The notes under the pieces: generated by a model
The model's database searches: none
What the model was told of the DNA's origin: nothing
What the model saw: only the letters and a program-made list of their open reading frames with translations
Shown: piece after piece, positions 1 through 64,000 of the stretch
Layout of the letters: every line of letters begins with the position of its first letter
How positions within the stretch are numbered: position 1 is the first letter of the stretch
Program-made: the position numbers and the translations under genes
From: a bacterium
GTDB lineage: Archaea; Thermoplasmatota; Thermoplasmata; Lutacidiplasmatales; UBA184
Length of the DNA stretch: 64,000 nt
Assembly (NCBI GenBank): GCA_027309555.1
Contig: DAIDCO010000003.1
Location: 6,737 to 70,736, forward strand
Direction: 5' to 3'

Positions 1-354
1 CGGGAGCAGGTTCTGTGGTGCCGTCGAGCGATGGCCGAACGAAGGCAACGGGAGGGCGGGTAGTACGTTGCGCGTAGGCGGGGCGTACGGACGGACGGGG
101 GCAAGGAGCAGGACGGGGGAAGCTCTACGCGGTACTGTCCGCGCGCGAAGGCGGGAGGGCCACCTACACCGACCCAACCGTACGTCCGTCCGTCCGTCCG
201 TACGCCGCTGGCCGCCCGCCTGCGCCGTCGTTCTCCTCGAGAAAGCCCGCGCAAGGCATACCGTTAGGGCGTACGCACCTGAACGAAGGCGTGCGTACGC
301 CTGCGTCCACCTCCGGGATGGCGTCGGCGCCCCCCGGGGCTCGACCCGAGGCGT

Positions 355-1203
355 GTGGCCGGAGGGCTAGAGATGGAGGGCACGAGCAGCGAACCCGACA
401 CCGGAGACGGCACGGTCGCCCGCGGCGCGATGCTGCACCGCGTAGGGGGACTGAGCTGGGCCGAAGCTGCTGCTCGGATCGGGTACGCGAGCGGTTCCCC
501 CGACCCGGGCGACGCGCTCCGGCAAGCGGTCCTCCGTCGGGAGAAGAAGGCTCGTCGGGCGGGGCCTGTGCAGGCCCCCGACGGGGAGGGTCCGCTCGGC
601 CCCACCATCGCAGTCCGGGGTGACGGTGCGGACGGCAGCGATTCGCGGCCCAACGGCGACGACCCGACGGGCGAGGCCGACGGCTCGGACTCGGGGCCAT
701 CTCGAGAGTCGCCCGCGGTCGGGTCCTCACCAGTGGCTGGACCCATGCTGGAACTTGCCCCATTCCGCGAGACCCTGGCACTTCACGCGGAGGAGCTCGC
801 CGAGGTGAGGCGGGCGCTGGAATCCGTAGGTCCTCTCGCGGACCGGGCGGTGCGCCTCGAAGGCGCCGTCGCGGGCCTGCGCCAAGACGTGCTCGCGGCG
901 ACCGAGCGGATTGACCGAATCGACGGCGCTGTCGAGACCCTTGCGGGCGAACTGGGAACCCTCCGGGACCAGCTCCTCCGCGCGCACGGCGCAATCAGCT
1001 CGCTTGAGATGCGCACCGCGGCGGTCGACGAGGGTTCGAGAAAGGTGCTCGCGGTCGCACAGGACCTCGCGAAGTCGGTAGCGGCGGAGCGTGAGGTGCG
1101 CGCGGCCGCCGTCCGCGACCACTTCGCTTGGCTCGTGGAAATCGAGGCGGACTTAGAGGCCGCCGGTCTCCGGCATGCGGCGACCTATCGGGGGATGCGG
1201 TGA
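355..1203 (+). CDS. hypothetical protein, N-terminal HTH-like segment, acidic linker, C-terminal coiled coil
   Basis: 282-aa ORF. N-terminal LSWAEAAARIGYASGS resembles an HTH. The C-terminal half is a heptad-like Ala/Leu/Glu/Arg coiled coil. Its stop overlaps the GTG start of the downstream recombinase (GTGA). Confidence 0.4.
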   Translation: MAGGLEMEGTSSEPDTGDGTVARGAMLHRVGGLSWAEAAARIGYASGSPDPGDALRQAVLRREKKARRAGPVQAPDGEGPLGPTIAVRGDGADGSDSRPNGDDPTGEADGSDSGPSRESPAVGSSPVAGPMLELAPFRETLALHAEELAEVRRALESVGPLADRAVRLEGAVAGLRQDVLAATERIDRIDGAVETLAGELGTLRDQLLRAHGAISSLEMRTAAVDEGSRKVLAVAQDLAKSVAAEREVRAAAVRDHFAWLVEIEADLEAAGLRHAATYRGMR

Positions 1204-1907
1204 GCGACCCGAACCGCGTCGCTCTCTACCTGCGAGTATCGACACGGGAGCAGTCCATCGACGGTCAAGAGCGGGAACTAAGGGAGGAGGCCGCCCGCCG
1301 CGGTTGGGTGGTCGCCGCAGTCTTCCGAGAGAAGGCCTCCGCGAGCGGCACCGTCCCCCGGACGGAGTACGACCGGCTCATGAGCGAAGCCAAGCCGGCT
1401 GCACGGCAGTGGTCGCACCTAATGGTCTGGAGTCTCGACCGCTTCAGCCGGGAGACCTTTACCAAGGCGGCTCAGTCGGTGCTCGACCTCGAGCGGCTTG
1501 GGATTCGCTTCCACTCCCTGAAAGAACCGGTCGTCGACACCCCTGAGGACGGGGTGCCGGCTTTCGGGCGAGACGCCATGCTCGCGCTTCTCCCCGTGAT
1601 CGCGAGTTTCGAGTCGCGGCGCCGGAGCGAGCGGGTCCGCCTAGCTCTTGCCGAGATTAAGGCGGGGCGACGCAAGGCGCGGGGGAAGCTCGGGCCGGCG
1701 TTCAAGGTCGACCTCCGGTCAATTCGAAGGGCCGAGGCCATGCGAAAACAGGGCAAGACGTGGAACGACGTGGCGCGGAGCCTCGGAATCAAGTGCGAAA
1801 CGATACGGAGTGCCACCTTCAAGGCGAAACACGGTCTCCGTGCGTTCCCGGAGGCCCTCGTTCCCGGAGTTCCCGGTCCCCCCGGAGGAGAGATATCGGT
1901 CCAATGA
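1200..1907 (+). CDS. serine recombinase (resolvase/invertase family)
   Basis: N-terminal VALYLRVSTREQ with catalytic Ser context, internal LDRFSR motif, and a C-terminal HTH-like tail. GTG start at 1200 inside the longer 1128 ORF. About 60% identical by eye to the recombinase at 62511. Confidence 0.8.
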   Translation: MSDPNRVALYLRVSTREQSIDGQERELREEAARRGWVVAAVFREKASASGTVPRTEYDRLMSEAKPAARQWSHLMVWSLDRFSRETFTKAAQSVLDLERLGIRFHSLKEPVVDTPEDGVPAFGRDAMLALLPVIASFESRRRSERVRLALAEIKAGRRKARGKLGPAFKVDLRSIRRAEAMRKQGKTWNDVARSLGIKCETIRSATFKAKHGLRAFPEALVPGVPGPPGGEISVQ

Positions 1908-2293
1908 GGTGGCCGAGGAAGCCTTCGGAACGCCCCGACCCTGAGCAGAGGGAGGCGATGGCGAAGGGTCGCCGCCTGGAATTTGGCGTGCGAACGGAGT
2001 ATTCCACCGACCGCCTCAAGACCGGGCCGGTTGTGCGACGGAAGAACCGTCCTTGGTGCAGCTGCGGTTGGGCGGGAGAGACTTACCTCAACTCGTCGTA
2101 CGGGCCCGAGGTTCTCATGGCCCACCTCAGGGGCGCGCACGCCATCCAACCGGAGGTGCCCAGGATTTGGCGGCGCGTCCTCGAGTTCTATGGGACCTAC
2201 GCCCCGCCTAGTGCTTCGGAATCAGAACCAGCCCAGGTGGGGGGGACTGATCGCCCCGGGGAATCCCACGCCGGAGATCCGTGCGAGCCATGA
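1904..2293 (+). CDS. small Cys-containing hypothetical protein, translationally coupled to the recombinase
   Basis: ATG at 1904 overlaps the recombinase stop (ATGA). Contains a WCSCGW motif. No recognisable family. Confidence 0.3.
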   Translation: MRWPRKPSERPDPEQREAMAKGRRLEFGVRTEYSTDRLKTGPVVRRKNRPWCSCGWAGETYLNSSYGPEVLMAHLRGAHAIQPEVPRIWRRVLEFYGTYAPPSASESEPAQVGGTDRPGESHAGDPCEP

Positions 2294-3035
2294 GGCGTTT
2301 CTCGACGCGAAAGCGACCCGTTAGGAACGCTCCTTCCGGACCCTGGTCCCTTCTCAGGGGCGAGCTTCTATCGCGCTTCGAGGCGCTCGGCGCGGTTCGG
2401 CCCCGGGCCAGAGCGCGCAGAGCGCGCCGTCGGCTCCGTATCTCGCGGTCAGATCCCCGTAAGCAGCGCCGACCAGGGAGAGCCCGAGCGCACGCGCGCA
2501 GCCGCCAGAGAGCGGTAGCTGCTCCGGGTGCCGCTCCACGTGGCGAGCGCCCGTGGCGAACGATCGACCCATGCTGGCTATGCGTCTGGGCTGAGGGTCA
2601 CTCGGTGCCGTCGCTTCGAGGTCACGTTTTCCGGCATCACGGGAGAGCGGTCTGGAACTCCCGCCCCACGAAGAAGGACCGGCTCGCGCTCGCCCTGAAG
2701 CTGCGCGCGCCGAAGCCGAAGAAGGCGGGGCCCCAGCGCTCTGCGCAGCCGCCCGGCCCGTTCCTGCCTACCCCGAACCCCCCTCCGAGGAGCGCCGAGA
2801 CGCCCGCGATGGACCGGCGGCCCGGTGTTACTGGCGGCGGGCGCGGGCCGTCGCGGGGGAGCGCGCCCGTCGCGGCTTGCACGCGGTGCGACTTTGAGGC
2901 ACGTAACATGGCTGAGCTGACGTCACACGTCGCCGAGGCGCACGCGAGACCCGGCGATCGAGAGTCGGCACCCGACAACATCGAGCTAGCTTGAGATCCC
3001 CCCCCGCGTAAAAGGGCGCGGGCGCATGGAAGTAC

Positions 3036-3347
3036 GTGGCTAATCCCTCAGTGACGATTGAACTCAGCCCCGAATCGGCCCTCGTGATCGCGCGCGGCGG
3101 TAAATCCGCCGTCGATGAGCGGGCCCGTAGAAAGCTCGTCGAGGCTGAAGTCGAGCCGGACGAAATCGAGCGCATCCGCGCAGATCCGGTCTATGTGACC
3201 TCGTGCGAGAAGGGGGCCGTCCTCGTAAAACAACGCATGGCGAGTCGGCGTGGCTTGCCACGTAATCTCACGATCGAGTTCTCCGACCCGCGGCGCAAGC
3301 CGCCGACCGACGAGTCCCCGAAGGCGGCCCCCCCGCCCCGAACCTGA
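3036..3347 (+). CDS. hypothetical protein
   Basis: 103-aa ORF with non-repetitive composition (MANPSVTIELSPESALVIARGG...). No family recognised. Confidence 0.3.
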   Translation: MANPSVTIELSPESALVIARGGKSAVDERARRKLVEAEVEPDEIERIRADPVYVTSCEKGAVLVKQRMASRRGLPRNLTIEFSDPRRKPPTDESPKAAPPPRT

Positions 3348-3357
3348 GGGCGGCGCC

Positions 3358-3594
3358 GTGCTGGGGGCCGTTCTCTTCGCCCTCTTGGCAACGAGCCTCG
3401 AAATCGCCCTGGGCCTCCTCGGTGCGCCCACCGCTCTCGTGATCGTTGTCGGTCTCGCGCTCGTCGCCACCGGGGTCCTCTTCGTGTCGTGGCACCCGCT
3501 CGCCGTCGCGGCGTCCTGCGGTCTCTACCTGCTTGCGGTCCTCGCAGGCCTCGTCGCCTTTTCGCTCCTCGGGCTCGCGTTGCAAGCCTTCTAA
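3358..3594 (+). CDS. small membrane protein (2-3 TM helices)
   Basis: GTG start inside the 3250 ORF. About 78 aa, almost entirely hydrophobic helices (LFALLATSLEIALGLLGAPTALVIVVGLALVATGVLFVSW...). Confidence 0.4.
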   Translation: MLGAVLFALLATSLEIALGLLGAPTALVIVVGLALVATGVLFVSWHPLAVAASCGLYLLAVLAGLVAFSLLGLALQAF

Positions 3595-3601
3595 AAAAGG
3601 A

Positions 3602-3621
3602 GGGCGGCCCTCGGGCCGCCC
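3602..3621 (-). terminator. hairpin terminator-like structure between convergent genes
   Basis: GGGCGGCCC..GGGCCGCCC is a perfect 9-nt inverted repeat. On the minus strand it is followed by a run of six T (complement of AAAAAA at 3595-3600), downstream of the minus-strand gene that ends at 3639. Confidence 0.4.
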
Positions 3622-3638
3622 CGGAATGGGTTGCGTCG

Positions 3639-4283
3639 TCAGGCGAGAGTCACCGTCAGCGTCGTGATACTCGTCGGGGCACTGGGCCCGTAGTCGACGT
3701 AGAGGTAGACCGTCGGATTCGTCCCGGCGGCTCCGGCGGCCACGGTCAGAGTTGCGGCGTTCGTCTGGGTCCCGCTCGCCCCCGACCACGTGGTTACGAT
3801 CGAGACCGAGATCGTCGCGGCGGTGAGCGTGGCCGCCGTCGTGAACGTCCACAGCTCACTGAAATCACCCGTCGCGCAGGCCGTGCCGCCCGTCGTGCCA
3901 CTCAGGAAAACGGCGGCGGCGCCATTCGTGAGCGAGCTGCCGGGAACGGCCACGGCGCTGCTCGTGCACGACGCGACATTCGCACTGTTCCACTGCGGGA
4001 CGGCCACGGCGGATAGCGTCGGGGCGGTCGGCAGATCGGTTTCGGTGACGCCGTTACCGGTGTAGGTCACCGGATTCTGTTGGTTCACGACGGTGCCGGA
4101 CCCGCTATAGACCATCGCCGCGGCGAACCCCACGGTAATGCCGACGACCAAGAGCCCCGCGAGGAGGCTGATTGCCGTTCGTCGACTGACCCCGCGTCCG
4201 CGACGGGCTGCCCGGATATACCCCCGGGTTGGGTCGTTTGTCTCAGGTCGTCTCGCCTCGTTCGTTTCGGTAGTTGGTCTCAT
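3639..4283 (-). CDS. secreted/surface Thr-Ser-Ala-rich protein with N-terminal hydrophobic anchor (pilin/class III signal-like)
   Basis: N-terminus RGRGVSRRTAISLLAGLLVVGITVGFAAAMVY, then a low-complexity T/S/A/G/N-rich extracellular region. True start may be the internal GTG near 4190. Confidence 0.45.
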   Translation of the reverse strand: MRPTTETNEARRPETNDPTRGYIRAARRGRGVSRRTAISLLAGLLVVGITVGFAAAMVYSGSGTVVNQQNPVTYTGNGVTETDLPTAPTLSAVAVPQWNSANVASCTSSAVAVPGSSLTNGAAAVFLSGTTGGTACATGDFSELWTFTTAATLTAATISVSIVTTWSGASGTQTNAATLTVAAGAAGTNPTVYLYVDYGPSAPTSITTLTVTLA

Positions 4284-4316
4284 TTTCGCTTCCCCTAGGC
4301 GCGAAAGTGTTGGGTT

Positions 4317-4646
4317 CTAGGGCGAGTTCAAAGCGAACGCTTGCGCACCACCTCCTCTCTCGGCTCGTGTCCCCGGCGAGAGCCGCCCTCGGCTCGGGTC
4401 CTCGCGGAGAATCAGGGCAGCGAGCTGGACGAGCGCGGCCTCGGACGGCGGTCGCGCTCCGCGCGACGCGATGAATCGGTCGACGAAGGCGAAGAGCTCC
4501 TTCGAAGGGACCTCGAGAAGTGCGACCGAGTGCCGCTCGAGCACCGCGACGTAGGTCCGGCCGAACCCGTGACGGATCCTCGCGAAGGCCTCGCGCTCGA
4601 GGTCGGCGAGGATCCCGAGCGCTGCGGCCTTTGGGTCCTCCTTCAT
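4317..4646 (-). CDS. hypothetical small protein
   Basis: 109-aa ORF from ATG at 4646 (MKEDPKAAALGILADLEREAFARIRHGFGRTYVAVLERH...). Its start overlaps the stop of the upstream gene (ATGA). Confidence 0.4.
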   Translation of the reverse strand: MKEDPKAAALGILADLEREAFARIRHGFGRTYVAVLERHSVALLEVPSKELFAFVDRFIASRGARPPSEAALVQLAALILREDPSRGRLSPGTRAERGGGAQAFALNSP

Positions 4647-5488
4647 GAGGCGCCTCCGGGAGTCGAATCCCCGGCCGGCGGGGGGACCGGCCGGGGCCCC
4701 CCGGCCGCTCGCCCTTGCGGACGGTGCCGACGAGTGCCGAGGAGGGTGAGGACCGGGAACTCGAGGAGACCTCCCTCGACCGCCCGGAGGAGATGGAGAG
4801 CGAACGGTCGGTCGAGGAGACGGAATCGGATCGTCTCCTTCCGGACGTACATGTCCAGGAGCGCCGGGGCGCGGCAGTACCTCGAGTCGACAGCGACGTA
4901 TGGTTCCCCCTCCCACAGGACGAGGACGCCCCCCTTCGGGGTCCCGGCCGCCCTGCTCCGGTCGAGACCGTCAACGAGCAGATGGGGCAGGTAATCGGGC
5001 CGGGCCGGGATCCCGGTTCGGGGACCGGCCGCGAGACGACGACGGATTGAGAGCTCGACCGGTAACCGGAACGAGAGGAGAGCGACGGCCAGGACCAGCG
5101 AGGCCCCGACCCCCGCCGGCGGCAGGACCCCACCTCCTGCCAAGGGAACCCACGCGGCGAAAAGATAGAAACCGAGAACGAGGAAAGCCGCCGCGCCGAC
5201 CTCCAGCGCCGACCTCGCGAGCAGCAAGTAGAAACCGGCCAACCGGGGTGCCAACACGGAGGCGGTCCCGGAGACTCCGTCCCATTCCTTGACCAGCGAG
5301 AGAATAACACACCGGTCGCACGAGGCGTTCGGTGCCTTCGGTCGACCACAGAAGGCACACCCGGACGCGCTCATTGAATCTCGAGCAGGGCAGGCGGAGG
5401 AAGGCGAACGAGGGGAGCGGGCCGAGGTCGGCAGCGCGAGCACCCCTCGAACTCGGCGAACGAGTCGAAGGAGCCACAGAGCGGGCAC
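4643..5488 (-). CDS. hypothetical membrane protein with N-terminal Cys4 zinc-ribbon-like motif
   Basis: CAFCGRPKAPNASCDRC motif followed by predicted TM helices (FYLLLARSALEVGAAAFLVLGFYLFAAWVPLAGG). Confidence 0.35.
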   Translation of the reverse strand: MPALWLLRLVRRVRGVLALPTSARSPRSPSSACPARDSMSASGCAFCGRPKAPNASCDRCVILSLVKEWDGVSGTASVLAPRLAGFYLLLARSALEVGAAAFLVLGFYLFAAWVPLAGGGVLPPAGVGASLVLAVALLSFRLPVELSIRRRLAAGPRTGIPARPDYLPHLLVDGLDRSRAAGTPKGGVLVLWEGEPYVAVDSRYCRAPALLDMYVRKETIRFRLLDRPFALHLLRAVEGGLLEFPVLTLLGTRRHRPQGRAAGGPRPVPPPAGDSTPGGAS

Positions 5489-5639
5489 TCCGAGAGAGAA
5501 AGCCGGACCGTTGCCCCGGGGGGCCCGACCCGGGTCACAGCCGCTCCCGGAACGTCAGGGCCCTACCGCCCAGGATGGGGAAGGAATCGAGCAGGAGCAG
5601 CTTCGCAAGGTCGGGTCGGGGCGTCGCCGCTCCGTCCCC

Positions 5640-5790
5640 CCGCACGGGGACACTCATACCTGGCCGCACGCAGTTCCGATATATTTACCCTTTCGTTTAC
5701 CCTCTCCTGTCGGCGGCTGTCCAACTTTCCCCGATGACTAGGCTTGACTTAATTTACCCTCTACCCTATCCTCTTAATCGTGGCGCGTAA
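5640..5790. promoter_or_regulatory. AT-rich divergent promoter region with three TTTACCCT repeats
   Basis: A local GC drop inside a roughly 70% GC genome. ATATATTTACCCTTTCGTTTACCCTCTCC ... TTAATTTACCCTCTACC lies between a minus-strand gene (start 5488) and a plus-strand gene (start 5780). Confidence 0.4.
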
Positions 5791-5989
5791 CTCCCCGCGC
5801 GTGGCGGTTCACGTCTTCAGGTCGAAAGTTTACCGAGTGGCACTCAAGAGCGGGAGCGCTACGTACCGGGTGACGCTCCCCGCACCCCTGGTGGTAGTCA
5901 TGGATCTCTCCGGGGGGGACGAGATCCAGTGGACGTACGACGCGTCGACCCGGCAGATTCAGGTGGGAAAGGCGAAGCGCGGGAAGTAG
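5780..5989 (+). CDS. AbrB/SpoVT-type swapped-hairpin DNA-binding protein
   Basis: 69 aa. YRVTLPAPLVVVMDLSGGDEIQWTYD matches the AbrB N-domain pattern (GRVVIP...GD.lei..D). Confidence 0.45.
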   Translation: MARNSPRVAVHVFRSKVYRVALKSGSATYRVTLPAPLVVVMDLSGGDEIQWTYDASTRQIQVGKAKRGK

Positions 5990-6022
5990 GTCTCGGTACC
6001 GATGCTCATACGCCCGGGGGCG

Positions 6023-6670
6023 TTAAGCATGTCCGTGTTCGAACTCCTCCACCGCCTGACGGAAAGCGCGCATCTTCGCGAGGTCCTTCACTCCCGGCGC
6101 GCTCTCGATTCCCGACGAGACGTCGACCCCCCACGGGTTCACGGTGGCGAGCGCCTCCCCGACGTTCTCCGGCGAGAGACCGCCCGCGAGCACGAACTTG
6201 CGGCCGGGGTGGGCGTCCACGATACGGGCACAGACCTCCCAGTCGGGGCGTACGCCGCTGCCCCCGGGCAACGGCTGGCCGGCGGCATCGAGATGGACCC
6301 GCGGGTAGTCCTCCGCCGGCGGAATGCGGGCCTCGGAGGTCGCCGCGCCGGGCGCCGCGACCGGCACCGACGGCACGAGATGGTGCACCTCGAGGAACTC
6401 GAGGCCCGCCGGGACCTCTCCGTAGACCTGGACCCGGTCGACCCCCACCTCATCGAAGAGGCGGTGGATGAGCTCCGCGGACGGCGAGACCACGACCGCC
6501 CACGCCTCGGCCTCGCTCGGCACCTCCGCGATCAGCCCCGCCGCTTTCTCGAGGGTAAGGTTCCGGGGCGAAGCCGGGACGTCGATCACGAACCCGGCGG
6601 CCCCTCCCGCCGGAACCTCGGCGAGGTGGGCCGGATCGGTGAGCCCGCAGAACTTCACGAACGTCGTCAT
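6023..6670 (-). CDS. trpF: phosphoribosylanthranilate isomerase
   Basis: FVKFCGLT N-terminal motif, about 215 aa, and it is the last gene of the trp cluster. Confidence 0.85.
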   Translation of the reverse strand: MTTFVKFCGLTDPAHLAEVPAGGAAGFVIDVPASPRNLTLEKAAGLIAEVPSEAEAWAVVVSPSAELIHRLFDEVGVDRVQVYGEVPAGLEFLEVHHLVPSVPVAAPGAATSEARIPPAEDYPRVHLDAAGQPLPGGSGVRPDWEVCARIVDAHPGRKFVLAGGLSPENVGEALATVNPWGVDVSSGIESAPGVKDLAKMRAFRQAVEEFEHGHA

Positions 6671-7476
6671 GCGGGGCCCTCTTCCCGGGAACGGCGCGCA
6701 AGGGAGGCCAGGAACTGCACGGGCGCTCGCGCCCGGGCGAGCCCGCTACCCACGAGGATCCCGTCGACCCCCGCCTGCCAGAACGCGTCGGCCTCGCGAG
6801 GACCCTCTACGCCGCTGAGCCCGAGGAGCGGGTGGAGGCCCAGGGAACGTGCGGCGGCGATCGTCCGCGCGGCGGTCGATCGGTCGAGGGCCAGGGTGTC
6901 CAGGTCTCGGACGTTCACACCGTACATGTCGGCCGCCACCTGCCCGACCACACTTAATTCTGCCCTATCGTGGAACTCGAGCAGTACCTCGAGGCCCGCG
7001 ACGTGCGCGAGCTCGGCGAGCTCTGGGAGAGGCCTCGGGATCCGCCCCTCCGTACCGAGCCGGGCGATCAGCAGGATCGCGCTCGCGCCGGCGCGGCGCG
7101 CGGCCTCGACCTGGACCGGGTCGACCAGGAAATCCTTGAACAGTACGGGCGCGGACGTCGCCGCCGCGAGCGCTGCGACGTCCCGAGGGCTGCCCTCGAA
7201 GCGGGGGCGTGCCGCGAGGCAGGAGTACCCGGTGACGTCGGCCGATCGCGTCACATCGACGAACTCCCGGATGCTGCGCGCCGGGAGGCGGGGGTCGGCT
7301 TGGCCGGGAGAGACTCGCTTGTATTCGACCAAAAGCCCGCCGCGCGAGCGGTCCCGGTCGAGCGCCTTACGGAGGCTCGGGCGCGCCGTTAGCCGCTCCG
7401 AAGGGAGGCCGGAAAGGTACTCGGGCGACCGGACGGCCGCGACCGTCTCCCGGACGATCTCAACGAGAAAGCCCAT
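6667..7476 (-). CDS. trpC: indole-3-glycerol phosphate synthase
   Basis: 269 aa, MGFLVEIV...LLVEYKRVSP...VLFKDF...NVRDL motifs. Only this part of the 721-aa track ORF (6667..8832) is called; the rest is out-of-frame overlap with trpD/trpG. Confidence 0.85.
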   Translation of the reverse strand: MGFLVEIVRETVAAVRSPEYLSGLPSERLTARPSLRKALDRDRSRGGLLVEYKRVSPGQADPRLPARSIREFVDVTRSADVTGYSCLAARPRFEGSPRDVAALAAATSAPVLFKDFLVDPVQVEAARRAGASAILLIARLGTEGRIPRPLPELAELAHVAGLEVLLEFHDRAELSVVGQVAADMYGVNVRDLDTLALDRSTAARTIAAARSLGLHPLLGLSGVEGPREADAFWQAGVDGILVGSGLARARAPVQFLASLARRSREEGPA

Positions 7477-7478
7477 GC

Positions 7479-8516
7479 TCAGGGCCTCCCGGGACCACGA
7501 CGCTCGCGGGCGATCGCGAGGACCGACGCAAATCGCTCCTCGGCGCGGCCGTCGTCGAGCGCCTCTCGCGCGCGCTCGACGCCGAGGGCGAGCGACGCGG
7601 CCGCTCCGGATCTCCAGATCGCCGCGCCGCTCGTGAGCAGCACCGAGCCACGTCGAGCGCCTCCGCCCCCGGCCAAGAGGCGTCGGGCCTCCTCGGCGGC
7701 CGCCGGCGGAGGTAACGGACCCCAGTCGCCGCGCCGGTCCTCGGTCGGCAACAGTTCCTTCGCACGGACCCGGATCGTCCGCGTGCCGTCCGCGTCCCAG
7801 ACGACCGCCGTGGTCGTACCGCGCGGAGAGAACTCGTCGCATCCCTCGCTCGAGGTCATGGCGAGGCCGCGGCGGACCCCGAGACGGCTGAGCGCGGCCG
7901 CCACCCGGTGCGCCGACTCGACGCTCGGCACCCCCACGACCTGGAACGGAACCGCCGCCGGATTGGAGAGCGGACCGAGCCGGTTGAACAAGGTCGGGAT
8001 CCCGATGAGCCGGCGCGCCTCCGCCACGGCGCGGGCTGCCGGGTGGAACAGCGGCGCGTGCAGGAACGCGAGGCGACAGCGCTCGTACGACGCGTGGGCG
8101 AACCCGACGTCCGTCGTCACGGGGAGGCCGAGCGCTTCGAGGAGGTCGCTCGACCCGCACGGCCCCCGAGCGCTTCGGTTCCCGTGTTTCACGACGGGGA
8201 CGCCGGCCGCCGCGACCACGAACGCGCTCACCGTGGAGATGTTGTACGACGGGCGCGGAGCGCCGCCCGACCCGCAAAGGTCGACCGGTCGGTCGCCGGC
8301 CGGCAGGGGGAACGGGCGCGCCCGGCGCCGCATCTCGAGCGCGAACGCCGCGAGCTCGTTCGCGTCCACGTCGCGCGCCGCGAGCGCCACGAGGATCGCG
8401 GCCCGCTCGGCGTCCGTGGCCGTCGGGGCGAGGAGGGCGTCGAACGTCGCGCCGGCCGCGCGACGTGAGAGCGGGGTAGCGTCGAGCAGCCGAGCGAGCG
8501 TCTCCGGGGTGGTCAT
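7479..8516 (-). CDS. trpD: anthranilate phosphoribosyltransferase
   Basis: 345 aa, with CGSGGAPRPSYNISTVSAFVVAAAGVPVVKHGNRS, the glycine-rich PRPP-binding signature. Confidence 0.85.
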   Translation of the reverse strand: MTTPETLARLLDATPLSRRAAGATFDALLAPTATDAERAAILVALAARDVDANELAAFALEMRRRARPFPLPAGDRPVDLCGSGGAPRPSYNISTVSAFVVAAAGVPVVKHGNRSARGPCGSSDLLEALGLPVTTDVGFAHASYERCRLAFLHAPLFHPAARAVAEARRLIGIPTLFNRLGPLSNPAAVPFQVVGVPSVESAHRVAAALSRLGVRRGLAMTSSEGCDEFSPRGTTTAVVWDADGTRTIRVRAKELLPTEDRRGDWGPLPPPAAAEEARRLLAGGGGARRGSVLLTSGAAIWRSGAAASLALGVERAREALDDGRAEERFASVLAIARERRGPGRP

Positions 8517-9094
8517 CTCCGCACCTCCTCGAGGAAGTTCCGCAACAGGGCGGGTCCGTGACGCGTGAGGTAGGACTCCGGGTGGAACTGGACCGATTCC
8601 ACGGGGCGGGTGCGGTGGCGCAGGGCCATGACGGTCCCCTCCGGGCCCCGGGCCGAAACCTCGAGCCCGCGCGGGACGGTCGAGGGCCGGACGACGAGCG
8701 AATGATATCGGGCGGCCGACATCGGGGAGGGTATCCCCTCGAAGATCCCCCGCCCGTCATGGAGGACCTCCGAGAGCTCGCCGTGGACCGGCTCCGGCGC
8801 GCGACCGACCATTGCCCCGTAGTGCTCCCCAATGAGCTGGTGGCCCAGGCAGACGCCGAGGAACGGCCGTTCGGTGTCCCAGCGGGCGAGGAGAGCGCGG
8901 GAGAGTCCCGTCACTCGTCGATCGCGCGGATGCCCCGGGCCCGGCGAAAGGACGACCGCGTCCGGGTCCGCCGCGATCGCCCGGCGCAGCGGCTCGGTGG
9001 CCCGTAGGCAGCGGACCGTCGCGCCGTGCGCCGCGAGCGCCTGCTCGATATTGTGCACGAACGAGTCCTCGTGGTCGATGAGAAGGATCTTCAC
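8513..9094 (-). CDS. trpG: anthranilate synthase component II (glutamine amidotransferase)
   Basis: GTG start overlapping the trpE stop (GTGA). VKILLIDHEDSF...GVCLGHQ (catalytic Cys)...HPES. Confidence 0.85.
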   Translation of the reverse strand: MKILLIDHEDSFVHNIEQALAAHGATVRCLRATEPLRRAIAADPDAVVLSPGPGHPRDRRVTGLSRALLARWDTERPFLGVCLGHQLIGEHYGAMVGRAPEPVHGELSEVLHDGRGIFEGIPSPMSAARYHSLVVRPSTVPRGLEVSARGPEGTVMALRHRTRPVESVQFHPESYLTRHGPALLRNFLEEVRR

Positions 9095-10158
9095 GGCCCG
9101 GCCCCGATGAGCGATGCCTCCACGTGCGAGAGCTTGGCGAGCGTCTCGCGGAACTCTTGTGCGGGCCGGGAGCGGTACACGATCCCCGCTCCCGCCGCCG
9201 TGTAGAGGCGGGTCCCGGCGGCGAAGCCCATCCGGATCGCGAGAGCAAAGTCGGCCGGACCGTGCGAGCGAAGGAGCCCGACGGCTCCGGCGTACGGGCC
9301 TCTCCAGGTCTGCTCCTCCCGACGAAGGAGCTCGGTGGCCCGGATCTTCGGGGCCCCGCTGACGGTTCCCGCCGGGAACGTCGCCCCCAAGGCGTCCCAG
9401 GCGCTGACCCGGGGTCGGAGCTCGGCCTGCACCCGGCTCACGAGGTGGGAGAGGCGGGCATATCGTACGTGCCGCTCTTTCCAGCGCAGTCGCACGGAGC
9501 CCGGTCGCGCCAAGCGTCCGAGGTCGTTCCGCGCGAGGTCGACCAGCATGCGGTGCTCCGCGAGCTCTTTCGGGTCGACCCGAAGCGAAGCGCGGTGCGC
9601 GGACTCCGGGCCCTCCCAGGTCGTGCCAGCGATCGGGTCGATGGTCGCCCGGCGGCCTTCGACCTGGACGACCGCCTCGGGAGCCGCGCCGACGAGTTCC
9701 CGGTCCCCGAAGCGCAGATAGAAGAAGAACGCGTAGCGTTCCGTGGCTCGAAGCGAGCGAGCGCGGTCGAGGAGGTCGGCGGGACGTCTCCACTCGCGCC
9801 GGTGGGCGAGGACGACCTGGAACGCCTCCCCATCACGGATGTCCCGGCGGAGCCGGCGCACGCTCGCCTCGTACCGCGCGGCGGGGAGCGAATCCGCTTC
9901 GGGTACGAGGTGGGACGGGGGATGCGACGGGCCCAGCCGACGGCGCGGTACTCGCCGCACGACCGGGTCGCGGACGAACGCGAACTCCCCGAGCGGGAAC
10001 GGAGAGCCGGCCGGGAACGTGCGAAGCGCCGGTTCGAACAGCCCGACCGCGTCGAACCCCAGGTAGCCGAGGACCGCCGCGTGCGTCCGGCGGGCGAGGT
10101 GGCGATCGGCGACGCGGGCGAACTCGGCCACGTCGGTCGATCGGTCGAGCGCGCGCAC
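9091..10158 (-). CDS. trpE: anthranilate synthase component I
   Basis: Chorismate-binding-enzyme motifs (GAVGLL..., PKIRATELL). GTG start. At 355 aa it is short for TrpE. Confidence 0.8.
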   Translation of the reverse strand: MRALDRSTDVAEFARVADRHLARRTHAAVLGYLGFDAVGLFEPALRTFPAGSPFPLGEFAFVRDPVVRRVPRRRLGPSHPPSHLVPEADSLPAARYEASVRRLRRDIRDGEAFQVVLAHRREWRRPADLLDRARSLRATERYAFFFYLRFGDRELVGAAPEAVVQVEGRRATIDPIAGTTWEGPESAHRASLRVDPKELAEHRMLVDLARNDLGRLARPGSVRLRWKERHVRYARLSHLVSRVQAELRPRVSAWDALGATFPAGTVSGAPKIRATELLRREEQTWRGPYAGAVGLLRSHGPADFALAIRMGFAAGTRLYTAAGAGIVYRSRPAQEFRETLAKLSHVEASLIGAGP

Positions 10159-10280
10159 TTCGTCCGCCCGGGTGAAGGAGACCGCGAGCCCGGGGCCGTC
10201 CCCTCGGCCCGGGCCGCGTTCGAAGTATCCCGCGACCTCCCCACGCGCCGCGGCGCGAGCGAACGCGTCGAACGGGTCGG

Positions 10281-11603
10281 TCAGGGAATCACCTCGGTCA
10301 CGAGGGCCCGGTGGAGCTCGCGTAAGACCTCGGGGCCGCGTCGCTCGGGGACCGCGACCGAGAGCGCCCGCGGGGTCGCGCTGAACCCCTCCGCGCCGGC
10401 CAAGGCACTCGAGGGGATCCGGTCGAGATCGTCGAGGATCCCGTCGCCGATAGCGATGACGAGCGTGACCGGGTACGGGCCCTCGACCATCGCAGCGGCC
10501 TCGCGAGTGACCGGGGCAAGGGCTCGGATCGCCGCGACCACTTGACCCGGCTCGAACAGCAGACAGAGGAGCGCGGAGGAGGTGTAGAGTTGGACGAGAT
10601 TCACGCCGGCCGCGCTGAGTCGATGGGAGACCTCCGCGACGATCCCCGGTCGTTGACGTCCCCCGGGGACCCGGAGGCGGACGAGCCGCAGGGGCCGCAG
10701 CAGGGTCAGGGCGCGATTGCGTCGTCCCGTGCGGGCGGGTGCGATCGTCGTCACCACGCTCGGGTCGTCGAGCGAGCGCACGCGCAGGATCACGCTATGG
10801 GCGCGCGCCGGCTCGATCGTGAGCGGGTGGAGCACGCGGGCGCCGAACTGCGCGAGTTCCTCCGCTTCTTCGTAGGAAAGTTCGGGGATCGGCCGTGCGT
10901 CCGGGACCTCGTTCGGGTCGGCCGAGAGTACGGCGACGTGGCGTTTCACCAGTTCGACGCGAGAAGCCCCGATCAGCGCCCCGATGGCGGACGCCGCGTA
11001 GTCGGAGCCGCCGCGACCCAGCGTGGCCACCCGCCCCTCGAGGCTGCGGCCGAAGTACCCGGTCACGATCGGTACTTCCCCCCGAGCGAAGCGGCGCGCG
11101 AGCCCCCGCCGAACCGCCGATTGAGAGCGGTCGATCAGGATCAACGAGGCCCCGTAGGTGTTGTCGGTGATGAGCCCCAGGTGGTCGGCCTCGACCGGGG
11201 CCGCTGGGATGCCATCGGACCGAAGCCGGGCCGCGAGCCAGTGCACGGAAAGGCGCTCTCCCTGGCTCAGGAGCCGGTCCGCGAGCGGCGCGTCGTAGTG
11301 GCAGACCGACTCGATCTCGGAAAGCAGACGGCGGACGCGGTCGAAGAGCCGCCGGGCGTCGACCGGTAGGCCCGGATGTCTCCGGCGCAACTGGTCGAGG
11401 AGGGCGGCCCGGTGCGCCCCGACCGAGCGAGGGTGGGCGAGCGCGCCGCTCAACAGGTCGGTAACGCCCTGCCGCGCCGACGCGACCACGACGACCGGCG
11501 TTCCGTCCGCGCGAACGGCCGCGACGTCGCGGCCGACCTGCGCCGGGTCCTCGAGGGAAGCACCGCCGAATTTGAGGACGACCGGGGCGCGCGCGCGGGT
11601 CAC
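10281..11603 (-). CDS. lysC: aspartate kinase
   Basis: VVLKFGGASL N-terminal kinase motif and C-terminal ACT-like region. GTG start at 11603 preceded by GGAGGA, overlapping the asd stop (GTGA). The 538-aa track ORF is over-extended at its N-terminus. Confidence 0.8.
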   Translation of the reverse strand: MTRARAPVVLKFGGASLEDPAQVGRDVAAVRADGTPVVVVASARQGVTDLLSGALAHPRSVGAHRAALLDQLRRRHPGLPVDARRLFDRVRRLLSEIESVCHYDAPLADRLLSQGERLSVHWLAARLRSDGIPAAPVEADHLGLITDNTYGASLILIDRSQSAVRRGLARRFARGEVPIVTGYFGRSLEGRVATLGRGGSDYAASAIGALIGASRVELVKRHVAVLSADPNEVPDARPIPELSYEEAEELAQFGARVLHPLTIEPARAHSVILRVRSLDDPSVVTTIAPARTGRRNRALTLLRPLRLVRLRVPGGRQRPGIVAEVSHRLSAAGVNLVQLYTSSALLCLLFEPGQVVAAIRALAPVTREAAAMVEGPYPVTLVIAIGDGILDDLDRIPSSALAGAEGFSATPRALSVAVPERRGPEVLRELHRALVTEVIP

Positions 11604-12685
11604 TGCGATGATCCTCCCTTGGTCCGAAGCGCCCCGCGGAGGAGGGCCAGCTCCGCGTTCAGGACGGAGCCGCCGGCGCCCCCCCGCACGGCATTGTGCG
11701 ACAGCACGAAGAACCGCAAGTAGGGCGGCGTCCAGCGGACGCGACCGACCACGGCCGCCATGCCGCGCGCCCGAGGCGGAGTGCCCGCCCATCGGTCGCG
11801 CAGCGGCTGCGGCCGATCGCTCTCGCGACGGAGCTCGATCGGGGGATGGGGCGCGGTCGGTAGGTCGAGCCCGCCGAGCGGGTCGAACGCGGTCCACGCG
11901 GCTTCGATCTCCGCCCGGTCCGGTCGGCGGCGGGCCTCGACGGTGACGGCCTCGAGATGGCCCTCCCGAGTCCCCACCCGGGCGCAGTGGGCGAGGATCG
12001 GGGTCGCGAGCGGCACGACCCGGGCTCCCCGTCGGGTCCCGAGGATACGAGCGGTCTCGCGGGCCATCTTCTCCTCTTCCTCCCGAATGAACGGCACCAC
12101 GTTGTCGGTGATCGTGAGGGAGGGCACCCCGGGGTATCCGGCCCCCGAGAGCGCCTGGTAGGTCGCGACGTGGACGGCGGTCGGGCGGAGGAGTTCCACG
12201 ATCGGGGCGAGGGCGAGCACGAGCCCGGTCGTCGAGCAGTTCGGGTTCGTCACGAGGACTCCGTGGTCGCTTCTGCCGCTCCGGCCGAGGAGTCCGAGAT
12301 GGTCGCCGTTCACTTCGGGTACGAGCAGCGGGAAGCCGGGGTCCAGCCGGTGGTCCGCGGCATTCGAGAAGACGTTCACGCCCCGACGGACGAGCTCCTG
12401 TTCGATCGGTCCGGCCGTGCCCGAAGGGAGCGCGGAGAAGACGACTCGGACCCCCGCCCGCTCTAGACGTGCCGGGGTCCAGCCCTCGATCGGGCGCTCG
12501 GCGAGCGACGACGGCGGGGGCTCCGCGAGCAACCAGACGTCGCCGAGTCGCTTCCCCTCTGACCGCTCGCCCGCTCCGAGGAGGGGGAGGTCGAAACGGG
12601 GATGGTCGGAGAGCAGCCGGGCAAAATGCTGGCCGATGTAGCCGCTAGCGCCCAGGATCGCGGTCGGGATCGGAGCATCGGTCAT
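11600..12685 (-). CDS. asd: aspartate-semialdehyde dehydrogenase
   Basis: ILGASGYIGQ NAD-binding motif and NPNCSTTGLVLAL active-site Cys region. ATG at 12685 overlaps the aroC stop. Confidence 0.85.
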   Translation of the reverse strand: MTDAPIPTAILGASGYIGQHFARLLSDHPRFDLPLLGAGERSEGKRLGDVWLLAEPPPSSLAERPIEGWTPARLERAGVRVVFSALPSGTAGPIEQELVRRGVNVFSNAADHRLDPGFPLLVPEVNGDHLGLLGRSGRSDHGVLVTNPNCSTTGLVLALAPIVELLRPTAVHVATYQALSGAGYPGVPSLTITDNVVPFIREEEEKMARETARILGTRRGARVVPLATPILAHCARVGTREGHLEAVTVEARRRPDRAEIEAAWTAFDPLGGLDLPTAPHPPIELRRESDRPQPLRDRWAGTPPRARGMAAVVGRVRWTPPYLRFFVLSHNAVRGGAGGSVLNAELALLRGALRTKGGSSQ

Positions 12686-13770
12686 GCGAGGTACCGTCCG
12701 CGAAGCGCGAGGTCGGCGAGGGCGATGGCGGTCACCGACTCGAGTACAACCACCGCGCGCGGAACGATGCACGGGTCGTGGCGGCCGGTGACCACGAGCG
12801 ACGTCGAGAGCCCCGTGCCGAGGTCGACCGTGCGCTGGGGCCGCGCGATCGAGCTGGTCGGTTTCACCGCGACCCGGAAGACGATCGGCATCCCCGTGGC
12901 GAGGCCGCCCAGGATCCCGCCCGCATGATTCGTTTCCGTCACGACGGTCCCGTCCTTCCAAACGAACGGGTCGTTGTGCTCGCTCCCGCGCAGGCGCGCG
13001 GCGGCGAAACCGGAGCCGAACTCCACGGCCTTGACCGCCGGGACCGAGAAGACCGCGTGCGCGATCACGCTCTCGATCGAGTCGAAGAACGGTTCTCCGA
13101 GGCCGACGGGGACGCCGGTCGCCCGGACCTCGACGATACCCCCCACGCTGTCGCCGTCGCGCCGGGCTTCGGCGATCGCCTTCTCCATCCGACGGGCAGC
13201 CTCGGGGTCCGGTGCACCGACCTCGTTCGAGGCGGCGCGCGCCCGTAGGTCGGAGTTCTCGATCGTTTCGGGCACGGGGGCCTCCACTCCCGCGATCGAC
13301 CGAGTGAAGGCAACGAGGTCGACGCCGAGCGGCCGAAGCAGTTCGCGCGCGATCGCCCCGCCGATGACGAGGCCGACGGTCATGCGACCGGAGAAGATCC
13401 CTCCGCCCGAGAGGTCCGCCTCCGCGCCGTAGCGGACCCGGGCCGGATAGTCGGCGTGGCCGGGCCGGGGCGTGTTCCCCATACGATCGTAGGCCTCGCG
13501 CCGGACGTCCTCGTTCGCGACGTGGGCGCGGAACACTCCGCCGGTCGCGCGGCCGTGGTCGACGCCGGAGTCGATGAGAAGTCGGTCCTCCTCCTGGCGT
13601 TTCGTCGCGAGGCGCCGGCCGACCGGCCGCCGGCGGTCGAGCTGCGATTGGATCCCCACCGGGTCGATTGGGGTCCCTGCGGGGATCCCCTCGATGGAGA
13701 CCCCGACCTCGGGTCCATGGCTCGTGCCGTGGAGCGTCACGCGGAACCGCTCTCCCAAACGCATCGTCAT
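12682..13770 (-). CDS. aroC: chorismate synthase
   Basis: 362 aa, GESHGP-like (GTSHGPEVG) and RPGHADY motifs. ATG at 13770 overlaps the aroA stop. Confidence 0.85.
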   Translation of the reverse strand: MTMRLGERFRVTLHGTSHGPEVGVSIEGIPAGTPIDPVGIQSQLDRRRPVGRRLATKRQEEDRLLIDSGVDHGRATGGVFRAHVANEDVRREAYDRMGNTPRPGHADYPARVRYGAEADLSGGGIFSGRMTVGLVIGGAIARELLRPLGVDLVAFTRSIAGVEAPVPETIENSDLRARAASNEVGAPDPEAARRMEKAIAEARRDGDSVGGIVEVRATGVPVGLGEPFFDSIESVIAHAVFSVPAVKAVEFGSGFAAARLRGSEHNDPFVWKDGTVVTETNHAGGILGGLATGMPIVFRVAVKPTSSIARPQRTVDLGTGLSTSLVVTGRHDPCIVPRAVVVLESVTAIALADLALRGRYLA

Positions 13771-15044
13771 GCGCCGATGCTCCCCGACGCCACGCGACCG
13801 AGCGCCTCCCAGAACCCCGGGAAGGACTTCCGCACCGCGCGGCCGTCCCCGATCGTCGACGGCCCGTCCGCCGCCAGCGCGCCGACCGCGGCGCTCATGA
13901 CGAGGCGGTGGTCCGATAGTCCCCGGAGCGCGACCGGCCGAAGGCGCGTCGAACCCTCGATCGCGAGCCCGCTCCCGAGAGACCGGGGCCGGGCGCCGAA
14001 GGCGGTGACGAGCCGGACGGTCTCCCCGCGCCGGTCCGATTCCTTGAGGGCGACGTGCGCCGCTCCGCGGATCACGCTGCGTCCCGGGGTCGCTGCCGCG
14101 AGCACGCCGACCAGGGGATAGAGGTCCGGCGCGTCCGTCAGGTCCACTGAGAACGGCCGAAGTCGGCCCCCGGACACCACGGCTCCCGAGGGGGTCCGCT
14201 CGACGACCGCCCCGGCCCGGTCGAGCACCGAAAGGATGGCGAGGTCGGCCTGCGGCCAGGCCCCGGGCAGTCCGTCGATGCGGACCCGCCCGCCGGTAAC
14301 GGCGGCGGCCGACCAGAAGTAGGCCGCGGAGGAGGCATCGCCCGGGACCCCGAAGCGTCGCCCGGTGTACCGCTGTTCGCCGGGCACCCGAATGCGTCGC
14401 CCTCGCCGCCCAAGCCGCAGGCCGTGATGTCGGAGCACGGCAAGGGTCGCCTCGAGATACGGACGGGAGACGATCCGCCCCGTGAGCCGAATCTCCGACT
14501 CGCCCGAGAGCGTCGGGAGCACGAAGAGGAGCGCCGAGGCGAACTGGGAGCTTTCGGACGCGTCGATCGCGACGCGGCCGGCGTGGATCGGGCCCCGGAC
14601 GGTGAGCGGCAAGCCTCCGTAGGGGTGTGCGCAACGGCACGTCGCTCCGAGCCCCCGCAGCGCTCCGAGCAGACGCTCCATCGGTCGTCGTGGGAGGCGC
14701 CCCCGCCCCTCGAGCGTCACCGAGCGCGATTCCCGAGCGGCGAGGGCTGCGATGAAGCGCAGGGTCGTTCCCGACTCGCCGCAATCGATGACGACGTCGG
14801 TCGAACGTCGCCGGGCGGCCGCCGGACGGAGCGCCCAGTGATGGGGCCGGCGCTCGACGTGCGTTCCCAGGAGTGCGATCGCGCGGGCGGTGGCGCGAGT
14901 GTCCTCGGAGTCCAGCGGTCGGTCGATGCGGAAGGGACGATCGGCGAGATGCCCGGTGACGAGGGCTCGGTGCGTGTAGCTCTTCGAGGGCGGAGCCCGG
15001 TGCCGACCCGACGCGACCGCCGGTCGCACCCGGACCGTGCTCAC
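13767..15044 (-). CDS. aroA: 3-phosphoshikimate 1-carboxyvinyltransferase (EPSP synthase)
   Basis: KSYTHRAL hallmark. About 425 aa from a GTG start, overlapping the shikimate kinase stop. Confidence 0.85.
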   Translation of the reverse strand: MSTVRVRPAVASGRHRAPPSKSYTHRALVTGHLADRPFRIDRPLDSEDTRATARAIALLGTHVERRPHHWALRPAAARRRSTDVVIDCGESGTTLRFIAALAARESRSVTLEGRGRLPRRPMERLLGALRGLGATCRCAHPYGGLPLTVRGPIHAGRVAIDASESSQFASALLFVLPTLSGESEIRLTGRIVSRPYLEATLAVLRHHGLRLGRRGRRIRVPGEQRYTGRRFGVPGDASSAAYFWSAAAVTGGRVRIDGLPGAWPQADLAILSVLDRAGAVVERTPSGAVVSGGRLRPFSVDLTDAPDLYPLVGVLAAATPGRSVIRGAAHVALKESDRRGETVRLVTAFGARPRSLGSGLAIEGSTRLRPVALRGLSDHRLVMSAAVGALAADGPSTIGDGRAVRKSFPGFWEALGRVASGSIGA

Positions 15045-15919
15045 GGGCTCCTCCCTTCGGACGTCGCCACCGACCCGTTCACACGCACGCGCAGGCGTTC
15101 GCCTGCCTGGTGCGCCAGGACCTCGAGGACCGCGGGGATCTGCCCCGAAGGGGCGATCGCAGCGAGCGCCGGACCGAGGCCGCTCACGCCGGCGGCGAGC
15201 GCCCCGACTCGGAGAAGCTCGGCACGGAGGTTCTCGTAGGAGTACCCCATGACCCGCTCGACGATCTCGGTGTTCCGGGCGAGGGCTTCCCACCATCTTC
15301 CCGACCGGGCCGCCTCGACCGCCGCGGTCCCACGGGCCGCTTCGGCCGCGAACGCGCGGGCCCACTCGGGGGAGGGGCGGTGCCGAGCCGGCGGGACGAG
15401 GATCGCGGCCTCCCAATCGGCGCCGGGGGACTCCGTGCGGAGGAGCGAACCCGTGCGATTGTCGGTGAGAACGAATCCCGGTCGGAGGCCGGCGAGCGCG
15501 TCGTCGAACGCGCCCGTGGCACTGACCCCGGAGGCGCGACCCGCCCGGGCGGAAAGCCGAGCGACCTCTTCGAGCGAGGTCCGCGCGCCGAGTGCTTCCG
15601 CGACTGCTCGGACGGTGGCGCTCGCGACCGCGCTCGAGCTCTTGAGCCCTCGAGCGACGGGGATCTCCGAGCGGATGCGAAGGTCGCCCACGATTCCCGT
15701 CTCCGGGAGGAACCGCTCGGCCGCGAGGCGAAACGCCGACTCGACGAGCGGCGTGCGTTGGTCGGCGGCGATGCGCAGTTCGGACGGAACCCCCGGGGCG
15801 GCCGCGTCGAGCGTCACGGTGACCTCCGCGCCGAGATCGATCCCGAGGGCGCAACCGACCCCGGTCGGCAGCGCGTTGATGACCGTGACCGCCGAGGTGG
15901 CTCGGCCTACGCCGCGCAT
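15041..15919 (-). CDS. archaeal-type (GHMP family) shikimate kinase
   Basis: 292 aa, with GHMP motif PVARGLKSSSAVASA. The archaeal enzyme is GHMP-type and unrelated to bacterial AroK. Confidence 0.8.
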   Translation of the reverse strand: MRGVGRATSAVTVINALPTGVGCALGIDLGAEVTVTLDAAAPGVPSELRIAADQRTPLVESAFRLAAERFLPETGIVGDLRIRSEIPVARGLKSSSAVASATVRAVAEALGARTSLEEVARLSARAGRASGVSATGAFDDALAGLRPGFVLTDNRTGSLLRTESPGADWEAAILVPPARHRPSPEWARAFAAEAARGTAAVEAARSGRWWEALARNTEIVERVMGYSYENLRAELLRVGALAAGVSGLGPALAAIAPSGQIPAVLEVLAHQAGERLRVRVNGSVATSEGRSP

Positions 15920-17418
15920 CCTTCCTCCGCGAGGGTACGTGTGATCTCCTCGGGTTCGGGCTCCTCTCCCCACCAGACGCCAAAGCTGGCCGCCGCCTGA
16001 TAGACGAGCAGGCGTCGTCCATCCTCGTACGTCGCACCGGCGTGCACCGCGGTCGCGCGCACGTAGGGATCCTCGGGGTCGTACACCCAGTCCAGCACAT
16101 GGGTGCCCCGCGCGACCAGGCGGGAGAGCGGGAGCTCGAGGGGGCCCGTGCCCCCCCGGCCTACATCGGTGGCCTGGACCACGAGCGTCTCCCCCCTCGC
16201 ATCGGCTGCGGCCGGAGCCTCGGCTCCGAACGTCCGAGCGACTTCGACCGTCGGTTCGCGCCGCCGACCGTAGACCCGGATCTCGGCCCCGAAGGTCCGC
16301 GCGGCGGCCAGGGTCGCCCGGGCCGCGCCCCCCGTCCCAAGGACCGCGAGGGCCTTCCCGTCCCAGCGTCCGTCGCGACGCAGCTCCTCGAGGCGGCGGA
16401 GGATCGCCGCGAGGTCGGTATTCTCCGCTTCCACCTCTTCGCCCCGCAGCGTGAGGCAATTCGCGACGCCGCACGTACGGGCGCCCGCTCCGACCCCGGT
16501 CGCCACGGCGAGCGCGGCCGGCTTCAGTGGGTGGGTGATATTGAGGCCCCGGAACCCCCAACCCGCGAGCAGCGGCAGGGCCCGAACGAACTCTCCTTCC
16601 GTCTCGAAGTCGAGCGCCACGTAGAGTCCGGTCCGATGGGTGGAATGCATCCAGCGGGAGTGGAGCGCGGGGCTGCGGGAGTGAGCGACCGGGTGCCCCG
16701 CGAGCCCGAACACTGGAGCGGGGTCGCGCGAGCGCAAGAACGGTCCGAGGCGGTCGACCGGGATCTGGCTCGCCTCGACCGGGGGTCGACTCGCGCCGGG
16801 TCGGAGGTCGTCAGGAAGGGCCGCGTATACGACCGGGAAGCCGAGCCGACGGGCGAGGAGCCGCAACAGTGGGCCCGAGGGCCCGGTCGTGAGCGCGACG
16901 AGCGGCGACTCGCCGGCGGGCGGGAGACCCGGCAAGAGCTCGGTCAGGGCCTGGACCACGGACGCGCGAACGACGACCTTGCGGATGGACCCCGGGTCCG
17001 GCTCCTCCCGGACCGAGCGCGCCCACTCCTCGGCGGTCACCGGGCCGGTCCGGTGGGACGAGACGATCCGACCGAGGGTCTCGGGCGGCGGAAGCCGAAG
17101 TAGCCCCGGGGAGTCTCGCGCCGCCTCGAGGTCGATCCAGCGGAACGGAAGCCGGGCGAGCTGCTCGAGGATCGGGGCGCGCTCAGCCCCTGCGTCCGGT
17201 CCCGAACCCCCCTCGGCACGGGAGCGCAACGTGGCGAGGAGCGGGAGCGGAGCGGGAAACAGCTCGGCGGCGCGCGCGAGCTCCGCGGGAGCCCAGCGGT
17301 CGAACCGGATCTCGGCGAGGTCAGCCCCCGCGCTGGCCGCCGCACCCACGAGCGTCTTCGCCTCCGCGACGGTCGCGGCGGGCACGGACACGATGAGGGC
17401 GGGAGTGCGCTCGTTCAT
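15907..17418 (-). CDS. aroDE: bifunctional 3-dehydroquinate dehydratase (type I) / shikimate dehydrogenase
   Basis: N-terminal half is AroD-like (ADLAEIRFD). C-terminal half is AroE-like (GLAGHPVAHSRSPALHS, GLNITHPLK, GTGGAARA). The result is a 503-aa fusion. Confidence 0.8.
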   Translation of the reverse strand: MNERTPALIVSVPAATVAEAKTLVGAAASAGADLAEIRFDRWAPAELARAAELFPAPLPLLATLRSRAEGGSGPDAGAERAPILEQLARLPFRWIDLEAARDSPGLLRLPPPETLGRIVSSHRTGPVTAEEWARSVREEPDPGSIRKVVVRASVVQALTELLPGLPPAGESPLVALTTGPSGPLLRLLARRLGFPVVYAALPDDLRPGASRPPVEASQIPVDRLGPFLRSRDPAPVFGLAGHPVAHSRSPALHSRWMHSTHRTGLYVALDFETEGEFVRALPLLAGWGFRGLNITHPLKPAALAVATGVGAGARTCGVANCLTLRGEEVEAENTDLAAILRRLEELRRDGRWDGKALAVLGTGGAARATLAAARTFGAEIRVYGRRREPTVEVARTFGAEAPAAADARGETLVVQATDVGRGGTGPLELPLSRLVARGTHVLDWVYDPEDPYVRATAVHAGATYEDGRRLLVYQAAASFGVWWGEEPEPEEITRTLAEEGCAA

Positions 17419-18446
17419 CGTTCTTCGATCGTCTCGTCGATGGCATGGCCGAGGTGGCGGGCTGCCGGCAGCCGGACTCCGAGTACCTTCGCGCCGACAT
17501 CGAGGTCCGTGGTCGCCACGCGACCCGACTCGGTCGAGACTCGGACGGTCTCAGCCTCTTGAAGGAAGAGCGTCCGTCGTTGGCCGTCGTCGTCCCCCAC
17601 GAGGACGTCGAGCGGACGACGCTCGATCTTGATGCGGCCCACGCGGACGGCGCGGGCCGCTCCCCGCGGCTCGACGACGAGGACGGCGTCGCCCGCGGCC
17701 AGCTCGGCGAGGTACCGCGTGGAGCCGTCGGCCATCAGGACGTACGAATGCGCAGCACCGGCGTTGACCCGGAACGGCCGGGGCCGGCTGAACTTTGAGC
17801 CGACGGCTTCGCTCGCCACATGGAAGAGGAAGGCAGCGACGCTTCCGACGAGGAGGCCCTCGGCGGGGCGCAGGATCGAGGTGGTGTCGACGATGACCCG
17901 GTCACCGACTCCGACGGGCCGGAGCTCGGTGATCGGGATCGCGGTCCAATCGAGCCCCGCCGGCAGCGGCCCGTCCACGATCCCTTCGAGCCGGTCGACG
18001 TCCTCGGCGGCGCGGACCTCGACCAGGACCCGGTCCGCCCCGTGCTCGAGCGCGCCGAGGGCCGCCGGCACTTCCGACGGACCGCGGGCGTACACCCAGA
18101 GCTCGAACCGCCGGCCGCGGGCCGCGATCGCGTTCTCGAGCGGGATGACTCGGTCGGAGGTCCACTCGATGGCCAGGATCCCCCCGGCGGCCATCCCCTG
18201 CACGGCGTGGCGAAGTCCGAGCTCGTCCGAGACGGGGAGGATCGGGACGGGATTCGCGTCCGGGTCGGCGCGGAAGAGGTGGTTCCCATCCCGCCGGATC
18301 ATCTCCTCATCGGCCAAGGGTGCGAGGGCGGAGGTCCGATCGACGACGAACGAGCGGAAACCGCGTCGGCGCGCCCGATCGACGATCACCGCGATCGCGG
18401 CAGCATCGGTCGAGACCGGTGCGATCGTGACTCGCTCGCGTGTCAT
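17415..18446 (-). CDS. aroB': 3-dehydroquinate synthase II (archaeal AroB', ADH-dependent)
   Basis: 343 aa resembling the MJ1249-family DHQ synthase II. Co-operonic with the ADH synthase gene. Confidence 0.75.
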   Translation of the reverse strand: MTRERVTIAPVSTDAAAIAVIVDRARRRGFRSFVVDRTSALAPLADEEMIRRDGNHLFRADPDANPVPILPVSDELGLRHAVQGMAAGGILAIEWTSDRVIPLENAIAARGRRFELWVYARGPSEVPAALGALEHGADRVLVEVRAAEDVDRLEGIVDGPLPAGLDWTAIPITELRPVGVGDRVIVDTTSILRPAEGLLVGSVAAFLFHVASEAVGSKFSRPRPFRVNAGAAHSYVLMADGSTRYLAELAAGDAVLVVEPRGAARAVRVGRIKIERRPLDVLVGDDDGQRRTLFLQEAETVRVSTESGRVATTDLDVGAKVLGVRLPAARHLGHAIDETIEER

Positions 18447-18458
18447 CGGCGGAGCTCC

Positions 18459-19211
18459 CTACCCGCCGCCGTGCAGGACCTCGGCGATGCGACGTGCGAG
18501 GGGACCGACCGGCCGACGCTGGAACAAGTTGCGGCCGATGCAGATGCCGCCCCCGCCCGCTGCGACGCTATCGGAGACGATCCGGAGGAACTCGGCTTCC
18601 TCGTCCAGGCGTACGCCGCCTCCGATGAGGACCGGCACAGGGGTCGTTCGGCAAAGCTTCGCGAACTCGTCGCGAGATCCGGGATAGCTCGTCTTCACGA
18701 TGTCGGCCCCGGTGTCGGCCGCGGCCCGCGCTGCATGACGAAGCTCGTCCGGGGAACCACCGGTCCCCTTCTTGACGTAGGCCATGCAGAGCAGCGGGAG
18801 GCCGAGCCGACGGCACTCATCGGCCGCGATCCCGAGGTCCCGCAGCATGTCGGGCTCCTCGGGGATCCCGAAGTTCACCTGGACCGAGAGGAGGTCCGCA
18901 CCGAGGCTCACCGCCTCCTCGGCGGTACCGACGAGCACCTTCCGATTCGAGGTGGGACCGAGGCTCGTCGACGCGGAGACGTGGACGCCGAGCCGCGTCG
19001 TCGGCTCTAGTACGGGCACGAGCTCGCGGACCGCCCCCTTCGTGACGATGAGCAGGTCGGCGCCTCCCTCCTGCAACTCGGTCGCGAGCGGCGCGAGCTC
19101 TTCGAGGCCGTCGATCGGGCCCATCGACACGGGGTGGTCGAGCGGGACCGAGAAGAGCCGTCGGCGCGGGTCGGGGAAGAGGCGCTTCAGTCGGACCGTT
19201 TTTCCATACAT
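18459..19211 (-). CDS. aroA': 2-amino-3,7-dideoxy-D-threo-hept-6-ulosonate (ADH) synthase (class I aldolase, AroA')
   Basis: 250 aa, DhnA-type class I aldolase with Schiff-base Lys region (DIVKTSYPG). First gene of the aro super-operon. Confidence 0.75.
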   Translation of the reverse strand: MYGKTVRLKRLFPDPRRRLFSVPLDHPVSMGPIDGLEELAPLATELQEGGADLLIVTKGAVRELVPVLEPTTRLGVHVSASTSLGPTSNRKVLVGTAEEAVSLGADLLSVQVNFGIPEEPDMLRDLGIAADECRRLGLPLLCMAYVKKGTGGSPDELRHAARAAADTGADIVKTSYPGSRDEFAKLCRTTPVPVLIGGGVRLDEEAEFLRIVSDSVAAGGGGICIGRNLFQRRPVGPLARRIAEVLHGGG

Positions 19212-19409
19212 GGTTCCCTTCCTTCTCTCGGTTCATTCCACGGAAGGTCGCCGCGAGCGCGCGGCCCGACACCGTTCGGGCAGGTCGGGACGGCGCCCTC
19301 CCGGCGCCTCCCGTTCACCAGAGCCAGGTCGCGGCAGTCCGGCCCACCGCCCGAGCATTTCGGCTGGGGCCCGTCCGGTCCGCCATCGTCCGGCCTCAGC
19401 CTCCCGCTC

Positions 19410-20150
19410 CTATTTAGCCTTCGCTTGGGCGGCGCCGTCGTTCGTCGCCCCCAGGACCCCGTCCACGAGGAGCGCGTGGATCGAAAAGCCGCGCAACATC
19501 TGGTCCCACATCTGCTTGCGGATCTCGACCGTGTGGGCGAATCCGGCGACGATCTGTCCGATCCACTCGCTGTGCTCGACATCCGCGACGACGTGCAAGT
19601 TGTAGTACTCGAGATGCGCCTCGTCGACCCGGTAGTGCGTCCGGAACGACGGCAGAAGTCGGGCGCAGAGCTCGACGTTCGGTGGCTCGGAGGAGCCCGC
19701 GGCGGAGACGTAGAACGGGTGGACCCGATTCGTGTAGAGGAAGTCGTCGATCGCCACCATCGTGCTCGGGAGGAGCGGTGCGGATTGGACCTCGGTGCGC
19801 GGAACGCCGAGGCCTTCGCAGAAGCGCAGCCACAGCTCGGGATGCCCGGTGGTCGTGCCCTTCGGGTCCCCGGCCTCCTCGACCAGTTGGTCCAGGATCA
19901 TCCGACGGTAGCGGTCGTTCGCCGGCTCCCAGGAGCAGTTCGCGAACCGCTCGGCCATCGCGATCGGGACGCTCGCGAGCCAGGGATAGAACTGCTTCAC
20001 CCACTCGCGGACGACGGGAATGGGGACCTCGCCGTTCTCAATGCGGGCGAAGAACGGGTGGGTCCGGAACGGGTGGTGTTCCATCTTGTACTTGGTGAGC
20101 TCCTCGCGGAACTTCTCGCCCTCAAACCGGACCCAGGGGGCTTCGCTCAT
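19410..20150 (-). CDS. TenA/PqqC-like haem-oxygenase-fold protein (iron-containing redox enzyme family)
   Basis: 246 aa, His/Glu-rich helical protein (HPFFARIENGEV, HPELWLRF, EAHLEYYNLHVVADVEH). Confidence 0.55.
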   Translation of the reverse strand: MSEAPWVRFEGEKFREELTKYKMEHHPFRTHPFFARIENGEVPIPVVREWVKQFYPWLASVPIAMAERFANCSWEPANDRYRRMILDQLVEEAGDPKGTTTGHPELWLRFCEGLGVPRTEVQSAPLLPSTMVAIDDFLYTNRVHPFYVSAAGSSEPPNVELCARLLPSFRTHYRVDEAHLEYYNLHVVADVEHSEWIGQIVAGFAHTVEIRKQMWDQMLRGFSIHALLVDGVLGATNDGAAQAKAK

Positions 20151-20267
20151 GGGCCGGCCGAGCGGAGGTCGCTATTTGCGACCCGGGGTTTCGACCTGAA
20201 CCTCGGCGTTCATCATCGGTCGGGCGGCTCCGCCCCCGTGTCCTCTTCTCCTAGGCCATCGCCGCTC

Positions 20268-21551
20268 GTGCCCGCGTACGGACCGCTCGCGGGAGTCCGG
20301 GTGCTCGAATCCGCCCGGTTCGTCGCCGGTCCGTGGGCGTCCGCGTACCTCGCCGAGTTCGGGGCCCGCGTCGTCCACGTGGAGGGACCCCCGTTCGAGG
20401 CGCCGTACGCCGATCCCACACGGACGCTCCGGCCGCTCCTTCCGGGCCCCCGCCCCGAGGAAGCGGTCTCGGAGTCGTGGGTGCAGTACGCCCGGAACAA
20501 GCTGTCGGTGGGCCTCGACGTGCGCCATCCGGAAGGGCGTCGGGTCTTCCTCGACCTCCTCAAGGAGTCCGACCTCTGGATCGAATCTTCCCGCCCCGGC
20601 ACGTACGACCGACTCGGGCTCTCCGATGCCGAGGTGTGGGCTGCGAACCCCCGCCTGACCATCGTCCACGTCTCGGGCTACGGCCGAACCGGCGACCCGT
20701 CCCGCATCACCGCTCCCTCCTACGACCTGACGGCCCAGGCCTTCAGCGGGTACCTCTCCCTCCAGGGGAAGCCGGACCCCGACCCGCCGATGCGGGCCGG
20801 GACCGCGCTCAACGACACGGTCACCGGACTCGCTTCGGCCACGGCGGGGCTGATGGGCTACATCCACGCCCAGCGGACCGGCCACGGCCAGTCGATCGAC
20901 GTGGCCCAGTACGAGATCTTCTTCGTTCTCCTCGAGAACCTCGCGCTTGACTACTTCATGCGGGGGGTCGTGCGCGGGCGGTTCGGGTCGGGTCATGCCC
21001 GACTCCATCCGTACGACGTCCACCGCGCCGCCGACGGCTGGGTCGTGGTCGCGGCCCCGACCCAGGAGTCCTGGGCCCGGCTTCGGGACCTCATCGGGTT
21101 CGCCGACCGCGAGTTCGACGACCGGGACTATCGCCTCGCGCACCGCGGTCCGGTCGACGCAGCGATCGCGGAGTTCTGTCGCCCTCGTTCGCGCGACGAG
21201 CTCGAGCGACTCGGCCGAGAGCGTGACGTCGCGATCAACCGAGTCTTCGACATCGCCGACATCGCGCGCGACCCGCACTACCGCGCCCGAGAGATGTTCC
21301 TCGAGTGGGACGACCCCGTTGCGGGGCGGGTGAAGGGACCCGGGGTCGCCCCGAAGTTCTCCGAGACTCCCGGCGGGGTCTGGAGGGGTGCGCCCTGGCT
21401 CGGCCAGGACAACGACCGCGTGCTCGGCGGGTTGCTCGGGTACTCCGAGGCGGAGGTCGCCCGGCTCCGGGCCGACGGGGTCGTCGGGGAGGACCCTCCC
21501 AGTGCCACCCCCCGAGATCCCGCCCCGTTCTTCGTCCGGGAGGGCCTCTAG
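20268..21551 (+). CDS. family III CoA-transferase (CaiB/BaiF/Frc type)
   Basis: GPLAGVRVLE N-terminal motif and conserved Asp region (SIDVAQYE). GTG start. The upstream 1.1 kb of the 805-aa track ORF is antisense to the TenA-like gene. Confidence 0.75.
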   Translation: MPAYGPLAGVRVLESARFVAGPWASAYLAEFGARVVHVEGPPFEAPYADPTRTLRPLLPGPRPEEAVSESWVQYARNKLSVGLDVRHPEGRRVFLDLLKESDLWIESSRPGTYDRLGLSDAEVWAANPRLTIVHVSGYGRTGDPSRITAPSYDLTAQAFSGYLSLQGKPDPDPPMRAGTALNDTVTGLASATAGLMGYIHAQRTGHGQSIDVAQYEIFFVLLENLALDYFMRGVVRGRFGSGHARLHPYDVHRAADGWVVVAAPTQESWARLRDLIGFADREFDDRDYRLAHRGPVDAAIAEFCRPRSRDELERLGRERDVAINRVFDIADIARDPHYRAREMFLEWDDPVAGRVKGPGVAPKFSETPGGVWRGAPWLGQDNDRVLGGLLGYSEAEVARLRADGVVGEDPPSATPRDPAPFFVREGL

Positions 21552-21552
21552 G

Positions 21553-22698
21553 ATGGGCGATGTCCCCGAGCTGCCGGATGACCCGGTCGTAGCGGAGATC
21601 CGCGAAGTCGCGGACCGCCTTGGCCTCGCTCGACGGTATCGCGAGCTCGACCGCGCGCCCTCGTTCCCCTGGGAAGAGTTCCGGGCGATGGGCGCGGCCG
21701 GCCTGATCGGCCTGCACACCCCCCGAGCCCTCGGGGGCCGCGGGCTCTCGGTCGCGCGGACGGGGATCGCCCTCTTCCACCTCGCGTACCTCGGCGGCAG
21801 CGCCTTTGCAAAGCTCTCGCTGCAGCCAGAATTCTCGAGCGTGCTTGCCGAGCACGGCTCGCCCGAGCTCGTCGAAGAGTGGTTCCGACCCCTCGTTCGG
21901 GGCGAGCGGCTCGTGGGCAACCAGATCACCGAGCCCGGTGCCGGGTCCGATGCCGGTGCCATGTCGATGGTGGCCCGGCCGACCGAGTCGGGCTACCGGC
22001 TCACTGGGGAGAAGAGCGAGGCCGCCTTCGCGATCGACGCGGGAGCGGCGATCGTCTACGCCCGCGTCCCCGGCCCCGACCCGCGCCGGGAGATCACGGC
22101 GTTCCTGGTCCCCCAGGAGCTGCCCGGTACGACGCGGAAGGCGAGCTCGGGCGATCTCGGCGAGCGCTGGATGCGGCGCGGTACCGTGCAGTATGCGGAC
22201 GTCCTCCTCCCCGAGCGCTTCCGTCTCGGTGAGGTCGGGGAAGGGTTCCGCTACGTCCGGTCGGAGCTGACCCGGGAGCACGCGCTCCTCTCGGCGATCT
22301 ACCTCGGGGTCGCGCGGTCGGCATGGGACGAAACGGTCGCGTATGTCGGCGAACGCACCGCGTTCGGGCGGCCGCTCTCCAGCCAGGAAGCCGTGGCCTT
22401 CCCCCTCGTCGAGGACGGCGCCGAGCTCGAGGCGGCCTGGCTGTTCACCGAACGGGTCCTCGCGCGGCTCGACCGCGGCGAGGAGGCCGACTCCGGCGCG
22501 GCGCTCGCCAAGTGGATGGCGACCGAGGTCGCGTTGCGCACCATCGACCATGCGATCCAGTTCCACGGGGGACGGGGGTACTCCCAGGACCTGCCGCACG
22601 AGCAGCGATGGCGCGACGTCCGCAGCGGGCGGATCGCCCACGGTCCCTCCGAAGTGATGCACGAGATCGCCGCGCGACGGCTCTGGCCACGCCACTGA
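21553..22698 (+). CDS. acyl-CoA dehydrogenase
   Basis: 381 aa, ITEPGAGSDAGAM signature and C-terminal QFHGGRGY. Start is 2 nt after the CoA-transferase stop. Confidence 0.8.
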   Translation: MGDVPELPDDPVVAEIREVADRLGLARRYRELDRAPSFPWEEFRAMGAAGLIGLHTPRALGGRGLSVARTGIALFHLAYLGGSAFAKLSLQPEFSSVLAEHGSPELVEEWFRPLVRGERLVGNQITEPGAGSDAGAMSMVARPTESGYRLTGEKSEAAFAIDAGAAIVYARVPGPDPRREITAFLVPQELPGTTRKASSGDLGERWMRRGTVQYADVLLPERFRLGEVGEGFRYVRSELTREHALLSAIYLGVARSAWDETVAYVGERTAFGRPLSSQEAVAFPLVEDGAELEAAWLFTERVLARLDRGEEADSGAALAKWMATEVALRTIDHAIQFHGGRGYSQDLPHEQRWRDVRSGRIAHGPSEVMHEIAARRLWPRH

Positions 22699-22734
22699 AC
22701 GGCGACCGGGGCTGGGCCCGCGGTCGGGAGCCGT

Positions 22735-24069
22735 TCAGGTCGCCTTCGAGCTCGCCGACCGAGCGCGTTCGGGGCGCCCCGGCTCGGCCTCGGGGTGCTT
22801 CGGGCGCTCCTGGAATTGCTCGGTTTCCGTGGACCCGTCCATGGCGAGCGTCGTGGAGAGGCCGCCGGAGAGGACCTGGGCTACGTCGTCGAAATAGCCC
22901 GTGCCGACGAACGACTGGTGCTTCACTGCGGCGTAGCCCTCTTCCTCGGCCCGGAACTCCTCTTCCTGGAGGTCGGTGTAGGCGGCCATCCCTCGCGCTG
23001 CGTAGCTCTTCGCGAGCTGGAACATGGAAAGGTTGAGGGCGTGGAACCCCGCGAGCGTCACGAACTGGAACTTGTAGCCCATCTCGGCGATCGTCGACTG
23101 GAACTCCGCGATCACCTGCGGCTTCAGTTTCTTGCGCCAGTTGAAGGACGGAGAGCAGTTGTACGCGAGGGGTTTCCCCGGGAACTGGGCGTGGACCTCG
23201 CGGGCGAAGCGCTCCGCCTCCTCGAGATCGGGGCCGGCGGTTTCGAACCAGAGGAGGTCGGCGTACGGCGCGTAGGCGAGCCCGCGGGCGATCGCCATGT
23301 CGAGCCCTCCCGTGATATCGAAAAACCCTTCCGGGGTCCGCTTCCCCGTGAGGAACTTCTCGTCCCGGGCATCGATGTCGCTCGTCAGGAGCTTCGCCGA
23401 TAACGCATCCGTCCGGGCCACGAGCACCGTCGGAACGCCGAGAACGTCCGCGGCGAGCCGCGCGGCCCAGAGCTTCTGGTTGAACTCCCGTGCGGGAACG
23501 AGCACCTTCCCGCCCATGTGACCGCACTTCTTCACCGATGCGAGCTGATCTTCGAGGTGGAGCCCCGAGGTGCCGGCGTCGATGAGCGCCTTCGTCAGTT
23601 CGAAGACGTTCAGGTTGCCCCCGAAACCCGCCTCCGCGTCCGCGACTATGGGCGCGTACCAGTAGACGCTGTCCTTTCCGAGCGCGTGCTGCTTCTCGTC
23701 CTCCCGGCGGAAGGCGTTATTGATCCGCCGGACGAGGTGCGGCATCGAATCGGCCGGGTAGAGGCTCTGGTCGGGGTAGGTCTGGCCCGCGTCGTTCGCG
23801 TCGGCCGCGACCTGCCAGCCGCTCGCGTAGACCGCCGGAAGGCCCCCCGCGACCATTTGGACCGCCTGGGTCCCGCTCATCGCGCCGAGGGTCGGAACGT
23901 ACGGCTCGGTGTGAAGGAGTCGCCAGAGCCGCTGGGCGCCGAGCGTGGCCAAGGTGTACTCGACCCGGACGGAGCCGCGGAGGCGCTCGACGTCCTCGGC
24001 CCGGTAGGGCCGAACGATTCCCTTCCACCGTTCGCTCTTCTTCCAGTCCGCGCCGACCTCTTCCTTCAT
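22735..24069 (-). CDS. aceA: isocitrate lyase
   Basis: 444 aa, KKCGHMGGK catalytic signature. Confidence 0.85.
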
Positions 24070-25715
24070 GACCCGCGGCCCTCCGCGTCCCGGAGATATG
24101 GGTACGCGTACTGCGTGATAAACTCCTCGAACGAGCGAGCGGAAACGACCCGGTCGAGCAGCCGGCGCGCCCGTCCGATGGAGCTCGGAGCGGCCGATCC
24201 GCCGGACTCCGCGCGCAGGGCGGCGGCCTCGCTCGCGAGCCCGCGACGAAACACGGCCCGGTCGACCGAACCTCCCTCCGCGAGGGGGGCACCGTGCCGT
24301 ATCCACTGCCACAACTGAGAGCGGGCGATCTCCACGGTGGCCGCATCCTCCATCAGGTGATCGATCGGGACGCAGCCGACCCCCTCGAGCCACGCCGCGA
24401 GGTAGCGAAGCGCGACGCGCGTGTTGCGCCGGACTCCCTCCATCGTGACCGCTCCGTCCGGGATCGCAAGGAGTTCGCGGGGCCCGATCGAAGTCCCATC
24501 CGGGGGTCGGTCGATCTGGTGCGGCCCTTTCATGCCGGCCTCGAATACGCGAAGGGCGGCCGGCACAAGCCCCGGATGGGCGACCCACGTCCCGTCGTGA
24601 CCCGCGCGGACCTCGCGCTCCTTGTCCGCGATGACACGGGCCATCGCCTCCGCGTTCGCCACCGGGTCGCCCTTGATCGGGATCTGGGCGGCCATACCGC
24701 CCATCGCGTGCGCGCCGCGTCGGTGGCACGTGTCGATCAGGAGCCGGGAGTACGCCGTGAGGAACGGGGTGGTCATCGCCAGGCTCGCGCGGTCGGGGAA
24801 GATCCGGCGGGGGTCGTCTCGGTACTGCTTGATGAAGCTGAAGAGGTAGTCCCATCGGCCGCAATTGAGACCGACCGAGTGCGGGCGCAGTTCGTAGAGG
24901 ATCTCGTGCATCTGGAAAGCCGCCGGCAGCGTCTCGATGAGCACGGTCGCCCGGATCGTTCCCGCGGGAAGGCCGAGCCGCTCCTCCGAGTCGGCGAAAA
25001 CGTCGTTCCAAAGCCGCGCCTCGCGGTAGTGCTCGATCTTCGGGAGGTAGAAGTACGGTCCCGTGCCCCGACGGACAAGCTCTGCCGCGTTGTGGAAGAA
25101 GTAGAGCCCAAAGTCGAAGAGGCTCGCCGACACCGGCCGGCCCCGCAGCGTCGCGTGGCGCTCCTCCAGGTGCCAGCCGCGCGGTCGGACCATGAGCGTT
25201 GCCGTCTGCTCGGCGAGCCGGTAGTCGCGGCCGTCCGACGATCGGTACGAGATGCTTCGCCGGACCGCATCCCGAAGGTTCACCTGGCCCGCGATCGTGC
25301 CGGACCAGGTCGGAGAGTGGGAATCCTCGAAGTCTGCCATGAACACCTTCGCGCCCGAGTTGAGGGCGTTGATGATCATCTTGCGGTCGACCGGGCCGGT
25401 GATCTCGACTCGGCGGTCCGTGAGGTCCGCCGGTGGAGGAGGGATCGTCCAGGACCGGGTCCGGACCCCGCGGGTCTCCGCGAGGAACCCGGGCGTCCGG
25501 CCCGAGCGCACGACTTTCCGGAAACCGCCGCGCGCCGCGAGCAATCGCCGGCGCGTCGGTCCAAATCGCTCCTCGAGCGCGGTCACGAACTCGAGGGCGT
25601 CGGGAGCAAGGATCTCGTCGAACCGTGGTCCGGAGGGGCCGGAGATTCGTATCCCCGGCGACGCACGCGCCCGGGAGGCGCGGCTCGCTGCGACCCTCCG
25701 CTTTCCGGCTTTCAT
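24066..25715 (-). CDS. aceB: malate synthase A
   Basis: 549 aa, malate synthase family motifs ([16 protein letters not shown]). Overlaps the aceA start by 4 nt. Confidence 0.85.
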
Positions 25716-25931
25716 CCGTCCCGAACCGGTCCCGGCCCCACCCTGCGATGGGCCAGGAGCGGCTCGGTGCCCCGCGCCCTACCGCCCGCTCGCCAGATAC
25801 CTTCTTCGGCCCGGACCCGCCCGAACACGGCCGCCCTGCGTGCGGCACGGCCGACCCCGGCGGACCCGGCGACCGGCGCTCCCCGAGCGTGCGAACCCAC
25901 GCAATATATATCCCGCGGTAGCTCCGACAAC

Positions 25932-27266
25932 GTGCCGGAAGCTCCACAGGTTGGATCTCCCCTTTCGCTGCTTACCCTGCGAGAGACGCGACGGTTTATC
26001 GGACGTTTCCGGGCCATCCTGCTGACGGCCGCGTTCGTGATCGTCTACGCATTCGGTTCCATGGTGCTCGGCGGCATGTTGATCTTCGCGAACCTGGGGG
26101 GCGGCTATCAGATCCTCCCGATCTGGGGCAACGGGCTGGGGACGGATACTTGGAGTTACCCGGCGCTCCTCATCAGCGCTCCCTGGGGGTTCGTCGAGCT
26201 TCCGTTCTTCGCGACCCTCTCGATGGTCGTCGTATCGATCGGCGTCGGCATCGGCATGTCGGTCGCGGTCCTCCTCGGGATCTCGCTCGTCCGAACGCGA
26301 CGTCGGACGGCCGGTCGACCGGCCGCGGTCGGCACCGTGGCCGGGCTGACACCGGCCATGATTGCGCTTGTCACCCTCGGGGCGTGCTGCTCCACGACGG
26401 CTGCAGCGACCGCAGGCGTGGGACTGGTCGCGCAAGTGAGCGGGTCGACCACGAACAATCTGCTGCTCAACAACTGGTTCCTCGGGGTCTTCCAGATGGT
26501 GGTCGTATGGACCGCGCTCGTCGCCCAGGAGCTCGTGCTGCGGGTCTACGGCGGACTCTTCGGACTTTCGGGCCCGGACACCGACCGCGCCCCGGTGGCG
26601 CCCCGACTCGACCGACGCGTAGCGCTCGGAAGCGTGCTCCGGGCCGTGCTGCTGATCGGGGGGATCATGTGGTCGCTCGCCATGTTAGTGGAGTGGACCG
26701 CGGTCGGCCCGTTCAACGCCTCGGCGGCCCTTTGGTTCCGCTGGATCGTGGAGCATCAGGTCCCGGCGTTCCTCGCGATCCTGGCCGCCCTGTTCCCGAG
26801 CGGCACGCTGGCCGCGCTCCGCAGCTTGGGCCGACCCTCGGCCCTCGCGCTGCGAGGTGGCCTGGTGGTCGCGGGAGCGATCCTACTCCTCGGCGCCCCG
26901 CCTCCGTTCGCCGGTGCGGGAATCGAAGGGCTCGGGAACGAGCTCATGGGAGTCCTCGGCCTCCCGGCAGCATGGGGCGCCGTCGCGCCGGTGTTCGCCC
27001 CCGGGCTCGACCTCTACTTCCGCTGGGGGTTCCAGTACGGGTTGCTCGGCGGCTTTGCGGTCGCGGCGGGCGCCGCCCCACTTCGTGCATTCGTCCCACT
27101 TCTCTGGACGGTGGGAGCGAACACGGGGAGGGACGGCTCGTCGGTCCGGTCTCCGGCCGCGAGCGGCGGACCGTCCCCGGTGGCGGTGGCACCGACCGGG
27201 TTCGACGTGCGGGGCCCCGTGGCCGGAAGCTCTCCTGCCCCGGGTACCGTTGTCCACGGTCCCTAG
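25932..27266 (+). CDS. polytopic membrane protein, unknown function
   Basis: About 444 aa with 10 or more predicted TM helices and a Cys cluster [13 protein letters not shown] start at 25932 (alternative ATG at 26061). Upstream part of the 990-aa track ORF is antisense to aceB. Confidence 0.5.
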
Positions 27267-27298
27267 GACCGTTCCCCCGGCACGGAGCGTCCTGAAGG

Positions 27299-29431
27299 AT
27301 GCTGGCCACCGAGCTGATTCTCGCCCTTCTCGCCGCGGGCATGGCCGGGGCGACGGCGTATCTCATCCGATGGGCCTCCGAAGCGCGGACCCCGCTGACC
27401 GCTTCCACGGTCGTCTTCCTCTTGCTGATGATGGTCGCGATGGTCGGCGGCGCCGCCGTGTACTACGCGCACCCCAGCTCGGCGTCGCTGGTCGAGGGGT
27501 TTTGGGTGGCCAGCGCGGTCATGTCGGTGAGCGTCGTCCAGGTATTCCTCGGGTTTCTCGAGGAGGTCCGCCAACGCTCCAGAAGAGACCCCGCCGCCGC
27601 TCCGCCCGTCCTCGCGCACGTACGGGGATTCGCCGCATCCGTCATCCTTCTCGTGCTCGCGAACGAGCTCCTGATGGGGTGGACGTTCCAGGCCGCCGCC
27701 GGTGCTCCGATCGCGGGGGGATTCTCGGGGCTCGGGTCGTTCTCGAACGGCCTCGCGGCGATCGTGAGCTCGCCGTGGTTCCTTTACACGATGTCGGCCG
27801 AGATGCTGCTCACGGCGTTCTTCCTGCGGCACCGCCTTCCGCGGGCGGTGCTCTTCGTGCTCGTCTGCCAAGCCCTGATCATGTTCCTCTCGCCCCCCGC
27901 ACTGCCGGTGCAGTCGTGGGCGGACGGATCGGTCTACCTGGCGAGCGGGCTGATGATCGCGCTCTTCGTCTTCCTGATGGAGTACCTCTACCGGACCCCA
28001 CTCGTTCCGAACGCCTTCGCGAGGTACATCGTACGGTTCCTGTGGGTATACGCCCTCATGATGGCGGGGCTGTACTTCTGGCTCGTGAACGCGAGCTCGG
28101 TCGCGTTCGCGCTGTCGGTCGTCGCCGAGATGGCGCTCTTCTTCGAGCTGGTGGTCCGCCCCGAACGCATCGACCCGTCCGACCGGATGGCGTGGCAGTC
28201 CCGTCCCCACTGGACGTTCCAGCTCCTCGCGGGGATCTTCGTTTCGGAGCTATTCATGGGCGCCCTGCTCGACGCCCGCCTCTACGGGGCGGTTTTCACC
28301 TCCGCGCTCCCCGCGCTACCGCTCGCCGGCGGAGCCGGGACGGTCGCCTACCACGCGTTCTACAACGGGTTCTGGTTCGTCGCCCTGACCACGGCCTCGA
28401 CCTGGTTCCTCGCAATGATGGGGCTCGAAATGGGGACGCTCGTGGCCTTCAAGTTCCGCGAAACGCGGTCGCGGGAGACGAAGGTCCGGCTGGGGCTGAT
28501 GATGGGGTGCTACGCGGCGTTCGCGGTGTTCTTCCCGAGCCTCTACTACTCGATCGTCTTTCCCCAGCTCGCGAGCGGCGCAAGCGTGCCGGTCCTCGGC
28601 TGGAGCATGGGGATCGGCTCCGCGCCGTTGGCTATCGGCGCCTTCGGCGTGGTGCTCACGAGCTATGCGATCACGGGCGCCGCCTCGTTCCTCTTCGGGC
28701 GCCGCGCGATCTGCTCCACCTTCTGTACCGCCCCGCTCATGTTCCAGGGGACGGCCATCGATTCGATGAAGAGCTTCAATCGAAGCTCACCGCTCGCGCG
28801 AAAGTATCTCTCGAGCCGCTTTTCCCGAGCCTATACGGCGACGACGGCCGCCGTGATGACCTCGCTCGTGCTCGCGTCGGTCGCCTCCTATCTCGACCAG
28901 ACCGGCCGCCTCCGCCTCACGGTCCTCGGCGCGGACCCGACGGTCTTTCTCTTTTCGTTCTACTTCAGCGTCCTCTGGTACGTGCTTTTCGTTACGATCC
29001 CGTACGCGGGCAACTACAACTGCGTGACGATGGGCTGGTGCTACACCGGCACGATCAGCCAGGCGTTCGGTCGCCTCGGTTTCTTCCGGCTCAAGGTCTA
29101 CGACCGCGACGTCTGTCGACGCTGCACGACGGTCGATTGCGCGAAGTCGTGCCCGGTCGGCCTCGTCGACATGCCCGGGCATTTCCGGCAAACGGGCGAG
29201 TTCCGTAGCTCGAAGTGCTGCGGGGTCGGCGATTGCGTCGAGGCGTGTCCCTACGGGAACATGTACTTCTACGACGTCCGCCACTGGCTGCGCGCCGGTC
29301 TCGGAATCGGGGAGCGGCCCCGGCCGAACCTTCTGCCGATGGCCCGGAGCGCGGTCGGGGGCGATCGTCGGAGCGAGTCGGTTCCCTCCGGGAGGGGTGC
29401 CAGCCCCCCCTCCTTCCCCTCGAGCCCGTGA
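27299..29431 (+). CDS. large membrane protein with C-terminal NapH/MauN-like CX3CP and ferredoxin-type Cys clusters
   Basis: 710 aa. About 12-14 TM helices, then ICSTFCTAP (CX3CP), CRRCTTVDCAKSCP and CCGVGDCVEACP clusters. Confidence 0.55.
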   Translation: MLATELILALLAAGMAGATAYLIRWASEARTPLTASTVVFLLLMMVAMVGGAAVYYAHPSSASLVEGFWVASAVMSVSVVQVFLGFLEEVRQRSRRDPAAAPPVLAHVRGFAASVILLVLANELLMGWTFQAAAGAPIAGGFSGLGSFSNGLAAIVSSPWFLYTMSAEMLLTAFFLRHRLPRAVLFVLVCQALIMFLSPPALPVQSWADGSVYLASGLMIALFVFLMEYLYRTPLVPNAFARYIVRFLWVYALMMAGLYFWLVNASSVAFALSVVAEMALFFELVVRPERIDPSDRMAWQSRPHWTFQLLAGIFVSELFMGALLDARLYGAVFTSALPALPLAGGAGTVAYHAFYNGFWFVALTTASTWFLAMMGLEMGTLVAFKFRETRSRETKVRLGLMMGCYAAFAVFFPSLYYSIVFPQLASGASVPVLGWSMGIGSAPLAIGAFGVVLTSYAITGAASFLFGRRAICSTFCTAPLMFQGTAIDSMKSFNRSSPLARKYLSSRFSRAYTATTAAVMTSLVLASVASYLDQTGRLRLTVLGADPTVFLFSFYFSVLWYVLFVTIPYAGNYNCVTMGWCYTGTISQAFGRLGFFRLKVYDRDVCRRCTTVDCAKSCPVGLVDMPGHFRQTGEFRSSKCCGVGDCVEACPYGNMYFYDVRHWLRAGLGIGERPRPNLLPMARSAVGGDRRSESVPSGRGASPPSFPSSP

Positions 29432-29496
29432 ACGCGCACGGTCCCCCCCCGCGGTCGCGGGCGCGGGAGTGCCCGGCCGGTACGGGGCGAACGGCG

Positions 29497-30789
29497 CTAG
29501 TCCGGCGCGTCGGCCAACGCGAAGATCATTCCCTCGACGACCTTCGGCAGGAACATCGTCGACTTGTGGGCCATCACCGCACCCGTGCCGAACGCGCGCT
29601 CCTCGATCCCCGTCTCGGTGAGCGGAGGCAGGAGGAGCGCGGTCCCGTTCCGGCCGGGTTCTCCCGCATCATCCGACCGTTCCCAGGCCGCCCGCGGGGA
29701 CCGTACGAATTCGAGCTCGTGGGGGTCGATACCGAGCCGGTCCTCGAGGAATCCGTGAAGGAGGTCGAAGTCCGCGCCGACGTCGCTGCTGGGGACGCCC
29801 CCCACCTCGTACAGGGCCCCGGCATGGGCAACCAGGAAGCCCCGACGGCCGTCCTCGTGCATCGCGCGAAGGCGCGCGATCGCCGCCTCCGGTCCCGCGG
29901 GGCCGGGAACGGCCTCGATCCACGGAAACCGCTTGCGCGCGCCGTCCAGGAGCTCGGAGAACGGCAGCACCGCGGCGGGAAGGACCCGGTGCCAGGGAAG
30001 TACCCGGAGCGCCCGGTCCTGCCCGTCCACGAGCATGGCGAGCGGAGCGGTCCGGCGCCCCTCGTAGTGGCGGTGCGCCGCCGCGGTGAACCGGTGGTGG
30101 CCGTCGAGGATGAGGAGGCGCAGATCGCGCACGAGGCCCTGGAGCTCCGTGACGGCCTTGGGGTCGTCGACTCGCCAGAGGCGGTGGGTCGTCCCGTCCA
30201 GCATGGCCTCGGCGACCGGCGGGACCGTCCCCTCGAATGATAGGCCGCGACGATCGAGACCCAGACGCCGCTCGAGCTCGTCGTTCAACCGGTGGTCCGG
30301 CCGGTGGTAGCCCGCGAGGATCGGGGCGAACGTCATACCCGTGGCGTCGGTCAGGGCGACGCGCTCCTCGACCCGGTCCTCGAACGTTCGCTCGTGGAGT
30401 GCGACTGTGTCGTGCTCGAGGTGAGTGAAGTCGAGCGCCCCGACCAGGCCGAGAAGGAGGTACTCCTTCCGTCGCTCCTCGGACGGTATCGTTTCGAGGA
30501 TATCGGAGGGCGGAACGTAGCGGATGCCGTAGATGTAGTACCCCGGACGCTCGTCCCGTACGTAGGCGCCGGCGCGGAGCGCCTCCCCGAGATTGTCGAC
30601 GGCGCCGGCGACGAACCGCTCGAGCGGAACCCCGCGCGGGCGGGGCACGAACCGCGCGGCGTTCGACGGATGACGGGCGAACCGGATCAGCTCCGTCTCG
30701 GAAAGCGTGTCGTAGACCGGGCAGACCACGCCGTTCGGGTCGACCGCACGCGGGTCGGGATGCCAGGCGCGGACCGGAGAGAGTTCGAC
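29497..30789 (-). CDS. DUF1015 (COG4198) family protein
   Basis: LLILDGHHRF motif. About 430 aa from a putative GTG; the longer track ORF (516 aa) has a low-complexity N-terminus. Confidence 0.5.
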   Translation of the reverse strand, partial: VELSPVRAWHPDPRAVDPNGVVCPVYDTLSETELIRFARHPSNAARFVPRPRGVPLERFVAGAVDNLGEALRAGAYVRDERPGYYIYGIRYVPPSDILETIPSEERRKEYLLLGLVGALDFTHLEHDTVALHERTFEDRVEERVALTDATGMTFAPILAGYHRPDHRLNDELERRLGLDRRGLSFEGTVPPVAEAMLDGTTHRLWRVDDPKAVTELQGLVRDLRLLILDGHHRFTAAAHRHYEGRRTAPLAMLVDGQDRALRVLPWHRVLPAAVLPFSELLDGARKRFPWIEAVPGPAGPEAAIARLRAMHEDGRRGFLVAHAGALYEVGGVPSSDVGADFDLLHGFLEDRLGIDPHELEFVRSPRAAWERSDDAGEPGRNGTALLLPPLTETGIEERAFGTGAVMAHKSTMFLPKVVEGMIFALADAPD

Positions 30790-30970
30790 TATGGTCGCAC
30801 CGCGCGGCGGACAGTATCTCCCTATATGGCGAGTCGGGAGGGAGGGCCGGACCGCGGACCACGATCGCGAGCGAAGGGAACCGCGTCCCTCCCCGCCGGG
30901 TCTAAGGCATGGAACCCGGGCGACCCCGTAGATCCCTGAGCCGCTACGGTCCCCGCACGGCGGGCCGGTC

Positions 30971-31723
30971 TCAGGGAGGTCGGGTCGGGCGGTCCTCGGC
31001 CCCGTCGGATAGGATCGTGCCCGCAGGGAGGGTCCAGCTGGACTCAAGATACCACGCGTTCACGACCCCCGTCGGCCGGAGACGATGGATGTCGGCATGG
31101 GCCGAACCGTAGAACTCGACGTGGCCGCGACCCTCCCAGATCTCGTGGAGCGCGTACTTCTCGAGCGTAGTGAACACGACCTGCCGCAGCCCCGGCACGC
31201 GCGGGTCGGGACTCGGGATTGTCCGCAGACAGAGACGGTTCGGGGTCGTGGGCAAGTCCGTCGTCCTCCCCCGGCGTCCATAGGCAAAGGCGACCCGCAC
31301 CAGCGGACCGGTGCGTCGCCGGATCGTGCCGACCACCTCGTTTCCGTCTTCTACGAGCGACTCGGGCTCGCACATCATCTTGGCCATCCCGTAGAGCTCG
31401 CGGCCGACCAGCAGGGCCTCGTCACTCGAGGTCCAGAGGAACGGGGCGTAGGTCGAAGTACGATCCCGGAACTTCACGCCGACGAGCAACGCCCCTTCGT
31501 GGTAACGCCCGGGTCCGGGCACCTGCCTCATATCGCCGACGAACGCGGCGGCGAACGGACGGTCGGGGAGCTCGAACGGCGGAGGGATCAGCCGAGCGAT
31601 CTCCGCCGGGTCGGCTTCGAATTGGACGAGCACCTGCCGGCAATGCGTCATCTCGAATGGCGGGGGTCCGTACGCGGGGGCGGTCCACGGAAGTGAGTAA
31701 CCTTCCGGCGCACCGGGAGCCAT
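30971..31723 (-). CDS. acetoacetate decarboxylase (ADC) family protein
   Basis: 250 aa. YGMAKMM (catalytic Lys region) and general ADC-like composition. Confidence 0.55.
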   Translation of the reverse strand: MAPGAPEGYSLPWTAPAYGPPPFEMTHCRQVLVQFEADPAEIARLIPPPFELPDRPFAAAFVGDMRQVPGPGRYHEGALLVGVKFRDRTSTYAPFLWTSSDEALLVGRELYGMAKMMCEPESLVEDGNEVVGTIRRRTGPLVRVAFAYGRRGRTTDLPTTPNRLCLRTIPSPDPRVPGLRQVVFTTLEKYALHEIWEGRGHVEFYGSAHADIHRLRPTGVVNAWYLESSWTLPAGTILSDGAEDRPTRPP

Positions 31724-32182
31724 GGCGGCCGCAATGCCGGACCATATTTGAGGCCAGGAGGCGGCAGGGCGATTCGCCCCACGAGTTCCCTCCCCATCGG
31801 GCCTCGGGACCACCGGGACTCCGGCAAGGCAGTTCCCGAACGCGTTCCCGGAGCAGGCCCGCGGGCGGACGATGCAACGCGTTATCTCTGTCGCACGCGG
31901 ATCGATCCAGAGCCCCGAATGCGCCTCGTGCTCATCCGGCTCGTCTACTGCTCCCCAGCAGGCGTCACGGATCGTTCCGGCGCGAGTCCACACCGGGTCC
32001 GGCCCTTGCCTCGGCGGGCCGGACGACCCGGCGAGACTGGCCGGGCGGGCGCAACGCCAGCAACCTGGCGTCGCGTATCTTGGGCACGTCCCGCGGGACC
32101 CGGGGCTACGGGACTATCGAGACGACGTCGAGCCCAGTGGTCGGCGACCTCGGGTCGGGCGGACGCGTGCGGCCGCGGTGCC

Positions 32183-32653
32183 TCAGGGCGATCCGGGAAT
32201 GGCGAGCAGGGATTCAGTGCCCGTCACTGCACCGAGGGTCTTTCGGATGTAGGCCGCCTCAAAGACGTCGCTCAGGGTTCGGGGTCGCTTGTCGGCGAAG
32301 ACCGTGTCCGCATGCCACTTCGATCCGAACCGAACGAGCGTCATCAGAATGGGGAGGGCGTCCTCGCCCTTCTCCGTCAGGCCCCACTTCGTGTAATTCC
32401 GTCCCCGCTCCGCGGCCCGGATGTATCCCCCGGATTCAAGTTCCCGCAGTCGCATGGCGAGCACGCGCTTCGTGAGGCCCGGCGTGATCCTCAGCATCTC
32501 GTTGAAGCGGTGTGCCCGGTAAAGCGCGATGTTCCTCAGCACAAGGAGCGCCCACTTTCGGCCAAGTACTCCCAGGCTGGCCTTCACCGGGCAGCCGACA
32601 AACTCGACCTTTAGTTCGGGAGCTGACTGAGGAATCGCCGCTCTCCTCTGCAC
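32183..32653 (-). CDS. HxlR-family winged-helix transcriptional regulator
   Basis: CPVKASLGVLGRKWALLVLRNI matches the HxlR signature. Confidence 0.65.
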   Translation of the reverse strand: MQRRAAIPQSAPELKVEFVGCPVKASLGVLGRKWALLVLRNIALYRAHRFNEMLRITPGLTKRVLAMRLRELESGGYIRAAERGRNYTKWGLTEKGEDALPILMTLVRFGSKWHADTVFADKRPRTLSDVFEAAYIRKTLGAVTGTESLLAIPGSP

Positions 32654-32952
32654 CGGTCTCCGTCAACCCGCCCCTGACTCATATGGTTTGCAGTTGATAC
32701 CGACCGTCGCGCGACGGACGGCTCCCCGGGTCGAGGCAACGGCAACAGGAGACTCGGTAGTAGCCCCGCCGTTTGGCCACCGCCGGGGCGCTGAACCGCC
32801 CGGACGTCGGTGGGGAGAGTATCCTTGGGTTGCGCTTTGCGGAACGTAATGATGCGCGCATCGCGGCCGTCCGATTGTCTGGCCGGCCTCTCGGTTCCGG
32901 AGTTGCATCCGAGCAGGGACTCGTGACAGCCATGCAGCGCTGCGCCGCAAAG

Positions 32953-33027
32953 TGGGCCCAGTCGGATTTGAACCGACGACCTCCCGGTTATCAGCCGGGT
33001 GCTCCAGCCAAACTAAGCTATGGGCCC
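32953..33027 (-). tRNA. tRNA-Ile (anticodon GAU)
   Basis: Manual fold: 7-bp acceptor (GGGCCCA/UGGGCCC), D-stem GCUU/GAGC, anticodon stem CCCGG/CCGGG with loop CUGAUAA, T-arm GUCGG-UUCAAAU-CCGAC, discriminator A, and no encoded CCA. Confidence 0.9.
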
Positions 33028-33150
33028 TCGCGGCGCGGGAGGGGAGGGCGGCTTTAGCTGTTTCCCGTTCAATCCCGGGATGCCGGGCCAATCGAGAGCG
33101 ATCTTCCGGCCACGCAGTGCTGCCCGGCAAGTTCGTCGGTGGAAACCTTC

Positions 33151-33760
33151 CTAGGTTCCGTCGATGCGCACGACCGAGCTTGTCGTGCCGACCCAGACGA
33201 CCGGCCAGATAGGGGACGCGGCCATCGATTCTAACTCGGCTATCGAGGGGACCTGCATCGAAAACAGCATCGTTCCCTGAGCGTCGAACAGCCGGATCGT
33301 TCCTGAAAGATTTCCCGTGGCTATCTCCGAGCCATCGTCCCCGACGACCACGTCGTTGCCGCGAACGTTCGGTTGCAACAGCGAGACCGCTCCGAGGAAG
33401 CGGCTCCACGCCACCGATCCTGCTTCCAAGAGATACAGACGGCTCCCGGCGGCGACCGCCGCTTCGGAGCCAGCTCCAAGCAGCTACAGGCTCCAAACGT
33501 CCGAGCCCGGAGAGAATACCCAAAGCAGATCTCCGAGCCCGTTGTACGCGACGGCGAGGCCGGTCCCGTACCCGTCCGTGCCCACCGCCACCACGCCCCC
33601 GCCGGTGCTCATCGCGATCGAGTCCCCTACGTCGCTCAGCGGTTGGGATTAGAGGAGCGAACCTGTCCCGCTGAAGAGATCTACCCAACCGCCCGGGGCA
33701 TATCCGTTGCCTAAGGCGATCCCGATTCGCTCAGCGCGAGGAACGTGCGGGGCAACGAGT
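33151..33760 (-). pseudogene. decayed PQQ-repeat beta-propeller gene with in-frame TAA and TAG stops
   Basis: One reading frame gives ...IGIALGNGYAPGGWVDLFSGTGSLL(TAA)SQPLSDVGDSIAMSTGGGVVAVGTDGYGTGLAVAYNGLGDLLWVFSPGSDVWSL(TAG)LLGAGSEAAVAAGSRLYLLEAGSVAWSRF...VRIDGT. The beta-propeller-like sequence is coherent across both stops. Confidence 0.45.
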
Positions 33761-34365
33761 GCGGGTTCCGAGCGGAGCCCGGCCCGTGGCCGATGGTCGG
33801 TGGTAGGGTTCGTATTCTCACCACGGTCACCCTCGCGGTGTCCCTGGCGACGCCCCGCGACGCTTGGGGCGAACCTGGGGTGGAAAAGTGCGAAGGCGGG
33901 CTCGCGTGCATCGGCGACCTGAGGGTCGACCTCAACCACCGCTGACGTGGTTTCGGCGAGAGCTTGTCGAAGCGAACGATCTGTGAGCTCTCTCAGCCGG
34001 CTCCCGGACCGATTCAGCGGGTCGCGGCGCGGTATGGAGCGACGTACCGACGGATCCGCCGACTCGGGTTCGAGGAACTTGTCGGTAGCCGCGGCACTGG
34101 GCGGCCAGTGAGTTCGGGGACCGAGACCGCCTCCCTTCAAGATCTCCGGTGTCCGAGCGATACGCCGGAGTCTGGCCGTCGTTCCCCAAGTTGAGGTCGC
34201 GCGCATTCGGCCGAGGGACTCCAGCCCGAACTCTCCCCAGCTCTCTTCGTTGCGCCCCGCGCCGAGGGTTGGGGGGGCTCCAGGGGTTTCGGCGGACGGC
34301 GCCCGGGCGCGTCCCTCCTCGCGGTTCATGGCGAACGGAGTCGAACGTTTCGACCGCTTACGCCC

Positions 34366-34821
34366 CTACGGAAGCGCGGTCGGTGCGCCTTCGACAAATC
34401 GCTTCAGCGTACCCGGGACGAACGCTTCGATTCCCGAAAGCCGGGCCCCGTCGGGACGAACGAGCAGGGGGAGGAGATCGTCTGGGCCGACCCACTGGTC
34501 GACCAGGCCCTGGTTTCCGGATGGGCGGTTCACATCCACCAACTGTACGGACTGTCCCCGCTCGCGGGTGATCTCGAGGAGCATCTCCGCGCATTGCATC
34601 TGCGGAAGCGGAAGTCGCCAGGCCGGCGCCCCCGGCGGAAGGTCCGCATCGACGCCTCTCTCCGCCGGGGGAGCGGGCCGATTCCACAGCCACGGGGCGA
34701 GAGTCACCATGCCGGCGAGGCGATCGAGCATCGAGGTCGAGACATCCTGGAGCGGGTCCGGTCCCGTATCGGGCTCCCCCGCGACGAACAACAGGAAGGG
34801 GAGTCCGGGTGGGAGGGCCAT
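34366..34821 (-). CDS. hypothetical protein
   Basis: 151 aa with balanced composition (…MLLEITRERGQSVQLVDVNRPSGNQGLVDQW…). No family recognised. Confidence 0.35.
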   Translation of the reverse strand: MALPPGLPFLLFVAGEPDTGPDPLQDVSTSMLDRLAGMVTLAPWLWNRPAPPAERGVDADLPPGAPAWRLPLPQMQCAEMLLEITRERGQSVQLVDVNRPSGNQGLVDQWVGPDDLLPLLVRPDGARLSGIEAFVPGTLKRFVEGAPTALP

Positions 34822-35470
34822 CGCCCGGGGATCGACCCGTCGGCTTTAACGGTGAGCGGGCTCAGCGTGTGTTGTCACGCCGACCTCCCGGCTACCCTCC
34901 GCTCGCTCCGGCCCTACCAGGCTTCGGGCCCGCGGGGCGCGGGAAGAAGAGTGGCTCGGGAAGTCGTCCTGTCCGACGCGGAGGGAGCGGGAGAACGCAG
35001 GAGCGTCGCTCCGTCCAGCGCGCAACTCTGGATCCCCGCAGGACGAAAGTCTGGTCGCGACTTCCCGAGCCGCAATCCCGAAGATGTCGACCCTTCCGGT
35101 ACCCTCGGGACGGCAGGCGCCGACACGGATTCCCCTTCGGCGTTAGAGGGGGTTGGGAAACAAGAGAGCTCCGTTCCGGATCCATGGAACCGCGCCGAAC
35201 GAAGCCGAAAGGATGGCCCGCTCGCCGTCTCCATCCCGTGGATGTCCTCGATCCGCCGGTACCTTGAGGGATCAACCCCTCCAGCGAGTTTCCCCCGAAG
35301 AGTGGGGTACTCGCGAGAGACCCTCTTTTCGCAAAGTACGGGCTACCGCGGGCCCCCCCAACGTCGCTACCGAGCTCCCGCCCTAAACGGCATGGACCCG
35401 ACGCGCGAAGGGAGGGTCGACACGTCCGAGCGGAACGCCCGGCGAAGCGGGCGAGCGTCAGAGAACGGCG

Positions 35471-37513
35471 CTAGAGCGGTCCGAGCTCGAGGACCGTGCC
35501 CGAGTTGACGTCGGTCACGAATAGGAGGCGCGCAGCAGCGTCGTAGGCGAGACCCGTAGGCCCGGATCCGCCCGGGAGCGTCGCGACCACTGCTCCGGTT
35601 TCCGCATCGATGAGCGTCACGTTGTTCGACCCGGTGTTGGCGACGGCCACGAGGTGATCGGCGGCGAGGAGCACGGATCCTTCGGGGGTCGACCCGACGT
35701 CGACGCTGCCGACGGTTCGGTCGGTCGCCGGGTCCAGGAGGGCGACGGCGCTGGAGGCGAAGAGGGACACGTACACGAGCCCCGAGAGCGGGTCATACAG
35801 GGTGCCGTCCGGTTGGGGTCCGACGGTGACGAGGGCGACGACGCGGTTCGTGGCACCCGAGATCACCGTCACCGTGTCGCCGAAGTAGTTCGCCACATAG
35901 AGATCTCCGTTCGAGCGATCGAGGGCGATCCCGCCGTTCCCGGTCCCGTGAGGGACCCCGATGTGCTTGAAGACGTGGCCCGTGGCAGGACTGGCAACGG
36001 CGACCTCGCTGTCGAGGTCGCACTCGATATACAGAAGTCCGTTCAAGGGGTCGAAGACCACGCCGACCGTGAACGCACACCCGGCGTAGAGCGCCCCCAC
36101 CACCGAGTCGGTCTGGGTGTCGATAACGGTCAACCGATTCGTGAAGTCGTTCGCGACGTAGAGCCTTTCGTTCACCGGGTCGTAGGCAAGTTGCCAGGCA
36201 TACTCGTGGGTCGGGATGCTCGCGATCACCCGCCCCGTCGATGCGTCGATGACGGAGACGTTCGCGGATCCGTAGTTCGCTACGTAGACCCGGTGGTGGG
36301 TCGCGTCGTACACGACTCCCTTGGGCTCCGCGCCCACCGGAAGGCTCGCGTTCGTAAATGGGGTCGAAGAGACTCCGAGGGTCCAGGTGTCGGCGACCGG
36401 GCCGGCGCATACGTTCGCCGGGTCTCCGCAGCCGCCGAAGAGCAGCAGGTTGCCTCGCGGCGGGACTCCGGTGGCCGAGACGAGAGCCCGGGGGGCGGGG
36501 GAGAGCCACAGCCGGCTGGTGAGGTTCTCCCAGGCGCCCCCCGAGAAGAGCCACGTGTCGGAGTAGAAGGTCCAGGTCGCAAAGGCCGTGGAGAATCCGC
36601 CCCCGAATAGGACGTCTCCGAGGCCCGTGTCGGCGAACGCCGGCGCGTACCGGGCCGAGGGCGCCTCGGCGAGGCCCGAAGTGAGATTCGCCCACTTCCC
36701 CGCCGAAAAGGTCCAGGTGTCGCCGAGGCGGGAATCACTTCCCGAGACTCCCCCAAAGAGGACCACGTAGCCGTCGTGCGAATCGTAGGCCATGCCTGCA
36801 TTCTGCCGGGGCGACGGGGGTGAGCCGGCCGAAGCGGAGATATTCCTCCACTCCCCGGCGTGGAACGTCCAGGTGTCGGACAGGTAGCCGGCGGAGCTGT
36901 CGCCGCCGAACAGTACGACACATCCCTCCGCCGTGTCGTAGGCGAGCATCGGATTGTCGCGAGGGGAAGGGGAGACCCTGGGGTGGAGCTGAGTCCACTG
37001 GCCCCCATGGAACGCCCAGGTCTCTCCGAAGTCCGGGCCCAATAGCTCGTACCCTCCGAAGAGCAGGACATAGTGGTCGGCCGCGTCGTACACGATCGTC
37101 ACCGAATCGAGCGGGGGTGGGGATACTCGGGGATGCAGCTGCGTCCAACCGCCGTTCGAGAACTCCCACGTGTCGCCCCAGTAGGTGCCGTCGGCCGCAC
37201 CGCCCCCAAACAGGACCGTGTAGCCATCGGGGGGATCGTACGTCAGTCCGTCGAGATTTCGAGCCCCCGGCGCCGAGCGCGGGAACTCCTCCGACCAGGC
37301 CAGGGATGGCGCCAGAGAAGCGCTGGACAAGGCCCTCGGGAGTTCGGCGGGGCCGCTCAATATCGCGGCCGGACGCGCTCCGAGCGGGTTTGAATGCGAG
37401 GGAGCGGCCCCAGCACTCATCGAGGACACGAGCAACAATACAGGGATGCCCGTGAGGATAATGGCCCGCAGCGAGCCACGCATTCGTGTCCGAAGCGGTG
37501 GAACGACTTCCAA
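35471..37513 (-). CDS. secreted Kelch-repeat plus YVTN beta-propeller repeat protein
   Basis: Signal peptide; five GDTWxF...GGxW Kelch-like repeats; C-terminal YVTN-type repeats (RVYVANYGSANVSVID, RLYVANDFTNRLTVID, DLYVANYFGDTVTVI). Confidence 0.75.
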   Translation of the reverse strand: MEVVPPLRTRMRGSLRAIILTGIPVLLLVSSMSAGAAPSHSNPLGARPAAILSGPAELPRALSSASLAPSLAWSEEFPRSAPGARNLDGLTYDPPDGYTVLFGGGAADGTYWGDTWEFSNGGWTQLHPRVSPPPLDSVTIVYDAADHYVLLFGGYELLGPDFGETWAFHGGQWTQLHPRVSPSPRDNPMLAYDTAEGCVVLFGGDSSAGYLSDTWTFHAGEWRNISASAGSPPSPRQNAGMAYDSHDGYVVLFGGVSGSDSRLGDTWTFSAGKWANLTSGLAEAPSARYAPAFADTGLGDVLFGGGFSTAFATWTFYSDTWLFSGGAWENLTSRLWLSPAPRALVSATGVPPRGNLLLFGGCGDPANVCAGPVADTWTLGVSSTPFTNASLPVGAEPKGVVYDATHHRVYVANYGSANVSVIDASTGRVIASIPTHEYAWQLAYDPVNERLYVANDFTNRLTVIDTQTDSVVGALYAGCAFTVGVVFDPLNGLLYIECDLDSEVAVASPATGHVFKHIGVPHGTGNGGIALDRSNGDLYVANYFGDTVTVISGATNRVVALVTVGPQPDGTLYDPLSGLVYVSLFASSAVALLDPATDRTVGSVDVGSTPEGSVLLAADHLVAVANTGSNNVTLIDAETGAVVATLPGGSGPTGLAYDAAARLLFVTDVNSGTVLELGPL

Positions 37514-37798
37514 TGCATAAACCCTACTGTATTCCGTTGCAGTTCAAGGCCTTTCGAGGTTCCGCTCACGCGGGGCGACCCGGGGCTCTCGCGAGCCCCC
37601 GGGTTGCGCCGAAAGAAGGACAGTTAGACCAACACCGCTCCGCGCTCCGCGAGGGGGGCTCGGGGGACTCCCCTGTGCGGGAGGAGTCGATACTCGAGAG
37701 GGGGGCGTTGGGGCTCAAGTACCCCGCCTCGAGCGCTGGTACGCGCGGACCAGGGACACAGGTAGATATCCCCCCGCAGAGCTCGCACCGGCGGACCG

Positions 37799-40700
37799 AT
37801 GCCGTCGCTACGGGGCCTCGGGCATCGCGGCTTCTCCGGGGCAGATTCCGTAGCCCCGTTCGGGAGCGGTGCGAAGGGTGGTTCCCGTCCCCTGCGCCGA
37901 TGGGGACGAACTGCCGGCCTTCGCCGAGAGGCCCGTACCTGGGCCCCCGGGGCAATCCTCGGGTTCCTCCTGCTGCTGGCGACGCTCTCTCCCATGGGAG
38001 GAGCCGCCCCCCTCCCGCACGCGGGCGGGAGCCATTCCGAGAGACCGGGGCCGGGAATGCCTTGGCGCCTCCCGACGCCCCCCTCTCCGCGCGCGCCGGT
38101 CACGGTCGGACCGAGTCCGTTGGGACCGGGAACCGTGGTGGGGACTCTCGTTCTCGCGAACGACAGCTATTTCCCGGGGAACTTCCCGGCGAACAACCCG
38201 GCCGCCATCACGAGCCCGGTCTACGACCCCGCGACCGCTCGGGTCTACATCGCCGACACCGACACCGACAATATCACGGTCCTCGACCCGAGCACGGGAG
38301 CCTTCGTCGCAAACTATCCCACGGGCACGACCAACTTCTCTGCCACCTCCCCCACGGGCATGGCACTCGATAGCTCGAATGGGGACCTCTACATCGCGAA
38401 CTCGGGGAACTCCTCCGTACTCGTCTGGGACCCCCGTACGCTCGCTCCGGTCGCCACGATTCCGGTCGCCAACGGGACCAACACCCTGGCGTACGACCCG
38501 CGGGATGGCGATCTCTTCGTGACCGCCCCCGCCGGAGTCACGGTGGTCTCGGTGATCAACGCGACCACGAACCGGGTGGTCGCGACGGTTCCCGTGGGAG
38601 TCTCTCCGCAGGCGATCGCGGTCGACACGCATACCGGCAGCGTCTTCGTCGGGAACTACGGCAGCAGCAACGTCTCCGTGCTGAACGCCACGAGCTTCGC
38701 CGTGAACCGCACGATCCCTCTGGCCGCCTCCGATGCCCCGAGCGCCGCCTGCTTCGATCCGGTCACGAACGAGATCCTGGTGACCAGCGGGGCCCTCGGC
38801 ATCGTCACCGTCCTCAACGCGAGCATCGGCGCGGTCGTCGCGAACATCACGGTCGCGCCGGCGCTCGCCCACGCGAACCTCGACGCGATCGCGTTCGACA
38901 GTACGAATCACGCCGTCTACACCGCCGATGCCGTCGGCCGGGTCGTGAACGTCCTCAACGTCTCCGCGCGCACCGTCCGGACCAATATCAGCGTCGGGGG
39001 CGAGCCGTCGGGCGTCGCGTTCGACCCGGTACAGAACACCCTCTACTCGACGAACCTCCTCACCGAGAACGTGAGCGTGATCGACCCGGTGACGAACCGC
39101 GTGGTTGCGAGCCCCCGGCTCTCCACGAGTCCCTGGGGCGTCGCCTTCGACCCGACGAACCGGGACCTGTTCGTCTCGAACTCCACCTCGTACGGCGAGG
39201 AGGGCCTCGGCACCGTGATGTCGGTCAATACGAGCACTCCGCGCGTCGGCACCATCTCCGGGTTCGGGTTCGCCCCGTCGGCGCCCCCCCTCGGCTACGG
39301 CACCTACGACGAGACGTACGACCCGGCCAATGGGCGGCTCTACGTGCTCCTCTCCGTGTATGACGGCGCGAACGCGACCACGTACGAGGCGCTCGGAGTG
39401 GTCGACGGACGCACGGGGACCCGCATTTCGGTACTGCCGCTCGAGTACGGCCTGAGCTGCCTGGCGTTCGACACCGCGAACCAGGTCGTCTACGTCGGGG
39501 CGGGATCCCCGAGCGGGGGGTACCTGCTCGGGTTCAACTCCACGGACGCGCTCGTCTCCCAGCTTCCGCTGAACGCGAGCCCGCAGGGGGTCGCCTTCGA
39601 CCCCGCGAACGGGGACCTGTACCTTACGGCGAGCGTGGGCGCCGTAGGTGAGCTCATCGCCGTGGATCCGATAACGAACAAGACCGTGGCGATGTACTCC
39701 CCGGACCCCACGTTCACCGCCACTCGTACCGTCGTGTATGACTCCGTTACCGCGGAGATCTTCGCGGGGAACGACCTCAACGGGCTGGCGGTCCTCAACG
39801 CGACGACCGGCCGATGGGTCGGGAACGTGACCGGGGTCGGGTTCACCGGTCCCGCCGTGTTCGATCAGGCGAACGGCCTCATCTACACCACGGAGGCCGG
39901 AACCAACGACGTCGCCGCCATCAACGGTTCCGCGCTTACGACCGTCGCGACGATTCCGGTCGGGATCGAGCCCGAGGGGATCGCGATGAACGGATCGGGC
40001 GAGACGCTCTACGTGGCGAACCTGCTCTCGGGCAGCATCTCGACGATCTCCCTGGGCGCATCCCCCCCGCCGACCTTGAGCACGGTAACGGTGACCCCGG
40101 GCACTGCGAGCATCCTCCCGCACGGCAACGCCACTTTCACCGCTACCCCGAGCTGCCGCGGCGGCCCCTGCCCGGTCGGTACTACCTACGCCTGGACGCT
40201 CAACAATAGCCTCGGGACCCTGAGCTCGACCAACGGGAGCACGACCTCGTTCACGGCCGGGACTTCGGGAGGCACGGCGATGCTCCACGTCACGGCAGCC
40301 CTCAACGGAGCTAGCGCCTACGGCTCCGCGGCGATCACGGTCGGCCCCGTCACGCCGGGGTTGGTCTCCGTGACGATCTCCCCCGCAAGCGTCACGGTCG
40401 TCGGGCCGAATGGCACCGTGAACCTGACCGCGAGCCCCAGTTGTCGCGGCGGCGCCTGCCCCGCGGGAACGACGTACCTCTGGTCGCTCGGCGGCGCCCT
40501 CGGAACGCTCAACGCGAGCTCGGGGAGCCGGGTGCGCTTCATCGCCGCCGGTACGACCGGGTCTACTACGGTCACGGTCACTGCATCGCTCCACGGGGCC
40601 AACGCTTCGGCGTCGGCGACGATCACCGTCTCCGAGCGTTCCCCGCCCCCGACGTCGGGAGGCGCCTTCCCGACCGGGTATCTCGAGATCGGGCTGGCGC

Positions 40701-40810
40701 TCGCGGCGGTCCTTGCGCTGGGGCTGTATCTCCGGAAGTTCCGAAAGTGGAAGGAGAAGCCCCCCGCATCCGCCCCGGGCCCGCCGGGGCCTTATAGAAT
40801 AATCTATTAG
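37799..40810 (+). CDS. large cell-surface protein with YVTN beta-propeller repeats, duplicated Cys-containing Ig-like domain and C-terminal TM anchor
   Basis: 1003 aa. Signal peptide-like segment; more than 10 YVTN repeats; dozens of N-x-S/T sequons; two copies of PSCRGG[PA]CP[VA]GTTY.W.L; C-terminal LALAAVLALGLYLRKFRKWKEK. Confidence 0.75.
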   Translation: MPSLRGLGHRGFSGADSVAPFGSGAKGGSRPLRRWGRTAGLRREARTWAPGAILGFLLLLATLSPMGGAAPLPHAGGSHSERPGPGMPWRLPTPPSPRAPVTVGPSPLGPGTVVGTLVLANDSYFPGNFPANNPAAITSPVYDPATARVYIADTDTDNITVLDPSTGAFVANYPTGTTNFSATSPTGMALDSSNGDLYIANSGNSSVLVWDPRTLAPVATIPVANGTNTLAYDPRDGDLFVTAPAGVTVVSVINATTNRVVATVPVGVSPQAIAVDTHTGSVFVGNYGSSNVSVLNATSFAVNRTIPLAASDAPSAACFDPVTNEILVTSGALGIVTVLNASIGAVVANITVAPALAHANLDAIAFDSTNHAVYTADAVGRVVNVLNVSARTVRTNISVGGEPSGVAFDPVQNTLYSTNLLTENVSVIDPVTNRVVASPRLSTSPWGVAFDPTNRDLFVSNSTSYGEEGLGTVMSVNTSTPRVGTISGFGFAPSAPPLGYGTYDETYDPANGRLYVLLSVYDGANATTYEALGVVDGRTGTRISVLPLEYGLSCLAFDTANQVVYVGAGSPSGGYLLGFNSTDALVSQLPLNASPQGVAFDPANGDLYLTASVGAVGELIAVDPITNKTVAMYSPDPTFTATRTVVYDSVTAEIFAGNDLNGLAVLNATTGRWVGNVTGVGFTGPAVFDQANGLIYTTEAGTNDVAAINGSALTTVATIPVGIEPEGIAMNGSGETLYVANLLSGSISTISLGASPPPTLSTVTVTPGTASILPHGNATFTATPSCRGGPCPVGTTYAWTLNNSLGTLSSTNGSTTSFTAGTSGGTAMLHVTAALNGASAYGSAAITVGPVTPGLVSVTISPASVTVVGPNGTVNLTASPSCRGGACPAGTTYLWSLGGALGTLNASSGSRVRFIAAGTTGSTTVTVTASLHGANASASATITVSERSPPPTSGGAFPTGYLEIGLALAAVLALGLYLRKFRKWKEKPPASAPGPPGPYRIIY

Positions 40811-40834
40811 AACCCATGCTCCCTTACCTCTCTC

Positions 40835-42169
40835 ATGGGACCGAACCGTACCCCCCGCCTCGTACCCTTCCTCGCCGAGTCCGACGACCGACGCCGCTGG
40901 CACCGGAACGTAGCCCAAGGAAGCCGCGCCACGGCCGACGTCTACGTCCGACGCCTCGCCGCCTTCTCTCGCCTCATGAAAGTCACACCAGAGGCTTTGG
41001 CGCGCATGAGCGACAAACCGCTCCGCGACCTCGTCATGGACTTCGTCGAAATCGAGTCGAAGGCCAAGCACGCCGGTTCCTACATCCACAGCACCGTCAA
41101 GGCCGTCAACTCGTGGCGCAAGCACAACGGCCGCCTCGCCGTGACCGGCGTGAACATCCGGGGTCGGGAATCCACTCCCACGCTGGTCGACGAGATCGCT
41201 CCGTCGCCCGGGCAGGTACGGACCGTTCTCGCCCGGGCTCCCCTGAGGGACCGGGTGACCTGCGCCCTCATGGCCTACAGCGGCGTCCGTCCCGAGGTCG
41301 TCGGCAACTACCTCGGCGACGACGGTTTCACCCTCGGGGATTTCCCCGAACTCGACCTCTCGGGCAGCGAGCCCAAGTTCCGGAAGGTTCCCGCTCTGGT
41401 GGTCGTCCGCGAGTCGCTCTCCAAGGCCCGGCACACCTACCTCACCTTCGCCCCGCTCCCAACGTGCAAGGCGATCGAGGACTACCTCAAGCTCCGGATC
41501 GCTCAAGGGGAGAAGCTGACGCGGGCGAGCGACCTCGTGAGTCCGGGACGGGGGCGGAGACCTTTCCTGCGGACGATGAACGTCAGCGGGGCGGTGCGGG
41601 CCGCGTTCCGGTCGCTCGACATGAAGGACCGGCCGTACGTTCTGCGGGTATTCTTCGAGACCCGCCTCGGCGTCGCCGAGGGCCAGGGGAAGGTCGTGCA
41701 TCGGTTCGTGGTTCACTGGGGCGGCCACACCGGCGACATCACCGCGCGCTACTCGCTCAACAAGAACCGCCTGCCGGGGGACCTCGTCGAGGAGATGCGG
41801 GAGGCATACCGACGGTGCGAGCCGATCCTCACGGGGGAAGTCGCCTCGGAGGGTGACGTGCGCCGCGAGGTCGCGCGGGTGCTCTTGGGATCCCTTGGGT
41901 ACTCCGAGAAGGAGCTGGAAGGGGTCGACCTGTCGAACCTCGAGCAGGTCCGGGCGCTCACCCAGAAGCGTGTCGCCCCGACCCCCAAGAAGCAGGCCCT
42001 CGTCCGCGTCGACGAGTTGCCCGGGTATCTGGACGCGGGTTGGACCTTCGCGGGAAACGTCGGTCAAGACCGGATCCTCCTCAACCCACCCGAAGCAGGA
42101 GCAGGACCCACGAGTCCGCCTTCGCCGCCAGTATCGCACGGGGGAGACGGTCCGGTTCCCCCTCGATGA
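40835..42169 (+). CDS. tyrosine-type site-specific integrase/recombinase
   Basis: 444 aa. Box I-like YSGVRPEVV (Arg), box II-like HRFVVHWGGHTGDITARYS (His-x-x-Arg ... His ... Tyr). Confidence 0.6.
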   Translation: MGPNRTPRLVPFLAESDDRRRWHRNVAQGSRATADVYVRRLAAFSRLMKVTPEALARMSDKPLRDLVMDFVEIESKAKHAGSYIHSTVKAVNSWRKHNGRLAVTGVNIRGRESTPTLVDEIAPSPGQVRTVLARAPLRDRVTCALMAYSGVRPEVVGNYLGDDGFTLGDFPELDLSGSEPKFRKVPALVVVRESLSKARHTYLTFAPLPTCKAIEDYLKLRIAQGEKLTRASDLVSPGRGRRPFLRTMNVSGAVRAAFRSLDMKDRPYVLRVFFETRLGVAEGQGKVVHRFVVHWGGHTGDITARYSLNKNRLPGDLVEEMREAYRRCEPILTGEVASEGDVRREVARVLLGSLGYSEKELEGVDLSNLEQVRALTQKRVAPTPKKQALVRVDELPGYLDAGWTFAGNVGQDRILLNPPEAGAGPTSPPSPPVSHGGDGPVPPR

Positions 42170-42385
42170 GTAGGCGGACCGGGTCTCCGGACGGGAGGTG
42201 CCGCGCCACTCCCTTCAAGGGACGCAGATCCACGAGGTCGTCGAGGGACTCTCTGGCGACAGCATCCCGTTCGTCCGGCGCCGCGCTCAGGGCCTCGGTA
42301 TCGGGGTTGCATTCCGCGTGGACCCCCGCCAAGACACCGGGTTGCCGAATCGAAAGAGGACTGGTAGGAGATCGAATGGCAGCGC

Positions 42386-43213
42386 TCACTCCTTCCCCTC
42401 CGTCGGAGCTTCCTGCTCTCCGAAGACCCCAGCGAGCTGGAGCGGGAACGCGGCCCGGAGCGCTCGCTCCTCCGCCGCCTTCCGGAGCATCGTGATAGGC
42501 ATCTCGACCCACGGCCTCGTGGGTTGGCCGTCCTTGCGCTTCCGGACCGCTTCCTCGAACCAGACCTCCTCCACCAGCGGACGGCTCCAGTCTTTCCGGT
42601 GGACCCGACAGACGGCCTTGACGGGCTTCTCCGGACCGTCGGGCCCCTTCGCGAGCTCTACGCCAATCTCCCGTCCGTCGTACTGGCCGCTCCGCTCGGC
42701 GACGGCCCGCATCCCGTCGATGCCGACAAACGGATGGATCTTGTCCGCGGGATCAAACCGTAGGAACTTCACCTGGCCGAGCCAAACGTCGAGCCCGATC
42801 CGTCGGGCTACCTCGAGCCCGAACGCGATCTCGTCCGCGGTGGAATCCGGGGGGAACCGGCCGGCCGAGCGGAGGACCGCGACCTGCTCCGCGGTAAGTC
42901 CACCGCAGGGTCGTACGCGTAGGTCGGAGGCGGAGCGGAGTGGCGGGCTCCCGGAATCGGGAGAAGAGACCGGATTCGGCTCCGAGGGGGGTACCGGGGG
43001 CAGTCCTGCTTCTTCACGCGCCCTCTCGAAGCAGACGGGCTCGACTCTTCTCCCACGAGATCCGTCACCGTCACCCAGGACGTAGACCGCGCCCGTCGAC
43101 GACCGGGGGACCCTGCGGCCGCAAGCCGCACACTCATACGATCGGTGCCCGCGGTAAACCGAGTAGGAGAGTCCCTCCTCCGAATCGCCCGAGGGCAAGT
43201 CTCTACCGCTCAT
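42386..43213 (-). CDS. RecT/Redbeta-like single-strand annealing protein with N-terminal zinc finger
   Basis: GIDGMRAVAERSGQYDG resembles the RecT core motif (GIDGYRxxAxRxGxYxG). N-terminal YECAACGRR. Start ATG at 43213 (alternative 43309). Confidence 0.45.
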   Translation of the reverse strand: MSGRDLPSGDSEEGLSYSVYRGHRSYECAACGRRVPRSSTGAVYVLGDGDGSRGRRVEPVCFERAREEAGLPPVPPSEPNPVSSPDSGSPPLRSASDLRVRPCGGLTAEQVAVLRSAGRFPPDSTADEIAFGLEVARRIGLDVWLGQVKFLRFDPADKIHPFVGIDGMRAVAERSGQYDGREIGVELAKGPDGPEKPVKAVCRVHRKDWSRPLVEEVWFEEAVRKRKDGQPTRPWVEMPITMLRKAAEERALRAAFPLQLAGVFGEQEAPTEGKE

Positions 43214-43449
43214 GTCGGGTCCCTCCGGCAGGCTCCGAAACGGATTCCCTCGGCGTGACGGACTCGGAAGCACTCCCCCGACTCCGTCGGTTCGTGGCAG
43301 ATCACGCACGAGATCGTCGAGGTCAGGAGCAACTCATGGGCCGACTCAGGATGACCGCAGGCCGGACAGGGGTCGACCTCGCCGTAGGATGGTGCCTCCG
43401 ACCATGGAGGTAGATCGACGGCCAGGGACTCGGCCAGCTCCGCGGTCAT
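43210..43449 (-). CDS. small zinc-ribbon protein
   Basis: 79 aa, CPACG...CVICHEPTESGEC. Coupled by ATGA overlap to the flanking genes. Confidence 0.35.
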   Translation of the reverse strand: MTAELAESLAVDLPPWSEAPSYGEVDPCPACGHPESAHELLLTSTISCVICHEPTESGECFRVRHAEGIRFGACRRDPT

Positions 43450-43748
43450 CACAGTGCCCTCTCCGGCGACTTCGCGCGCGAGATGTCGAATGTCCGCCGC
43501 TCCTCGAGGATCCGCCGGACCAGCCGGTCGAACGACTCGTAGCCGACGAGATTCCCTTCGGAGTCTACCAAGGGGCGACGGAGCGAAGCGAGGAGGCTCC
43601 ACGTCTCTGGACGGAGGCGGACAATGCCCCTCGGCGATATTGGCCGGATCCTGCCAACTGAACTTGGGCCGGCCCGTGGCGCTGCTTCCCCGAACCCCTT
43701 CGTCCGCATCAATTCGCACCTTTCGTTACGAATGGTACGAATACGCAC
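43449..43748 (-). CDS. ribbon-helix-helix (CopG/Arc-like) small regulator
   Basis: GIVRLRPETWSLLASL...FDRLVRRILEE beta-strand-helix pattern. Start may be the internal ATG near 43709. Confidence 0.35.
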   Translation of the reverse strand: MRIRTIRNERCELMRTKGFGEAAPRAGPSSVGRIRPISPRGIVRLRPETWSLLASLRRPLVDSEGNLVGYESFDRLVRRILEERRTFDISRAKSPERAL

Positions 43749-43757
43749 AATCTATAA

Positions 43758-43991
43758 GTGCCTTCCCCTCTTTATGTAACGTCCGTGACGACGACCGCCC
43801 TGCCCAAGCCCAAGAAGAAGATCCTCCCGAAGGTGTCCGTCGCGGGACGAATCGAACGAGGCTACTACGAGGACCTCGTGCGGATCATCGACGGCGACGA
43901 CCACTTCAACCGGATCGGAGACTTCGTCCGAGAGGCGGTCTTGGAGAAGATCGATCGGTGGAAGAAGGAACATCCCCGTGGTCTGTCGTGA
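43758..43991 (+). CDS. ribbon-helix-helix (CopG family) DNA-binding protein
   Basis: KKILPKVSVAGRIERGYYEDLVRII...FVREAVLEKIDRWKK. Divergent from the minus-strand RHH. A TATA-like TCTATAAG lies about 20-40 nt upstream. Confidence 0.45.
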   Translation: MPSPLYVTSVTTTALPKPKKKILPKVSVAGRIERGYYEDLVRIIDGDDHFNRIGDFVREAVLEKIDRWKKEHPRGLS

Positions 43992-44458
43992 GCCTTTTCC
44001 TAACGAACCCTAACAGGGGCCGCCCCTTCGGGGAAGAAGAACCGAGATATCGGGGATCTCGACCCCAGAAGGTAGAACCAATTTCAACGGGCTTGGAGTA
44101 TCCGAGGCGGCCCCATCTATCGCTTCGGTTCCGCCATCCCACAGGACGGCCCTTGCCACCGCGGCCGATAGCCCCGTCCTCCCGTGGTATCGCAGCTCGA
44201 GAACTTCGAGCTTCCCAGCGAGCGGCCCAACCACGCTCGCTTGCGCGGTTGCCCAAAGGTGTACGTTGCGGCGAAGGGCAGCCTAGCGGCAGAGGATGAT
44301 ACTGATCCCGGAAAAACCCAAATGAGCAAAGCTCGGTACTTCACACAGGACTCGCTCTCAGTATTCGGGCGAGCCTCTCGGGTGGCAGGGTGCGGCGACT
44401 GCGTCAATCGAACCGCACCATTAACCACTGAGGCGTAGCTCCGTAATGCGACAGCGCG

Positions 44459-45565
44459 ATGCCTAACACTGACGAGACTGTGTGGGAGATGGAACCGCAC
44501 ACGGGTTCCAAGCACGACATTCTCCGTCACTATCTGAATCGCTGGCTTCCGATCCTCGGAAAGCGGAGCACGACGATGAACTACATTGACGCATTCGCGG
44601 GCCCCGGAATTTACAAGGGGGGCGAGCCCGGGAGCCCGGTAGTCGCGATTGAAACCGCCCGAACCCACGTCATGCGACCAAAGGGAAAGGTGAATTTCCT
44701 CTTCATTGAGAAGGACGGCGAACGAGCTCGGGTCCTCAAGGAGCAACTCGCCAGTCGTTTCCCGGCGGGGACCCTACCCGACGGTTGGAGCTACGCAGTC
44801 GAAAACGGAGAGTTCGTGACCGTAGTGGAGAAAGGTCTCAACGAAATCGAGGCCCAAGGAAACCACCTTGCTCCGACGTTGGCGTTTCTCGACCCGTTCG
44901 GATTCTCGGGACACGACCTCCCCATGTCAACGGTCGGAAGGATTCTCAAAGCCCCCCGGTGCGAGGTGTTTGTTACCTTCATGGCAGGGTTCGCCACCCG
45001 GTTTCCGGAGGTCGTCCCGCCTGACACTATGACGAAGCTGTTCGGCGACGAGAGGTGGCGCGGTGTCGTCGACCTCAAAGGCGAGGCCCGTACCGACTTC
45101 CTCCTTGCGACATACGAGGGGTCGCTCAAGACAATCGCTGGAGCCAAGTTCACACGTAGCTTCGAAATGAAATCCTCTGACGGTCGCGTGATCTACGACC
45201 TCGTCTTCGCGACGAAGCACCCCAAGGGACTCGAGGCAATGAAAGAGGCCATGTGGGAGATTGACCCGCGAGGCACCTACACCTTCTCGGACCGCACCGA
45301 TCCAAACCAACGATTCCTCATCGAGTTCGACGGCGGTGTGGAGCCGCACTGGGTGGCGAAGGCCGCGCAGATGCTCCTCGTCCGGTTTTCTGGCAAGACC
45401 ATCTCGAGGAGAGCCCTTTGGGAGTATGTCGTAGTCGACACTCCGTTTCCCGACCGCTCCTCAGTCCTCAAGCGGCTGGAACTCGATGGCAAGCTAACGG
45501 TCTCGGGGCGACAGAGAAAACTCAGCTACCCCGACGGGTGTACGCTATGCTTCCAGCCCTCTTGA
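44459..45565 (+). CDS. tcmP: three-Cys-motif partner protein TcmP
   Basis: N-terminal W.MEPHTGSKHDILRHYL..W signature, about 368 aa. Convergently paired with a Gp37/Gp68 (DUF5131) gene, as the family definition states. Confidence 0.65.
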   Translation: MPNTDETVWEMEPHTGSKHDILRHYLNRWLPILGKRSTTMNYIDAFAGPGIYKGGEPGSPVVAIETARTHVMRPKGKVNFLFIEKDGERARVLKEQLASRFPAGTLPDGWSYAVENGEFVTVVEKGLNEIEAQGNHLAPTLAFLDPFGFSGHDLPMSTVGRILKAPRCEVFVTFMAGFATRFPEVVPPDTMTKLFGDERWRGVVDLKGEARTDFLLATYEGSLKTIAGAKFTRSFEMKSSDGRVIYDLVFATKHPKGLEAMKEAMWEIDPRGTYTFSDRTDPNQRFLIEFDGGVEPHWVAKAAQMLLVRFSGKTISRRALWEYVVVDTPFPDRSSVLKRLELDGKLTVSGRQRKLSYPDGCTLCFQPS

Positions 45566-46273
45566 CTGGCTCGGAAACTCGTTCCAAGTGCGACCGTCCA
45601 GAATACGCCCTGTTCTTGCCTTTTGGACGCCTCCCCATTGCTTGAAGAAGAAGGGGACTGCCTCGCGGCGGCATCGGTTCCTCAGCGTCCTGACCCACTC
45701 CTTCCTCATGGGTCGCGCGTGAGGTCCGCTTTCTCCTCCGACAATAACCCACTGGATCCCGGAGAGGTCCAGTTCATCGAGGGGACCGAGGAGCGGTTCG
45801 AGCGAAAGGAACCGGACGTCAGCGGGGACCTTGCGGAGTTCGTCCGCCCGCCACCCGACGTCCATGTTCTCGATGCTGACTCCCTGCCAGATGTTGGGTT
45901 GCCACGGGAGTGAGGGTCCTACCTCCGCCAACCGCCTCGCGCGTTTCGTCAGAATCTGGAAGACATGCTGGCGGGCGACGACCATTGTCGCGAAGACACG
46001 CCGAATGAAGGTGACCGGCACACGTTCATGGTAGAGGTCGCTCATCGAGTTGACGAAAATTCTCCGGGGCTCTGTCCACGATAGAGGCAACTCGAGGCGG
46101 TCTTCCCAAAGACGGAGGTCGAAGCCCTGCTCAAACGGGTGGCCGGGCACCCCTCGGAAACGCTCCGCGAACCGTTGCGCATAACAGTGTTTACAACCCT
46201 GGCTGACCTTCGTACAACCCGTGACCGGGTTCCACGTCGAGTCCGTCCACTCTATCGAGGAGGACTCGCTCAT
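45545..46273 (-). CDS. phage Gp37/Gp68 family protein (DUF5131, three-Cys motif)
   Basis: WNPVTGCTKVSQGCKHCYA three-Cys signature at the N-terminus. 242 aa. Confidence 0.75.
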   Translation of the reverse strand: MSESSSIEWTDSTWNPVTGCTKVSQGCKHCYAQRFAERFRGVPGHPFEQGFDLRLWEDRLELPLSWTEPRRIFVNSMSDLYHERVPVTFIRRVFATMVVARQHVFQILTKRARRLAEVGPSLPWQPNIWQGVSIENMDVGWRADELRKVPADVRFLSLEPLLGPLDELDLSGIQWVIVGGESGPHARPMRKEWVRTLRNRCRREAVPFFFKQWGGVQKARTGRILDGRTWNEFPSQSRGLEA

Positions 46274-46396
46274 CCCTCACGACTTGAACGGCACCCTCCT
46301 TTAGGGTTCCGTCCGTACGGTCCCCCGCGAGCCGAGTCGGATCCTGCGGCCCTCCGTGGAAAACTCGATTACCCATGACCCCTACTCCCCCGTGAC

Positions 46397-49294
46397 TTGC
46401 CAGTAAGCGAGGATACGATCAACGACCTCGTCGCGGACTACCTCCGCGGCGAGTTTGACGTGGACATTACAACCCAGCCGACCGGACAGATTCCCGCAGG
46501 CCGGCGGAAGCCCGACTTCGAACTCCACTGGGACGGGAAGACGTACTTCGGCGAGGGCGAGTGGCTCTCGTCGTACGGTCGGGGCTTACAGCAGGCCTTG
46601 GATTTCGGCGAAATCCCCGGGGCCAGTGGCTGGTTCCTGCTCGGGTATCCAGACGAAATCAAGCGCGAGGTGACACAGCGACGCCTTGGGTCGGCCGACC
46701 CGGCAACCCTACTCAGGGGGCTGACATTCCGCCAGTGTCTCCTCAAGGGCCCGGGAACGCCCGCCGACCTTCGTCAGGTTCGCGTAGAAGACCTTCATGC
46801 GTGGATTGGTTCCGTCCTCGCCGCTCGTCCACCTGCCCCCGAGCCCGCCGAGTTCATCCGGCTGATGCACTATGTCGTCGGGAACCTCGCCACGTTCCTT
46901 CCGAAGACGAAGGGAGCGGCACGACTGTTCGAGCATGTCGTGGCTATGATTCCGAGCAAGAAGGACGAGGAGGATGCCGCTCGGACCGGGGCGGCATACC
47001 TCCTTCTGAACCAGCTTGTCTTCTATCGTCTATTGGCCGGGCACACCGAACTGGGGTGGCCTCAGATGGAGGCTCGTTCGGTCAGGTCTCCACTCGACGT
47101 GAAGGTGTACTTTGACCGCGTGATGCAACAGGACTATCACGCGATCTTCAAGACGAACGTAATCGACCTGTTCCCTCAGCGCGCGTTCCCGTTCATCCAA
47201 AGCCTCATCAAGCTCGTCTCGGAGCTTCAACCCGAGGCGTTCACACGGACCCTCCTCGGGACGATTTTTCATCAACTGATCCCCGAGCCGGTTCGAAAGC
47301 CGGTCGCTGCCTTCTACACTCAACCACCAGCGGCCCGCCTTCTAGTCGGACTTGCGGGTGTTCATGGGTCCGATCGAGTTTCGGATTTCGCCTGCGGTTC
47401 GGGAACTCTCCTCGTGGCTGCCTACGAGGCGAAGAGCGAGACGGACTCCCGACCGAACTCTCAGTCGCGTCACGCGACGTACCTTGAGCAGGAGTTGACG
47501 GGAATCGACATCATGCCGTTCGCCGCGCACTTGGCCGTCGTCCAACTGGCCCTGATGAATCCCACTCAGTGGACGAACCGGGTCCAGGTCGCGGTCGACA
47601 ACAGCCTCGAAAAGCGGGTTGGCGACGTCGTTCGTTCCCTCGAGCGTCACGCGGTCTCCCCGCAGACTCGACTCTCTCACTTCGCTGAGGAACCGGAGGA
47701 GCGGGCTCGTACGGTCCGCGGGGCCGTTTCTACGAATGGGGCGGGGGCTCAGTTCAAGCTTGTCCCGCCTCAGGTCGTACTGATGAATCCACCGTTCTCA
47801 CGGAAGCAGTTCATCTCGAAGGAGTACCGGAAGGAACTGGCGACGAGCTTCACGGACGAGGCAAAGTTCCACCGAAACGACATGGGCTACTGGGGGTACT
47901 TCGTCCTCCTCGCCGACCGGTTCCTTCCTGACGGAGGAAAGCTCGCACTCGTCATCTCGGCAGCCCTGCTCCGGGAGGGGAGTTCCGCAAGCATCCGGGA
48001 GATGCTCCGAAGCAAGTATCGCCTAGACTTCATCGTAATGAGTGCGTCTCGGACCGCGTTCAGCGAGGACGCCTCGTTCCCCGATTTCTTGCTCGTAGCG
48101 ACGAAGACGGCCGACCGGTCCAAGCCGTGTCGAGTCGCGATGCTTCACGCTCCCCTTGAACTGGAGGGGGTCGATTGGATACGGACCCGAATCGAGAGCG
48201 GAGAGGGGGCTCCCGAAGTCGCTGTGGCTACGCTTGCTCAGGACCGATTCGCCGCTGACGATTGGCTCCCGCTGGTCCCCGGTGCGGTTCCGGACGAATC
48301 TAGTATCCTTCTCCCCAAGACGGCGCCAGTTTGCAAGTTGGGTGCCGTGTCCGGCCTCGGTCTGATTCAGGGAATCCGGATGGAATCGGGGAGCGAGTTC
48401 GCGAACCCAGCGGACATGCTCGTCTCTTCCGAGCGAAGTTACGAGTCGCGAGCCGCCTGGAAGACAACGAAGGAGGACGCCCGGGTTGTCGTCGCATACA
48501 ACCCAGAGGGGGCGCGGGAGGTCACGATTCCACGGCACGCCCTTCTCCCGGCGCTGAGAACGATCTCAGGAAGCCGACGACTCGAAGTCAAAGGACGACC
48601 TCCTGACTATGTTGTCGCGGAGAGGTTCCCCCACGACACCGAGTTCTGGGTGACGAAGAATCCCGAGGGAATGCTCGTCCGTCGTCGTAAGCACTTGCGG
48701 AGTCGCGTGGGGAACATCGTCTTCGGCGGCTATGGCAATCTCAATCTCTCTGCCGAGGGAACTTCGCTTCTCGCAGTGGCCTCGAAGTCGGGAATCGCCC
48801 CGACTTGGAACTGTTGGAGTGTGAAGACTCCCGATTGGGACACAACCCGAATTCTCACGCTGTGGTGGAATTCAACGTTCAACCTACTCTACCTCCTTCA
48901 CCACCGGATGGAGGTCGAGGGTGCCACTATGAAGTGGCGCAAACCGAGTCTCGAGGCAGCCCCTGTCCTCGACATTCGGCAGTTGGACGCAGGGACGAAG
49001 GCGAGGCTTCTCGCCCTGTTTGACCGACTCACCGTAGTCGACTTCCCCTCCATCGCCGAGCAGTACGCCAAGGCGCCCCCCCAAAGGACGGAACTCGACT
49101 CCGAAGTGGGTCGGGCTCTCGGGATTGCCAAGGAGGAACTCCCGAGCCGGTTGAATGACCTCTACCGACTCGTCAGCGACGAATTGACTACTCTGAGGTC
49201 TCGGATGAAGGCCACCTCGCTCGCCAAGAGTCACGGACACGTTCGACGCCCCTCGAGCATCGAGGAGCATGTCGACGGCGGGCCAGTGGACTAA
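46397..49294 (+). CDS. type IIG restriction-modification enzyme (MmeI-like; N6-adenine methyltransferase fused to an N-terminal region)
   Basis: 965 aa. Gamma-class MTase motif I DFACGSGTLL followed by motif IV LMNPPF. About 300-aa N-terminal region before the MTase core and about 350-aa C-terminal TRD-like region. Confidence 0.7.
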   Translation: MPVSEDTINDLVADYLRGEFDVDITTQPTGQIPAGRRKPDFELHWDGKTYFGEGEWLSSYGRGLQQALDFGEIPGASGWFLLGYPDEIKREVTQRRLGSADPATLLRGLTFRQCLLKGPGTPADLRQVRVEDLHAWIGSVLAARPPAPEPAEFIRLMHYVVGNLATFLPKTKGAARLFEHVVAMIPSKKDEEDAARTGAAYLLLNQLVFYRLLAGHTELGWPQMEARSVRSPLDVKVYFDRVMQQDYHAIFKTNVIDLFPQRAFPFIQSLIKLVSELQPEAFTRTLLGTIFHQLIPEPVRKPVAAFYTQPPAARLLVGLAGVHGSDRVSDFACGSGTLLVAAYEAKSETDSRPNSQSRHATYLEQELTGIDIMPFAAHLAVVQLALMNPTQWTNRVQVAVDNSLEKRVGDVVRSLERHAVSPQTRLSHFAEEPEERARTVRGAVSTNGAGAQFKLVPPQVVLMNPPFSRKQFISKEYRKELATSFTDEAKFHRNDMGYWGYFVLLADRFLPDGGKLALVISAALLREGSSASIREMLRSKYRLDFIVMSASRTAFSEDASFPDFLLVATKTADRSKPCRVAMLHAPLELEGVDWIRTRIESGEGAPEVAVATLAQDRFAADDWLPLVPGAVPDESSILLPKTAPVCKLGAVSGLGLIQGIRMESGSEFANPADMLVSSERSYESRAAWKTTKEDARVVVAYNPEGAREVTIPRHALLPALRTISGSRRLEVKGRPPDYVVAERFPHDTEFWVTKNPEGMLVRRRKHLRSRVGNIVFGGYGNLNLSAEGTSLLAVASKSGIAPTWNCWSVKTPDWDTTRILTLWWNSTFNLLYLLHHRMEVEGATMKWRKPSLEAAPVLDIRQLDAGTKARLLALFDRLTVVDFPSIAEQYAKAPPQRTELDSEVGRALGIAKEELPSRLNDLYRLVSDELTTLRSRMKATSLAKSHGHVRRPSSIEEHVDGGPVD

Positions 49295-49401
49295 CCGCCT
49301 GTGAGAGTCAACGCCGTCTGTCGACCACTCAACGGATGATACGACGTGCAGAGCCCACGCCTCCGCCTCATTAATGGGACGCTTCCGGCTCAGGGGAGTA
49401 C

Positions 49402-49605
49402 ATGCGGATGGCGGAGGCCGTCGCAGTCGGGCTCGTGACGGCCTTCTGGATACTAATCGACCTCTGGCTTCTGCTCAATCCCGACATTGCGGACGGTCTT
49501 GCTGGGAATCTAGGCACGTCCGCGATCGTCCTCGAATTGGGTGTCCTACTCCTCGGAGGTCTTGCCACATGGACGACACACTGGGCGGCCGAAAATCTGG
49601 ACTGA
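49402..49605 (+). CDS. small membrane protein
   Basis: 67 aa with two hydrophobic helices. Confidence 0.3.
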   Translation: MRMAEAVAVGLVTAFWILIDLWLLLNPDIADGLAGNLGTSAIVLELGVLLLGGLATWTTHWAAENLD

Positions 49606-49711
49606 ACTACGGGTCGGCCATTCTCGGTGGGAAACTACAACTCGCAGAGGTCTCTTGGTCCCGCAACGGCCCAAGCTCGCGGGCTCGAACTGCCATGAGT
49701 CCGCCATTGAT

Positions 49712-49933
49712 TCAGGCCCCCTGCTTTGAGGAGGGGCCCCTCGAAGCCGTGGCGTGAACGACTCCGATCGCCTCGCGGAAGTCTCGGTTCTTCCGTTCTC
49801 CCGTCTCCCGGAGCGCCGTCTCGGCGAGTTTCTTGAGATCCTCCGGGACGTCCCTCCTCGACTTGATCGAGTCGTAGAACATGAGGGCCATCTCTCTCGC
49901 GCCGTCCCAGTACTCCCTATCGAACCGATTCAT
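49712..49933 (-). CDS. small hypothetical protein
   Basis: MNRFDREYWDGAREMALMFYDSIKSRRDVPEDLKKLAETALRETGERKNRDF. About 73 aa, helical and charged. Confidence 0.3.
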   Translation of the reverse strand: MNRFDREYWDGAREMALMFYDSIKSRRDVPEDLKKLAETALRETGERKNRDFREAIGVVHATASRGPSSKQGA

Positions 49934-50098
49934 GATGAACCACCTTCTGGGACTCGGATTGTATGCGCGGGCGCATATCACCCACACCGGGAGTTCCTGA
50001 AACACCTCCCCCGTCAGCGCATCCGAGCCTGTCGAGGGGGTCCCGTTTCAGGCCCGGCTCCATTCGAGCCCAGCCCCCTTGGAAGCCTACTCGACGTT

Positions 50099-50944
50099 CT
50101 ATCCCTTCCCTGACAGCCTCCGTCTTACCATGACCGCTCCCGACGTCCTTGGTGGCGGTCGTTCAAGCTCGTACTTCCCAGGAATCGCCTCCAGGAGGTC
50201 CCCCAGCTTGCTCTTTCCGAAGGTGCGCGGATCGAAGGCAGGATCGAGCTTCAGCAACGCGTTGCCCAGCTCCGCCAGGTGACAGTATCCGTCCTCCCCG
50301 ACAACTGAGTCAAAGGCCTTATCGATGAGCTCGAAGGCTTCGGTCGAGGCCCGACGACCGCCAGGACCTTCTGTCAGGGCCGAGGCACTCGGGGTCGTCG
50401 CAGAGGAAGGCCTCCTCGACCTCGCAGGCGGCGGGCTCTCTCTGCGAGATCCAATCAGGTTCTCGGTGGCCACGAACACGTTGCATGCGTTTCTGAACGC
50501 GGGAGGGGTCTGGGCCCTACCGATCCCCACGACGAACATGCCAGACTCGCGAAGCCGGGTGGCCAATCTCGTGAAGTCCGAGTCAGACGATACGATGCAA
50601 AATCCTCTGACCCTGCCGCTGTGCAGGATGTCCATGGCATCGATGATCAGCGCGCTATCGGTGGCATTCTTCCCTGAAACCGCGGTGAACTGCTGAACCG
50701 GGACCAGCGCATGCTCCTGAACCGTGGGTCGCCAGGAGGAGAGCTTACCGGAGGCCCAGTCGCCATAGATCCGTCGGATCTCAACTGACCCGTACTTCGC
50801 TGCCTCGGCGAGCATCTCACCGACGAGCCCGGCGGACGCATTGTCTCCATCCACGAGGAAGGCGAGAGGGAGCGATCGAGAATGCGTTACGAGCTCGAGG
50901 GTACCCGGCTCGGCATCGGGAGGCATGGGCCTGGCGATGCACAT
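50099..50944 (-). CDS. NYN (LabA-like PIN) nuclease domain protein with C-terminal OST-HTH/LOTUS domain
   Basis: LAFLVDGDNA (NYN Asp cluster), IVSSDSDF, and a C-terminal OST-HTH-like segment (GYCHLAELGNALLKLDPAFDPRTFGKSKLGDLLEAIP). Confidence 0.6.
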   Translation of the reverse strand: MCIARPMPPDAEPGTLELVTHSRSLPLAFLVDGDNASAGLVGEMLAEAAKYGSVEIRRIYGDWASGKLSSWRPTVQEHALVPVQQFTAVSGKNATDSALIIDAMDILHSGRVRGFCIVSSDSDFTRLATRLRESGMFVVGIGRAQTPPAFRNACNVFVATENLIGSRRESPPPARSRRPSSATTPSASALTEGPGGRRASTEAFELIDKAFDSVVGEDGYCHLAELGNALLKLDPAFDPRTFGKSKLGDLLEAIPGKYELERPPPRTSGAVMVRRRLSGKG

Positions 50945-51172
50945 GAACGTGATGAAACTTACACACCTCGGCGTTGGCCCATGACGGATGGGTCCGGGCC
51001 CGACTCAATTCGGGCCGCCGTCCACGACCTTCTCCGAAGTGGCGTACACGAATAGCTACAACAGTTACTTCTGTACGCGAATGTGAAATATACCTCGGCG
51101 TCGATGATCACCCTCGGGCGAGGCGGGCGGAATCCTGGGTGAGGCGTTGCCGCCCGACCTCGTCCCCGTACC

Positions 51173-53863
51173 ATGAAAGGGAAAGGCGAGACCGGAAGCG
51201 CGACCAAGAGCCGAACGTTCAAGCTCCGAGGCTGGAAACTCCCTCGGGTCGCCAGGGACCGTTGGTGGGCGGCGCCAGTCGCCCTCCTCGTGGTGGCCGC
51301 GATCCTCGCGACCTCGGTCGTCCTCCTCACGGGAGGCACCCGGGTCGTTCAGGAGGAGTGGTCGGCGATCAACCTCTCCCTCGGGTCGAATCCGCTCTCG
51401 CAGCAGCTGAACATCACCTTCGCGAGGGTCAGCTACCTCGACCAGCCCACCCAGTGGAACACGACCGGCTTCCTCAACGCCTCCCTGAGCGCGAACGGAG
51501 CCTGGCTCGACAACACCAGCAGCTACGGGACCCACTACGGGATCGCTCAGGTCAACTCGACCTCGACCGGCACCACGGCGCTCGCCAGCTGGCCGCTCTC
51601 TTCCTACCTCGGCGCGAACGTCAGCTACGCCTTCCTCGACCAGCGGGTCGCGCTCAACGGCACCGGGACCACCTGGCAGCTCGTCCTCTCCGAGGCTCAG
51701 CAGACGGGTCAGGTCTCTACGTCCGGCAACGTCACGAATGGGGCGGCCGGGGCTACCCAGAACGAGGTCTGGGTCCAGGCCTTCTACTCCGCGGGGAACT
51801 TCAGCTTCCTCGCCTACGACTGGGAGGAGAAGCCCGGCGGCTTCCAGACCGTCACCACCTACACCTTCCCCTCGAACGTCGGGGCGCCTCCGCTCCAGTT
51901 CTTCGAGGTCTACGTCTACGCCCAACCCCTCCAGACGGTCGTCAGCATCGTCAACACGACCAACGGAGCCGTGATCGGCTCGACCCCCGCGATGCACCCG
52001 GTCCTCGATGAGAACCTCACGAAGATCGGCTACCTCGGCGACACGCTCACCGCGGCGGCCTCGAGCGTCGACTCAGCGATGATCCTCGACTCCGCGTTCT
52101 TCGTCGACCACAATACCTACGCGAACGCCCCGGGAGCCTCGACCGCCGCGATCCCGATGGTCGCGGGCTCGGTGTCGATCCCCAACGCCGCTCCCTTCGA
52201 CCCGGCGTCCGTGGCCACTCACTGGCTCAATCCGCCGAACTCCCAGAACAGCTACTCGAGTCTCACGGGGTCCCTCTCCGACTTCCCGAGCGTGGTGAAC
52301 TCCTCCTCGTCGGCGAGCGAAACGAGCTCGCTGATCAACGCGACGGCGATCCTGAACTCGACCACGACGGCGAGCGAGGCCGGCGCCGCGGGCACCCTCG
52401 CCACGATCCGCTCCACTCCCGAGGACCAGACGGACGCAGTCAGTTCGACGGCCTACGCGACGACCTGGACTCCCCAGACGATCCAGAGCCAGATCCACTC
52501 CTTCCTGACGAACTACATCTCGGCGAACACCGGGGTCCCGGCCGCCGACATCGAGATCCCGGGCATGCTCGTCTCGAACATCGCCGTCTGGACCCAGTTC
52601 TCGAGCCAAGCGGCGAGCACGATCCACGACTACCTCGCGAGCGCCATTCCCGGGTTCCTCCAGTCGAACAACCTCGCGCTGGTCAACCGGACCACGGGCG
52701 CCATCGACGCGGGCGCCGACATCGGTGAGTTCATGGACCTCTCCACGGGAGCGGTCTATGCGGGTCAGACCAACGACTTCGGTGGGGTATTCGACCCGGT
52801 CGACCACCAGTGGTATGCGAGCGCCGAGGCGGCGGGATTCCCGTCCGGCTCGGGAGTCGGCGCGTCCGGGGCGATCTTCGTCCCCGGGCAGGCCGCGTTC
52901 CTCGGATGGGCCGCGAATGGCGAACCCGAGTTCGGAGTCGGGGGTTGTTTCATCGTCTGTCTCGGCTCGGCGCTCACCGGCGCCGCCTCCGCCGTCTCGA
53001 ACTTCGTCGGCTCCGCCGCGAGCACCGTGAGCAACGCCGTGGGTGGCGTCACGAACACGGTCTCCAACGACGTCATCAAGCCGGTCTCGGGAACCCTCGG
53101 AGGCGACCTCAGCGGCGTCTCGACCGACGTCTCGAAGGCCGTCGACCAGGTGATGCCGTTCTTCGGCGGAACGATCGCGAACATCGGCGGAGCCGTCCAG
53201 GGAACCCTCAGCCACACGCTGAGCGGCATCACGAGCGGGATCGGTTCCGCCGCGAGCGGAGCGGCGGGAGCCATCCTCTCGGGCGTCAACTCGATCTCGA
53301 ACACGATCTACCACGTCGGTGCCGCCGCGGGGTCCGCCATCGGCAGCCTGCCCGGGGAGATCCAGAGCGGGCTCAACGTCGTGGGCAACACCGTGGGAAA
53401 GGTCGTCAGCACCTCCGCGGCTGTTCTGTCGAGCGCCTTCACCACCGCCAGGAACGTGGCGGGTGACGTCGGCAGTGCGATCCTGAACGGCGGCAAGAGC
53501 CTCCTCAGCCTCGCCGGGAACGCCGCCGGCGCCGTGGCCGGCGCGCTCAACACGGTCGGGAGCGCCATCGTGAATGGGGCCTCGGGCGCCCTGAGCTGGG
53601 TCGAGAACGCCTTCGGGACGGCGGGCGCCGACATCATGAACGCGATCAAGGCGATCGGCGGAGCGCTGAATCCGTTCAGTTGGTTCTCGGGATTCTCCTC
53701 GCAGGTCGCCCAGATCCTCGAATACGTCGTGATCGGAGTCGTCGCGTTCGTCCTCGTCTTCGCGATCGTGTTCTTCCTGCACCGTCGGTCGAAGAAGCAC
53801 GGCTCGCGGCAGCGGGGCGGGGAGCGCGGGCGGCACCGCAGCCGACACGCCCACCGGGCGTGA
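51173..53863 (+). CDS. large surface protein with N- and C-terminal TM segments and Gly/Ala/Ser/Val-rich periodic repeats
   Basis: 896 aa. N-terminal TM (WWAAPVALLVVAAILATSVVLL), N-glyc-sequon-rich ectodomain, repeated G-x-A-x-x-V/S-x-x-x-V modules (about aa 600-840), C-terminal TM plus basic tail. Confidence 0.55.
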   Translation: MKGKGETGSATKSRTFKLRGWKLPRVARDRWWAAPVALLVVAAILATSVVLLTGGTRVVQEEWSAINLSLGSNPLSQQLNITFARVSYLDQPTQWNTTGFLNASLSANGAWLDNTSSYGTHYGIAQVNSTSTGTTALASWPLSSYLGANVSYAFLDQRVALNGTGTTWQLVLSEAQQTGQVSTSGNVTNGAAGATQNEVWVQAFYSAGNFSFLAYDWEEKPGGFQTVTTYTFPSNVGAPPLQFFEVYVYAQPLQTVVSIVNTTNGAVIGSTPAMHPVLDENLTKIGYLGDTLTAAASSVDSAMILDSAFFVDHNTYANAPGASTAAIPMVAGSVSIPNAAPFDPASVATHWLNPPNSQNSYSSLTGSLSDFPSVVNSSSSASETSSLINATAILNSTTTASEAGAAGTLATIRSTPEDQTDAVSSTAYATTWTPQTIQSQIHSFLTNYISANTGVPAADIEIPGMLVSNIAVWTQFSSQAASTIHDYLASAIPGFLQSNNLALVNRTTGAIDAGADIGEFMDLSTGAVYAGQTNDFGGVFDPVDHQWYASAEAAGFPSGSGVGASGAIFVPGQAAFLGWAANGEPEFGVGGCFIVCLGSALTGAASAVSNFVGSAASTVSNAVGGVTNTVSNDVIKPVSGTLGGDLSGVSTDVSKAVDQVMPFFGGTIANIGGAVQGTLSHTLSGITSGIGSAASGAAGAILSGVNSISNTIYHVGAAAGSAIGSLPGEIQSGLNVVGNTVGKVVSTSAAVLSSAFTTARNVAGDVGSAILNGGKSLLSLAGNAAGAVAGALNTVGSAIVNGASGALSWVENAFGTAGADIMNAIKAIGGALNPFSWFSGFSSQVAQILEYVVIGVVAFVLVFAIVFFLHRRSKKHGSRQRGGERGRHRSRHAHRA

Positions 53864-53890
53864 GGGCGCCCGGAGGGTCGGTGTTCGGAG

Positions 53891-54379
53891 ATGGCCCAGT
53901 CGAGCAGCCAGGGGAAGCACGCACGAGGTGGAGGATGGAGCGGTATCCTTGGTCTGTTCTTCCTGATCCTGGTCGTCGAACTCGTCCTGGACGTCGTGCT
54001 CCTCCCCGCGGATGTGGTGATCGTCCCGGCGGAGCTGATCGGGGACGCGCTGTTCCTCGCGGTCGGCGTCGGTGGCGCCTTCATGGCGGGCCGGGGGACT
54101 GGAAGGTCGATCCGGCCGCCTCCTCGCTCCTCGCGGTCCCTGCAGGGAAACCGGAAGGCGATCGCGGACTCGGGAGCGGCGCTGGTCCTCGGCTACTGGA
54201 CCTTCGTGGTGGCGATCCTCGCCTTCCAGTGGTGGTTCGCCGTCCACCACCCGATCCTGAACATCCTGACCTTCCCCTTCGAGCTCGTCTTCGACGTCCT
54301 GCTGTTCATGGCGGGAGTCCTGGTCACGCTCTTCGGGGTCTCCCGGAGGTCATCGGATTCCCGGGAGGTCGGCTCGTGA
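53891..54379 (+). CDS. small polytopic membrane protein
   Basis: 162 aa, 4 predicted TM helices. Confidence 0.4.
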   Translation: MAQSSSQGKHARGGGWSGILGLFFLILVVELVLDVVLLPADVVIVPAELIGDALFLAVGVGGAFMAGRGTGRSIRPPPRSSRSLQGNRKAIADSGAALVLGYWTFVVAILAFQWWFAVHHPILNILTFPFELVFDVLLFMAGVLVTLFGVSRRSSDSREVGS

Positions 54380-56103
54380 AGCCCTCCCTCGCGCTCGTCC
54401 TTGTCACCGTTCTGGTGGTCTCGGCGCTGGCCGTGCCGGGTCCGGCGGCCCCGGCGGCCGTCGGGTCCTCCCACGCCGTCGTGACCCCGGCCTCGACCCC
54501 TTCCACGGTGTCCTGGACGGCTTCCGAATACTGCGCGAGCGACGCCCGCCCGGGATTCCTTGGATTCGTGGTGCCGTACTGTCCCGTCGGTGCCGGCTAC
54601 GCCGCACCGCCCGTGACGATGTACAACGTGACGGGGGCGACCACCGGGGTTCCGGTGTGGACGTCCGCGGCGAACAACTCGAGCGGAGAGGTCGTGATCC
54701 TCGCCAACAGCGTGCTCACGCAGCCGACCGCCCAGCCCGTCTACGACTTCCCGACGATGTGGGCCTACCTACCGTACCGTGGGTGGCTCAATCTCACGGC
54801 GGCCAGCTCTCTCGGGACGACTGCGGGAACGCTGGGCTACGACCTCAGCGTCTCCGGCGGCTGCATGGCGTGGGATCCCGCCGAGCACTACTTCCTCGCC
54901 GTCGCGGGTCAGGACAGGGCCAGCGGCAACGGGTGGACGTTCACCTACGCGCCGGGGTCGAGTCCGCTCCCCGGGGGGACGTGGACCAACCGGAGCGGCG
55001 AGGTCATCGGCTGGTCGATGACCAGCTGCGAGATGGCCTGGGACCCCCCGACCCAGGAGATGCTCCTCTACGGGCCCACGCTCGGAGGAACGGGCGCGGA
55101 CTTCTGGTACTGGTCGGGCAACGGCGGTTGGGCGGGGAGTTATCCGACGTCGAGCTACGGGGGCCCTCCCTGTGCCTTCAACGCCACCGTCGCCTACGAC
55201 CCGGTCTCGCAGAAGGTCGTCTTCTTCGGCGGCGACACGGCGGGCTGCACGAGCCAGCCGAGCCCGGTGCTCTCCTACACCTACGCGTGGACCGGGTCCG
55301 TCAGCTGGAGCAACCTGACGTCGAGCCTGACGGTGACTCCGCCCGGGCGCGAGTGGGCGACGTTCTCGACCACGGCCTTCGGGGCCGTCCTGATGGGAGG
55401 CGATGCCTCCCCCACCAATCCGACCGCGGGAGTCCTCAACGACACCTGGCTCTTCGACGGCCAGTGGGTCCCGGAGTCGCTGGCACTCTCGGCAGGGAGC
55501 GGGACGTTCTGCCCCCGCTACGCTGCCTCCGAGGGCTCGCTGAACGCCACCGCCTTCCTCCTGTTCGGCGGCGGGACGACCGGCACGGGAAGCTGTGCCC
55601 CCCAGCCCTTCATCGGCGGTCTCTACGCCCTCAACGACACCTGGACGGTGTCCGGAGTGGCACTCCCGCCCTCGAACCCCCAGGAGAACCAGACGGGGCT
55701 TCCCTGCACCGACGCCCAGCTGAGCTGGACGAACCCGCCGCCTCCCTACGGCCTGTCGCTCGTCAACGACACCGTCTACCTCTACGGAGCCTCGGGCACG
55801 CTCGTTCAGACGATCAGCACCAACGGTCCCACCACCTCGGTGGTGGTCACGGGACTCACCTGCGGTGCCTCCTACACGTTCCGGGTCCGCGGCTGGTTCT
55901 CCGATGGAGCGCCTTCACCGCTCTCGGCCGCTCTCAGCTTCCTGACCGGCAGCGCGGCCGGGAACGGGCAGGGAGGCGGAGGCAACTCGGGAAACGGGGC
56001 GGACCTCACGCTCATCGTGGTCGGCGTGGCCGTGGCGGCCGTCGCGGTCGTGATCGTCGGCCTGTCGTTCCGCCGACGGCGGTCCGGGGGCCGGGAGAGG
56101 TAG
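54376..56103 (+). CDS. secreted Kelch-repeat / FN3-like protein with C-terminal TM anchor
   Basis: GTG overlapping the upstream stop (GTGA). Signal peptide, several W..G/DTW repeats, FN3-like PSNPQEN...SYTFRVRGW, C-terminal TM plus RRRRS. Confidence 0.6.
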   Translation: MKPSLALVLVTVLVVSALAVPGPAAPAAVGSSHAVVTPASTPSTVSWTASEYCASDARPGFLGFVVPYCPVGAGYAAPPVTMYNVTGATTGVPVWTSAANNSSGEVVILANSVLTQPTAQPVYDFPTMWAYLPYRGWLNLTAASSLGTTAGTLGYDLSVSGGCMAWDPAEHYFLAVAGQDRASGNGWTFTYAPGSSPLPGGTWTNRSGEVIGWSMTSCEMAWDPPTQEMLLYGPTLGGTGADFWYWSGNGGWAGSYPTSSYGGPPCAFNATVAYDPVSQKVVFFGGDTAGCTSQPSPVLSYTYAWTGSVSWSNLTSSLTVTPPGREWATFSTTAFGAVLMGGDASPTNPTAGVLNDTWLFDGQWVPESLALSAGSGTFCPRYAASEGSLNATAFLLFGGGTTGTGSCAPQPFIGGLYALNDTWTVSGVALPPSNPQENQTGLPCTDAQLSWTNPPPPYGLSLVNDTVYLYGASGTLVQTISTNGPTTSVVVTGLTCGASYTFRVRGWFSDGAPSPLSAALSFLTGSAAGNGQGGGGNSGNGADLTLIVVGVAVAAVAVVIVGLSFRRRRSGGRER

Positions 56104-56107
56104 GAAG

Positions 56108-57205
56108 ATGGCGCTGTTCGCTTCCGACCCCGTCGAACGCGAGGCCGTCCGCCTCGGCCGGGTCCACGAGGTGCCCGCGGAGATCCACTACTCGAGCGGT
56201 TCCGACCGCTGGTGGTATCACGGCCCGCTCTGGGTGCAGGAGACCCGACCGGTCCACGAGTGGGAGTTCAGCCCCGCGCTCCGGGACCCCCGAAACCGGC
56301 TCGTTCTCCGACTCATCAAGAAGGGCTGGACCGACGAGCGGATCGCCGCCGAGCTGGTCTCCGAGGTCCGGCTGACGGAACCGCTGACTCCCGAAGAGGA
56401 GCGCGCCGCGCTGCGTAGCGCGACCGTCGTGGTACGGGAGGTCCGCCGGGCTTCGGGACGCGCCCACGAGCCCCACGTCCTGCGAATCTACGGCCTCAAG
56501 AACGCCTCGAAGACCGACGAGCGGATCCTGGTGACCATCGACCAGGACCTGGTCCACGAGGCGCCGATGGTCCCGTTCACTCGGACCGAGAAGGGAAGCC
56601 GACGCCTCCAGTTCGCCATGATGGCGGCGATGGCGATCATCGACGCGATCTTCCTCTACGCGATGGTCTCCTTCGTCAACGCCGGACCGTCGTTTGCCGT
56701 CAACGCGGGACAGATCCAGCAGCTTTCCCTCTCCTTCGGCCAGCTGATCGCCCTTCCCTCGGTCATCCTCGTGACCTACGTCCTGATGGCACGGAGAACG
56801 CTCGTTCTCGACCTCGAGATCCAACCCGTCGTCGAGGACCTCGAGGACACCCACAGCGAGGCCGTCTACCTCGTCAACTCGGAGAAGACCCCGGCGTCGA
56901 CGTATCTGTCGCGGACGTTCCGGCTCGATCCGGCCGCCGTCCGGAGCCTGACCGAGGAAATTGCGCGGTTCCAGTCCGACACGATCGCGAACCTGCAGGA
57001 ACAGTCCCGCTCGCTGCGGACCGAGCTCGACTCGGCGAAGGTGCTCGGCGGCGAGGCGTGGAGCCAGTCGACGGACCTCAAGGCGCTCGACCAGCGCCAC
57101 CTCCCGTCGATCCACCACGATCCTCTCGGGACGTGGGTCCTCGTCGGGATCGTCGCCACGGTGGTCGGCGTGGTCGTCTGGGCGGCCATGGCCGCGGGGG
57201 TGTGA
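56108..57205 (+). CDS. membrane protein, unknown function
   Basis: 365 aa. Soluble N-domain, central TM helices, C-terminal TM. Confidence 0.45.
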   Translation: MALFASDPVEREAVRLGRVHEVPAEIHYSSGSDRWWYHGPLWVQETRPVHEWEFSPALRDPRNRLVLRLIKKGWTDERIAAELVSEVRLTEPLTPEEERAALRSATVVVREVRRASGRAHEPHVLRIYGLKNASKTDERILVTIDQDLVHEAPMVPFTRTEKGSRRLQFAMMAAMAIIDAIFLYAMVSFVNAGPSFAVNAGQIQQLSLSFGQLIALPSVILVTYVLMARRTLVLDLEIQPVVEDLEDTHSEAVYLVNSEKTPASTYLSRTFRLDPAAVRSLTEEIARFQSDTIANLQEQSRSLRTELDSAKVLGGEAWSQSTDLKALDQRHLPSIHHDPLGTWVLVGIVATVVGVVVWAAMAAGV

Positions 57206-57208
57206 CCG

Positions 57209-57916
57209 ATGCCTCGGGAAACCTTCGTCGGGGTCGTCCTCGTGGCGGTCCTGACCGTTCTCTCGCTCGGCTCCCCGCTCCTGGGGACGGCTCGCGCGGC
57301 CGGCTCCTCCGCCTCCGCGGTCGAGTACTATCGGCTCGACCCCGGCACGCCCACCGAGGAGTCCTCCACCTACGCTCTTCCGATCTTCGTCGTCGCCGAG
57401 CCGGTCGGTTCCGTGGCGAACCGGTCCGTGACTCAGCAGGCGTGGCAGGGTCTCCAGGTCGTCGAGGTGGGCACTCCCACCGTCCCGTTCCTCAACTGGT
57501 CGGTGCCCGACTGGTCGACGGGAGCGTTCGAGCTGGCCCTCTCGCTGACAGCCGAGGAGGTCCATGCCATCGTGGGAGGGCAGGCGATCCTCGCCCTCAA
57601 CTCCTCGATCCGGGTCGGTTCTACGGTCGTCGGCGCCGCCGGGATCATCGACGGCGCGGTCCTCGACTCGGCCACCGTCGTCGGCTCCTGGTGGAGCGCG
57701 GTCTTCGGCATGTCGACACCGCCTCCCGACCCCACGTTGTCCTCGCTCCCCGGCATCCTCGACGACCTCGCTTGGTTCGGAGCCTCCACCGCGGGCCGTG
57801 CGACGTATGCCGCCACGACCATCGTCGCCGTCCTGCTCTACCTCTGGGAGGGCCACAAGCTCGCCCGGGCCAAGCTGTCGGGCGACCCGTCCCGGTCCCG
57901 TCGGGAGGCAATCTGA
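57209..57916 (+). CDS. secreted/membrane protein, unknown function
   Basis: 235 aa. N-terminal signal/TM and C-terminal TM. Confidence 0.45.
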   Translation: MPRETFVGVVLVAVLTVLSLGSPLLGTARAAGSSASAVEYYRLDPGTPTEESSTYALPIFVVAEPVGSVANRSVTQQAWQGLQVVEVGTPTVPFLNWSVPDWSTGAFELALSLTAEEVHAIVGGQAILALNSSIRVGSTVVGAAGIIDGAVLDSATVVGSWWSAVFGMSTPPPDPTLSSLPGILDDLAWFGASTAGRATYAATTIVAVLLYLWEGHKLARAKLSGDPSRSRREAI

Positions 57917-58206
57917 TGGCGCTCGGAGCGGACCTCCTGCTCGCCGTCGCCTTCCTCGCCGCCGTCGGGCTCCTCTTCACGATCGCGACCGCGCTGAAGA
58001 ACTGGGTCTTCGAGCTCAGCCCCCGCGAGTGGGGCTACTCGGCGATCCTGACGTTCAGCCTCGGCGTCCTCGCCGCCGCCTACCTCGACGGCGACGGGAC
58101 CCTCGAGCTTCTCGCGATGGTGCCGATCTTCCTCGCGGTCGTCTGGTGGGTCGCAAGGCTCTGGCGGCGCCACCAGGGCCGGGCGGCCCGCGGGACGGAG
58201 ACGTAG
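57916..58206 (+). CDS. small membrane protein
   Basis: ATG overlaps the upstream stop (TGATG). 3 TM helices. Confidence 0.4.
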   Translation: MALGADLLLAVAFLAAVGLLFTIATALKNWVFELSPREWGYSAILTFSLGVLAAAYLDGDGTLELLAMVPIFLAVVWWVARLWRRHQGRAARGTET

Positions 58207-58207
58207 C

Positions 58208-58969
58208 ATGGCGTCCATCGCTCCCAGCCGGGACCGGCCGCCGACCGTCCTCGACACCGGGGAACGCTGGCGCCTTGCGTTCTGGGAGAAGCACAGCCAT
58301 GCGATCCAGTCGGACCTTCTCGAGATCACCGGCTGGTTGGGCCGCTCCCCGGACCGGGAGGTGCTGACCGAGGCCGGTGGCAAGGTCCGGTTCGTCCGGG
58401 CCGGGACGGCTCCGGCCAGCGTGCTCTTCCGGGTCCCTCGGGAAGGCACCCGTGCCTACCAGAACTGGGAGTGGTGCCTCGGCTACCTCCGGATGGAGCA
58501 GAGCCGCCGATGGCTCGTCCGGCAGCAGGTCGAGGAGGCGGAACGGGCTCTCCAGGACGCGGAGGAGGAGCTGAAGGCACTCCGCGGCCGCCATCGGAAA
58601 CTCGATTCCCGTCTCCGGTCGCTGGCGGAGCGCGCGCGTGCCGGCGCCCGCTCGGGTTCCGGGCAGCAGCCGAACGGGCCGCTGGCGCAACTCCAGGCCG
58701 GTATGGCCGAGGCCCGGGAGAATCTCGCGGTCTACCGGGTCGCCGAGCGGCATCGGGACACGATCCGGCTCCGACTCGAAGGGTATCGGGACCACCTCGT
58801 CCCGCGAGTCTACCCGGGGCTCTGGGCCCGGGTCAACGCGTTCCTCGACATGCAGGCGCTCTCGGTGGCCAACGTGGCGAGCGAGGAGTTCCGCCGCCAC
58901 CCGCAGCTCGCCGCCCGGTGGGCCGACCGCAGGGAACAGGCTCTCGCGGAGGATGAGAGTCTTGACTGA
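58208..58969 (+). CDS. hypothetical soluble protein with central coiled coil
   Basis: 253 aa. QQVEEAERALQDAEEELKALRGRHRKLDSRLRSLAERA. Confidence 0.45.
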   Translation: MASIAPSRDRPPTVLDTGERWRLAFWEKHSHAIQSDLLEITGWLGRSPDREVLTEAGGKVRFVRAGTAPASVLFRVPREGTRAYQNWEWCLGYLRMEQSRRWLVRQQVEEAERALQDAEEELKALRGRHRKLDSRLRSLAERARAGARSGSGQQPNGPLAQLQAGMAEARENLAVYRVAERHRDTIRLRLEGYRDHLVPRVYPGLWARVNAFLDMQALSVANVASEEFRRHPQLAARWADRREQALAEDESLD

Positions 58970-59387
58970 CCCCGTCACCTCTCCGCCTTCCGCGGAGGAG
59001 TTCAAGCGGATCCCATCCGGAAAACGCCTCTACGGACTGCTCCTCTCCGCCACCGACGAGATCACCCTCAACCACGCAACGCCCGGGGTCTCGTTCTCCT
59101 ATCCGATCCTCGGCGAGCTCGCGAGCGACCTCCTGGTCCTCGCGGAGACCGAGCTCGAGAAGGGTTCCAGCGACTCGTCGACCCAGCTCCTCGCCGAGTG
59201 GAAGTCGCTTGACGAGCATCTCGGCTCGGCAGAGGCGCGAAACTGGGAGGTCGACGCTCCGGAGGCCCGGATCCGCCTGACCTGTCTCAAGCGCTACCTG
59301 CTCCGCTCCGGCCTCATGGCGCAGCGCGAGGCGGAGGCGGACGCGCCGGACCGGTATCTCGTCCGTGAGGAGGTTCCCGGAGCATGA
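58953..59387 (+). CDS. hypothetical protein
   Basis: 144 aa. Start overlaps the upstream gene end. Acidic helical protein. Confidence 0.4.
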   Translation: MRVLTDPVTSPPSAEEFKRIPSGKRLYGLLLSATDEITLNHATPGVSFSYPILGELASDLLVLAETELEKGSSDSSTQLLAEWKSLDEHLGSAEARNWEVDAPEARIRLTCLKRYLLRSGLMAQREAEADAPDRYLVREEVPGA

Positions 59388-60496
59388 GCGATTGGGTCCC
59401 GCCCCTCGCCCACATGATCCTCGACGACCGGGTCGACCGTGGAGTGTCTCCGACGAGGGCGCTGGAGCGAGCCGAACACTACCGGCGCTGGCTCGAGACA
59501 CTACCCTCCGCGCACGACCGGCTGACCTGTCCGGAGGAGGCGAAGATCCGCCTCTGGCCCGGGAGCCTCTGCTTCCACAAGGGACAGGCGACCGTGGTGG
59601 TGGGAAGCCAGGGGAAGGGAAAGACGAACCTCCTCGCCTTCCTCATCGAGCGGGCGATCCGGCACCGGCCGGAGTGGGAGATCTACAGCAACATCCCGTT
59701 CCCCTGGGACGAGGAACTGGCGGGCATCGTTCCTCCTCCGCCGCGTCTCCACTCGATCTCGACGATGTCGGAGCTGCTCCGGGGCATCGCGCAGACCGTC
59801 CTCGCGGGCCGGGAGCCGGCGGTCGTCATTGACGAGATGGACCAGGTGGCGACGAGCCACGAGTGGATGACGGAGCGGAGCGAGTCGTGGACGAAGTTCC
59901 TGTTCGTGGAGCGGCACCTGAGGGTCTGGGGGCCGATCCTCGCCTACCATGTCCGGGAGCACGTGCCGCTGCCGCTCCGGGCGAACGCCGCCCTGCGCGG
60001 AAGCTACCTGAGGGTCATCGTTCGGCACGGGAAGCACCAGTTCGTCCGGGCAGAGGACCCGACGTATTTCGGAGGCATCTGGGAGAGCGTGCTGCCGTTC
60101 CTGACGCTCGGGCTGCGGGGGTTCGAGATCGACGTCGACATGCGGGAACTGCAGACGGTGGCGCGGGGAAGCCACCGGAGGGTCGCGGAACTCACCCTGC
60201 AGTACCTCGACGACCTCGACGGGCGCCGGAAGGAGGAAGAAACCACCCGTCGCGACGTGCCCCGGAAGTCGGACCTGCCTTCCCCCGAGGTCGCTCATGC
60301 CCTGGTCGAAGCGGAGGTCATCCGTCGTCTCGAGAGCGGGGCTACTCACCGGCAGATCGTCGAAGCGACCGGCCTCTCGAAGTACATGGTCGCGGGCGTC
60401 TCCGTCCGATGGAGGGCGTCGCGCCTGCGGCAGCAGGGGCCGGCTCCCGATTCCCCCGGGGGCGCCCGGTGCCCGGTGCCCGGGAGCCCCCCTTGA
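59384..60496 (+). CDS. P-loop NTPase with C-terminal HTH-like domain
   Basis: Walker A VVVGSQGKGKTNLL, Walker B AVVIDEMDQ, C-terminal THRQIVEATGLSKYMVAG. Confidence 0.6.
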   Translation: MSDWVPPLAHMILDDRVDRGVSPTRALERAEHYRRWLETLPSAHDRLTCPEEAKIRLWPGSLCFHKGQATVVVGSQGKGKTNLLAFLIERAIRHRPEWEIYSNIPFPWDEELAGIVPPPPRLHSISTMSELLRGIAQTVLAGREPAVVIDEMDQVATSHEWMTERSESWTKFLFVERHLRVWGPILAYHVREHVPLPLRANAALRGSYLRVIVRHGKHQFVRAEDPTYFGGIWESVLPFLTLGLRGFEIDVDMRELQTVARGSHRRVAELTLQYLDDLDGRRKEEETTRRDVPRKSDLPSPEVAHALVEAEVIRRLESGATHRQIVEATGLSKYMVAGVSVRWRASRLRQQGPAPDSPGGARCPVPGSPP

Positions 60497-60577
60497 CGCT
60501 CTCTCTAGGACGCGCGCGCGCGAGGGGAGGAATCGTTCCGGTTCTTCCGGGAAGGAGTCCGGTCCGGGGAGGCCGTC

Positions 60578-61261
60578 ATGTCGATTGACTGGGGCGGAGT
60601 GGCGGGGAGCTTCCTTACCGCCTTCGTTCTGGTCGTCCCCTTCGTCGTCACCCTGCGGCCCCGTGCGCTGAGTCTGGCCGGAGGAGCGACCTTCGTCGCC
60701 CTCGCCGCCCTCCTGGTGGAGGTCCTGGTCCAGAACGCCCTCCAGCCACTCTACGCTGCCGCGGTCGTCCTCGTCTTCGTGGCGCCGCTGACCGAGGAGT
60801 TGCTCAAGTTCCTCGACTCGGGTCTCACCGGGGCGAACTACGCCTCCGCTGCCGGGGCGGGGATCGGCTTCGCCGCCACCGAGAACGCCCTCTACTTCCT
60901 CGTCGCGTGGGGGGAGCCCCTCTCCTACCTCGTGGCCCTGATCGCCATCCGAACGGTCACGGACCCGCTGCTCCACGTAACGGCGACGACGCTCACCACC
61001 CTCTCCTGGCACGGCCGGCCCTGGGGCCTACCGGCCGGCATCGCCCTCCATGCCCTCTGGAACACGGTGGCACTGATCGAGGTCTACATCGACCCGACCG
61101 TCGGCCTCCTCCTGCTGGGCGCGGCCGGGTTCGCGGTTCTCGGGATCCTCCTCCTGCTGCGGCGCAACCCGGAAGTCCGGGAAACGCTGACCGACCGCTG
61201 GAGGATGAACCCGTGGTCGGGGTCGCTGCTCCCGGCGGGAGCGGCCGGAGAAGCAACATGA
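60578..61261 (+). CDS. CPBP-family (CAAX/Abi-like) intramembrane protease-like protein
   Basis: 6 or more TM helices, EELLKF (EExxx[RK]-like) and HALWN (HxxxN) motifs. Confidence 0.4.
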   Translation: MSIDWGGVAGSFLTAFVLVVPFVVTLRPRALSLAGGATFVALAALLVEVLVQNALQPLYAAAVVLVFVAPLTEELLKFLDSGLTGANYASAAGAGIGFAATENALYFLVAWGEPLSYLVALIAIRTVTDPLLHVTATTLTTLSWHGRPWGLPAGIALHALWNTVALIEVYIDPTVGLLLLGAAGFAVLGILLLLRRNPEVRETLTDRWRMNPWSGSLLPAGAAGEAT

Positions 61262-61632
61262 CCGAGGAGAGGTGGTCGGGCCACGTGGGGCACCTCGAGG
61301 AGGGCGGGCTGCACGGCTGGTGCGCGAGTTGCCCTCCCGAGGAACGACACCGGGCGATCGAGCGGACGGTCCGGGCCGATGGCTACGCGACCGCGACGCG
61401 CCGGCTGAACTTCCTCGCGAACGTGGCGAACCGACACGACAACGAGCACCTGCACCGCGTCGCCCGGGAAGACCGCGAGTGGACCGAGGACCGGGAGAAG
61501 GAGGAGCGCGAGAACGAGGACCGGCGTCGGGAGCCGGGGGAGTTCCACCGCGTCGAGGGATACCGCAAGGCGGTCGGCGACCGGGTTCGACCCCACGTCG
61601 CCCGGAACCCGCGACGGAGGAGGCAACCTTGA
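61258..61632 (+). CDS. small protein, paralog A, with Arg-rich C-terminal motif
   Basis: ATGA overlap with the upstream gene. WCASCPPEERH near the N-terminus. C-terminus GEFHRVEGYRKAVGDRVRPHVARNPRRRRQP. Confidence 0.45.
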   Translation: MTEERWSGHVGHLEEGGLHGWCASCPPEERHRAIERTVRADGYATATRRLNFLANVANRHDNEHLHRVAREDREWTEDREKEERENEDRRREPGEFHRVEGYRKAVGDRVRPHVARNPRRRRQP

Positions 61633-61982
61633 CCGAGGAGGAATACGTGGTCACGGCCCGGACTCCCAGTATGAGTGCCCCGGGCTTCTACGTCTTCCAC
61701 TCGAAGAAGGTGGCCGAGCACTGGGCGGCGTCCATTCGGAGAGGAGGGGGCGAGGCCAGAGTCCGCCCGAAGTCGCCGGAGTATTCGGTCGAGGCCGGGA
61801 ACCGCCCGGACTACGACGCGGTCCGGACGGAGGGGTCGAGAGCGAAGGAAGAGGACGAAGTTCCCGAGGAGGAGGACCGACCCAAGAGGAGCGGCGAGTT
61901 CCATCGGGTCGATGGCTACCGCAAGGAAGACGGAGCCCAAGTCCGGGCGCACCTCGCGAGGAACCCGCGGAGGCGGAGGTGA
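61629..61982 (+). CDS. small protein, paralog B, with the same Arg-rich C-terminal motif
   Basis: TTG start overlapping the upstream stop (TTGA). C-terminus GEFHRVDGYRKEDGAQVRAHLARNPRRRR. Confidence 0.4.
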   Translation: MTEEEYVVTARTPSMSAPGFYVFHSKKVAEHWAASIRRGGGEARVRPKSPEYSVEAGNRPDYDAVRTEGSRAKEEDEVPEEEDRPKRSGEFHRVDGYRKEDGAQVRAHLARNPRRRR

Positions 61983-62248
61983 AGCGCGGTGCCACTCCGG
62001 TCTGGGCCTTCGTGGTCGGAGCGCTATTCGTTCTGGCCGGCTTGTGGGCCCTCCTCAACGGGATCGCGTGCGCGGCCCTCCTGAACTCGGTTGGGCCATC
62101 GATACCCTCCGGTCCCTCTCAGTTCTGCGGGACCTACGAGTGGGGCGGAGCGCTGCTGCTAATGCTCGGCATCGCCCTGCCGATCGGCGTGGCACTGGCA
62201 TCCCGTCACGGACGCGGGGCTTCGGGACGGGCGATCCGGAGCCGATGA
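61979..62248 (+). CDS. small membrane protein
   Basis: GTGA overlap. Two TM helices with a Cys pair. Confidence 0.4.
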   Translation: MKRGATPVWAFVVGALFVLAGLWALLNGIACAALLNSVGPSIPSGPSQFCGTYEWGGALLLMLGIALPIGVALASRHGRGASGRAIRSR

Positions 62249-62514
62249 CCGAGCGTCGAGCGTCGAGCGCCGACCGACTCACAGGGTTCTGGGACCCGTG
62301 TGGACCTATTGCGAGCGGCCTGCGGCCTGCCGAGTCGGACTTCGAGGCGGCCATCCTGGGCGCCCTCACCGATAGTGTCCCCCCCCGAGAGGCGCTGGCG
62401 TGGGTTGCCCGGTGGCAGACCCGGCGGGGAGGGCATGAGCGGCGGGGTTCGGCTCGAAGGCGATCGGGCACTCATCCGAAGGCACAGCGGCCGTTGAAGG
62501 AGGGCAGACGATGA
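62245..62514 (+). CDS. small hypothetical protein
   Basis: ATGA overlaps at both ends. 89 aa. Confidence 0.35.
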   Translation: MTERRASSADRLTGFWDPCGPIASGLRPAESDFEAAILGALTDSVPPREALAWVARWQTRRGGHERRGSARRRSGTHPKAQRPLKEGRR

Positions 62515-63212
62515 CCGGTGGGACCACGGCGCTCTACGTGCGAGTGAGTTCCGAGGAGCAAGACCTAGTCGGACAGGAACGAGAGTTGCGCGGTTACGCC
62601 GAGGCCAGGAACTGGACGGTCGTCGGCAGCTACGCCGAGAAGGTCACGGGGACCGGGAAGGTCGAGCGGAAGGCGTACGAACGTCTCCTGCGGGACGCGG
62701 GGGAACGGAAGTTCGATCACCTGGTGGTCTGGGCGCTGGACCGGTTCAGTCGAGAGGAGACGTTCACGAAGGCCACGCAAGCGATCCTCGACCTGGAGGG
62801 GCTCGGTATCCGGTTTCACTCGCTCAAGGAACCGATGTTGGACACCCCCGAGGACGGCCGGCCGAACCTCGGAAGAGACGTGCTGCTTGCACTGCTTCCG
62901 GTCATTGCGAGCTTCGAGTCGAAGCGTCGGTCGGAACGGGTCCGTGTGGCGATGCGGGAGATCAAGGAGGGACGACGGCGGACGCGTAGCGGGCGTCCGC
63001 CGGGTCGGCCCGTCCGGGCGACGCCCGAGAAGGTGTCGGCGATCGTTCGCCTGAAGGCCCAAGGGCTGACGTGGAGGGTCATCGCCCAACGAGTCGGGCT
63101 GCCGAGGGGGACCTGTGCCAACGTCGCTTCCCGGGTGCGCCGGGGGCTATTAGAAAACTCTCTCGATACGAAAGGGTCGGATCGGCCTTCGACGGACCCG
63201 GTCCCTACGTAA
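62511..63212 (+). CDS. serine recombinase (resolvase/invertase family)
   Basis: ALYVRVSSEEQ, LDRFSRE motif. Paralog of the recombinase at 1200..1907. Confidence 0.8.
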   Translation: MTGGTTALYVRVSSEEQDLVGQERELRGYAEARNWTVVGSYAEKVTGTGKVERKAYERLLRDAGERKFDHLVVWALDRFSREETFTKATQAILDLEGLGIRFHSLKEPMLDTPEDGRPNLGRDVLLALLPVIASFESKRRSERVRVAMREIKEGRRRTRSGRPPGRPVRATPEKVSAIVRLKAQGLTWRVIAQRVGLPRGTCANVASRVRRGLLENSLDTKGSDRPSTDPVPT

Positions 63213-63536
63213 AGTGCCCGTTTCGGACCCCGTTCGTAAGAGCCTAATCAGCGGGCAGCTTTGTCGGGTGTCTCCAGAGGGGACTGACTGTCGATTCAAT
63301 TCTCCATCGTTCAGAGGGCCGGTCCTCTCAGTTCTTGAGGCCAGGGTCCGGATCGATGAGCAGCCCGCGAGTCGGTGTAGCCGCGAGCGAGTCTTTCGAC
63401 TTACGGCCACAGACTTGATTCCGTTAGCCTGGAGCCTCTCCAAACGGGTTAGCTCTTAACCACGGCTTTGAAACCATCCACCCTGGGAAGTCCGAAATAC
63501 GCGAGTCGCGTGCCGGGAAGCGAGGATCAGCACACA

Positions 63537-64000
63537 TGGCTTCTCACAGGCAGGCCTGGCGCCAAGGATTGAGGGTTGGGTGGATCATAGGTTTGATAGT
63601 CATCCTGGTGGGGACAGGCCTTGCATCGGTTACCGCCCCAGCAGCGGCGAATTCGACGGCGCCTACCGTCCATGTAGACACTTCGAACCAGGCCCTGACG
63701 ACCCTCCCGCTTCTACCACCTCAAGGAGTTTCGGCTCCATCGATTGGCACGAACGGCGAACCGCCTGCCGCCTCAGGAGGGGGCGACGAGTGGGTAAACG
63801 CGTGGACTGACCAAAACGCTCAATCCGGGTTCGACGGACTTCGCGGAACAGTGGACGCGATTAGTCCGGCCATTCCCTGCCCAGGTTCGGGCCACATCGA
63901 TTACGACTGGGCCGGCGTAGAGGCCCGTACCTCGGCGAACGATGTGGTCGACATGGGCTTCTTCGTCCAAGAGAGCGCGCTTTCTTTCGGGGTCTGTGGA
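63537..64000 (+). CDS. secreted protein, 5' partial (runs off window end)
   Basis: ATG at 63537, N-terminal TM/signal (WIIGLIVILVGTGLASVTAPAAA), and an open frame to the window end. Not in the ORF track because no stop falls inside the window. Confidence 0.4.

Follow-up and report, generated by a model that had tools for sequence, protein, structure and literature searches.

The window analysed here, a 64,000-nt stretch from the genome of an uncultured soil/peat archaeon (Thermoplasmata), is filled between 51173 and 63212 by 15 co-directional, tightly coupled plus-strand ORFs, the only inter-gene gaps being 27 nt (G1–G2) and 81 nt (G9–G10). Start and stop codons meet in GTGA at 54376 and 61979, TGATG at 57916, TTGA at 61629 and ATGA at 59384, 61258, 62245 and 62511. 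All junctions listed in an earlier sequence-only reading are present, with one correction: the G7/G8 overlap at 58953 spans 17 nt, not 4. GC3 in the called frames is 0.87–0.91 for genes passing the filter (0.79 for G15), and more than 20 independent contigs carry the same ORFs in unchanged order (31–97% amino-acid identity); this high third-position GC together with the recurrence indicates that the 15 ORFs are real genes. The conserved unit begins at about 49678, upstream of the start proposed earlier (51173), and takes in a 73-aa divergent gene and a leader. Its conserved core comprises this small gene and G1–G11 (roughly 49678 to 61632), and the variable 3′ accessory genes G12–G14 together with G15 stretch the unit to about 63230. 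The features are as follows:

49712–49933, minus strand: small conserved divergent gene, 73 aa (the gene call in locus L021 matches this ORF)
50042–50055, plus strand: 14-nt motif CCCGTTTCAGGCCC, with a single further exact copy in the window
50099–50944, minus strand: NYN + OST-HTH gene (Pfam NYN 7e-31, OST-HTH 2e-9)
51086–51172, plus strand: conserved G1 leader (alignment of 8 loci)
51173–53863, plus strand: G1, 896 aa, candidate receptor-binding spike with 16 N-glycosylation sequons (NxS/T)
53891–54379, plus strand: G2, 162 aa, polytopic membrane protein with ~4 TM segments, conserved in 9 loci
54376–56103, plus strand: G3, 575 aa, anchored Kelch protein with 12 sequons
56108–57205, plus strand: G4, 365 aa, deepest conserved core (alignment of the G4 family)
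57209–57916, plus strand: G5, 235 aa, secreted glycoprotein (signal sequence, 3 sequons, hydrophobic C-terminal stretch)
57916–58206, plus strand: G6, 96 aa, two-TM membrane protein, 41–88% identity in every locus holding the gene
58208–58969, plus strand: G7, 253 aa, basic (pI 9.9) cytoplasmic coiled-coil protein (alignment of the G7 family)
58953–59387, plus strand: G8, 144 aa, acidic cytoplasmic protein, always preceding the ATPase G9
59384–60496, plus strand: G9, 370 aa, RecA-superfamily P-loop ATPase (Walker A QGKGKT-N, Walker B VVIDEMDQ)
60578–61261, plus strand: G10, 227 aa, PrsW-family polytopic intramembrane protease (PF13367, 2.3e-10, 40.8 bits)
61258–61632, plus strand: G11, 124 aa, cytoplasmic, last conserved-core gene (Cys/His motifs, Arg-rich C-terminal tail)
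61629–62514, plus strand: G12, G13 (2-TM, 89 aa) and G14 (89 aa), variable accessory genes found only in window-type loci
62511–63212, plus strand: G15, 233 aa, small serine recombinase of resolvase/invertase type (PF00239 4.6e-27, HTH_23)
63213–63230, plus strand: right border of the unit, holding the second copy of the 14-nt motif (63217–63230)

From its N-terminus, G1 possesses a TM segment, a concanavalin-A-like lectin β-sandwich (~75–314) and an α/β domain (~470–580), followed by a 250-aa helical region rich in Gly, Ser, Ala and Val, a C-terminal TM segment and a basic tail. The terminal TM segments and the sequons agree with its initial description as a TM-anchored glycoprotein-like product; a V-shaped, VP4-like fusogen fold is not among the modelled domains. 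G2 yields a weak, below-threshold match to Holin-X. G3 consists of a signal sequence, a Kelch β-propeller, an FN3-like domain, a C-terminal TM segment and an Arg-rich tail, and varies from 562 to 1182 aa across loci. Its residues 164–426 are homologous to the Pfam-confirmed Kelch propeller of another window protein (35471–37513; BLASTP E 1e-14), so that the anchored Kelch part of its first assignment (Kelch/FN3) holds; the fn3 match is weak (7e-5). The counterpart in L008 matches Pfam Kelch and that in L003 matches fn3. G4 begins with a soluble domain that is highly conserved and bears the HYSSGSDRWWYHG motif; two TM segments, a coiled coil and a further TM segment at the C-terminus follow. 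It has no relative in PDB, Pfam or NCBIfam. G5 is conserved in 12 loci.

No PDB relative was found for G7. G8 is likely a partner of the ATPase G9: the two co-vary, they are present as a pair alone in L015, and weak homologues of G8 stand ahead of those of G9 in two low-GC loci, L037 and L040. G10 is conserved in all full cassettes and carries EELLK and HALWN motifs. It had been taken for a CPBP-like protease, an assignment that we reject, as no CPBP match was found and the PF13367 score lies above the cut-off of 23.5 bits. The proposed tandem Arg-tail paralogs are real, G12 sharing with G11 an 87-nt tail repeat at 75% identity. G12 and G13 occur in L002, L011 and L021, G14 in L021 and, partly, in L020; a 169-aa gene occupies the G12–G14 position in L004, L013 and L010. 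The terminal serine recombinase is likewise borne out, with an N-terminal catalytic domain and a C-terminal HTH in G15, all of whose NCBIfam matches (Ccr, IS607, Mpi and YneB models) fall below cut-offs. It is present in a subset of loci only, ~96% identical in L002, L011 and L020, and with a 56% identical, inverted counterpart in L008.

On the left side, the 73-aa divergent gene lies directly upstream of G1 in every locus reaching that far; its DNA is 77–93% conserved in L004, L005, L009, L010, L011, L013, L018 and L021, and its product has no Pfam or NCBIfam match. The defence-type block (PDC-M30 A/B and a type IIG-like methyltransferase) and the NYN gene reported upstream are both present, the latter as an insertion of ~925 bp inside the conserved unit. 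It is bracketed by hairpin-element copies at 50051–50071 and 50996–51016, identical at 17 of 21 positions, and is missing from L021, L011 and L013, where window position 50071 joins 50997. The gene is also found in L004 and L030, and L010 has it in inverted relative orientation, downstream of the cassette; it is an accessory, moron-like insertion outside the conserved core. The G1 leader contains a TATA-like AAATATA (51086–51092) and a 15-bp GC-rich hairpin or inverted repeat (arms 51116–51130 and 51150–51165, loop 51131–51149) ending 7 nt before the G1 ATG. The hairpin fold has z-scores of −1.1 to −3.9, and 13 of its 16 predicted pairs are invariant and hence provide no covariation evidence. 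Relative to the window and L021, the loci L004, L011, L013, L010, L018 and L005 carry the 19-nt loop as its reverse complement.

The right end of the unit is sharp in five loci, homology to L021, L011, L002 and L020 stopping ~14–19 nt past the G15 stop codon; the left border is ragged across loci. Both copies of CCCGTTTCAGGCCC are in direct orientation, the left one overlapping the start of the left hairpin element. With one mismatch allowed, the motif has three matches in the window against 0.31 expected; it is not conserved in more distant loci, making its significance uncertain.

G1–G11 are found in constant order in more than 20 contigs, nearly all of them Thermoplasmata by label or bin, or unbinned metagenome contigs. 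Among 185,579 species genomes only 12 loci were detected, ten records being labelled Thermoplasmata, and two genomes carry two cassette copies each. Neighbours include restriction-modification and candidate defence genes, IS21/IS66/DDE transposases and ordinary host genes. The cassette does not occupy the same chromosomal locus in all relatives: its contexts differ even at 96% nucleotide identity, L021 matching the window at this level over 12.2 kb with both flanks unrelated. In L011, G1–G4 are 93–97% identical to the window and G10–G15 88–96%, while G8 drops to 32% and G9 to 62%. This central G7′–G9 segment is swapped between alleles at common breakpoints in five loci, 58893/4 (in the 3′ end of G7) and 60610/1. 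The cassette evolves in a mosaic fashion, a pattern typical of mobile elements, viruses included. L048 is a minimal variant in which only G4, G7, G8 and G9 remain, together with a 104-aa gene in the G6 position that has no detectable similarity to G6; this implies that the surface proteins are dispensable or replaceable. Apparent frameshifts are confined to L002, L011, L013, L016 and L020 and may be assembly errors. The constant gene order, sparse distribution, differing contexts, two-copy genomes, sharp right end, mosaic alleles and types of neighbouring gene support a discrete unit that is horizontally moving or exchanged, not a fixed chromosomal system.

The ATPase G9 is the only gene of the block linked to anything known. 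It has the Walker A and B motifs and HTH tail noted previously, the tail being a three-helix C-terminus. Of all PHROGs, only phrog_1979 is matched recurrently by members of the G9 family (18 of 24, best E 1.7e-7); it is the pleolipovirus VP8/His2 ORF33 ATPase family (E 1e-93 to 1e-111 for HRPV-1, His2 and HRPV-10). An hhalign comparison of the G9-family and pleolipovirus-ATPase alignments gave 88% probability and E 2.9e-6 over 126 columns. Direct similarity between G9 and the pleolipovirus ATPase is weak (25 bits), and IstB, the helper ATPase of IS21, scored E 1.5e-3 across 48 columns as a control. An exhaustive search of 1.84 billion representatives returned only 75 matches, the weakest of which (P0144, P0133, P0140 and P0131) fit both profiles at 94–98% probability; P0144, P0133 and P0140 also match phrog_1979 at 1e-11 to 1e-18. 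Judged from these profile comparisons and bridging sequences, G9 is a distant homologue of the pleolipovirus VP8-type NTPase. His2 ORF33 carries an HTH as G9 does, and other G9-family members have a C2H2 zinc finger in its place, so that DNA binding is what the family conserves. Distant G8–G9 pairs sit in mobile-element contexts; in L037 (34% GC) the distance from the pair to a PrimPol-D5 helicase replication protein is 2 kb. Pleolipovirus genomes measure 7–17 kb (PMC10919331), a range within which the cassette (~11–13.5 kb) falls. The resemblance to a pleolipovirus-type core proposed from the gene order thus holds for the ATPase; the other core proteins (VP3, the VP4 fusogen, ORF6 and ORF7) were not detectable by profile–profile comparison.

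The block had been put forward as an integrated virus or plasmid, or an uncharacterised envelope system, and the mobile unit and the virus-type ATPase agree with the former. However, the conserved unit encodes no replication initiator, tyrosine integrase or large serine integrase, and its flanks show no att duplication and no tRNA target. The cassette was found on no circular, short stand-alone or viral contig, and no relatives were present in IMG/VR, INPHARED phages or PLSDB plasmids. No capsid-like protein was found among the block genes; three anchored glycoproteins with receptor-binding-type folds and several small membrane proteins make up a repertoire that would fit an enveloped, capsid-less particle.

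The main alternative, which we regard as unlikely, is a horizontally exchanged cellular envelope system for adhesion, cell–cell contact, or DNA uptake or export, producing no particles. Lectin and Kelch glycoproteins and membrane subunits would form it, with a RecA/KaiC/FlaH-like ATPase to power or regulate it and a PrsW protease for maturation. In its favour, the cassette always lies on chromosomal contigs (up to 2.2 Mb) and has neither replication nor integration genes. Codon usage is host-like (flanking islands have lower GC3), and all genes are intact and length-conserved across loci, indicating selection for function. The window also encodes a host Kelch surface protein to which the propeller of G3 is homologous, and genes for PKD, NHL and Kelch surface proteins lie near the cassette in the source contig and in L048. 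Yet the very sparse, patchy distribution, the multiple divergent copies within some genomes and the differing flanks at 96% identity fit such a system poorly, as do the swappable DNA-binding domains of the ATPase (HTH or zinc finger), the virus-type ATPases that are its sole sequence relatives outside the G9 family, and the PrimPol helicase adjoining a distant G8–G9 pair.

We consider it improbable that the cassette is a defective or domesticated provirus remnant, with nothing but the morphogenetic module left of an ancient pleolipovirus-like virus. The host would have kept this module for, e.g., superinfection exclusion or the production of vesicles, and recombination within genomic islands would be its sole means of spread. 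The missing replication and integration functions and att sites, the ragged left border and the host-like codon usage would suit such a remnant, as would a partial copy in MFD00991.bin.2.14 (only G4–G11, G14 and G15) and the minimal variants L048 and L015. However, core genes are intact in nearly all loci, and near-identical copies in differing contexts point to recent movement. A novel multi-gene anti-virus defence or surface-exclusion system is very improbable: PDC-M30, restriction-modification, DUF3800, SMC-like/Metallophos, DEAD/MZB helicase and NYN genes adjoin the cassette in several loci, but mobile elements also usually land in defence islands, large glycosylated surface proteins dominate the block, and PADLOC, run on five core proteins, returned nothing for G4, G7, G8 and G10 and for G9 a marginal mad8 match (E 8e-4) with no stretch passing alone.

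We tentatively favour, at slightly less than an even chance, an integrated, capsid-less, pleolipovirus-like or vesicle-forming mobile element as the explanation of the block. Its core would be the module for morphogenesis of a virus-like particle or transfer vesicle enclosed by a membrane, an analogue and distant relative of the corresponding pleolipovirus module. A single promoter and leader upstream of G1 would drive a translationally coupled operon. G1 (a lectin domain on a long Gly/Ser/Ala-rich stalk), G3 (Kelch and FN3) and G5 would be N-glycosylated, membrane-anchored surface proteins decorating a patch of host membrane, with G2, G4 and G6 as its integral membrane parts, and could later bind glycans or surface proteins of recipient cells; the PrsW-type protease G10 may process at least one anchored protein. 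On the cytoplasmic side, the putatively DNA-binding RecA-fold ATPase G9, working with G8, the basic coiled-coil G7 and the Arg-tailed G11, might recruit or load element DNA at the membrane before budding, and G15, where present, might resolve, excise or insert the element. Such elements would constitute a new, previously undescribed family in uncultured high-GC Thermoplasmata.

The stretch at 51173-63212 carries fifteen co-directional genes, G1-G15, with a small divergent gene ahead of them. The landmarks used below are as follows.

49712-49933, minus strand: divergent 73-aa gene
50042-50055 and 63217-63230, direct orientation: exact copies of the 14-nt motif CCCGTTTCRGRCCC
50051-51016: insertion carrying a NYN/OST-HTH gene
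51116-51165: inverted repeat (leader hairpin of G1)
51173-53863, plus strand: G1, lectin-domain protein
58893-60611, plus strand: 3′ end of G7, G8 and G9, a segment with alternative alleles
59384-60496, plus strand: G9, P-loop ATPase
51173-63212, plus strand: G1-G15, ending in recombinase G15

The divergent gene and G1-G11 form the core of what we call the cassette; G12-G14 and the recombinase are its variable 3′ part. The start/stop overlaps seen in the sequence-only reading were recovered across the fifteen ORFs, with one correction, the G7/G8 overlap, which spans 17 nt. In the called frames GC3 is 0.87-0.91 for filter-passing genes (0.79 for G15), and this, together with conservation at other loci, indicates that the ORFs are real genes. 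The predicted secreted or anchored proteins are G1, G3 and G5, which hold 16, 12 and 3 sequons for N-glycosylation (NxS/T), respectively; G2, G4, G6, G10 and G13 are predicted membrane proteins, and G7, G8, G9, G11, G12, G14 and G15 are predicted to be cytoplasmic. Apart from the Kelch protein G3, weak AAA matches of G9, the PrsW-type G10 and the recombinase, no gene of the block has a significant Pfam or NCBIfam family, the NCBIfam scan returning the recombinase only. Nine of the eleven core proteins lack a significant Pfam, NCBIfam or PDB sequence family match.

A gene for a type II 3-dehydroquinate synthase (PF01959) lies next to further shikimate genes in the window, and the source-named homologues of the block proteins belong to "Thermoplasmata archaeon" MAGs, bar a few evident mis-binnings; the window is therefore archaeal, which rules out an actinobacterial ICE or Tad-like system. 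The block was matched exactly on NCBI MAG contigs, for example DAIDCL010000002.1 of GCA_027309605.1 (74 kb), and another of up to 113 kb. GC content, 66-74% across most of the window, is lower (0.60-0.62) at 43-51 kb.

About 45 loci were recovered by searching proteins with G9 and G1, by scanning species-representative genomes and metagenomes, and by contig look-ups; the 185,579 species genomes contributed only 12. On every contig of sufficient length, tblastn mapping places G1 to G11 in the same order, at identities of 31-97%; in every case the 73-aa divergent gene and then a leader of about 90 nt come before G1. What comes after G11 varies, and several loci hold partial or altered sets.

Variants of the cassette in the window and related loci
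Window, L002, L011, L021: after G11, G12-G13-(G14)-recombinase
L020: after G11, part of G14 and the recombinase only
L004, L013, L010: after G11, a 169-aa gene
Other loci: nothing after G11
L048: G4, a 104-aa gene, G7, G8, G9 (zinc finger instead of the HTH)
L015: two G8 copies and G9 only
L037 (34% GC): PrimPol-D5 helicase, weak G8 homologue, clear G9 homologue

Two genomes hold two copies each. The complete 2.18-Mb Thermoplasmata chromosome OY970259.1 carries a full cassette (L013 1657-14932) nearly in tandem with a second, partial one about 2.9 kb away across the record origin (L020 1-7202; G4-G11, G14 and recombinase), which has a different G8-G9 allele; apparent frameshifts in both may be long-read errors. 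In the metagenome contig L037 (289-6308) a gene for a 1008-aa PrimPol-D5_N-Pox_D5 replication protein is followed, 2 kb on, by the G8 and G9 homologues, the G9 homologue being 35% identical, with all motifs kept and a long N-terminal extension. Judging by this contig, plasmid- or virus-like elements of low-GC archaea may carry the G8-G9 pair as well. Neither the databases nor the literature searched, including that on pleolipoviruses in Thermoplasmata hosts, yielded a description of the cassette.

Several comparisons of loci point to mobility. L021, a copy with different surroundings, is 96% identical to the window over 50997-63229 and 93% over 49678-50071, and both flanks beyond are unrelated. 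The right border is sharp, homology ending 14-19 nt past the recombinase stop codon in five loci; the left border is ragged. The flanks contain restriction-modification genes, IS21/IS66/DDE transposases and ordinary host genes. The alleles are mosaic: relative to L011, G1-G4 are 93-97% identical, G8 32%, G9 62% and G10-G15 88-96%. The segment from the G7 3′ end to G9 has been swapped for a divergent allele in L004, L011, L013, L012 and L020, with breakpoints (58893/4 and 60610/1) common to these five loci, and the flanking genes there are still 85-97% identical. An 869-bp segment, 99.3% identical and inverted, occurs in the downstream flanks of two MAGs (L010 19969-20837, L011 18334-19202) and is probably an insertion sequence.

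The NYN/OST-HTH gene forms a cassette-like insertion of about 925 bp between two copies of a hairpin element, GGCCCGGCTCCATTCGAGCCC and GGCCCGACTCAATTCGGGCC, which agree at 17 of 21 positions. The insertion is missing from L021, L011 and L013; L010 carries it downstream of the cassette, with its relative orientation reversed. Only two exact copies of CCCGTTTCRGRCCC exist in the window, bracketing the NYN gene and G1-G15; at one mismatch or fewer there are three matches in all, against 0.31 expected. Considered as a candidate attL/attR core, this motif forms an exact pair in the window and a near-exact one in the close relative L021 only, and is not conserved at other loci. A search of 49-64 kb for att-like direct repeats or invertase-type inverted repeats gave GC-rich noise and G11/G12 paralogy only. 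Rfam and tRNA scans returned a single feature, tRNA-Ile at 32952; as this lies 17 kb away and none of 15 related loci has a tRNA, tRNA-targeted integration is unsupported. The search for an empty site through exact copies of the window flank genes found only the same population with the same arrangement.

With a size of 11-13.5 kb, the cassette falls within the 7-17 kb range of autonomous pleolipovirus-like genomes; it lacks att repeats, a tRNA target, a tyrosine integrase and a replication initiator, no integrase or replication gene of any such kind lying inside the conserved unit; nor was a circular contig of it found. G9 had no tblastn match in INPHARED phages or PLSDB plasmids, its profile none in IMG/VR, and the window and related loci scanned contain no CRISPR arrays.

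The serine recombinase proposed for the end of the block was borne out. G15 (233 aa) matches PF00239 at 4.6e-27 over residues 7-152, with a YVRVSSEEQ motif in this N-terminal catalytic domain and a C-terminal HTH (HTH_23, 1e-4, residues 177-212). It is of the small resolvase/invertase type rather than a large serine integrase, its scores fall below the cut-off of every NCBIfam equivalog, so that no subfamily is assigned, and it is missing from many cassettes. On the source contig (L041), PKD-domain proteins of 557 and 1073 aa are encoded directly downstream of it.

The leader of G1 contains a GC-rich inverted repeat of 15 bp that is invariant in eight loci and ends 7 nt before the start codon. 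Its 19-nt loop is reverse-complemented in L004, L011, L013, L010, L018 and L005 relative to the window and L021, and the reversed loop can pair with the 5′ arm to give alternative structures. The element could be an operator, an RNA leader switch or the product of hairpin flip-flop mutation.

G1 joins a lectin domain to a long helical stalk of low complexity and to a TM anchor. The lectin domain shares only 7-12% identity with phage receptor-binding carbohydrate-binding modules and legume-type lectins. The Gly/Ser/Ala/Val-rich helical segment of 250 residues before the C-terminal anchor gave weak tape-measure-like matches only; we speculate that it may have a membrane-active role. A tblastn search of INPHARED phages with G1 produced a chance-level match (E 0.3, tape-measure gene), and PDB sequence searches with G1, G4 and G7 profiles nothing significant. 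The Kelch propeller of G3 was confirmed by homology (E 1e-14) to a Pfam-positive 680-aa Kelch protein at 35471-37513, a similarity suggesting that the cassette and host surface proteins have exchanged domains. That protein belongs to a group of large secreted Kelch/NHL β-propeller proteins (680 and 1003 aa) at 35471-42169, upstream of the cassette. G10, previously read as a CPBP protease (PF02517), proved to be of another family: PrsW was the only Pfam family reported for it at E ≤ 0.1 (PF13367, 40.8 bits against a cut-off of 23.5), with about six to seven hydrophobic segments. In Bacillus, PrsW is the site-1 protease of RsiW. G10 resembles the Bacillus enzyme in its above-threshold match and polytopic topology, but has no anti-sigma factor context and is embedded among anchored glycoproteins.

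G9 carries Walker A and B motifs on a RecA-like α/β core, as expected of a RecA-superfamily (ASCE) P-loop protein. Its only meaningful PHROG match is phrog_1979 (1.5e-5), the family of the pleolipovirus ATPase, whose members include HRPV-1 VP8, His2 ORF33 and HRPV-10 ORF7 (E 1e-93 to 1e-111); 18 of 24 G9-family members match it (best E 1.7e-7), and no other PHROG recurs. When the profiles of the two families were compared by hhalign, 126 columns aligned with 88% probability and E 2.9e-6; the alignment starts at Walker A and reaches the strand that follows Walker B. The G9 family is small: among 1.84 billion representative proteins, an exhaustive HMM search returned only 75 matches. The weakest of these (P0144, P0133, P0140 and P0131) match both the G9 and the pleolipovirus ATPase profiles at 94-98% probability, and the first three also match phrog_1979 at 1e-11 to 1e-18. 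Direct similarity is weak (25 bits), and hhalign of the G9 profile against single pleolipovirus ATPases scored no better than an IstB control (E 1.5e-3, 48 columns); the claim of homology is accordingly based on three other results, namely the profile-profile comparison, the PHROG recurrence and the bridging sequences. Judged from these, the link is real, though distant. A BFVD fold search gave generic DnaB/RecA-like matches (TM ~0.3), the top ones unnamed, and PDB sequence searches with the single sequence and the profile gave nothing significant. One branch of the family (P0030, P0031 and P0033 in the G9-family alignment A1; L048 10001-11017) has a C2H2 zinc finger in place of the C-terminal HTH. 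Predicted DNA binding is kept in the family by way of this swapped domain.

We compared the cassette with the pleolipovirus-type genomes HRPV-1, HHPV-1, HRPV-2, His2, HRPV-10 and AvPV1. Like the Pleolipoviridae module (HRPV-1 VP3, VP4, ORF6, ORF7 and VP8; His2 ORF28-33), it combines co-directional anchored glycoproteins and small membrane proteins with a P-loop NTPase of roughly 340-400 aa as the last or next-to-last gene, has no capsid gene, is comparable in total size and adjoins a variable, non-homologous remainder; the NTPase of His2 also bears an HTH, as in G9. G2, G5, G4 and G6 are analogous in topology to VP3, ORF6 and ORF7. The cassette differs in having about twice as many genes, in possessing a PrsW protease, a lectin-domain spike, a Kelch/FN3 protein and proteins of the coiled-coil and Arg-tail kinds, in lacking Rep, a protein-primed DNA polymerase and a tyrosine integrase, and in its non-halophilic Thermoplasmata host. 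Cassette families showed no significant resemblance to pleolipovirus VP3, VP4, ORF6, ORF7 and ORF9 or to AvPV1 gp03-gp10; for VP3, ORF6 and ORF7 there was no match to phrog_5900, phrog_1938 or phrog_5952, and all hhalign probabilities were below 3%. The likeness to a pleolipovirus core suspected from the sequence thus holds for the VP8-like NTPase, by distant homology, and not for VP3, VP4, ORF6 or ORF7. With one of five core genes detectably shared, membership in Pleolipoviridae is not established.

Very divergent pleolipovirus-like proviruses are known outside haloarchaea: "Thalassapleoviridae" (AvPV1, Archaeoglobus) and VP4-encoding proviruses of Methanomassiliicoccales, the latter a precedent within the phylum Thermoplasmatota (PMC10919331). 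AvPV1 has two spike-like genes and extra genes between spike and NTPase, as the cassette does. Pleolipoviruses, as well as their relatives in Archaeoglobi and Methanomassiliicoccales, have a VP4-like V-shaped fusogen as their hallmark, and the proviruses are att-flanked with tyrosine integrases (PMC10919331); the cassette has no recognizable fusogen of this kind and neither of the provirus features. Its likeness to plasmid vesicles is one of concept. The plasmid in question, pR1SE of Halorubrum lacusprofundi, is a replicating haloarchaeal plasmid of about 50 kb that encodes membrane proteins and spreads without a capsid in host-derived vesicles.

The best fit, which we hold tentatively, is a discrete, horizontally moving element with a pleolipovirus-like, capsid-less particle or vesicle module. 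Its genes would build a membrane-embedded assembly, with receptor-binding glycoproteins on the outer face and, on the inner face, DNA-side proteins organised around a virus-type, DNA-binding ATPase. That it works like a pleolipovirus module we infer from gene repertoire and architecture. The known kind here would be an integrated membrane-vesicle-type archaeal mobile element; the cassette itself is well defined, many of its proteins are of unknown fold, and its key function is what we infer. A bolder proposal, which we consider rather doubtful, makes the cassette the structural module of an unrecognised lineage, at family level or higher, of capsid-less enveloped archaeal viruses or vesicle-transmitted elements, sharing with pleolipoviruses only the DNA-binding morphogenetic ATPase and having its own entry machinery. 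The hosts of such a lineage would be soil and peat Thermoplasmata. Entry would involve a glycoprotein whose lectin head sits on a long Gly/Ser/Ala-rich stalk and which may be a membrane-fusion protein of a new kind, along with a Kelch/FN3 co-receptor protein and a dedicated PrsW-type maturation protease.

It is unlikely, if a little less so than other alternatives, that the cassette is a cellular surface or DNA-transfer machine exchanged between genomes: missing replication and integration functions and host-like codon usage favour it. The same two features favour a domesticated or defective remnant, to which we give distinctly less credence. The cassette showed no VirB4/HerA/FtsK-type translocase ATPase as in conjugation or Ced-type DNA transfer systems. 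A defence system is very improbable: in a PADLOC-DB scan of G4, G7, G8, G9 and G10 only G9 matched (mad8, E 8e-4), with no stretch passing alone. Candidate defence genes (PDC-M30, DUF3800, SMC-like, DEAD/MZB helicase) do lie in the flanks. An S-layer or core envelope locus is ruled out by the sparse, multi-copy distribution.

Other features lie elsewhere in the window. At 42081-43709 (minus strand), a RecT-family single-strand annealing protein (PF03837 on an identical contig) is encoded together with three small ORFs, at the very point where GC falls from 0.68 to 0.61. A larger composite island or provirus holding the defence genes and the cassette may have its edge here. The low-GC region 44459-49294 (0.60-0.62) carries a PDC-M30 candidate defence pair (M30A, 4e-53; DUF5131 protein M30B/M41B, 1e-104 to 1e-109), followed by a 965-aa type IIG-like N6-methyltransferase. 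A strongly negative AT skew (-0.29 to -0.30) marks 26001-29000, a region with a 710-aa gene for 4Fe-4S dicluster domains (27299-29431).

To our knowledge, reports of proviruses in Thermoplasmatota are very few although thousands of genomes exist, and we know of almost no viruses of soil and peat Thermoplasmata. One survey lists only 30 provirus regions for Thermoplasmatota and Nanobdellota combined, in about 7,300 genomes (PMC13573593). As nine of eleven core proteins have no family match, the cassette offers discovery work on structure and function a compact target. Should it prove to be a cellular surface machine, it would represent a novel envelope system of archaea, one coupled to a DNA-binding ATPase. 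If it makes particles, archaea that are abundant in soil and peat would share the non-lytic, vesicle-like lifestyle of the pleolipovirus type, the morphogenetic ATPase and not the VP4 fusogen would be the more deeply conserved search marker, and G1 would be a candidate fusion or attachment protein of a new prokaryotic class.

What the first reader, a model, noticed from the sequence alone, without database searches (positions are those of the whole stretch)
61258..61982. Tandem small paralogs sharing a C-terminal GEFHRV[ED]GYRK...VR.H.ARNPRRRR motif
Two adjacent, translationally coupled genes of about 120 aa have divergent N-termini, one with a C-x-x-C...H cluster. They share a nearly identical 30-aa tail that ends in a run of four or five Arg. 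An Arg-rich tail suggests nucleic-acid binding or nucleoid association. The duplication inside a mobile-looking operon is reminiscent of small capsid, DNA-packaging or anti-defence proteins. I do not recognise the motif.
Basis: seen in the sequence. Interest (0 to 1): 0.55.

Follow-up and report, generated by a model that had tools for sequence, protein, structure and literature searches.

The report
Shared basic tail on unrelated small proteins
Two neighbouring small genes of an uncultured Thermoplasmata archaeon encode unrelated proteins that end in the same conserved, arginine-rich 36-residue tail. The tail is a portable module of unknown function, carried by an 11-12 kb mobile-looking, membrane-protein-rich gene cluster, and it is absent from every family database searched.

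Summary
Gene A (61258..61632, 124 aa) and gene B (61629..61982, 117 aa) overlap by 4 nt. Both are coding and conserved, and they share only a C-terminal tail (22/29 identical, E 3e-12).

They are not whole-gene paralogs. A has a helical N-domain distantly related to Pfam DUF5771. B has a small beta-beta-alpha-beta N-domain.

The shared part is a roughly 36-aa module: EDRRRE-G-x2-HRVxGYxR-loop-VRxHLARNPRRRR. In related Thermoplasmata contigs it ends at least six unrelated N-domain families. These proteins always sit just downstream of a PrsW-like membrane protease, inside a syntenic ~11-kb one-strand cluster of glycoprotein-like and membrane proteins plus a P-loop ATPase.

The cluster looks like an integrated mobile, possibly virus-like, element. 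It occurs in two divergent copies in single genomes, is mosaic, and has four different flanks right after a serine recombinase gene.

The hairpin core of the tail (V.V.GY.RKDGT.V..H.R..P) also occurs in at least 884 mostly small, mostly signal-peptide-bearing bacterial hypothetical proteins. No Pfam, NCBIfam, PHROG, PADLOC or PDB family matches it.

Function is inferred only. Most likely the tail is a polyanion-binding (nucleic acid or membrane) anchor or address tag that brings different small domains to one place.

The parts
61258..61632 (+). Gene A, 124 aa. It has a helical N-domain (residues ~17-90; W6, H9, H12, GGLHGWC, C25, R30, H31, DGY motif), an acidic linker and the tail module.
   Evidence: Translation. 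55 homologues in Thermoplasmata MAGs and metagenomes. 9/23 family members hit Pfam DUF5771, best E 2.2e-6, but the window protein itself does not. AF2 pLDDT 68.8, with helices 27-41, 43-56 and 63-90 and strands 96-99 and 113-116.
61516..61629 (+). Tail module of A (residues 87-124): EDRRREPGEFHRVEGYRKAVGDRVRPHVARNPRRRRQP.
   Evidence: Alignment A3. Invariant positions are D2, G8, H11, V13, G21, V24, R25, H27, A29, N31 and P32. The local profile search scores it at E 2.6e-17.
61629..61982 (+). Gene B, 117 aa. It has a small beta-beta-alpha-beta N-domain (residues 1-48), a disordered acidic linker and the tail module.
   Evidence: Translation. 11 homologues. AF2 gives pLDDT 81-93 for residues 1-50 and low confidence for the rest. 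TTG/GTG start conserved behind GGAGGAGG.
61869..61979 (+). Tail module of B (residues 81-117): EEDRPKRSGEFHRVDGYRKEDGAQVRAHLARNPRRRR.
   Evidence: E 2.3e-18.
60578..61261 (+). PrsW-like polytopic membrane metalloprotease, 227 aa. Its stop overlaps A's start (ATGA). It lies directly upstream of an A-type gene in 21 of the 22 related loci that hold DNA upstream of A.
   Evidence: Pfam PF13367, E 2.3e-10, 40.8 bits against a cut-off of 23.5. Five hydrophobic segments; EELLKF, ATENALY and HALWN motifs seen in the sequence. Synteny.
59384..60496 (+). P-loop ATPase, 370 aa (Walker A GSQGKGKT, Walker B VVIDEMD), with a weak C-terminal HTH.
   Evidence: Weak hits to AAA_22 (E 0.0018) and phrog_1979 (1.5e-5). 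Alignment A6. No PDB, phage or IMG/VR relatives.
51173..59387 (+). Eight upstream genes of the same one-strand cluster. 51173..53863: 896 aa, N- and C-terminal TM segments, many N-x-S/T sites, Gly/Ser-rich region. 53891..54379: 162 aa, 4-5 TM. 54376..56103: 575 aa, signal peptide, fn3, C-terminal TM and RRRR. 56108..57205: 365 aa. 57209..57916: 235 aa. 57916..58206: 96 aa, TM. 58208..58969: 253 aa, basic. 58953..59387: 144 aa, acidic.
   Evidence: GC3 frame plot and start codons. Sequences and TM scan. Only weak Pfam/PHROG hits. Syntenic in 12 or more Thermoplasmata MAGs.
61979..62248 (+). 89-aa protein with two TM segments. Its GTG start overlaps B's stop.
   Evidence: Conserved in L004, L005 and L027.
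62245..62514 (+). 89-aa basic protein (MTERRASSADRL...), with ATGA overlaps at both ends. It is absent from L004.
   Evidence: Called as a gene in L010 and L011. Gap in the L004 alignment.
62511..63212 (+). Small serine recombinase: N-terminal resolvase catalytic domain (YVRVSSEEQ) and C-terminal HTH.
   Evidence: Pfam PF00239, E 4.6e-27; HTH_23, E 1e-4.
63213..63227 (.). Right-hand junction. Shared sequence (...TAAAGTGCCCGTT) ends here, and four different flanking sequences follow in the window, L011, L004 and L005.

Best explanation
SHOWN. A and B are two unrelated small cytoplasmic proteins, with no signal peptide or TM segment. Each ends in the same portable ~36-residue module. The module consists of an acidic-then-basic linker (EDRRRE), an invariant Gly, a predicted amphipathic beta-hairpin (H-R-V-x-G-Y-x-R / loop with invariant G / V-R-x-H) with two invariant His, and a C-terminal A-R-N-P-R-R-R-R run. 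The module is under strong protein-level selection. It has been joined to at least six unrelated N-domain families. It is always encoded immediately after a PrsW-like protease gene, in a conserved ~11-kb membrane-protein plus ATPase cluster of Thermoplasmata that behaves like an integrated mobile element. An A-type protein is the constant member. One or two accessory tail proteins (B, C, D or E types) fill a variable slot behind it.

INFERRED. The tail acts as a common anchor or address tag. Its basic face and poly-Arg end bind a polyanionic target, most likely the element's nucleic acid and alternatively the inner face of the membrane where the cluster's many membrane proteins sit. Different small N-domains are thereby delivered to one and the same place. 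The acidic linker in front may mask the tail until the target is met. The N-domain of A, whose tail-less relative lies next to terminase genes in a head-tailed viral contig, would be the resident DNA-associated factor, and the accessory proteins would ride on the same tag.
For: Module and shuffling. N-domains fall into families A, B, C/C', D, E and F, with no cross-similarity at E<0.01. Selection: 11 synonymous against 7 replacement differences in 27 codons in the window, and 17 synonymous against 6 replacement in L006. Charge: tails +4 to +8, N-parts mostly -4 to +3. Hairpin: AF2 strands 96-99 and 113-116 in A. Fixed position after PrsW and the variable slot. Mobile-element behaviour: two divergent copies in one MAG, seen twice; mosaic identity; four different right flanks 10-15 nt after the recombinase stop; contig L021 consists of exactly the cluster. 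Virus link of A's N-domain: L017 from IMG/VR, DUF5771-like gene two genes upstream of TerL. Tails within a locus usually share the loop-length form: about 20 distinct two-tail loci match, and the C/C' family carries a short tail in L033 next to a short-tailed A and a long tail in L036 and L047-L055 next to a long-tailed A.
Against: No binding was tested and no homologue has a known function. The bacterial relatives of the hairpin core are mostly secreted (89 of 117 listed have a signal-peptide-like N-terminus), so the ancestral ligand is unlikely to be intracellular nucleic acid. AF2 confidence in the tail is low (pLDDT 55-67), and in B the tail was modelled as a helix. Arg richness is partly expected in a 69% GC genome. 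The RRRR codons also supply the GGAGG ribosome-binding motif of the next gene, so part of their conservation may be at DNA level. The virus-like nature of the cluster is circumstantial: no capsid, replication or integrase hallmark beyond a small resolvase, and no relatives in IMG/VR or in phage records. One intact locus (L058) mixes a short and a long tail.
Confidence: 0.4

Rival explanations
1. Docking peptide for a cluster-encoded protein. The tail would be recognised by the adjacent PrsW-like protease (processing or regulated proteolysis) or by the ATPase (loading into a particle or vesicle). This would resemble the C-terminal cargo-loading peptides of encapsulin cargo proteins.
For: The tail genes are strictly adjacent to, and translationally coupled with, the PrsW-like gene in every locus examined. 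The tail sits at the extreme C-terminus on diverse N-domains. The hairpin has a conserved hydrophobic face (invariant V13, V24 and an aromatic residue), which suits a protein contact.
Against: PrsW and ATPase sequence identity does not track the short or long tail form. Known PrsW substrates are membrane anti-sigma factors, whereas A and B have no TM segment. No shell or capsid protein was detected. Tail-less A relatives occur near an ATPase that hits the same PHROG (L024), so the ATPase link does not need the tail.
Confidence: 0.2
2. Oligomerisation module. Tails of A and its accessory partner would pair hairpin-to-hairpin, possibly bridged by the four invariant His through a metal ion, to build hetero-oligomers.
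For: There are two or three tail proteins per locus in most lineages. The loop form usually matches within a locus. The hairpin is amphipathic with two invariant His. Many bacterial relatives carry the motif in tandem pairs or arrays.
Against: Loci with A as the only tail protein are common (L001/2, L030, L034, L035, L039). A mixed-form locus exists (L058). A partner tail is not closest in sequence to the A tail of its own locus. Many bacterial copies have Tyr in place of the His.
Confidence: 0.15
3. Pro-peptide model. The acidic linker would neutralise a cationic ~30-aa hairpin peptide that is cut off, with the CPBP/PrsW-type protease serving as processing or immunity factor, and that then acts as a toxin or antimicrobial peptide. 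The small secreted bacterial relatives would be the same kind of peptide.
For: An anionic stretch directly precedes a cationic C-terminal peptide. A membrane protease of the PrsW family is the neighbour. The bacterial relatives are 40-85-aa proteins made of a signal peptide plus a cationic motif.
Against: A and B have no export signal. Their N-domains are folded, conserved and, for A, also exist on their own, which does not fit a disposable leader. No cleavage motif or transporter was identified.
Confidence: 0.07
4. The similarity has no function of its own. It would be a by-product of recent gene conversion or of a DNA-level element such as a recombination site or ribosome-binding region.
For: The RRRR codons double as the GGAGG motif for the next gene.
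Against: Synonymous differences are frequent, with 74% nt identity against 74-81% amino-acid identity. The module is conserved across loci only 62-80% identical in DNA. A profile built from archaeal tails alone finds bacterial proteins at E 1e-4 to 1e-10 against 1.84 billion sequences.
Confidence: 0.02

Closest known systems
Unnamed family of small bacterial 'hypothetical proteins' carrying one to six copies of V-x-V-x-G-Y-x-R-K-D-G-T-x-V-x-x-H-x-R-x-x-P
   Same: The hairpin core is the same: V, G-Y, basic residue, D/N-G, V and H at the same spacing, often followed by A-K-N-P-x-R. Proteins of this kind were found with a profile built from archaeal tails only (E 1e-10 to 7e-4 against 1.84e9 proteins). 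At least 884 were found with the combined profile.
   Different: The bacterial proteins mostly have a signal peptide and are 40-85 aa. The motif is often in tandem and not necessarily C-terminal. They lack the EDRRRE linker and the terminal RRRR. The family has no name, no Pfam or NCBIfam model, no paper in the held library, and no known function.
Arginine-rich terminal tails of viral core or capsid proteins, e.g. the C-terminal domain of hepatitis B virus core protein (from general knowledge, not tested)
   Same: A short, terminal, Arg-dense segment attached to a folded domain, encoded on a mobile or viral genome. The proposed role, electrostatic binding of nucleic acid, is the same.
   Different: There is no sequence relationship. 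Here the Arg run follows a conserved structured hairpin with invariant His, Val and Gly. The carriers are several different small non-capsid domains. Binding has not been shown.
Encapsulin cargo-loading peptides (from general knowledge)
   Same: A short conserved peptide at the extreme C-terminus, shared by unrelated cargo domains that are encoded next to each other.
   Different: No HK97-fold shell gene or any capsid-like protein was detected in the cluster. The sequence motif is different.
Pfam DUF5771 (PF19075)
   Same: A's N-domain family shares the GGL-x-GW ... R-x-x-A ... DGYA-x-x-x-RRL pattern. 9 of 23 members hit the model (best E 2.2e-6), and P0070 carries the precomputed annotation.
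   Different: The window protein itself gives no hit even at E<=10. Only one relative passes the gathering score. DUF5771 has no known function and does not include the tail.
Structural gene module of pleolipoviruses (Halorubrum pleomorphic virus 1: VP3, VP4, ORF6, ORF7, VP8 ATPase)
   Same: The gene content and order are comparable: a small polytopic membrane protein, a signal-peptide glycoprotein with a C-terminal anchor, further TM proteins, then a ~340-370-aa P-loop ATPase. All genes are on one strand of a 7-17-kb element.
   Different: No significant sequence similarity: hhalign of the ATPase against VP8 gives probability 1.5%, and tblastn against phage and archaeal-virus records finds nothing. 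No Rep gene is present. Pleolipoviruses have no PrsW gene and no tail proteins.

Membership tests
Pfam DUF5771 (N-domain of A) | A score at or above the Pfam gathering threshold (26.2 bits) against PF19075 | tested here: inconclusive
   Window A gives no hit at E<=10. 9/23 family members hit the model. Only P0054 (28.3 bits) passes the cut-off, and P0052 scores 25.5 bits.
Unnamed bacterial GY-x-RKDGT-x-V hairpin-motif proteins | A significant profile match over the hairpin core (V, GY, R/K, D/N-G, V, H at fixed spacing) | tested here: met
   The archaeal-only profile A3 retrieves single-copy bacterial proteins at E 5e-5 to 7e-4 and a six-repeat protein at 1e-10 against 1.84e9 sequences. Invariant columns in the joint alignment are V, Y, G and V.
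Unnamed bacterial GY-x-RKDGT-x-V hairpin-motif proteins | An N-terminal signal peptide, implying an extracytoplasmic location | tested here: not met
   A and B have no hydrophobic N-terminal segment. 89/117 bacterial members have one.
Arginine-rich nucleic-acid-binding tails | High density of Arg in a terminal segment | tested here: met
   Tail net charge is +6 for A and +4 for B, and each tail ends in RRRR.
Arginine-rich nucleic-acid-binding tails | Demonstrated binding to DNA or RNA | not testable with these tools
   This needs EMSA or anisotropy with purified protein.
PrsW family intramembrane metalloprotease (neighbour 60578..61261) | A Pfam PF13367 match above the gathering score, with a polytopic membrane topology | tested here: met
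   40.8 bits against a cut-off of 23.5. Five hydrophobic segments; EE and H-x-x-x-N motifs visible in the sequence.
Serine recombinase (62511..63212) | An N-terminal resolvase catalytic domain with the R-V-S-x-x-x-Q serine motif | tested here: met
   PF00239, E 4.6e-27. YVRVSSEEQ in the sequence.
Pleolipoviridae-type provirus (for the cluster) | Detectable homology of the ATPase or spike protein to pleolipovirus VP8 or VP4 | tested here: not met
   hhalign probability is 1.5% against HRPV-1 VP8. tblastn of the ATPase against 50,697 phage and archaeal-virus records gives no match.
Encapsulin cargo-loading system | An HK97-fold shell protein encoded beside the cargo genes | tested here: not met
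   No capsid or encapsulin family among the Pfam or PHROG hits of any cluster protein.
Known anti-phage defence systems (PADLOC) | A match of A, B or neighbours to a defence-system model | tested here: not met
   Only non-significant hits, best E 8e-4 for the P-loop region of the ATPase.

The most novel reading that the evidence does not exclude
The ~11-kb cluster may be an undescribed family of enveloped, pleomorphic virus-like (or vesicle-forming) elements of Thermoplasmata, a group in which very few proviruses have been detected. The tail would then be its cargo-loading address tag: a C-terminal hairpin plus poly-Arg signal that loads interchangeable small effector proteins, with or onto the genome, into the particle for delivery to the next host.
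Probability: 0.15. Interest if true: 0.75.

Novelty: new variant of a known kind. Interest (0 to 1): 0.5.

Why it matters
If the tail is a real targeting or anchoring module, it is a compact, transferable tag of about 36 residues that evolution has grafted repeatedly onto different small proteins. That makes it easy to test and possibly useful as a tool.

It also flags an unannotated but widespread hairpin motif in hundreds of small bacterial secreted proteins.

Finally, it flags a conserved, multi-copy, mosaic 11-kb element in Thermoplasmata. A 2026 survey found only 30 provirus regions in Thermoplasmatota and Nanobdellota together (PMC13573593). Standard viral catalogues (IMG/VR) do not contain this element.

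Tried and rejected
**Family and structure databases**
- Pfam, PHROGs, NCBIfam and PADLOC scans of A and B gave no family.
- A PDB sequence search with the tail profile gave only a 7-residue LAKNPRR match in ribosomal protein L13, E 1.8, which I treat as chance.

**Cluster identity**
- For the ATPase, the PDB searches gave nothing below E 0.05, and the phage-record tblastn and IMG/VR scan gave no match. Comparison with HRPV-1 VP8 was not significant. Pleolipovirus membership is therefore rejected, and only the analogy in gene order is kept.

**DNA-level features**
- A search for att-like direct or inverted repeats around the cluster found nothing convincing.
- Contig L021 has no terminal overlap, so there is no evidence of a circular form.
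- Rfam finds only tRNA-Ile at 32953..33027 in the window.

**Ideas considered**
- Strict tail-to-tail co-evolution is rejected as a rule. A partner tail is not the nearest relative of the A tail in its own locus, and L058 mixes the two forms. It is kept only as a tendency.
- The resemblance of A-R-N-P to the R-x-G-R-N-P-x-T-G beta-arm motif of HU/IHF was recalled from memory. I rejected it because in HU the motif lies at the hairpin tip, whereas here it follows the second strand. It was not tested.
- The HEAT-like VR..VA.NPNTP repeat proteins among the profile hits (P0074, P0093) are judged false positives.

**Literature**
- Searches for DUF5771, for the motif strings and for PrsW with archaeal viruses found nothing.
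- The one relevant paper holding PF19075 is a review of giant-virus genomes, but the passage could not be retrieved.
Full report
**1.

- Gene A is 61258..61632 (ATG, 124 aa). Gene B is 61629..61982 (117 aa). Both are on the + strand.
- B begins at a TTG that overlaps A's TGA stop (cTTGAcc). Homologous loci use TTG or GTG at exactly this place. In all of them it lies 6-13 nt behind GGAGGAGG, which is formed by the Arg codons at the end of A.
- BLASTP aligns only the tails: 22/29 identical, E 3e-12.
- Both frames show the codon-position GC pattern of real genes in this 69% GC sequence: 0.76/0.50/0.88 for A and 0.66/0.52/0.83 for B.
- A has 55 protein homologues and B has 11. All come from metagenomes or MAGs, and the named ones are labelled Thermoplasmata archaeon.
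- The window is 99.9% identical to contigs of the MAGs GCA_027310855.1 and GCA_027309545.1.

**2. These are not duplicated genes but two different proteins with one shared module**

- Outside the tail there is no similarity between A and B.
- AlphaFold models (moderate confidence) differ in fold.
  - A has three helices (27-41, 43-56, 63-90) followed by a hairpin (strands 96-99 and 113-116).
  - B has a confident beta-beta-alpha-beta N-domain (residues 1-48, pLDDT 81-93) followed by a disordered acidic stretch.
  - Neither model matches a solved structure at E<=0.001.
- A's N-domain family is a distant relative of Pfam DUF5771. Nine of 23 members hit the model, best E 2.2e-6. The window protein itself does not register.
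- Tail-less 82-106-aa versions of A's N-domain exist. One lies in an IMG/VR contig two genes upstream of a large terminase. Another lies in element L024/L025, near an ATPase that hits the same PHROG as the window's ATPase.

**3. The shared part is a module of about 36 residues**

- Consensus: EDRRRE-x-G-x-x-H-R-V-x-G-Y-x-R-x-D-G-x-x-V-R-x-H-L-A-R-N-P-R-R-R-R (alignment A3).
- Eleven positions are invariant: D2, G8, H11, V13, G21, V24, R25, H27, A29, N31 and P32.
- There are two loop-length forms: short (GYRK-x-x-G) and long (GFER-x-VEGR-x-E).
- The module lies at or within a few residues of the C-terminus. It carries a net charge of +4 to +8 behind a mostly acidic N-part.
- Selection acts on the protein.
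  - Between A and B in the window, 27 tail codons contain 9 identical codons, 11 synonymous differences and 7 replacements.
  - In locus L006, the two tails have 7 identical codons, 17 synonymous differences and 6 replacements.
  - This excludes recent gene conversion or a DNA-level repeat.

**4. The module is portable**

I searched a profile of the archaeal tails against 1.84 billion representative proteins, and surveyed genome and metagenome contigs. The same tail was found on at least six N-domain families that show no similarity to each other at E<0.01:

| Type | N-domain |
|---|---|
| A | DUF5771-like, helical |
| B | small beta-beta-alpha-beta |
| C/C' | helical, 142-187 aa |
| D | MAWR..VW..GGNGV |
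| E | 192 aa |
| F | represented by P0069 |

Only the two copies in A and B occur in the whole 64-kb window.

**5. The genomic context is fixed**

- In 21 of the 22 related loci that hold DNA upstream of the A-type gene, A directly follows a PrsW-like membrane protease gene. The window copy hits Pfam PF13367 at E 2.3e-10. The one exception is L041, the most divergent A relative (48% identity), where no PrsW match was found.
- The slot behind A is variable.
  - B in the window, L004, L027 and L044.
  - B plus C in L005.
  - C in L020-23, L028-L029, L031-L032 and L043.
  - C' in L033, L036 and L047-L059.
  - D in L006-8 and L038.
  - E in L018/L019.
  - A tail-less membrane protein in L001/L002. 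In L030, L034, L035 and L039, A is likewise the only tail protein found.
  - Sources.
- PrsW and A are the end of a syntenic block of about 11 kb, all on one strand. In the window it spans 51173..61982. Its genes, in order, are:
  - an 896-aa protein with terminal TM segments, many N-x-S/T sites and a Gly/Ser-rich region;
  - a 162-aa polytopic membrane protein;
  - a 575-aa protein with signal peptide, fn3 domain, C-terminal anchor and RRRR;
  - three more membrane proteins;
  - a basic 253-aa protein and an acidic 144-aa protein;
  - a 370-aa P-loop ATPase;
  - PrsW, then the tail proteins.
- In the window and some relatives, an 89-aa TM protein, an 89-aa basic protein and a small serine recombinase follow. 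All of these are translationally coupled.

**6. The block behaves like a mobile element, but its kind is not established**

Evidence for mobility:
- It is syntenic in at least 12 Thermoplasmata species-level MAGs.
- Two divergent copies sit in the same genome, and this is seen twice. In L027/L028 the 575-aa protein is 93% versus 34% identical to the window's.
- Identity to a relative is mosaic: 91.6% over most of the block, but 72% or unalignable around the 144-aa and ATPase genes.
- Shared sequence stops 10-15 nt after the recombinase stop codon. Four different flanks follow in four contigs.
- Metagenome contig L021 (10,896 bp) begins 19 nt before the first gene and ends 133 nt after the last tail gene.

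Limits of the evidence:
- The gene order recalls the structural module of pleolipoviruses. However, the ATPase shows no significant similarity to HRPV-1 VP8.
- There are no relatives in phage records or in IMG/VR.
- No capsid, replication or defence family was detected.
- I therefore call it an integrated, possibly virus-like element by inference only. Its left end was not determined.

**7. The hairpin core is much more widespread than the archaeal tail**

- The archaeal-only profile retrieves bacterial proteins with one to six copies of V-x-V-x-G-Y-x-R-K-D-G-T-x-V-x-x-H-x-R-x-x-P. Some continue with A-K-N-P-x-R.
- A combined profile finds at least 884 proteins. Those listed are 32-84 aa, 89 of 117 have a signal-peptide-like N-terminus, and the few that carry a name are all called hypothetical.
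- No Pfam or NCBIfam model covers them. No paper in the held library contains the motif strings. Only one phage, recorded under two accessions, carries it.
- The archaeal tail is thus a cytoplasmic, C-terminal, linker-and-poly-Arg-equipped variant of an unannotated motif whose function is unknown.

**8. Mechanism (inferred)**

The anatomy is an amphipathic hairpin with a conserved hydrophobic face and a basic face, two invariant His, a terminal Arg run and an acidic linker in front. It sits on interchangeable small domains next to many membrane proteins on a mobile element. This fits best with a common anchor or address tag that binds a polyanionic target. The target would be nucleic acid of the element or the inner membrane face, and the tag would co-localise the N-domains there (confidence 0.4).

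Rival explanations:
- a docking peptide for the PrsW-like protease or the ATPase (0.2);
- a tail-tail oligomerisation module (0.15);
- a cationic peptide released from an acidic pro-region (0.07);
- a non-functional by-product (0.02), already contradicted.

Tails within one locus usually share the loop form. About 20 distinct two-tail loci match. The C/C' family carries a short tail next to a short-tailed A in L033, and a long tail next to a long-tailed A in L036 and others. This hints at a shared partner or mutual contact. It is only a tendency, for three reasons:
- L058 is mixed.
- A partner tail is not closest to the A tail of its own locus.
- The loci are not phylogenetically independent.

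**9. Verdict**

The feature is real, conserved and not described in any library searched. The "paralog" reading needs correcting to "shared portable tail". The nucleic-acid-binding idea is plausible but unproven. Interest is moderate: this is a new variant of the known theme of basic terminal tails or targeting peptides, with a testable module and a possibly new element family behind it.

Noticed in passing
window 61617-61631 and 61962-61981: The AGG/CGG Arg codons of each tail's RRRR run form the GGAGG Shine-Dalgarno-like motif just upstream of the next gene's start (A->B: cgacggaggaggcaaccTTG; B->TM gene: cggaggcggagGTG). Part of the conservation of the Arg run could therefore be a translational-coupling constraint.
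   Followed up: partly
window 62245-62514: An 89-aa basic protein gene (MTERRASSADRL...) sits between the small TM gene and the recombinase gene, with ATGA overlaps on both sides. It is called as a gene in L010 and L011 but is missing from the otherwise collinear L004.
   Followed up: partly
window 44000-51000: A low-GC (0.60-0.64) island lies just upstream of the cluster. It holds a GMT-wHTH protein (44459..45565), a DUF5131 protein (45545..46273, -), a type IIG-like N6-methylase/Eco57I protein (46397..49294) and a NYN + OST-HTH/LOTUS protein (50099..50944, -). The NYN gene is also linked to the cluster in L001/L002 and L034, but there it lies downstream and on the same strand.
   Followed up: partly
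L017 1-20255 (IMGVR_UViG_3300009506_000107): This head-tailed viral contig has an extreme GC skew of +0.40 to +0.46 along 20 kb. Its identified genes, including the terminase and portal-sized ORFs, lie on the + strand. It carries the tail-less DUF5771-like gene (10001..10321) two genes upstream of the large terminase.
   Followed up: no
window 58893-60142 versus L004: The region is mosaic. Most of the cluster is 91.6% identical in DNA to L004, but the 144-aa gene region does not align and the ATPase gene is only 72% identical. This suggests recombination between element lineages.
   Followed up: no
L020 12700-15100; L023 4169-5229: The flanks of related cluster copies hold ubiquitin-like conjugation or defence-type genes. 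L020 has BubE, a ThiF/E1-like gene and Multi_ubiq. L023 has a YukD-like gene plus a proteasome-like protein.
   Followed up: no
L029 (CAVRCP010000021.1) and L035 (JBAWFD010000098.1): The same Thermoplasmata-type cluster sits on contigs binned into a 'Methanobacteriaceae' MAG and a 'Gammaproteobacteria' MAG. In L029, every cluster protein has the same or nearly the same identity to the window's as in the Thermoplasmata locus L028. These are probably mis-binned contigs rather than transfers.
   Followed up: no
L030 and L037 (OY970259.1, both ends of a 2.18-Mb chromosome record): Two copies of the cluster lie at the two ends of one chromosome record, so they are neighbours if the record is circular. 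The L037 copy shows frameshifts in A and in its partner gene. These are either decay or long-read homopolymer errors.
   Followed up: no
window 63230-63530: About 300 nt of lower-GC sequence follow the recombinase junction. The codon-position GC plot shows no coding signal there. It has no Rfam match and its function is unknown.
   Followed up: partly
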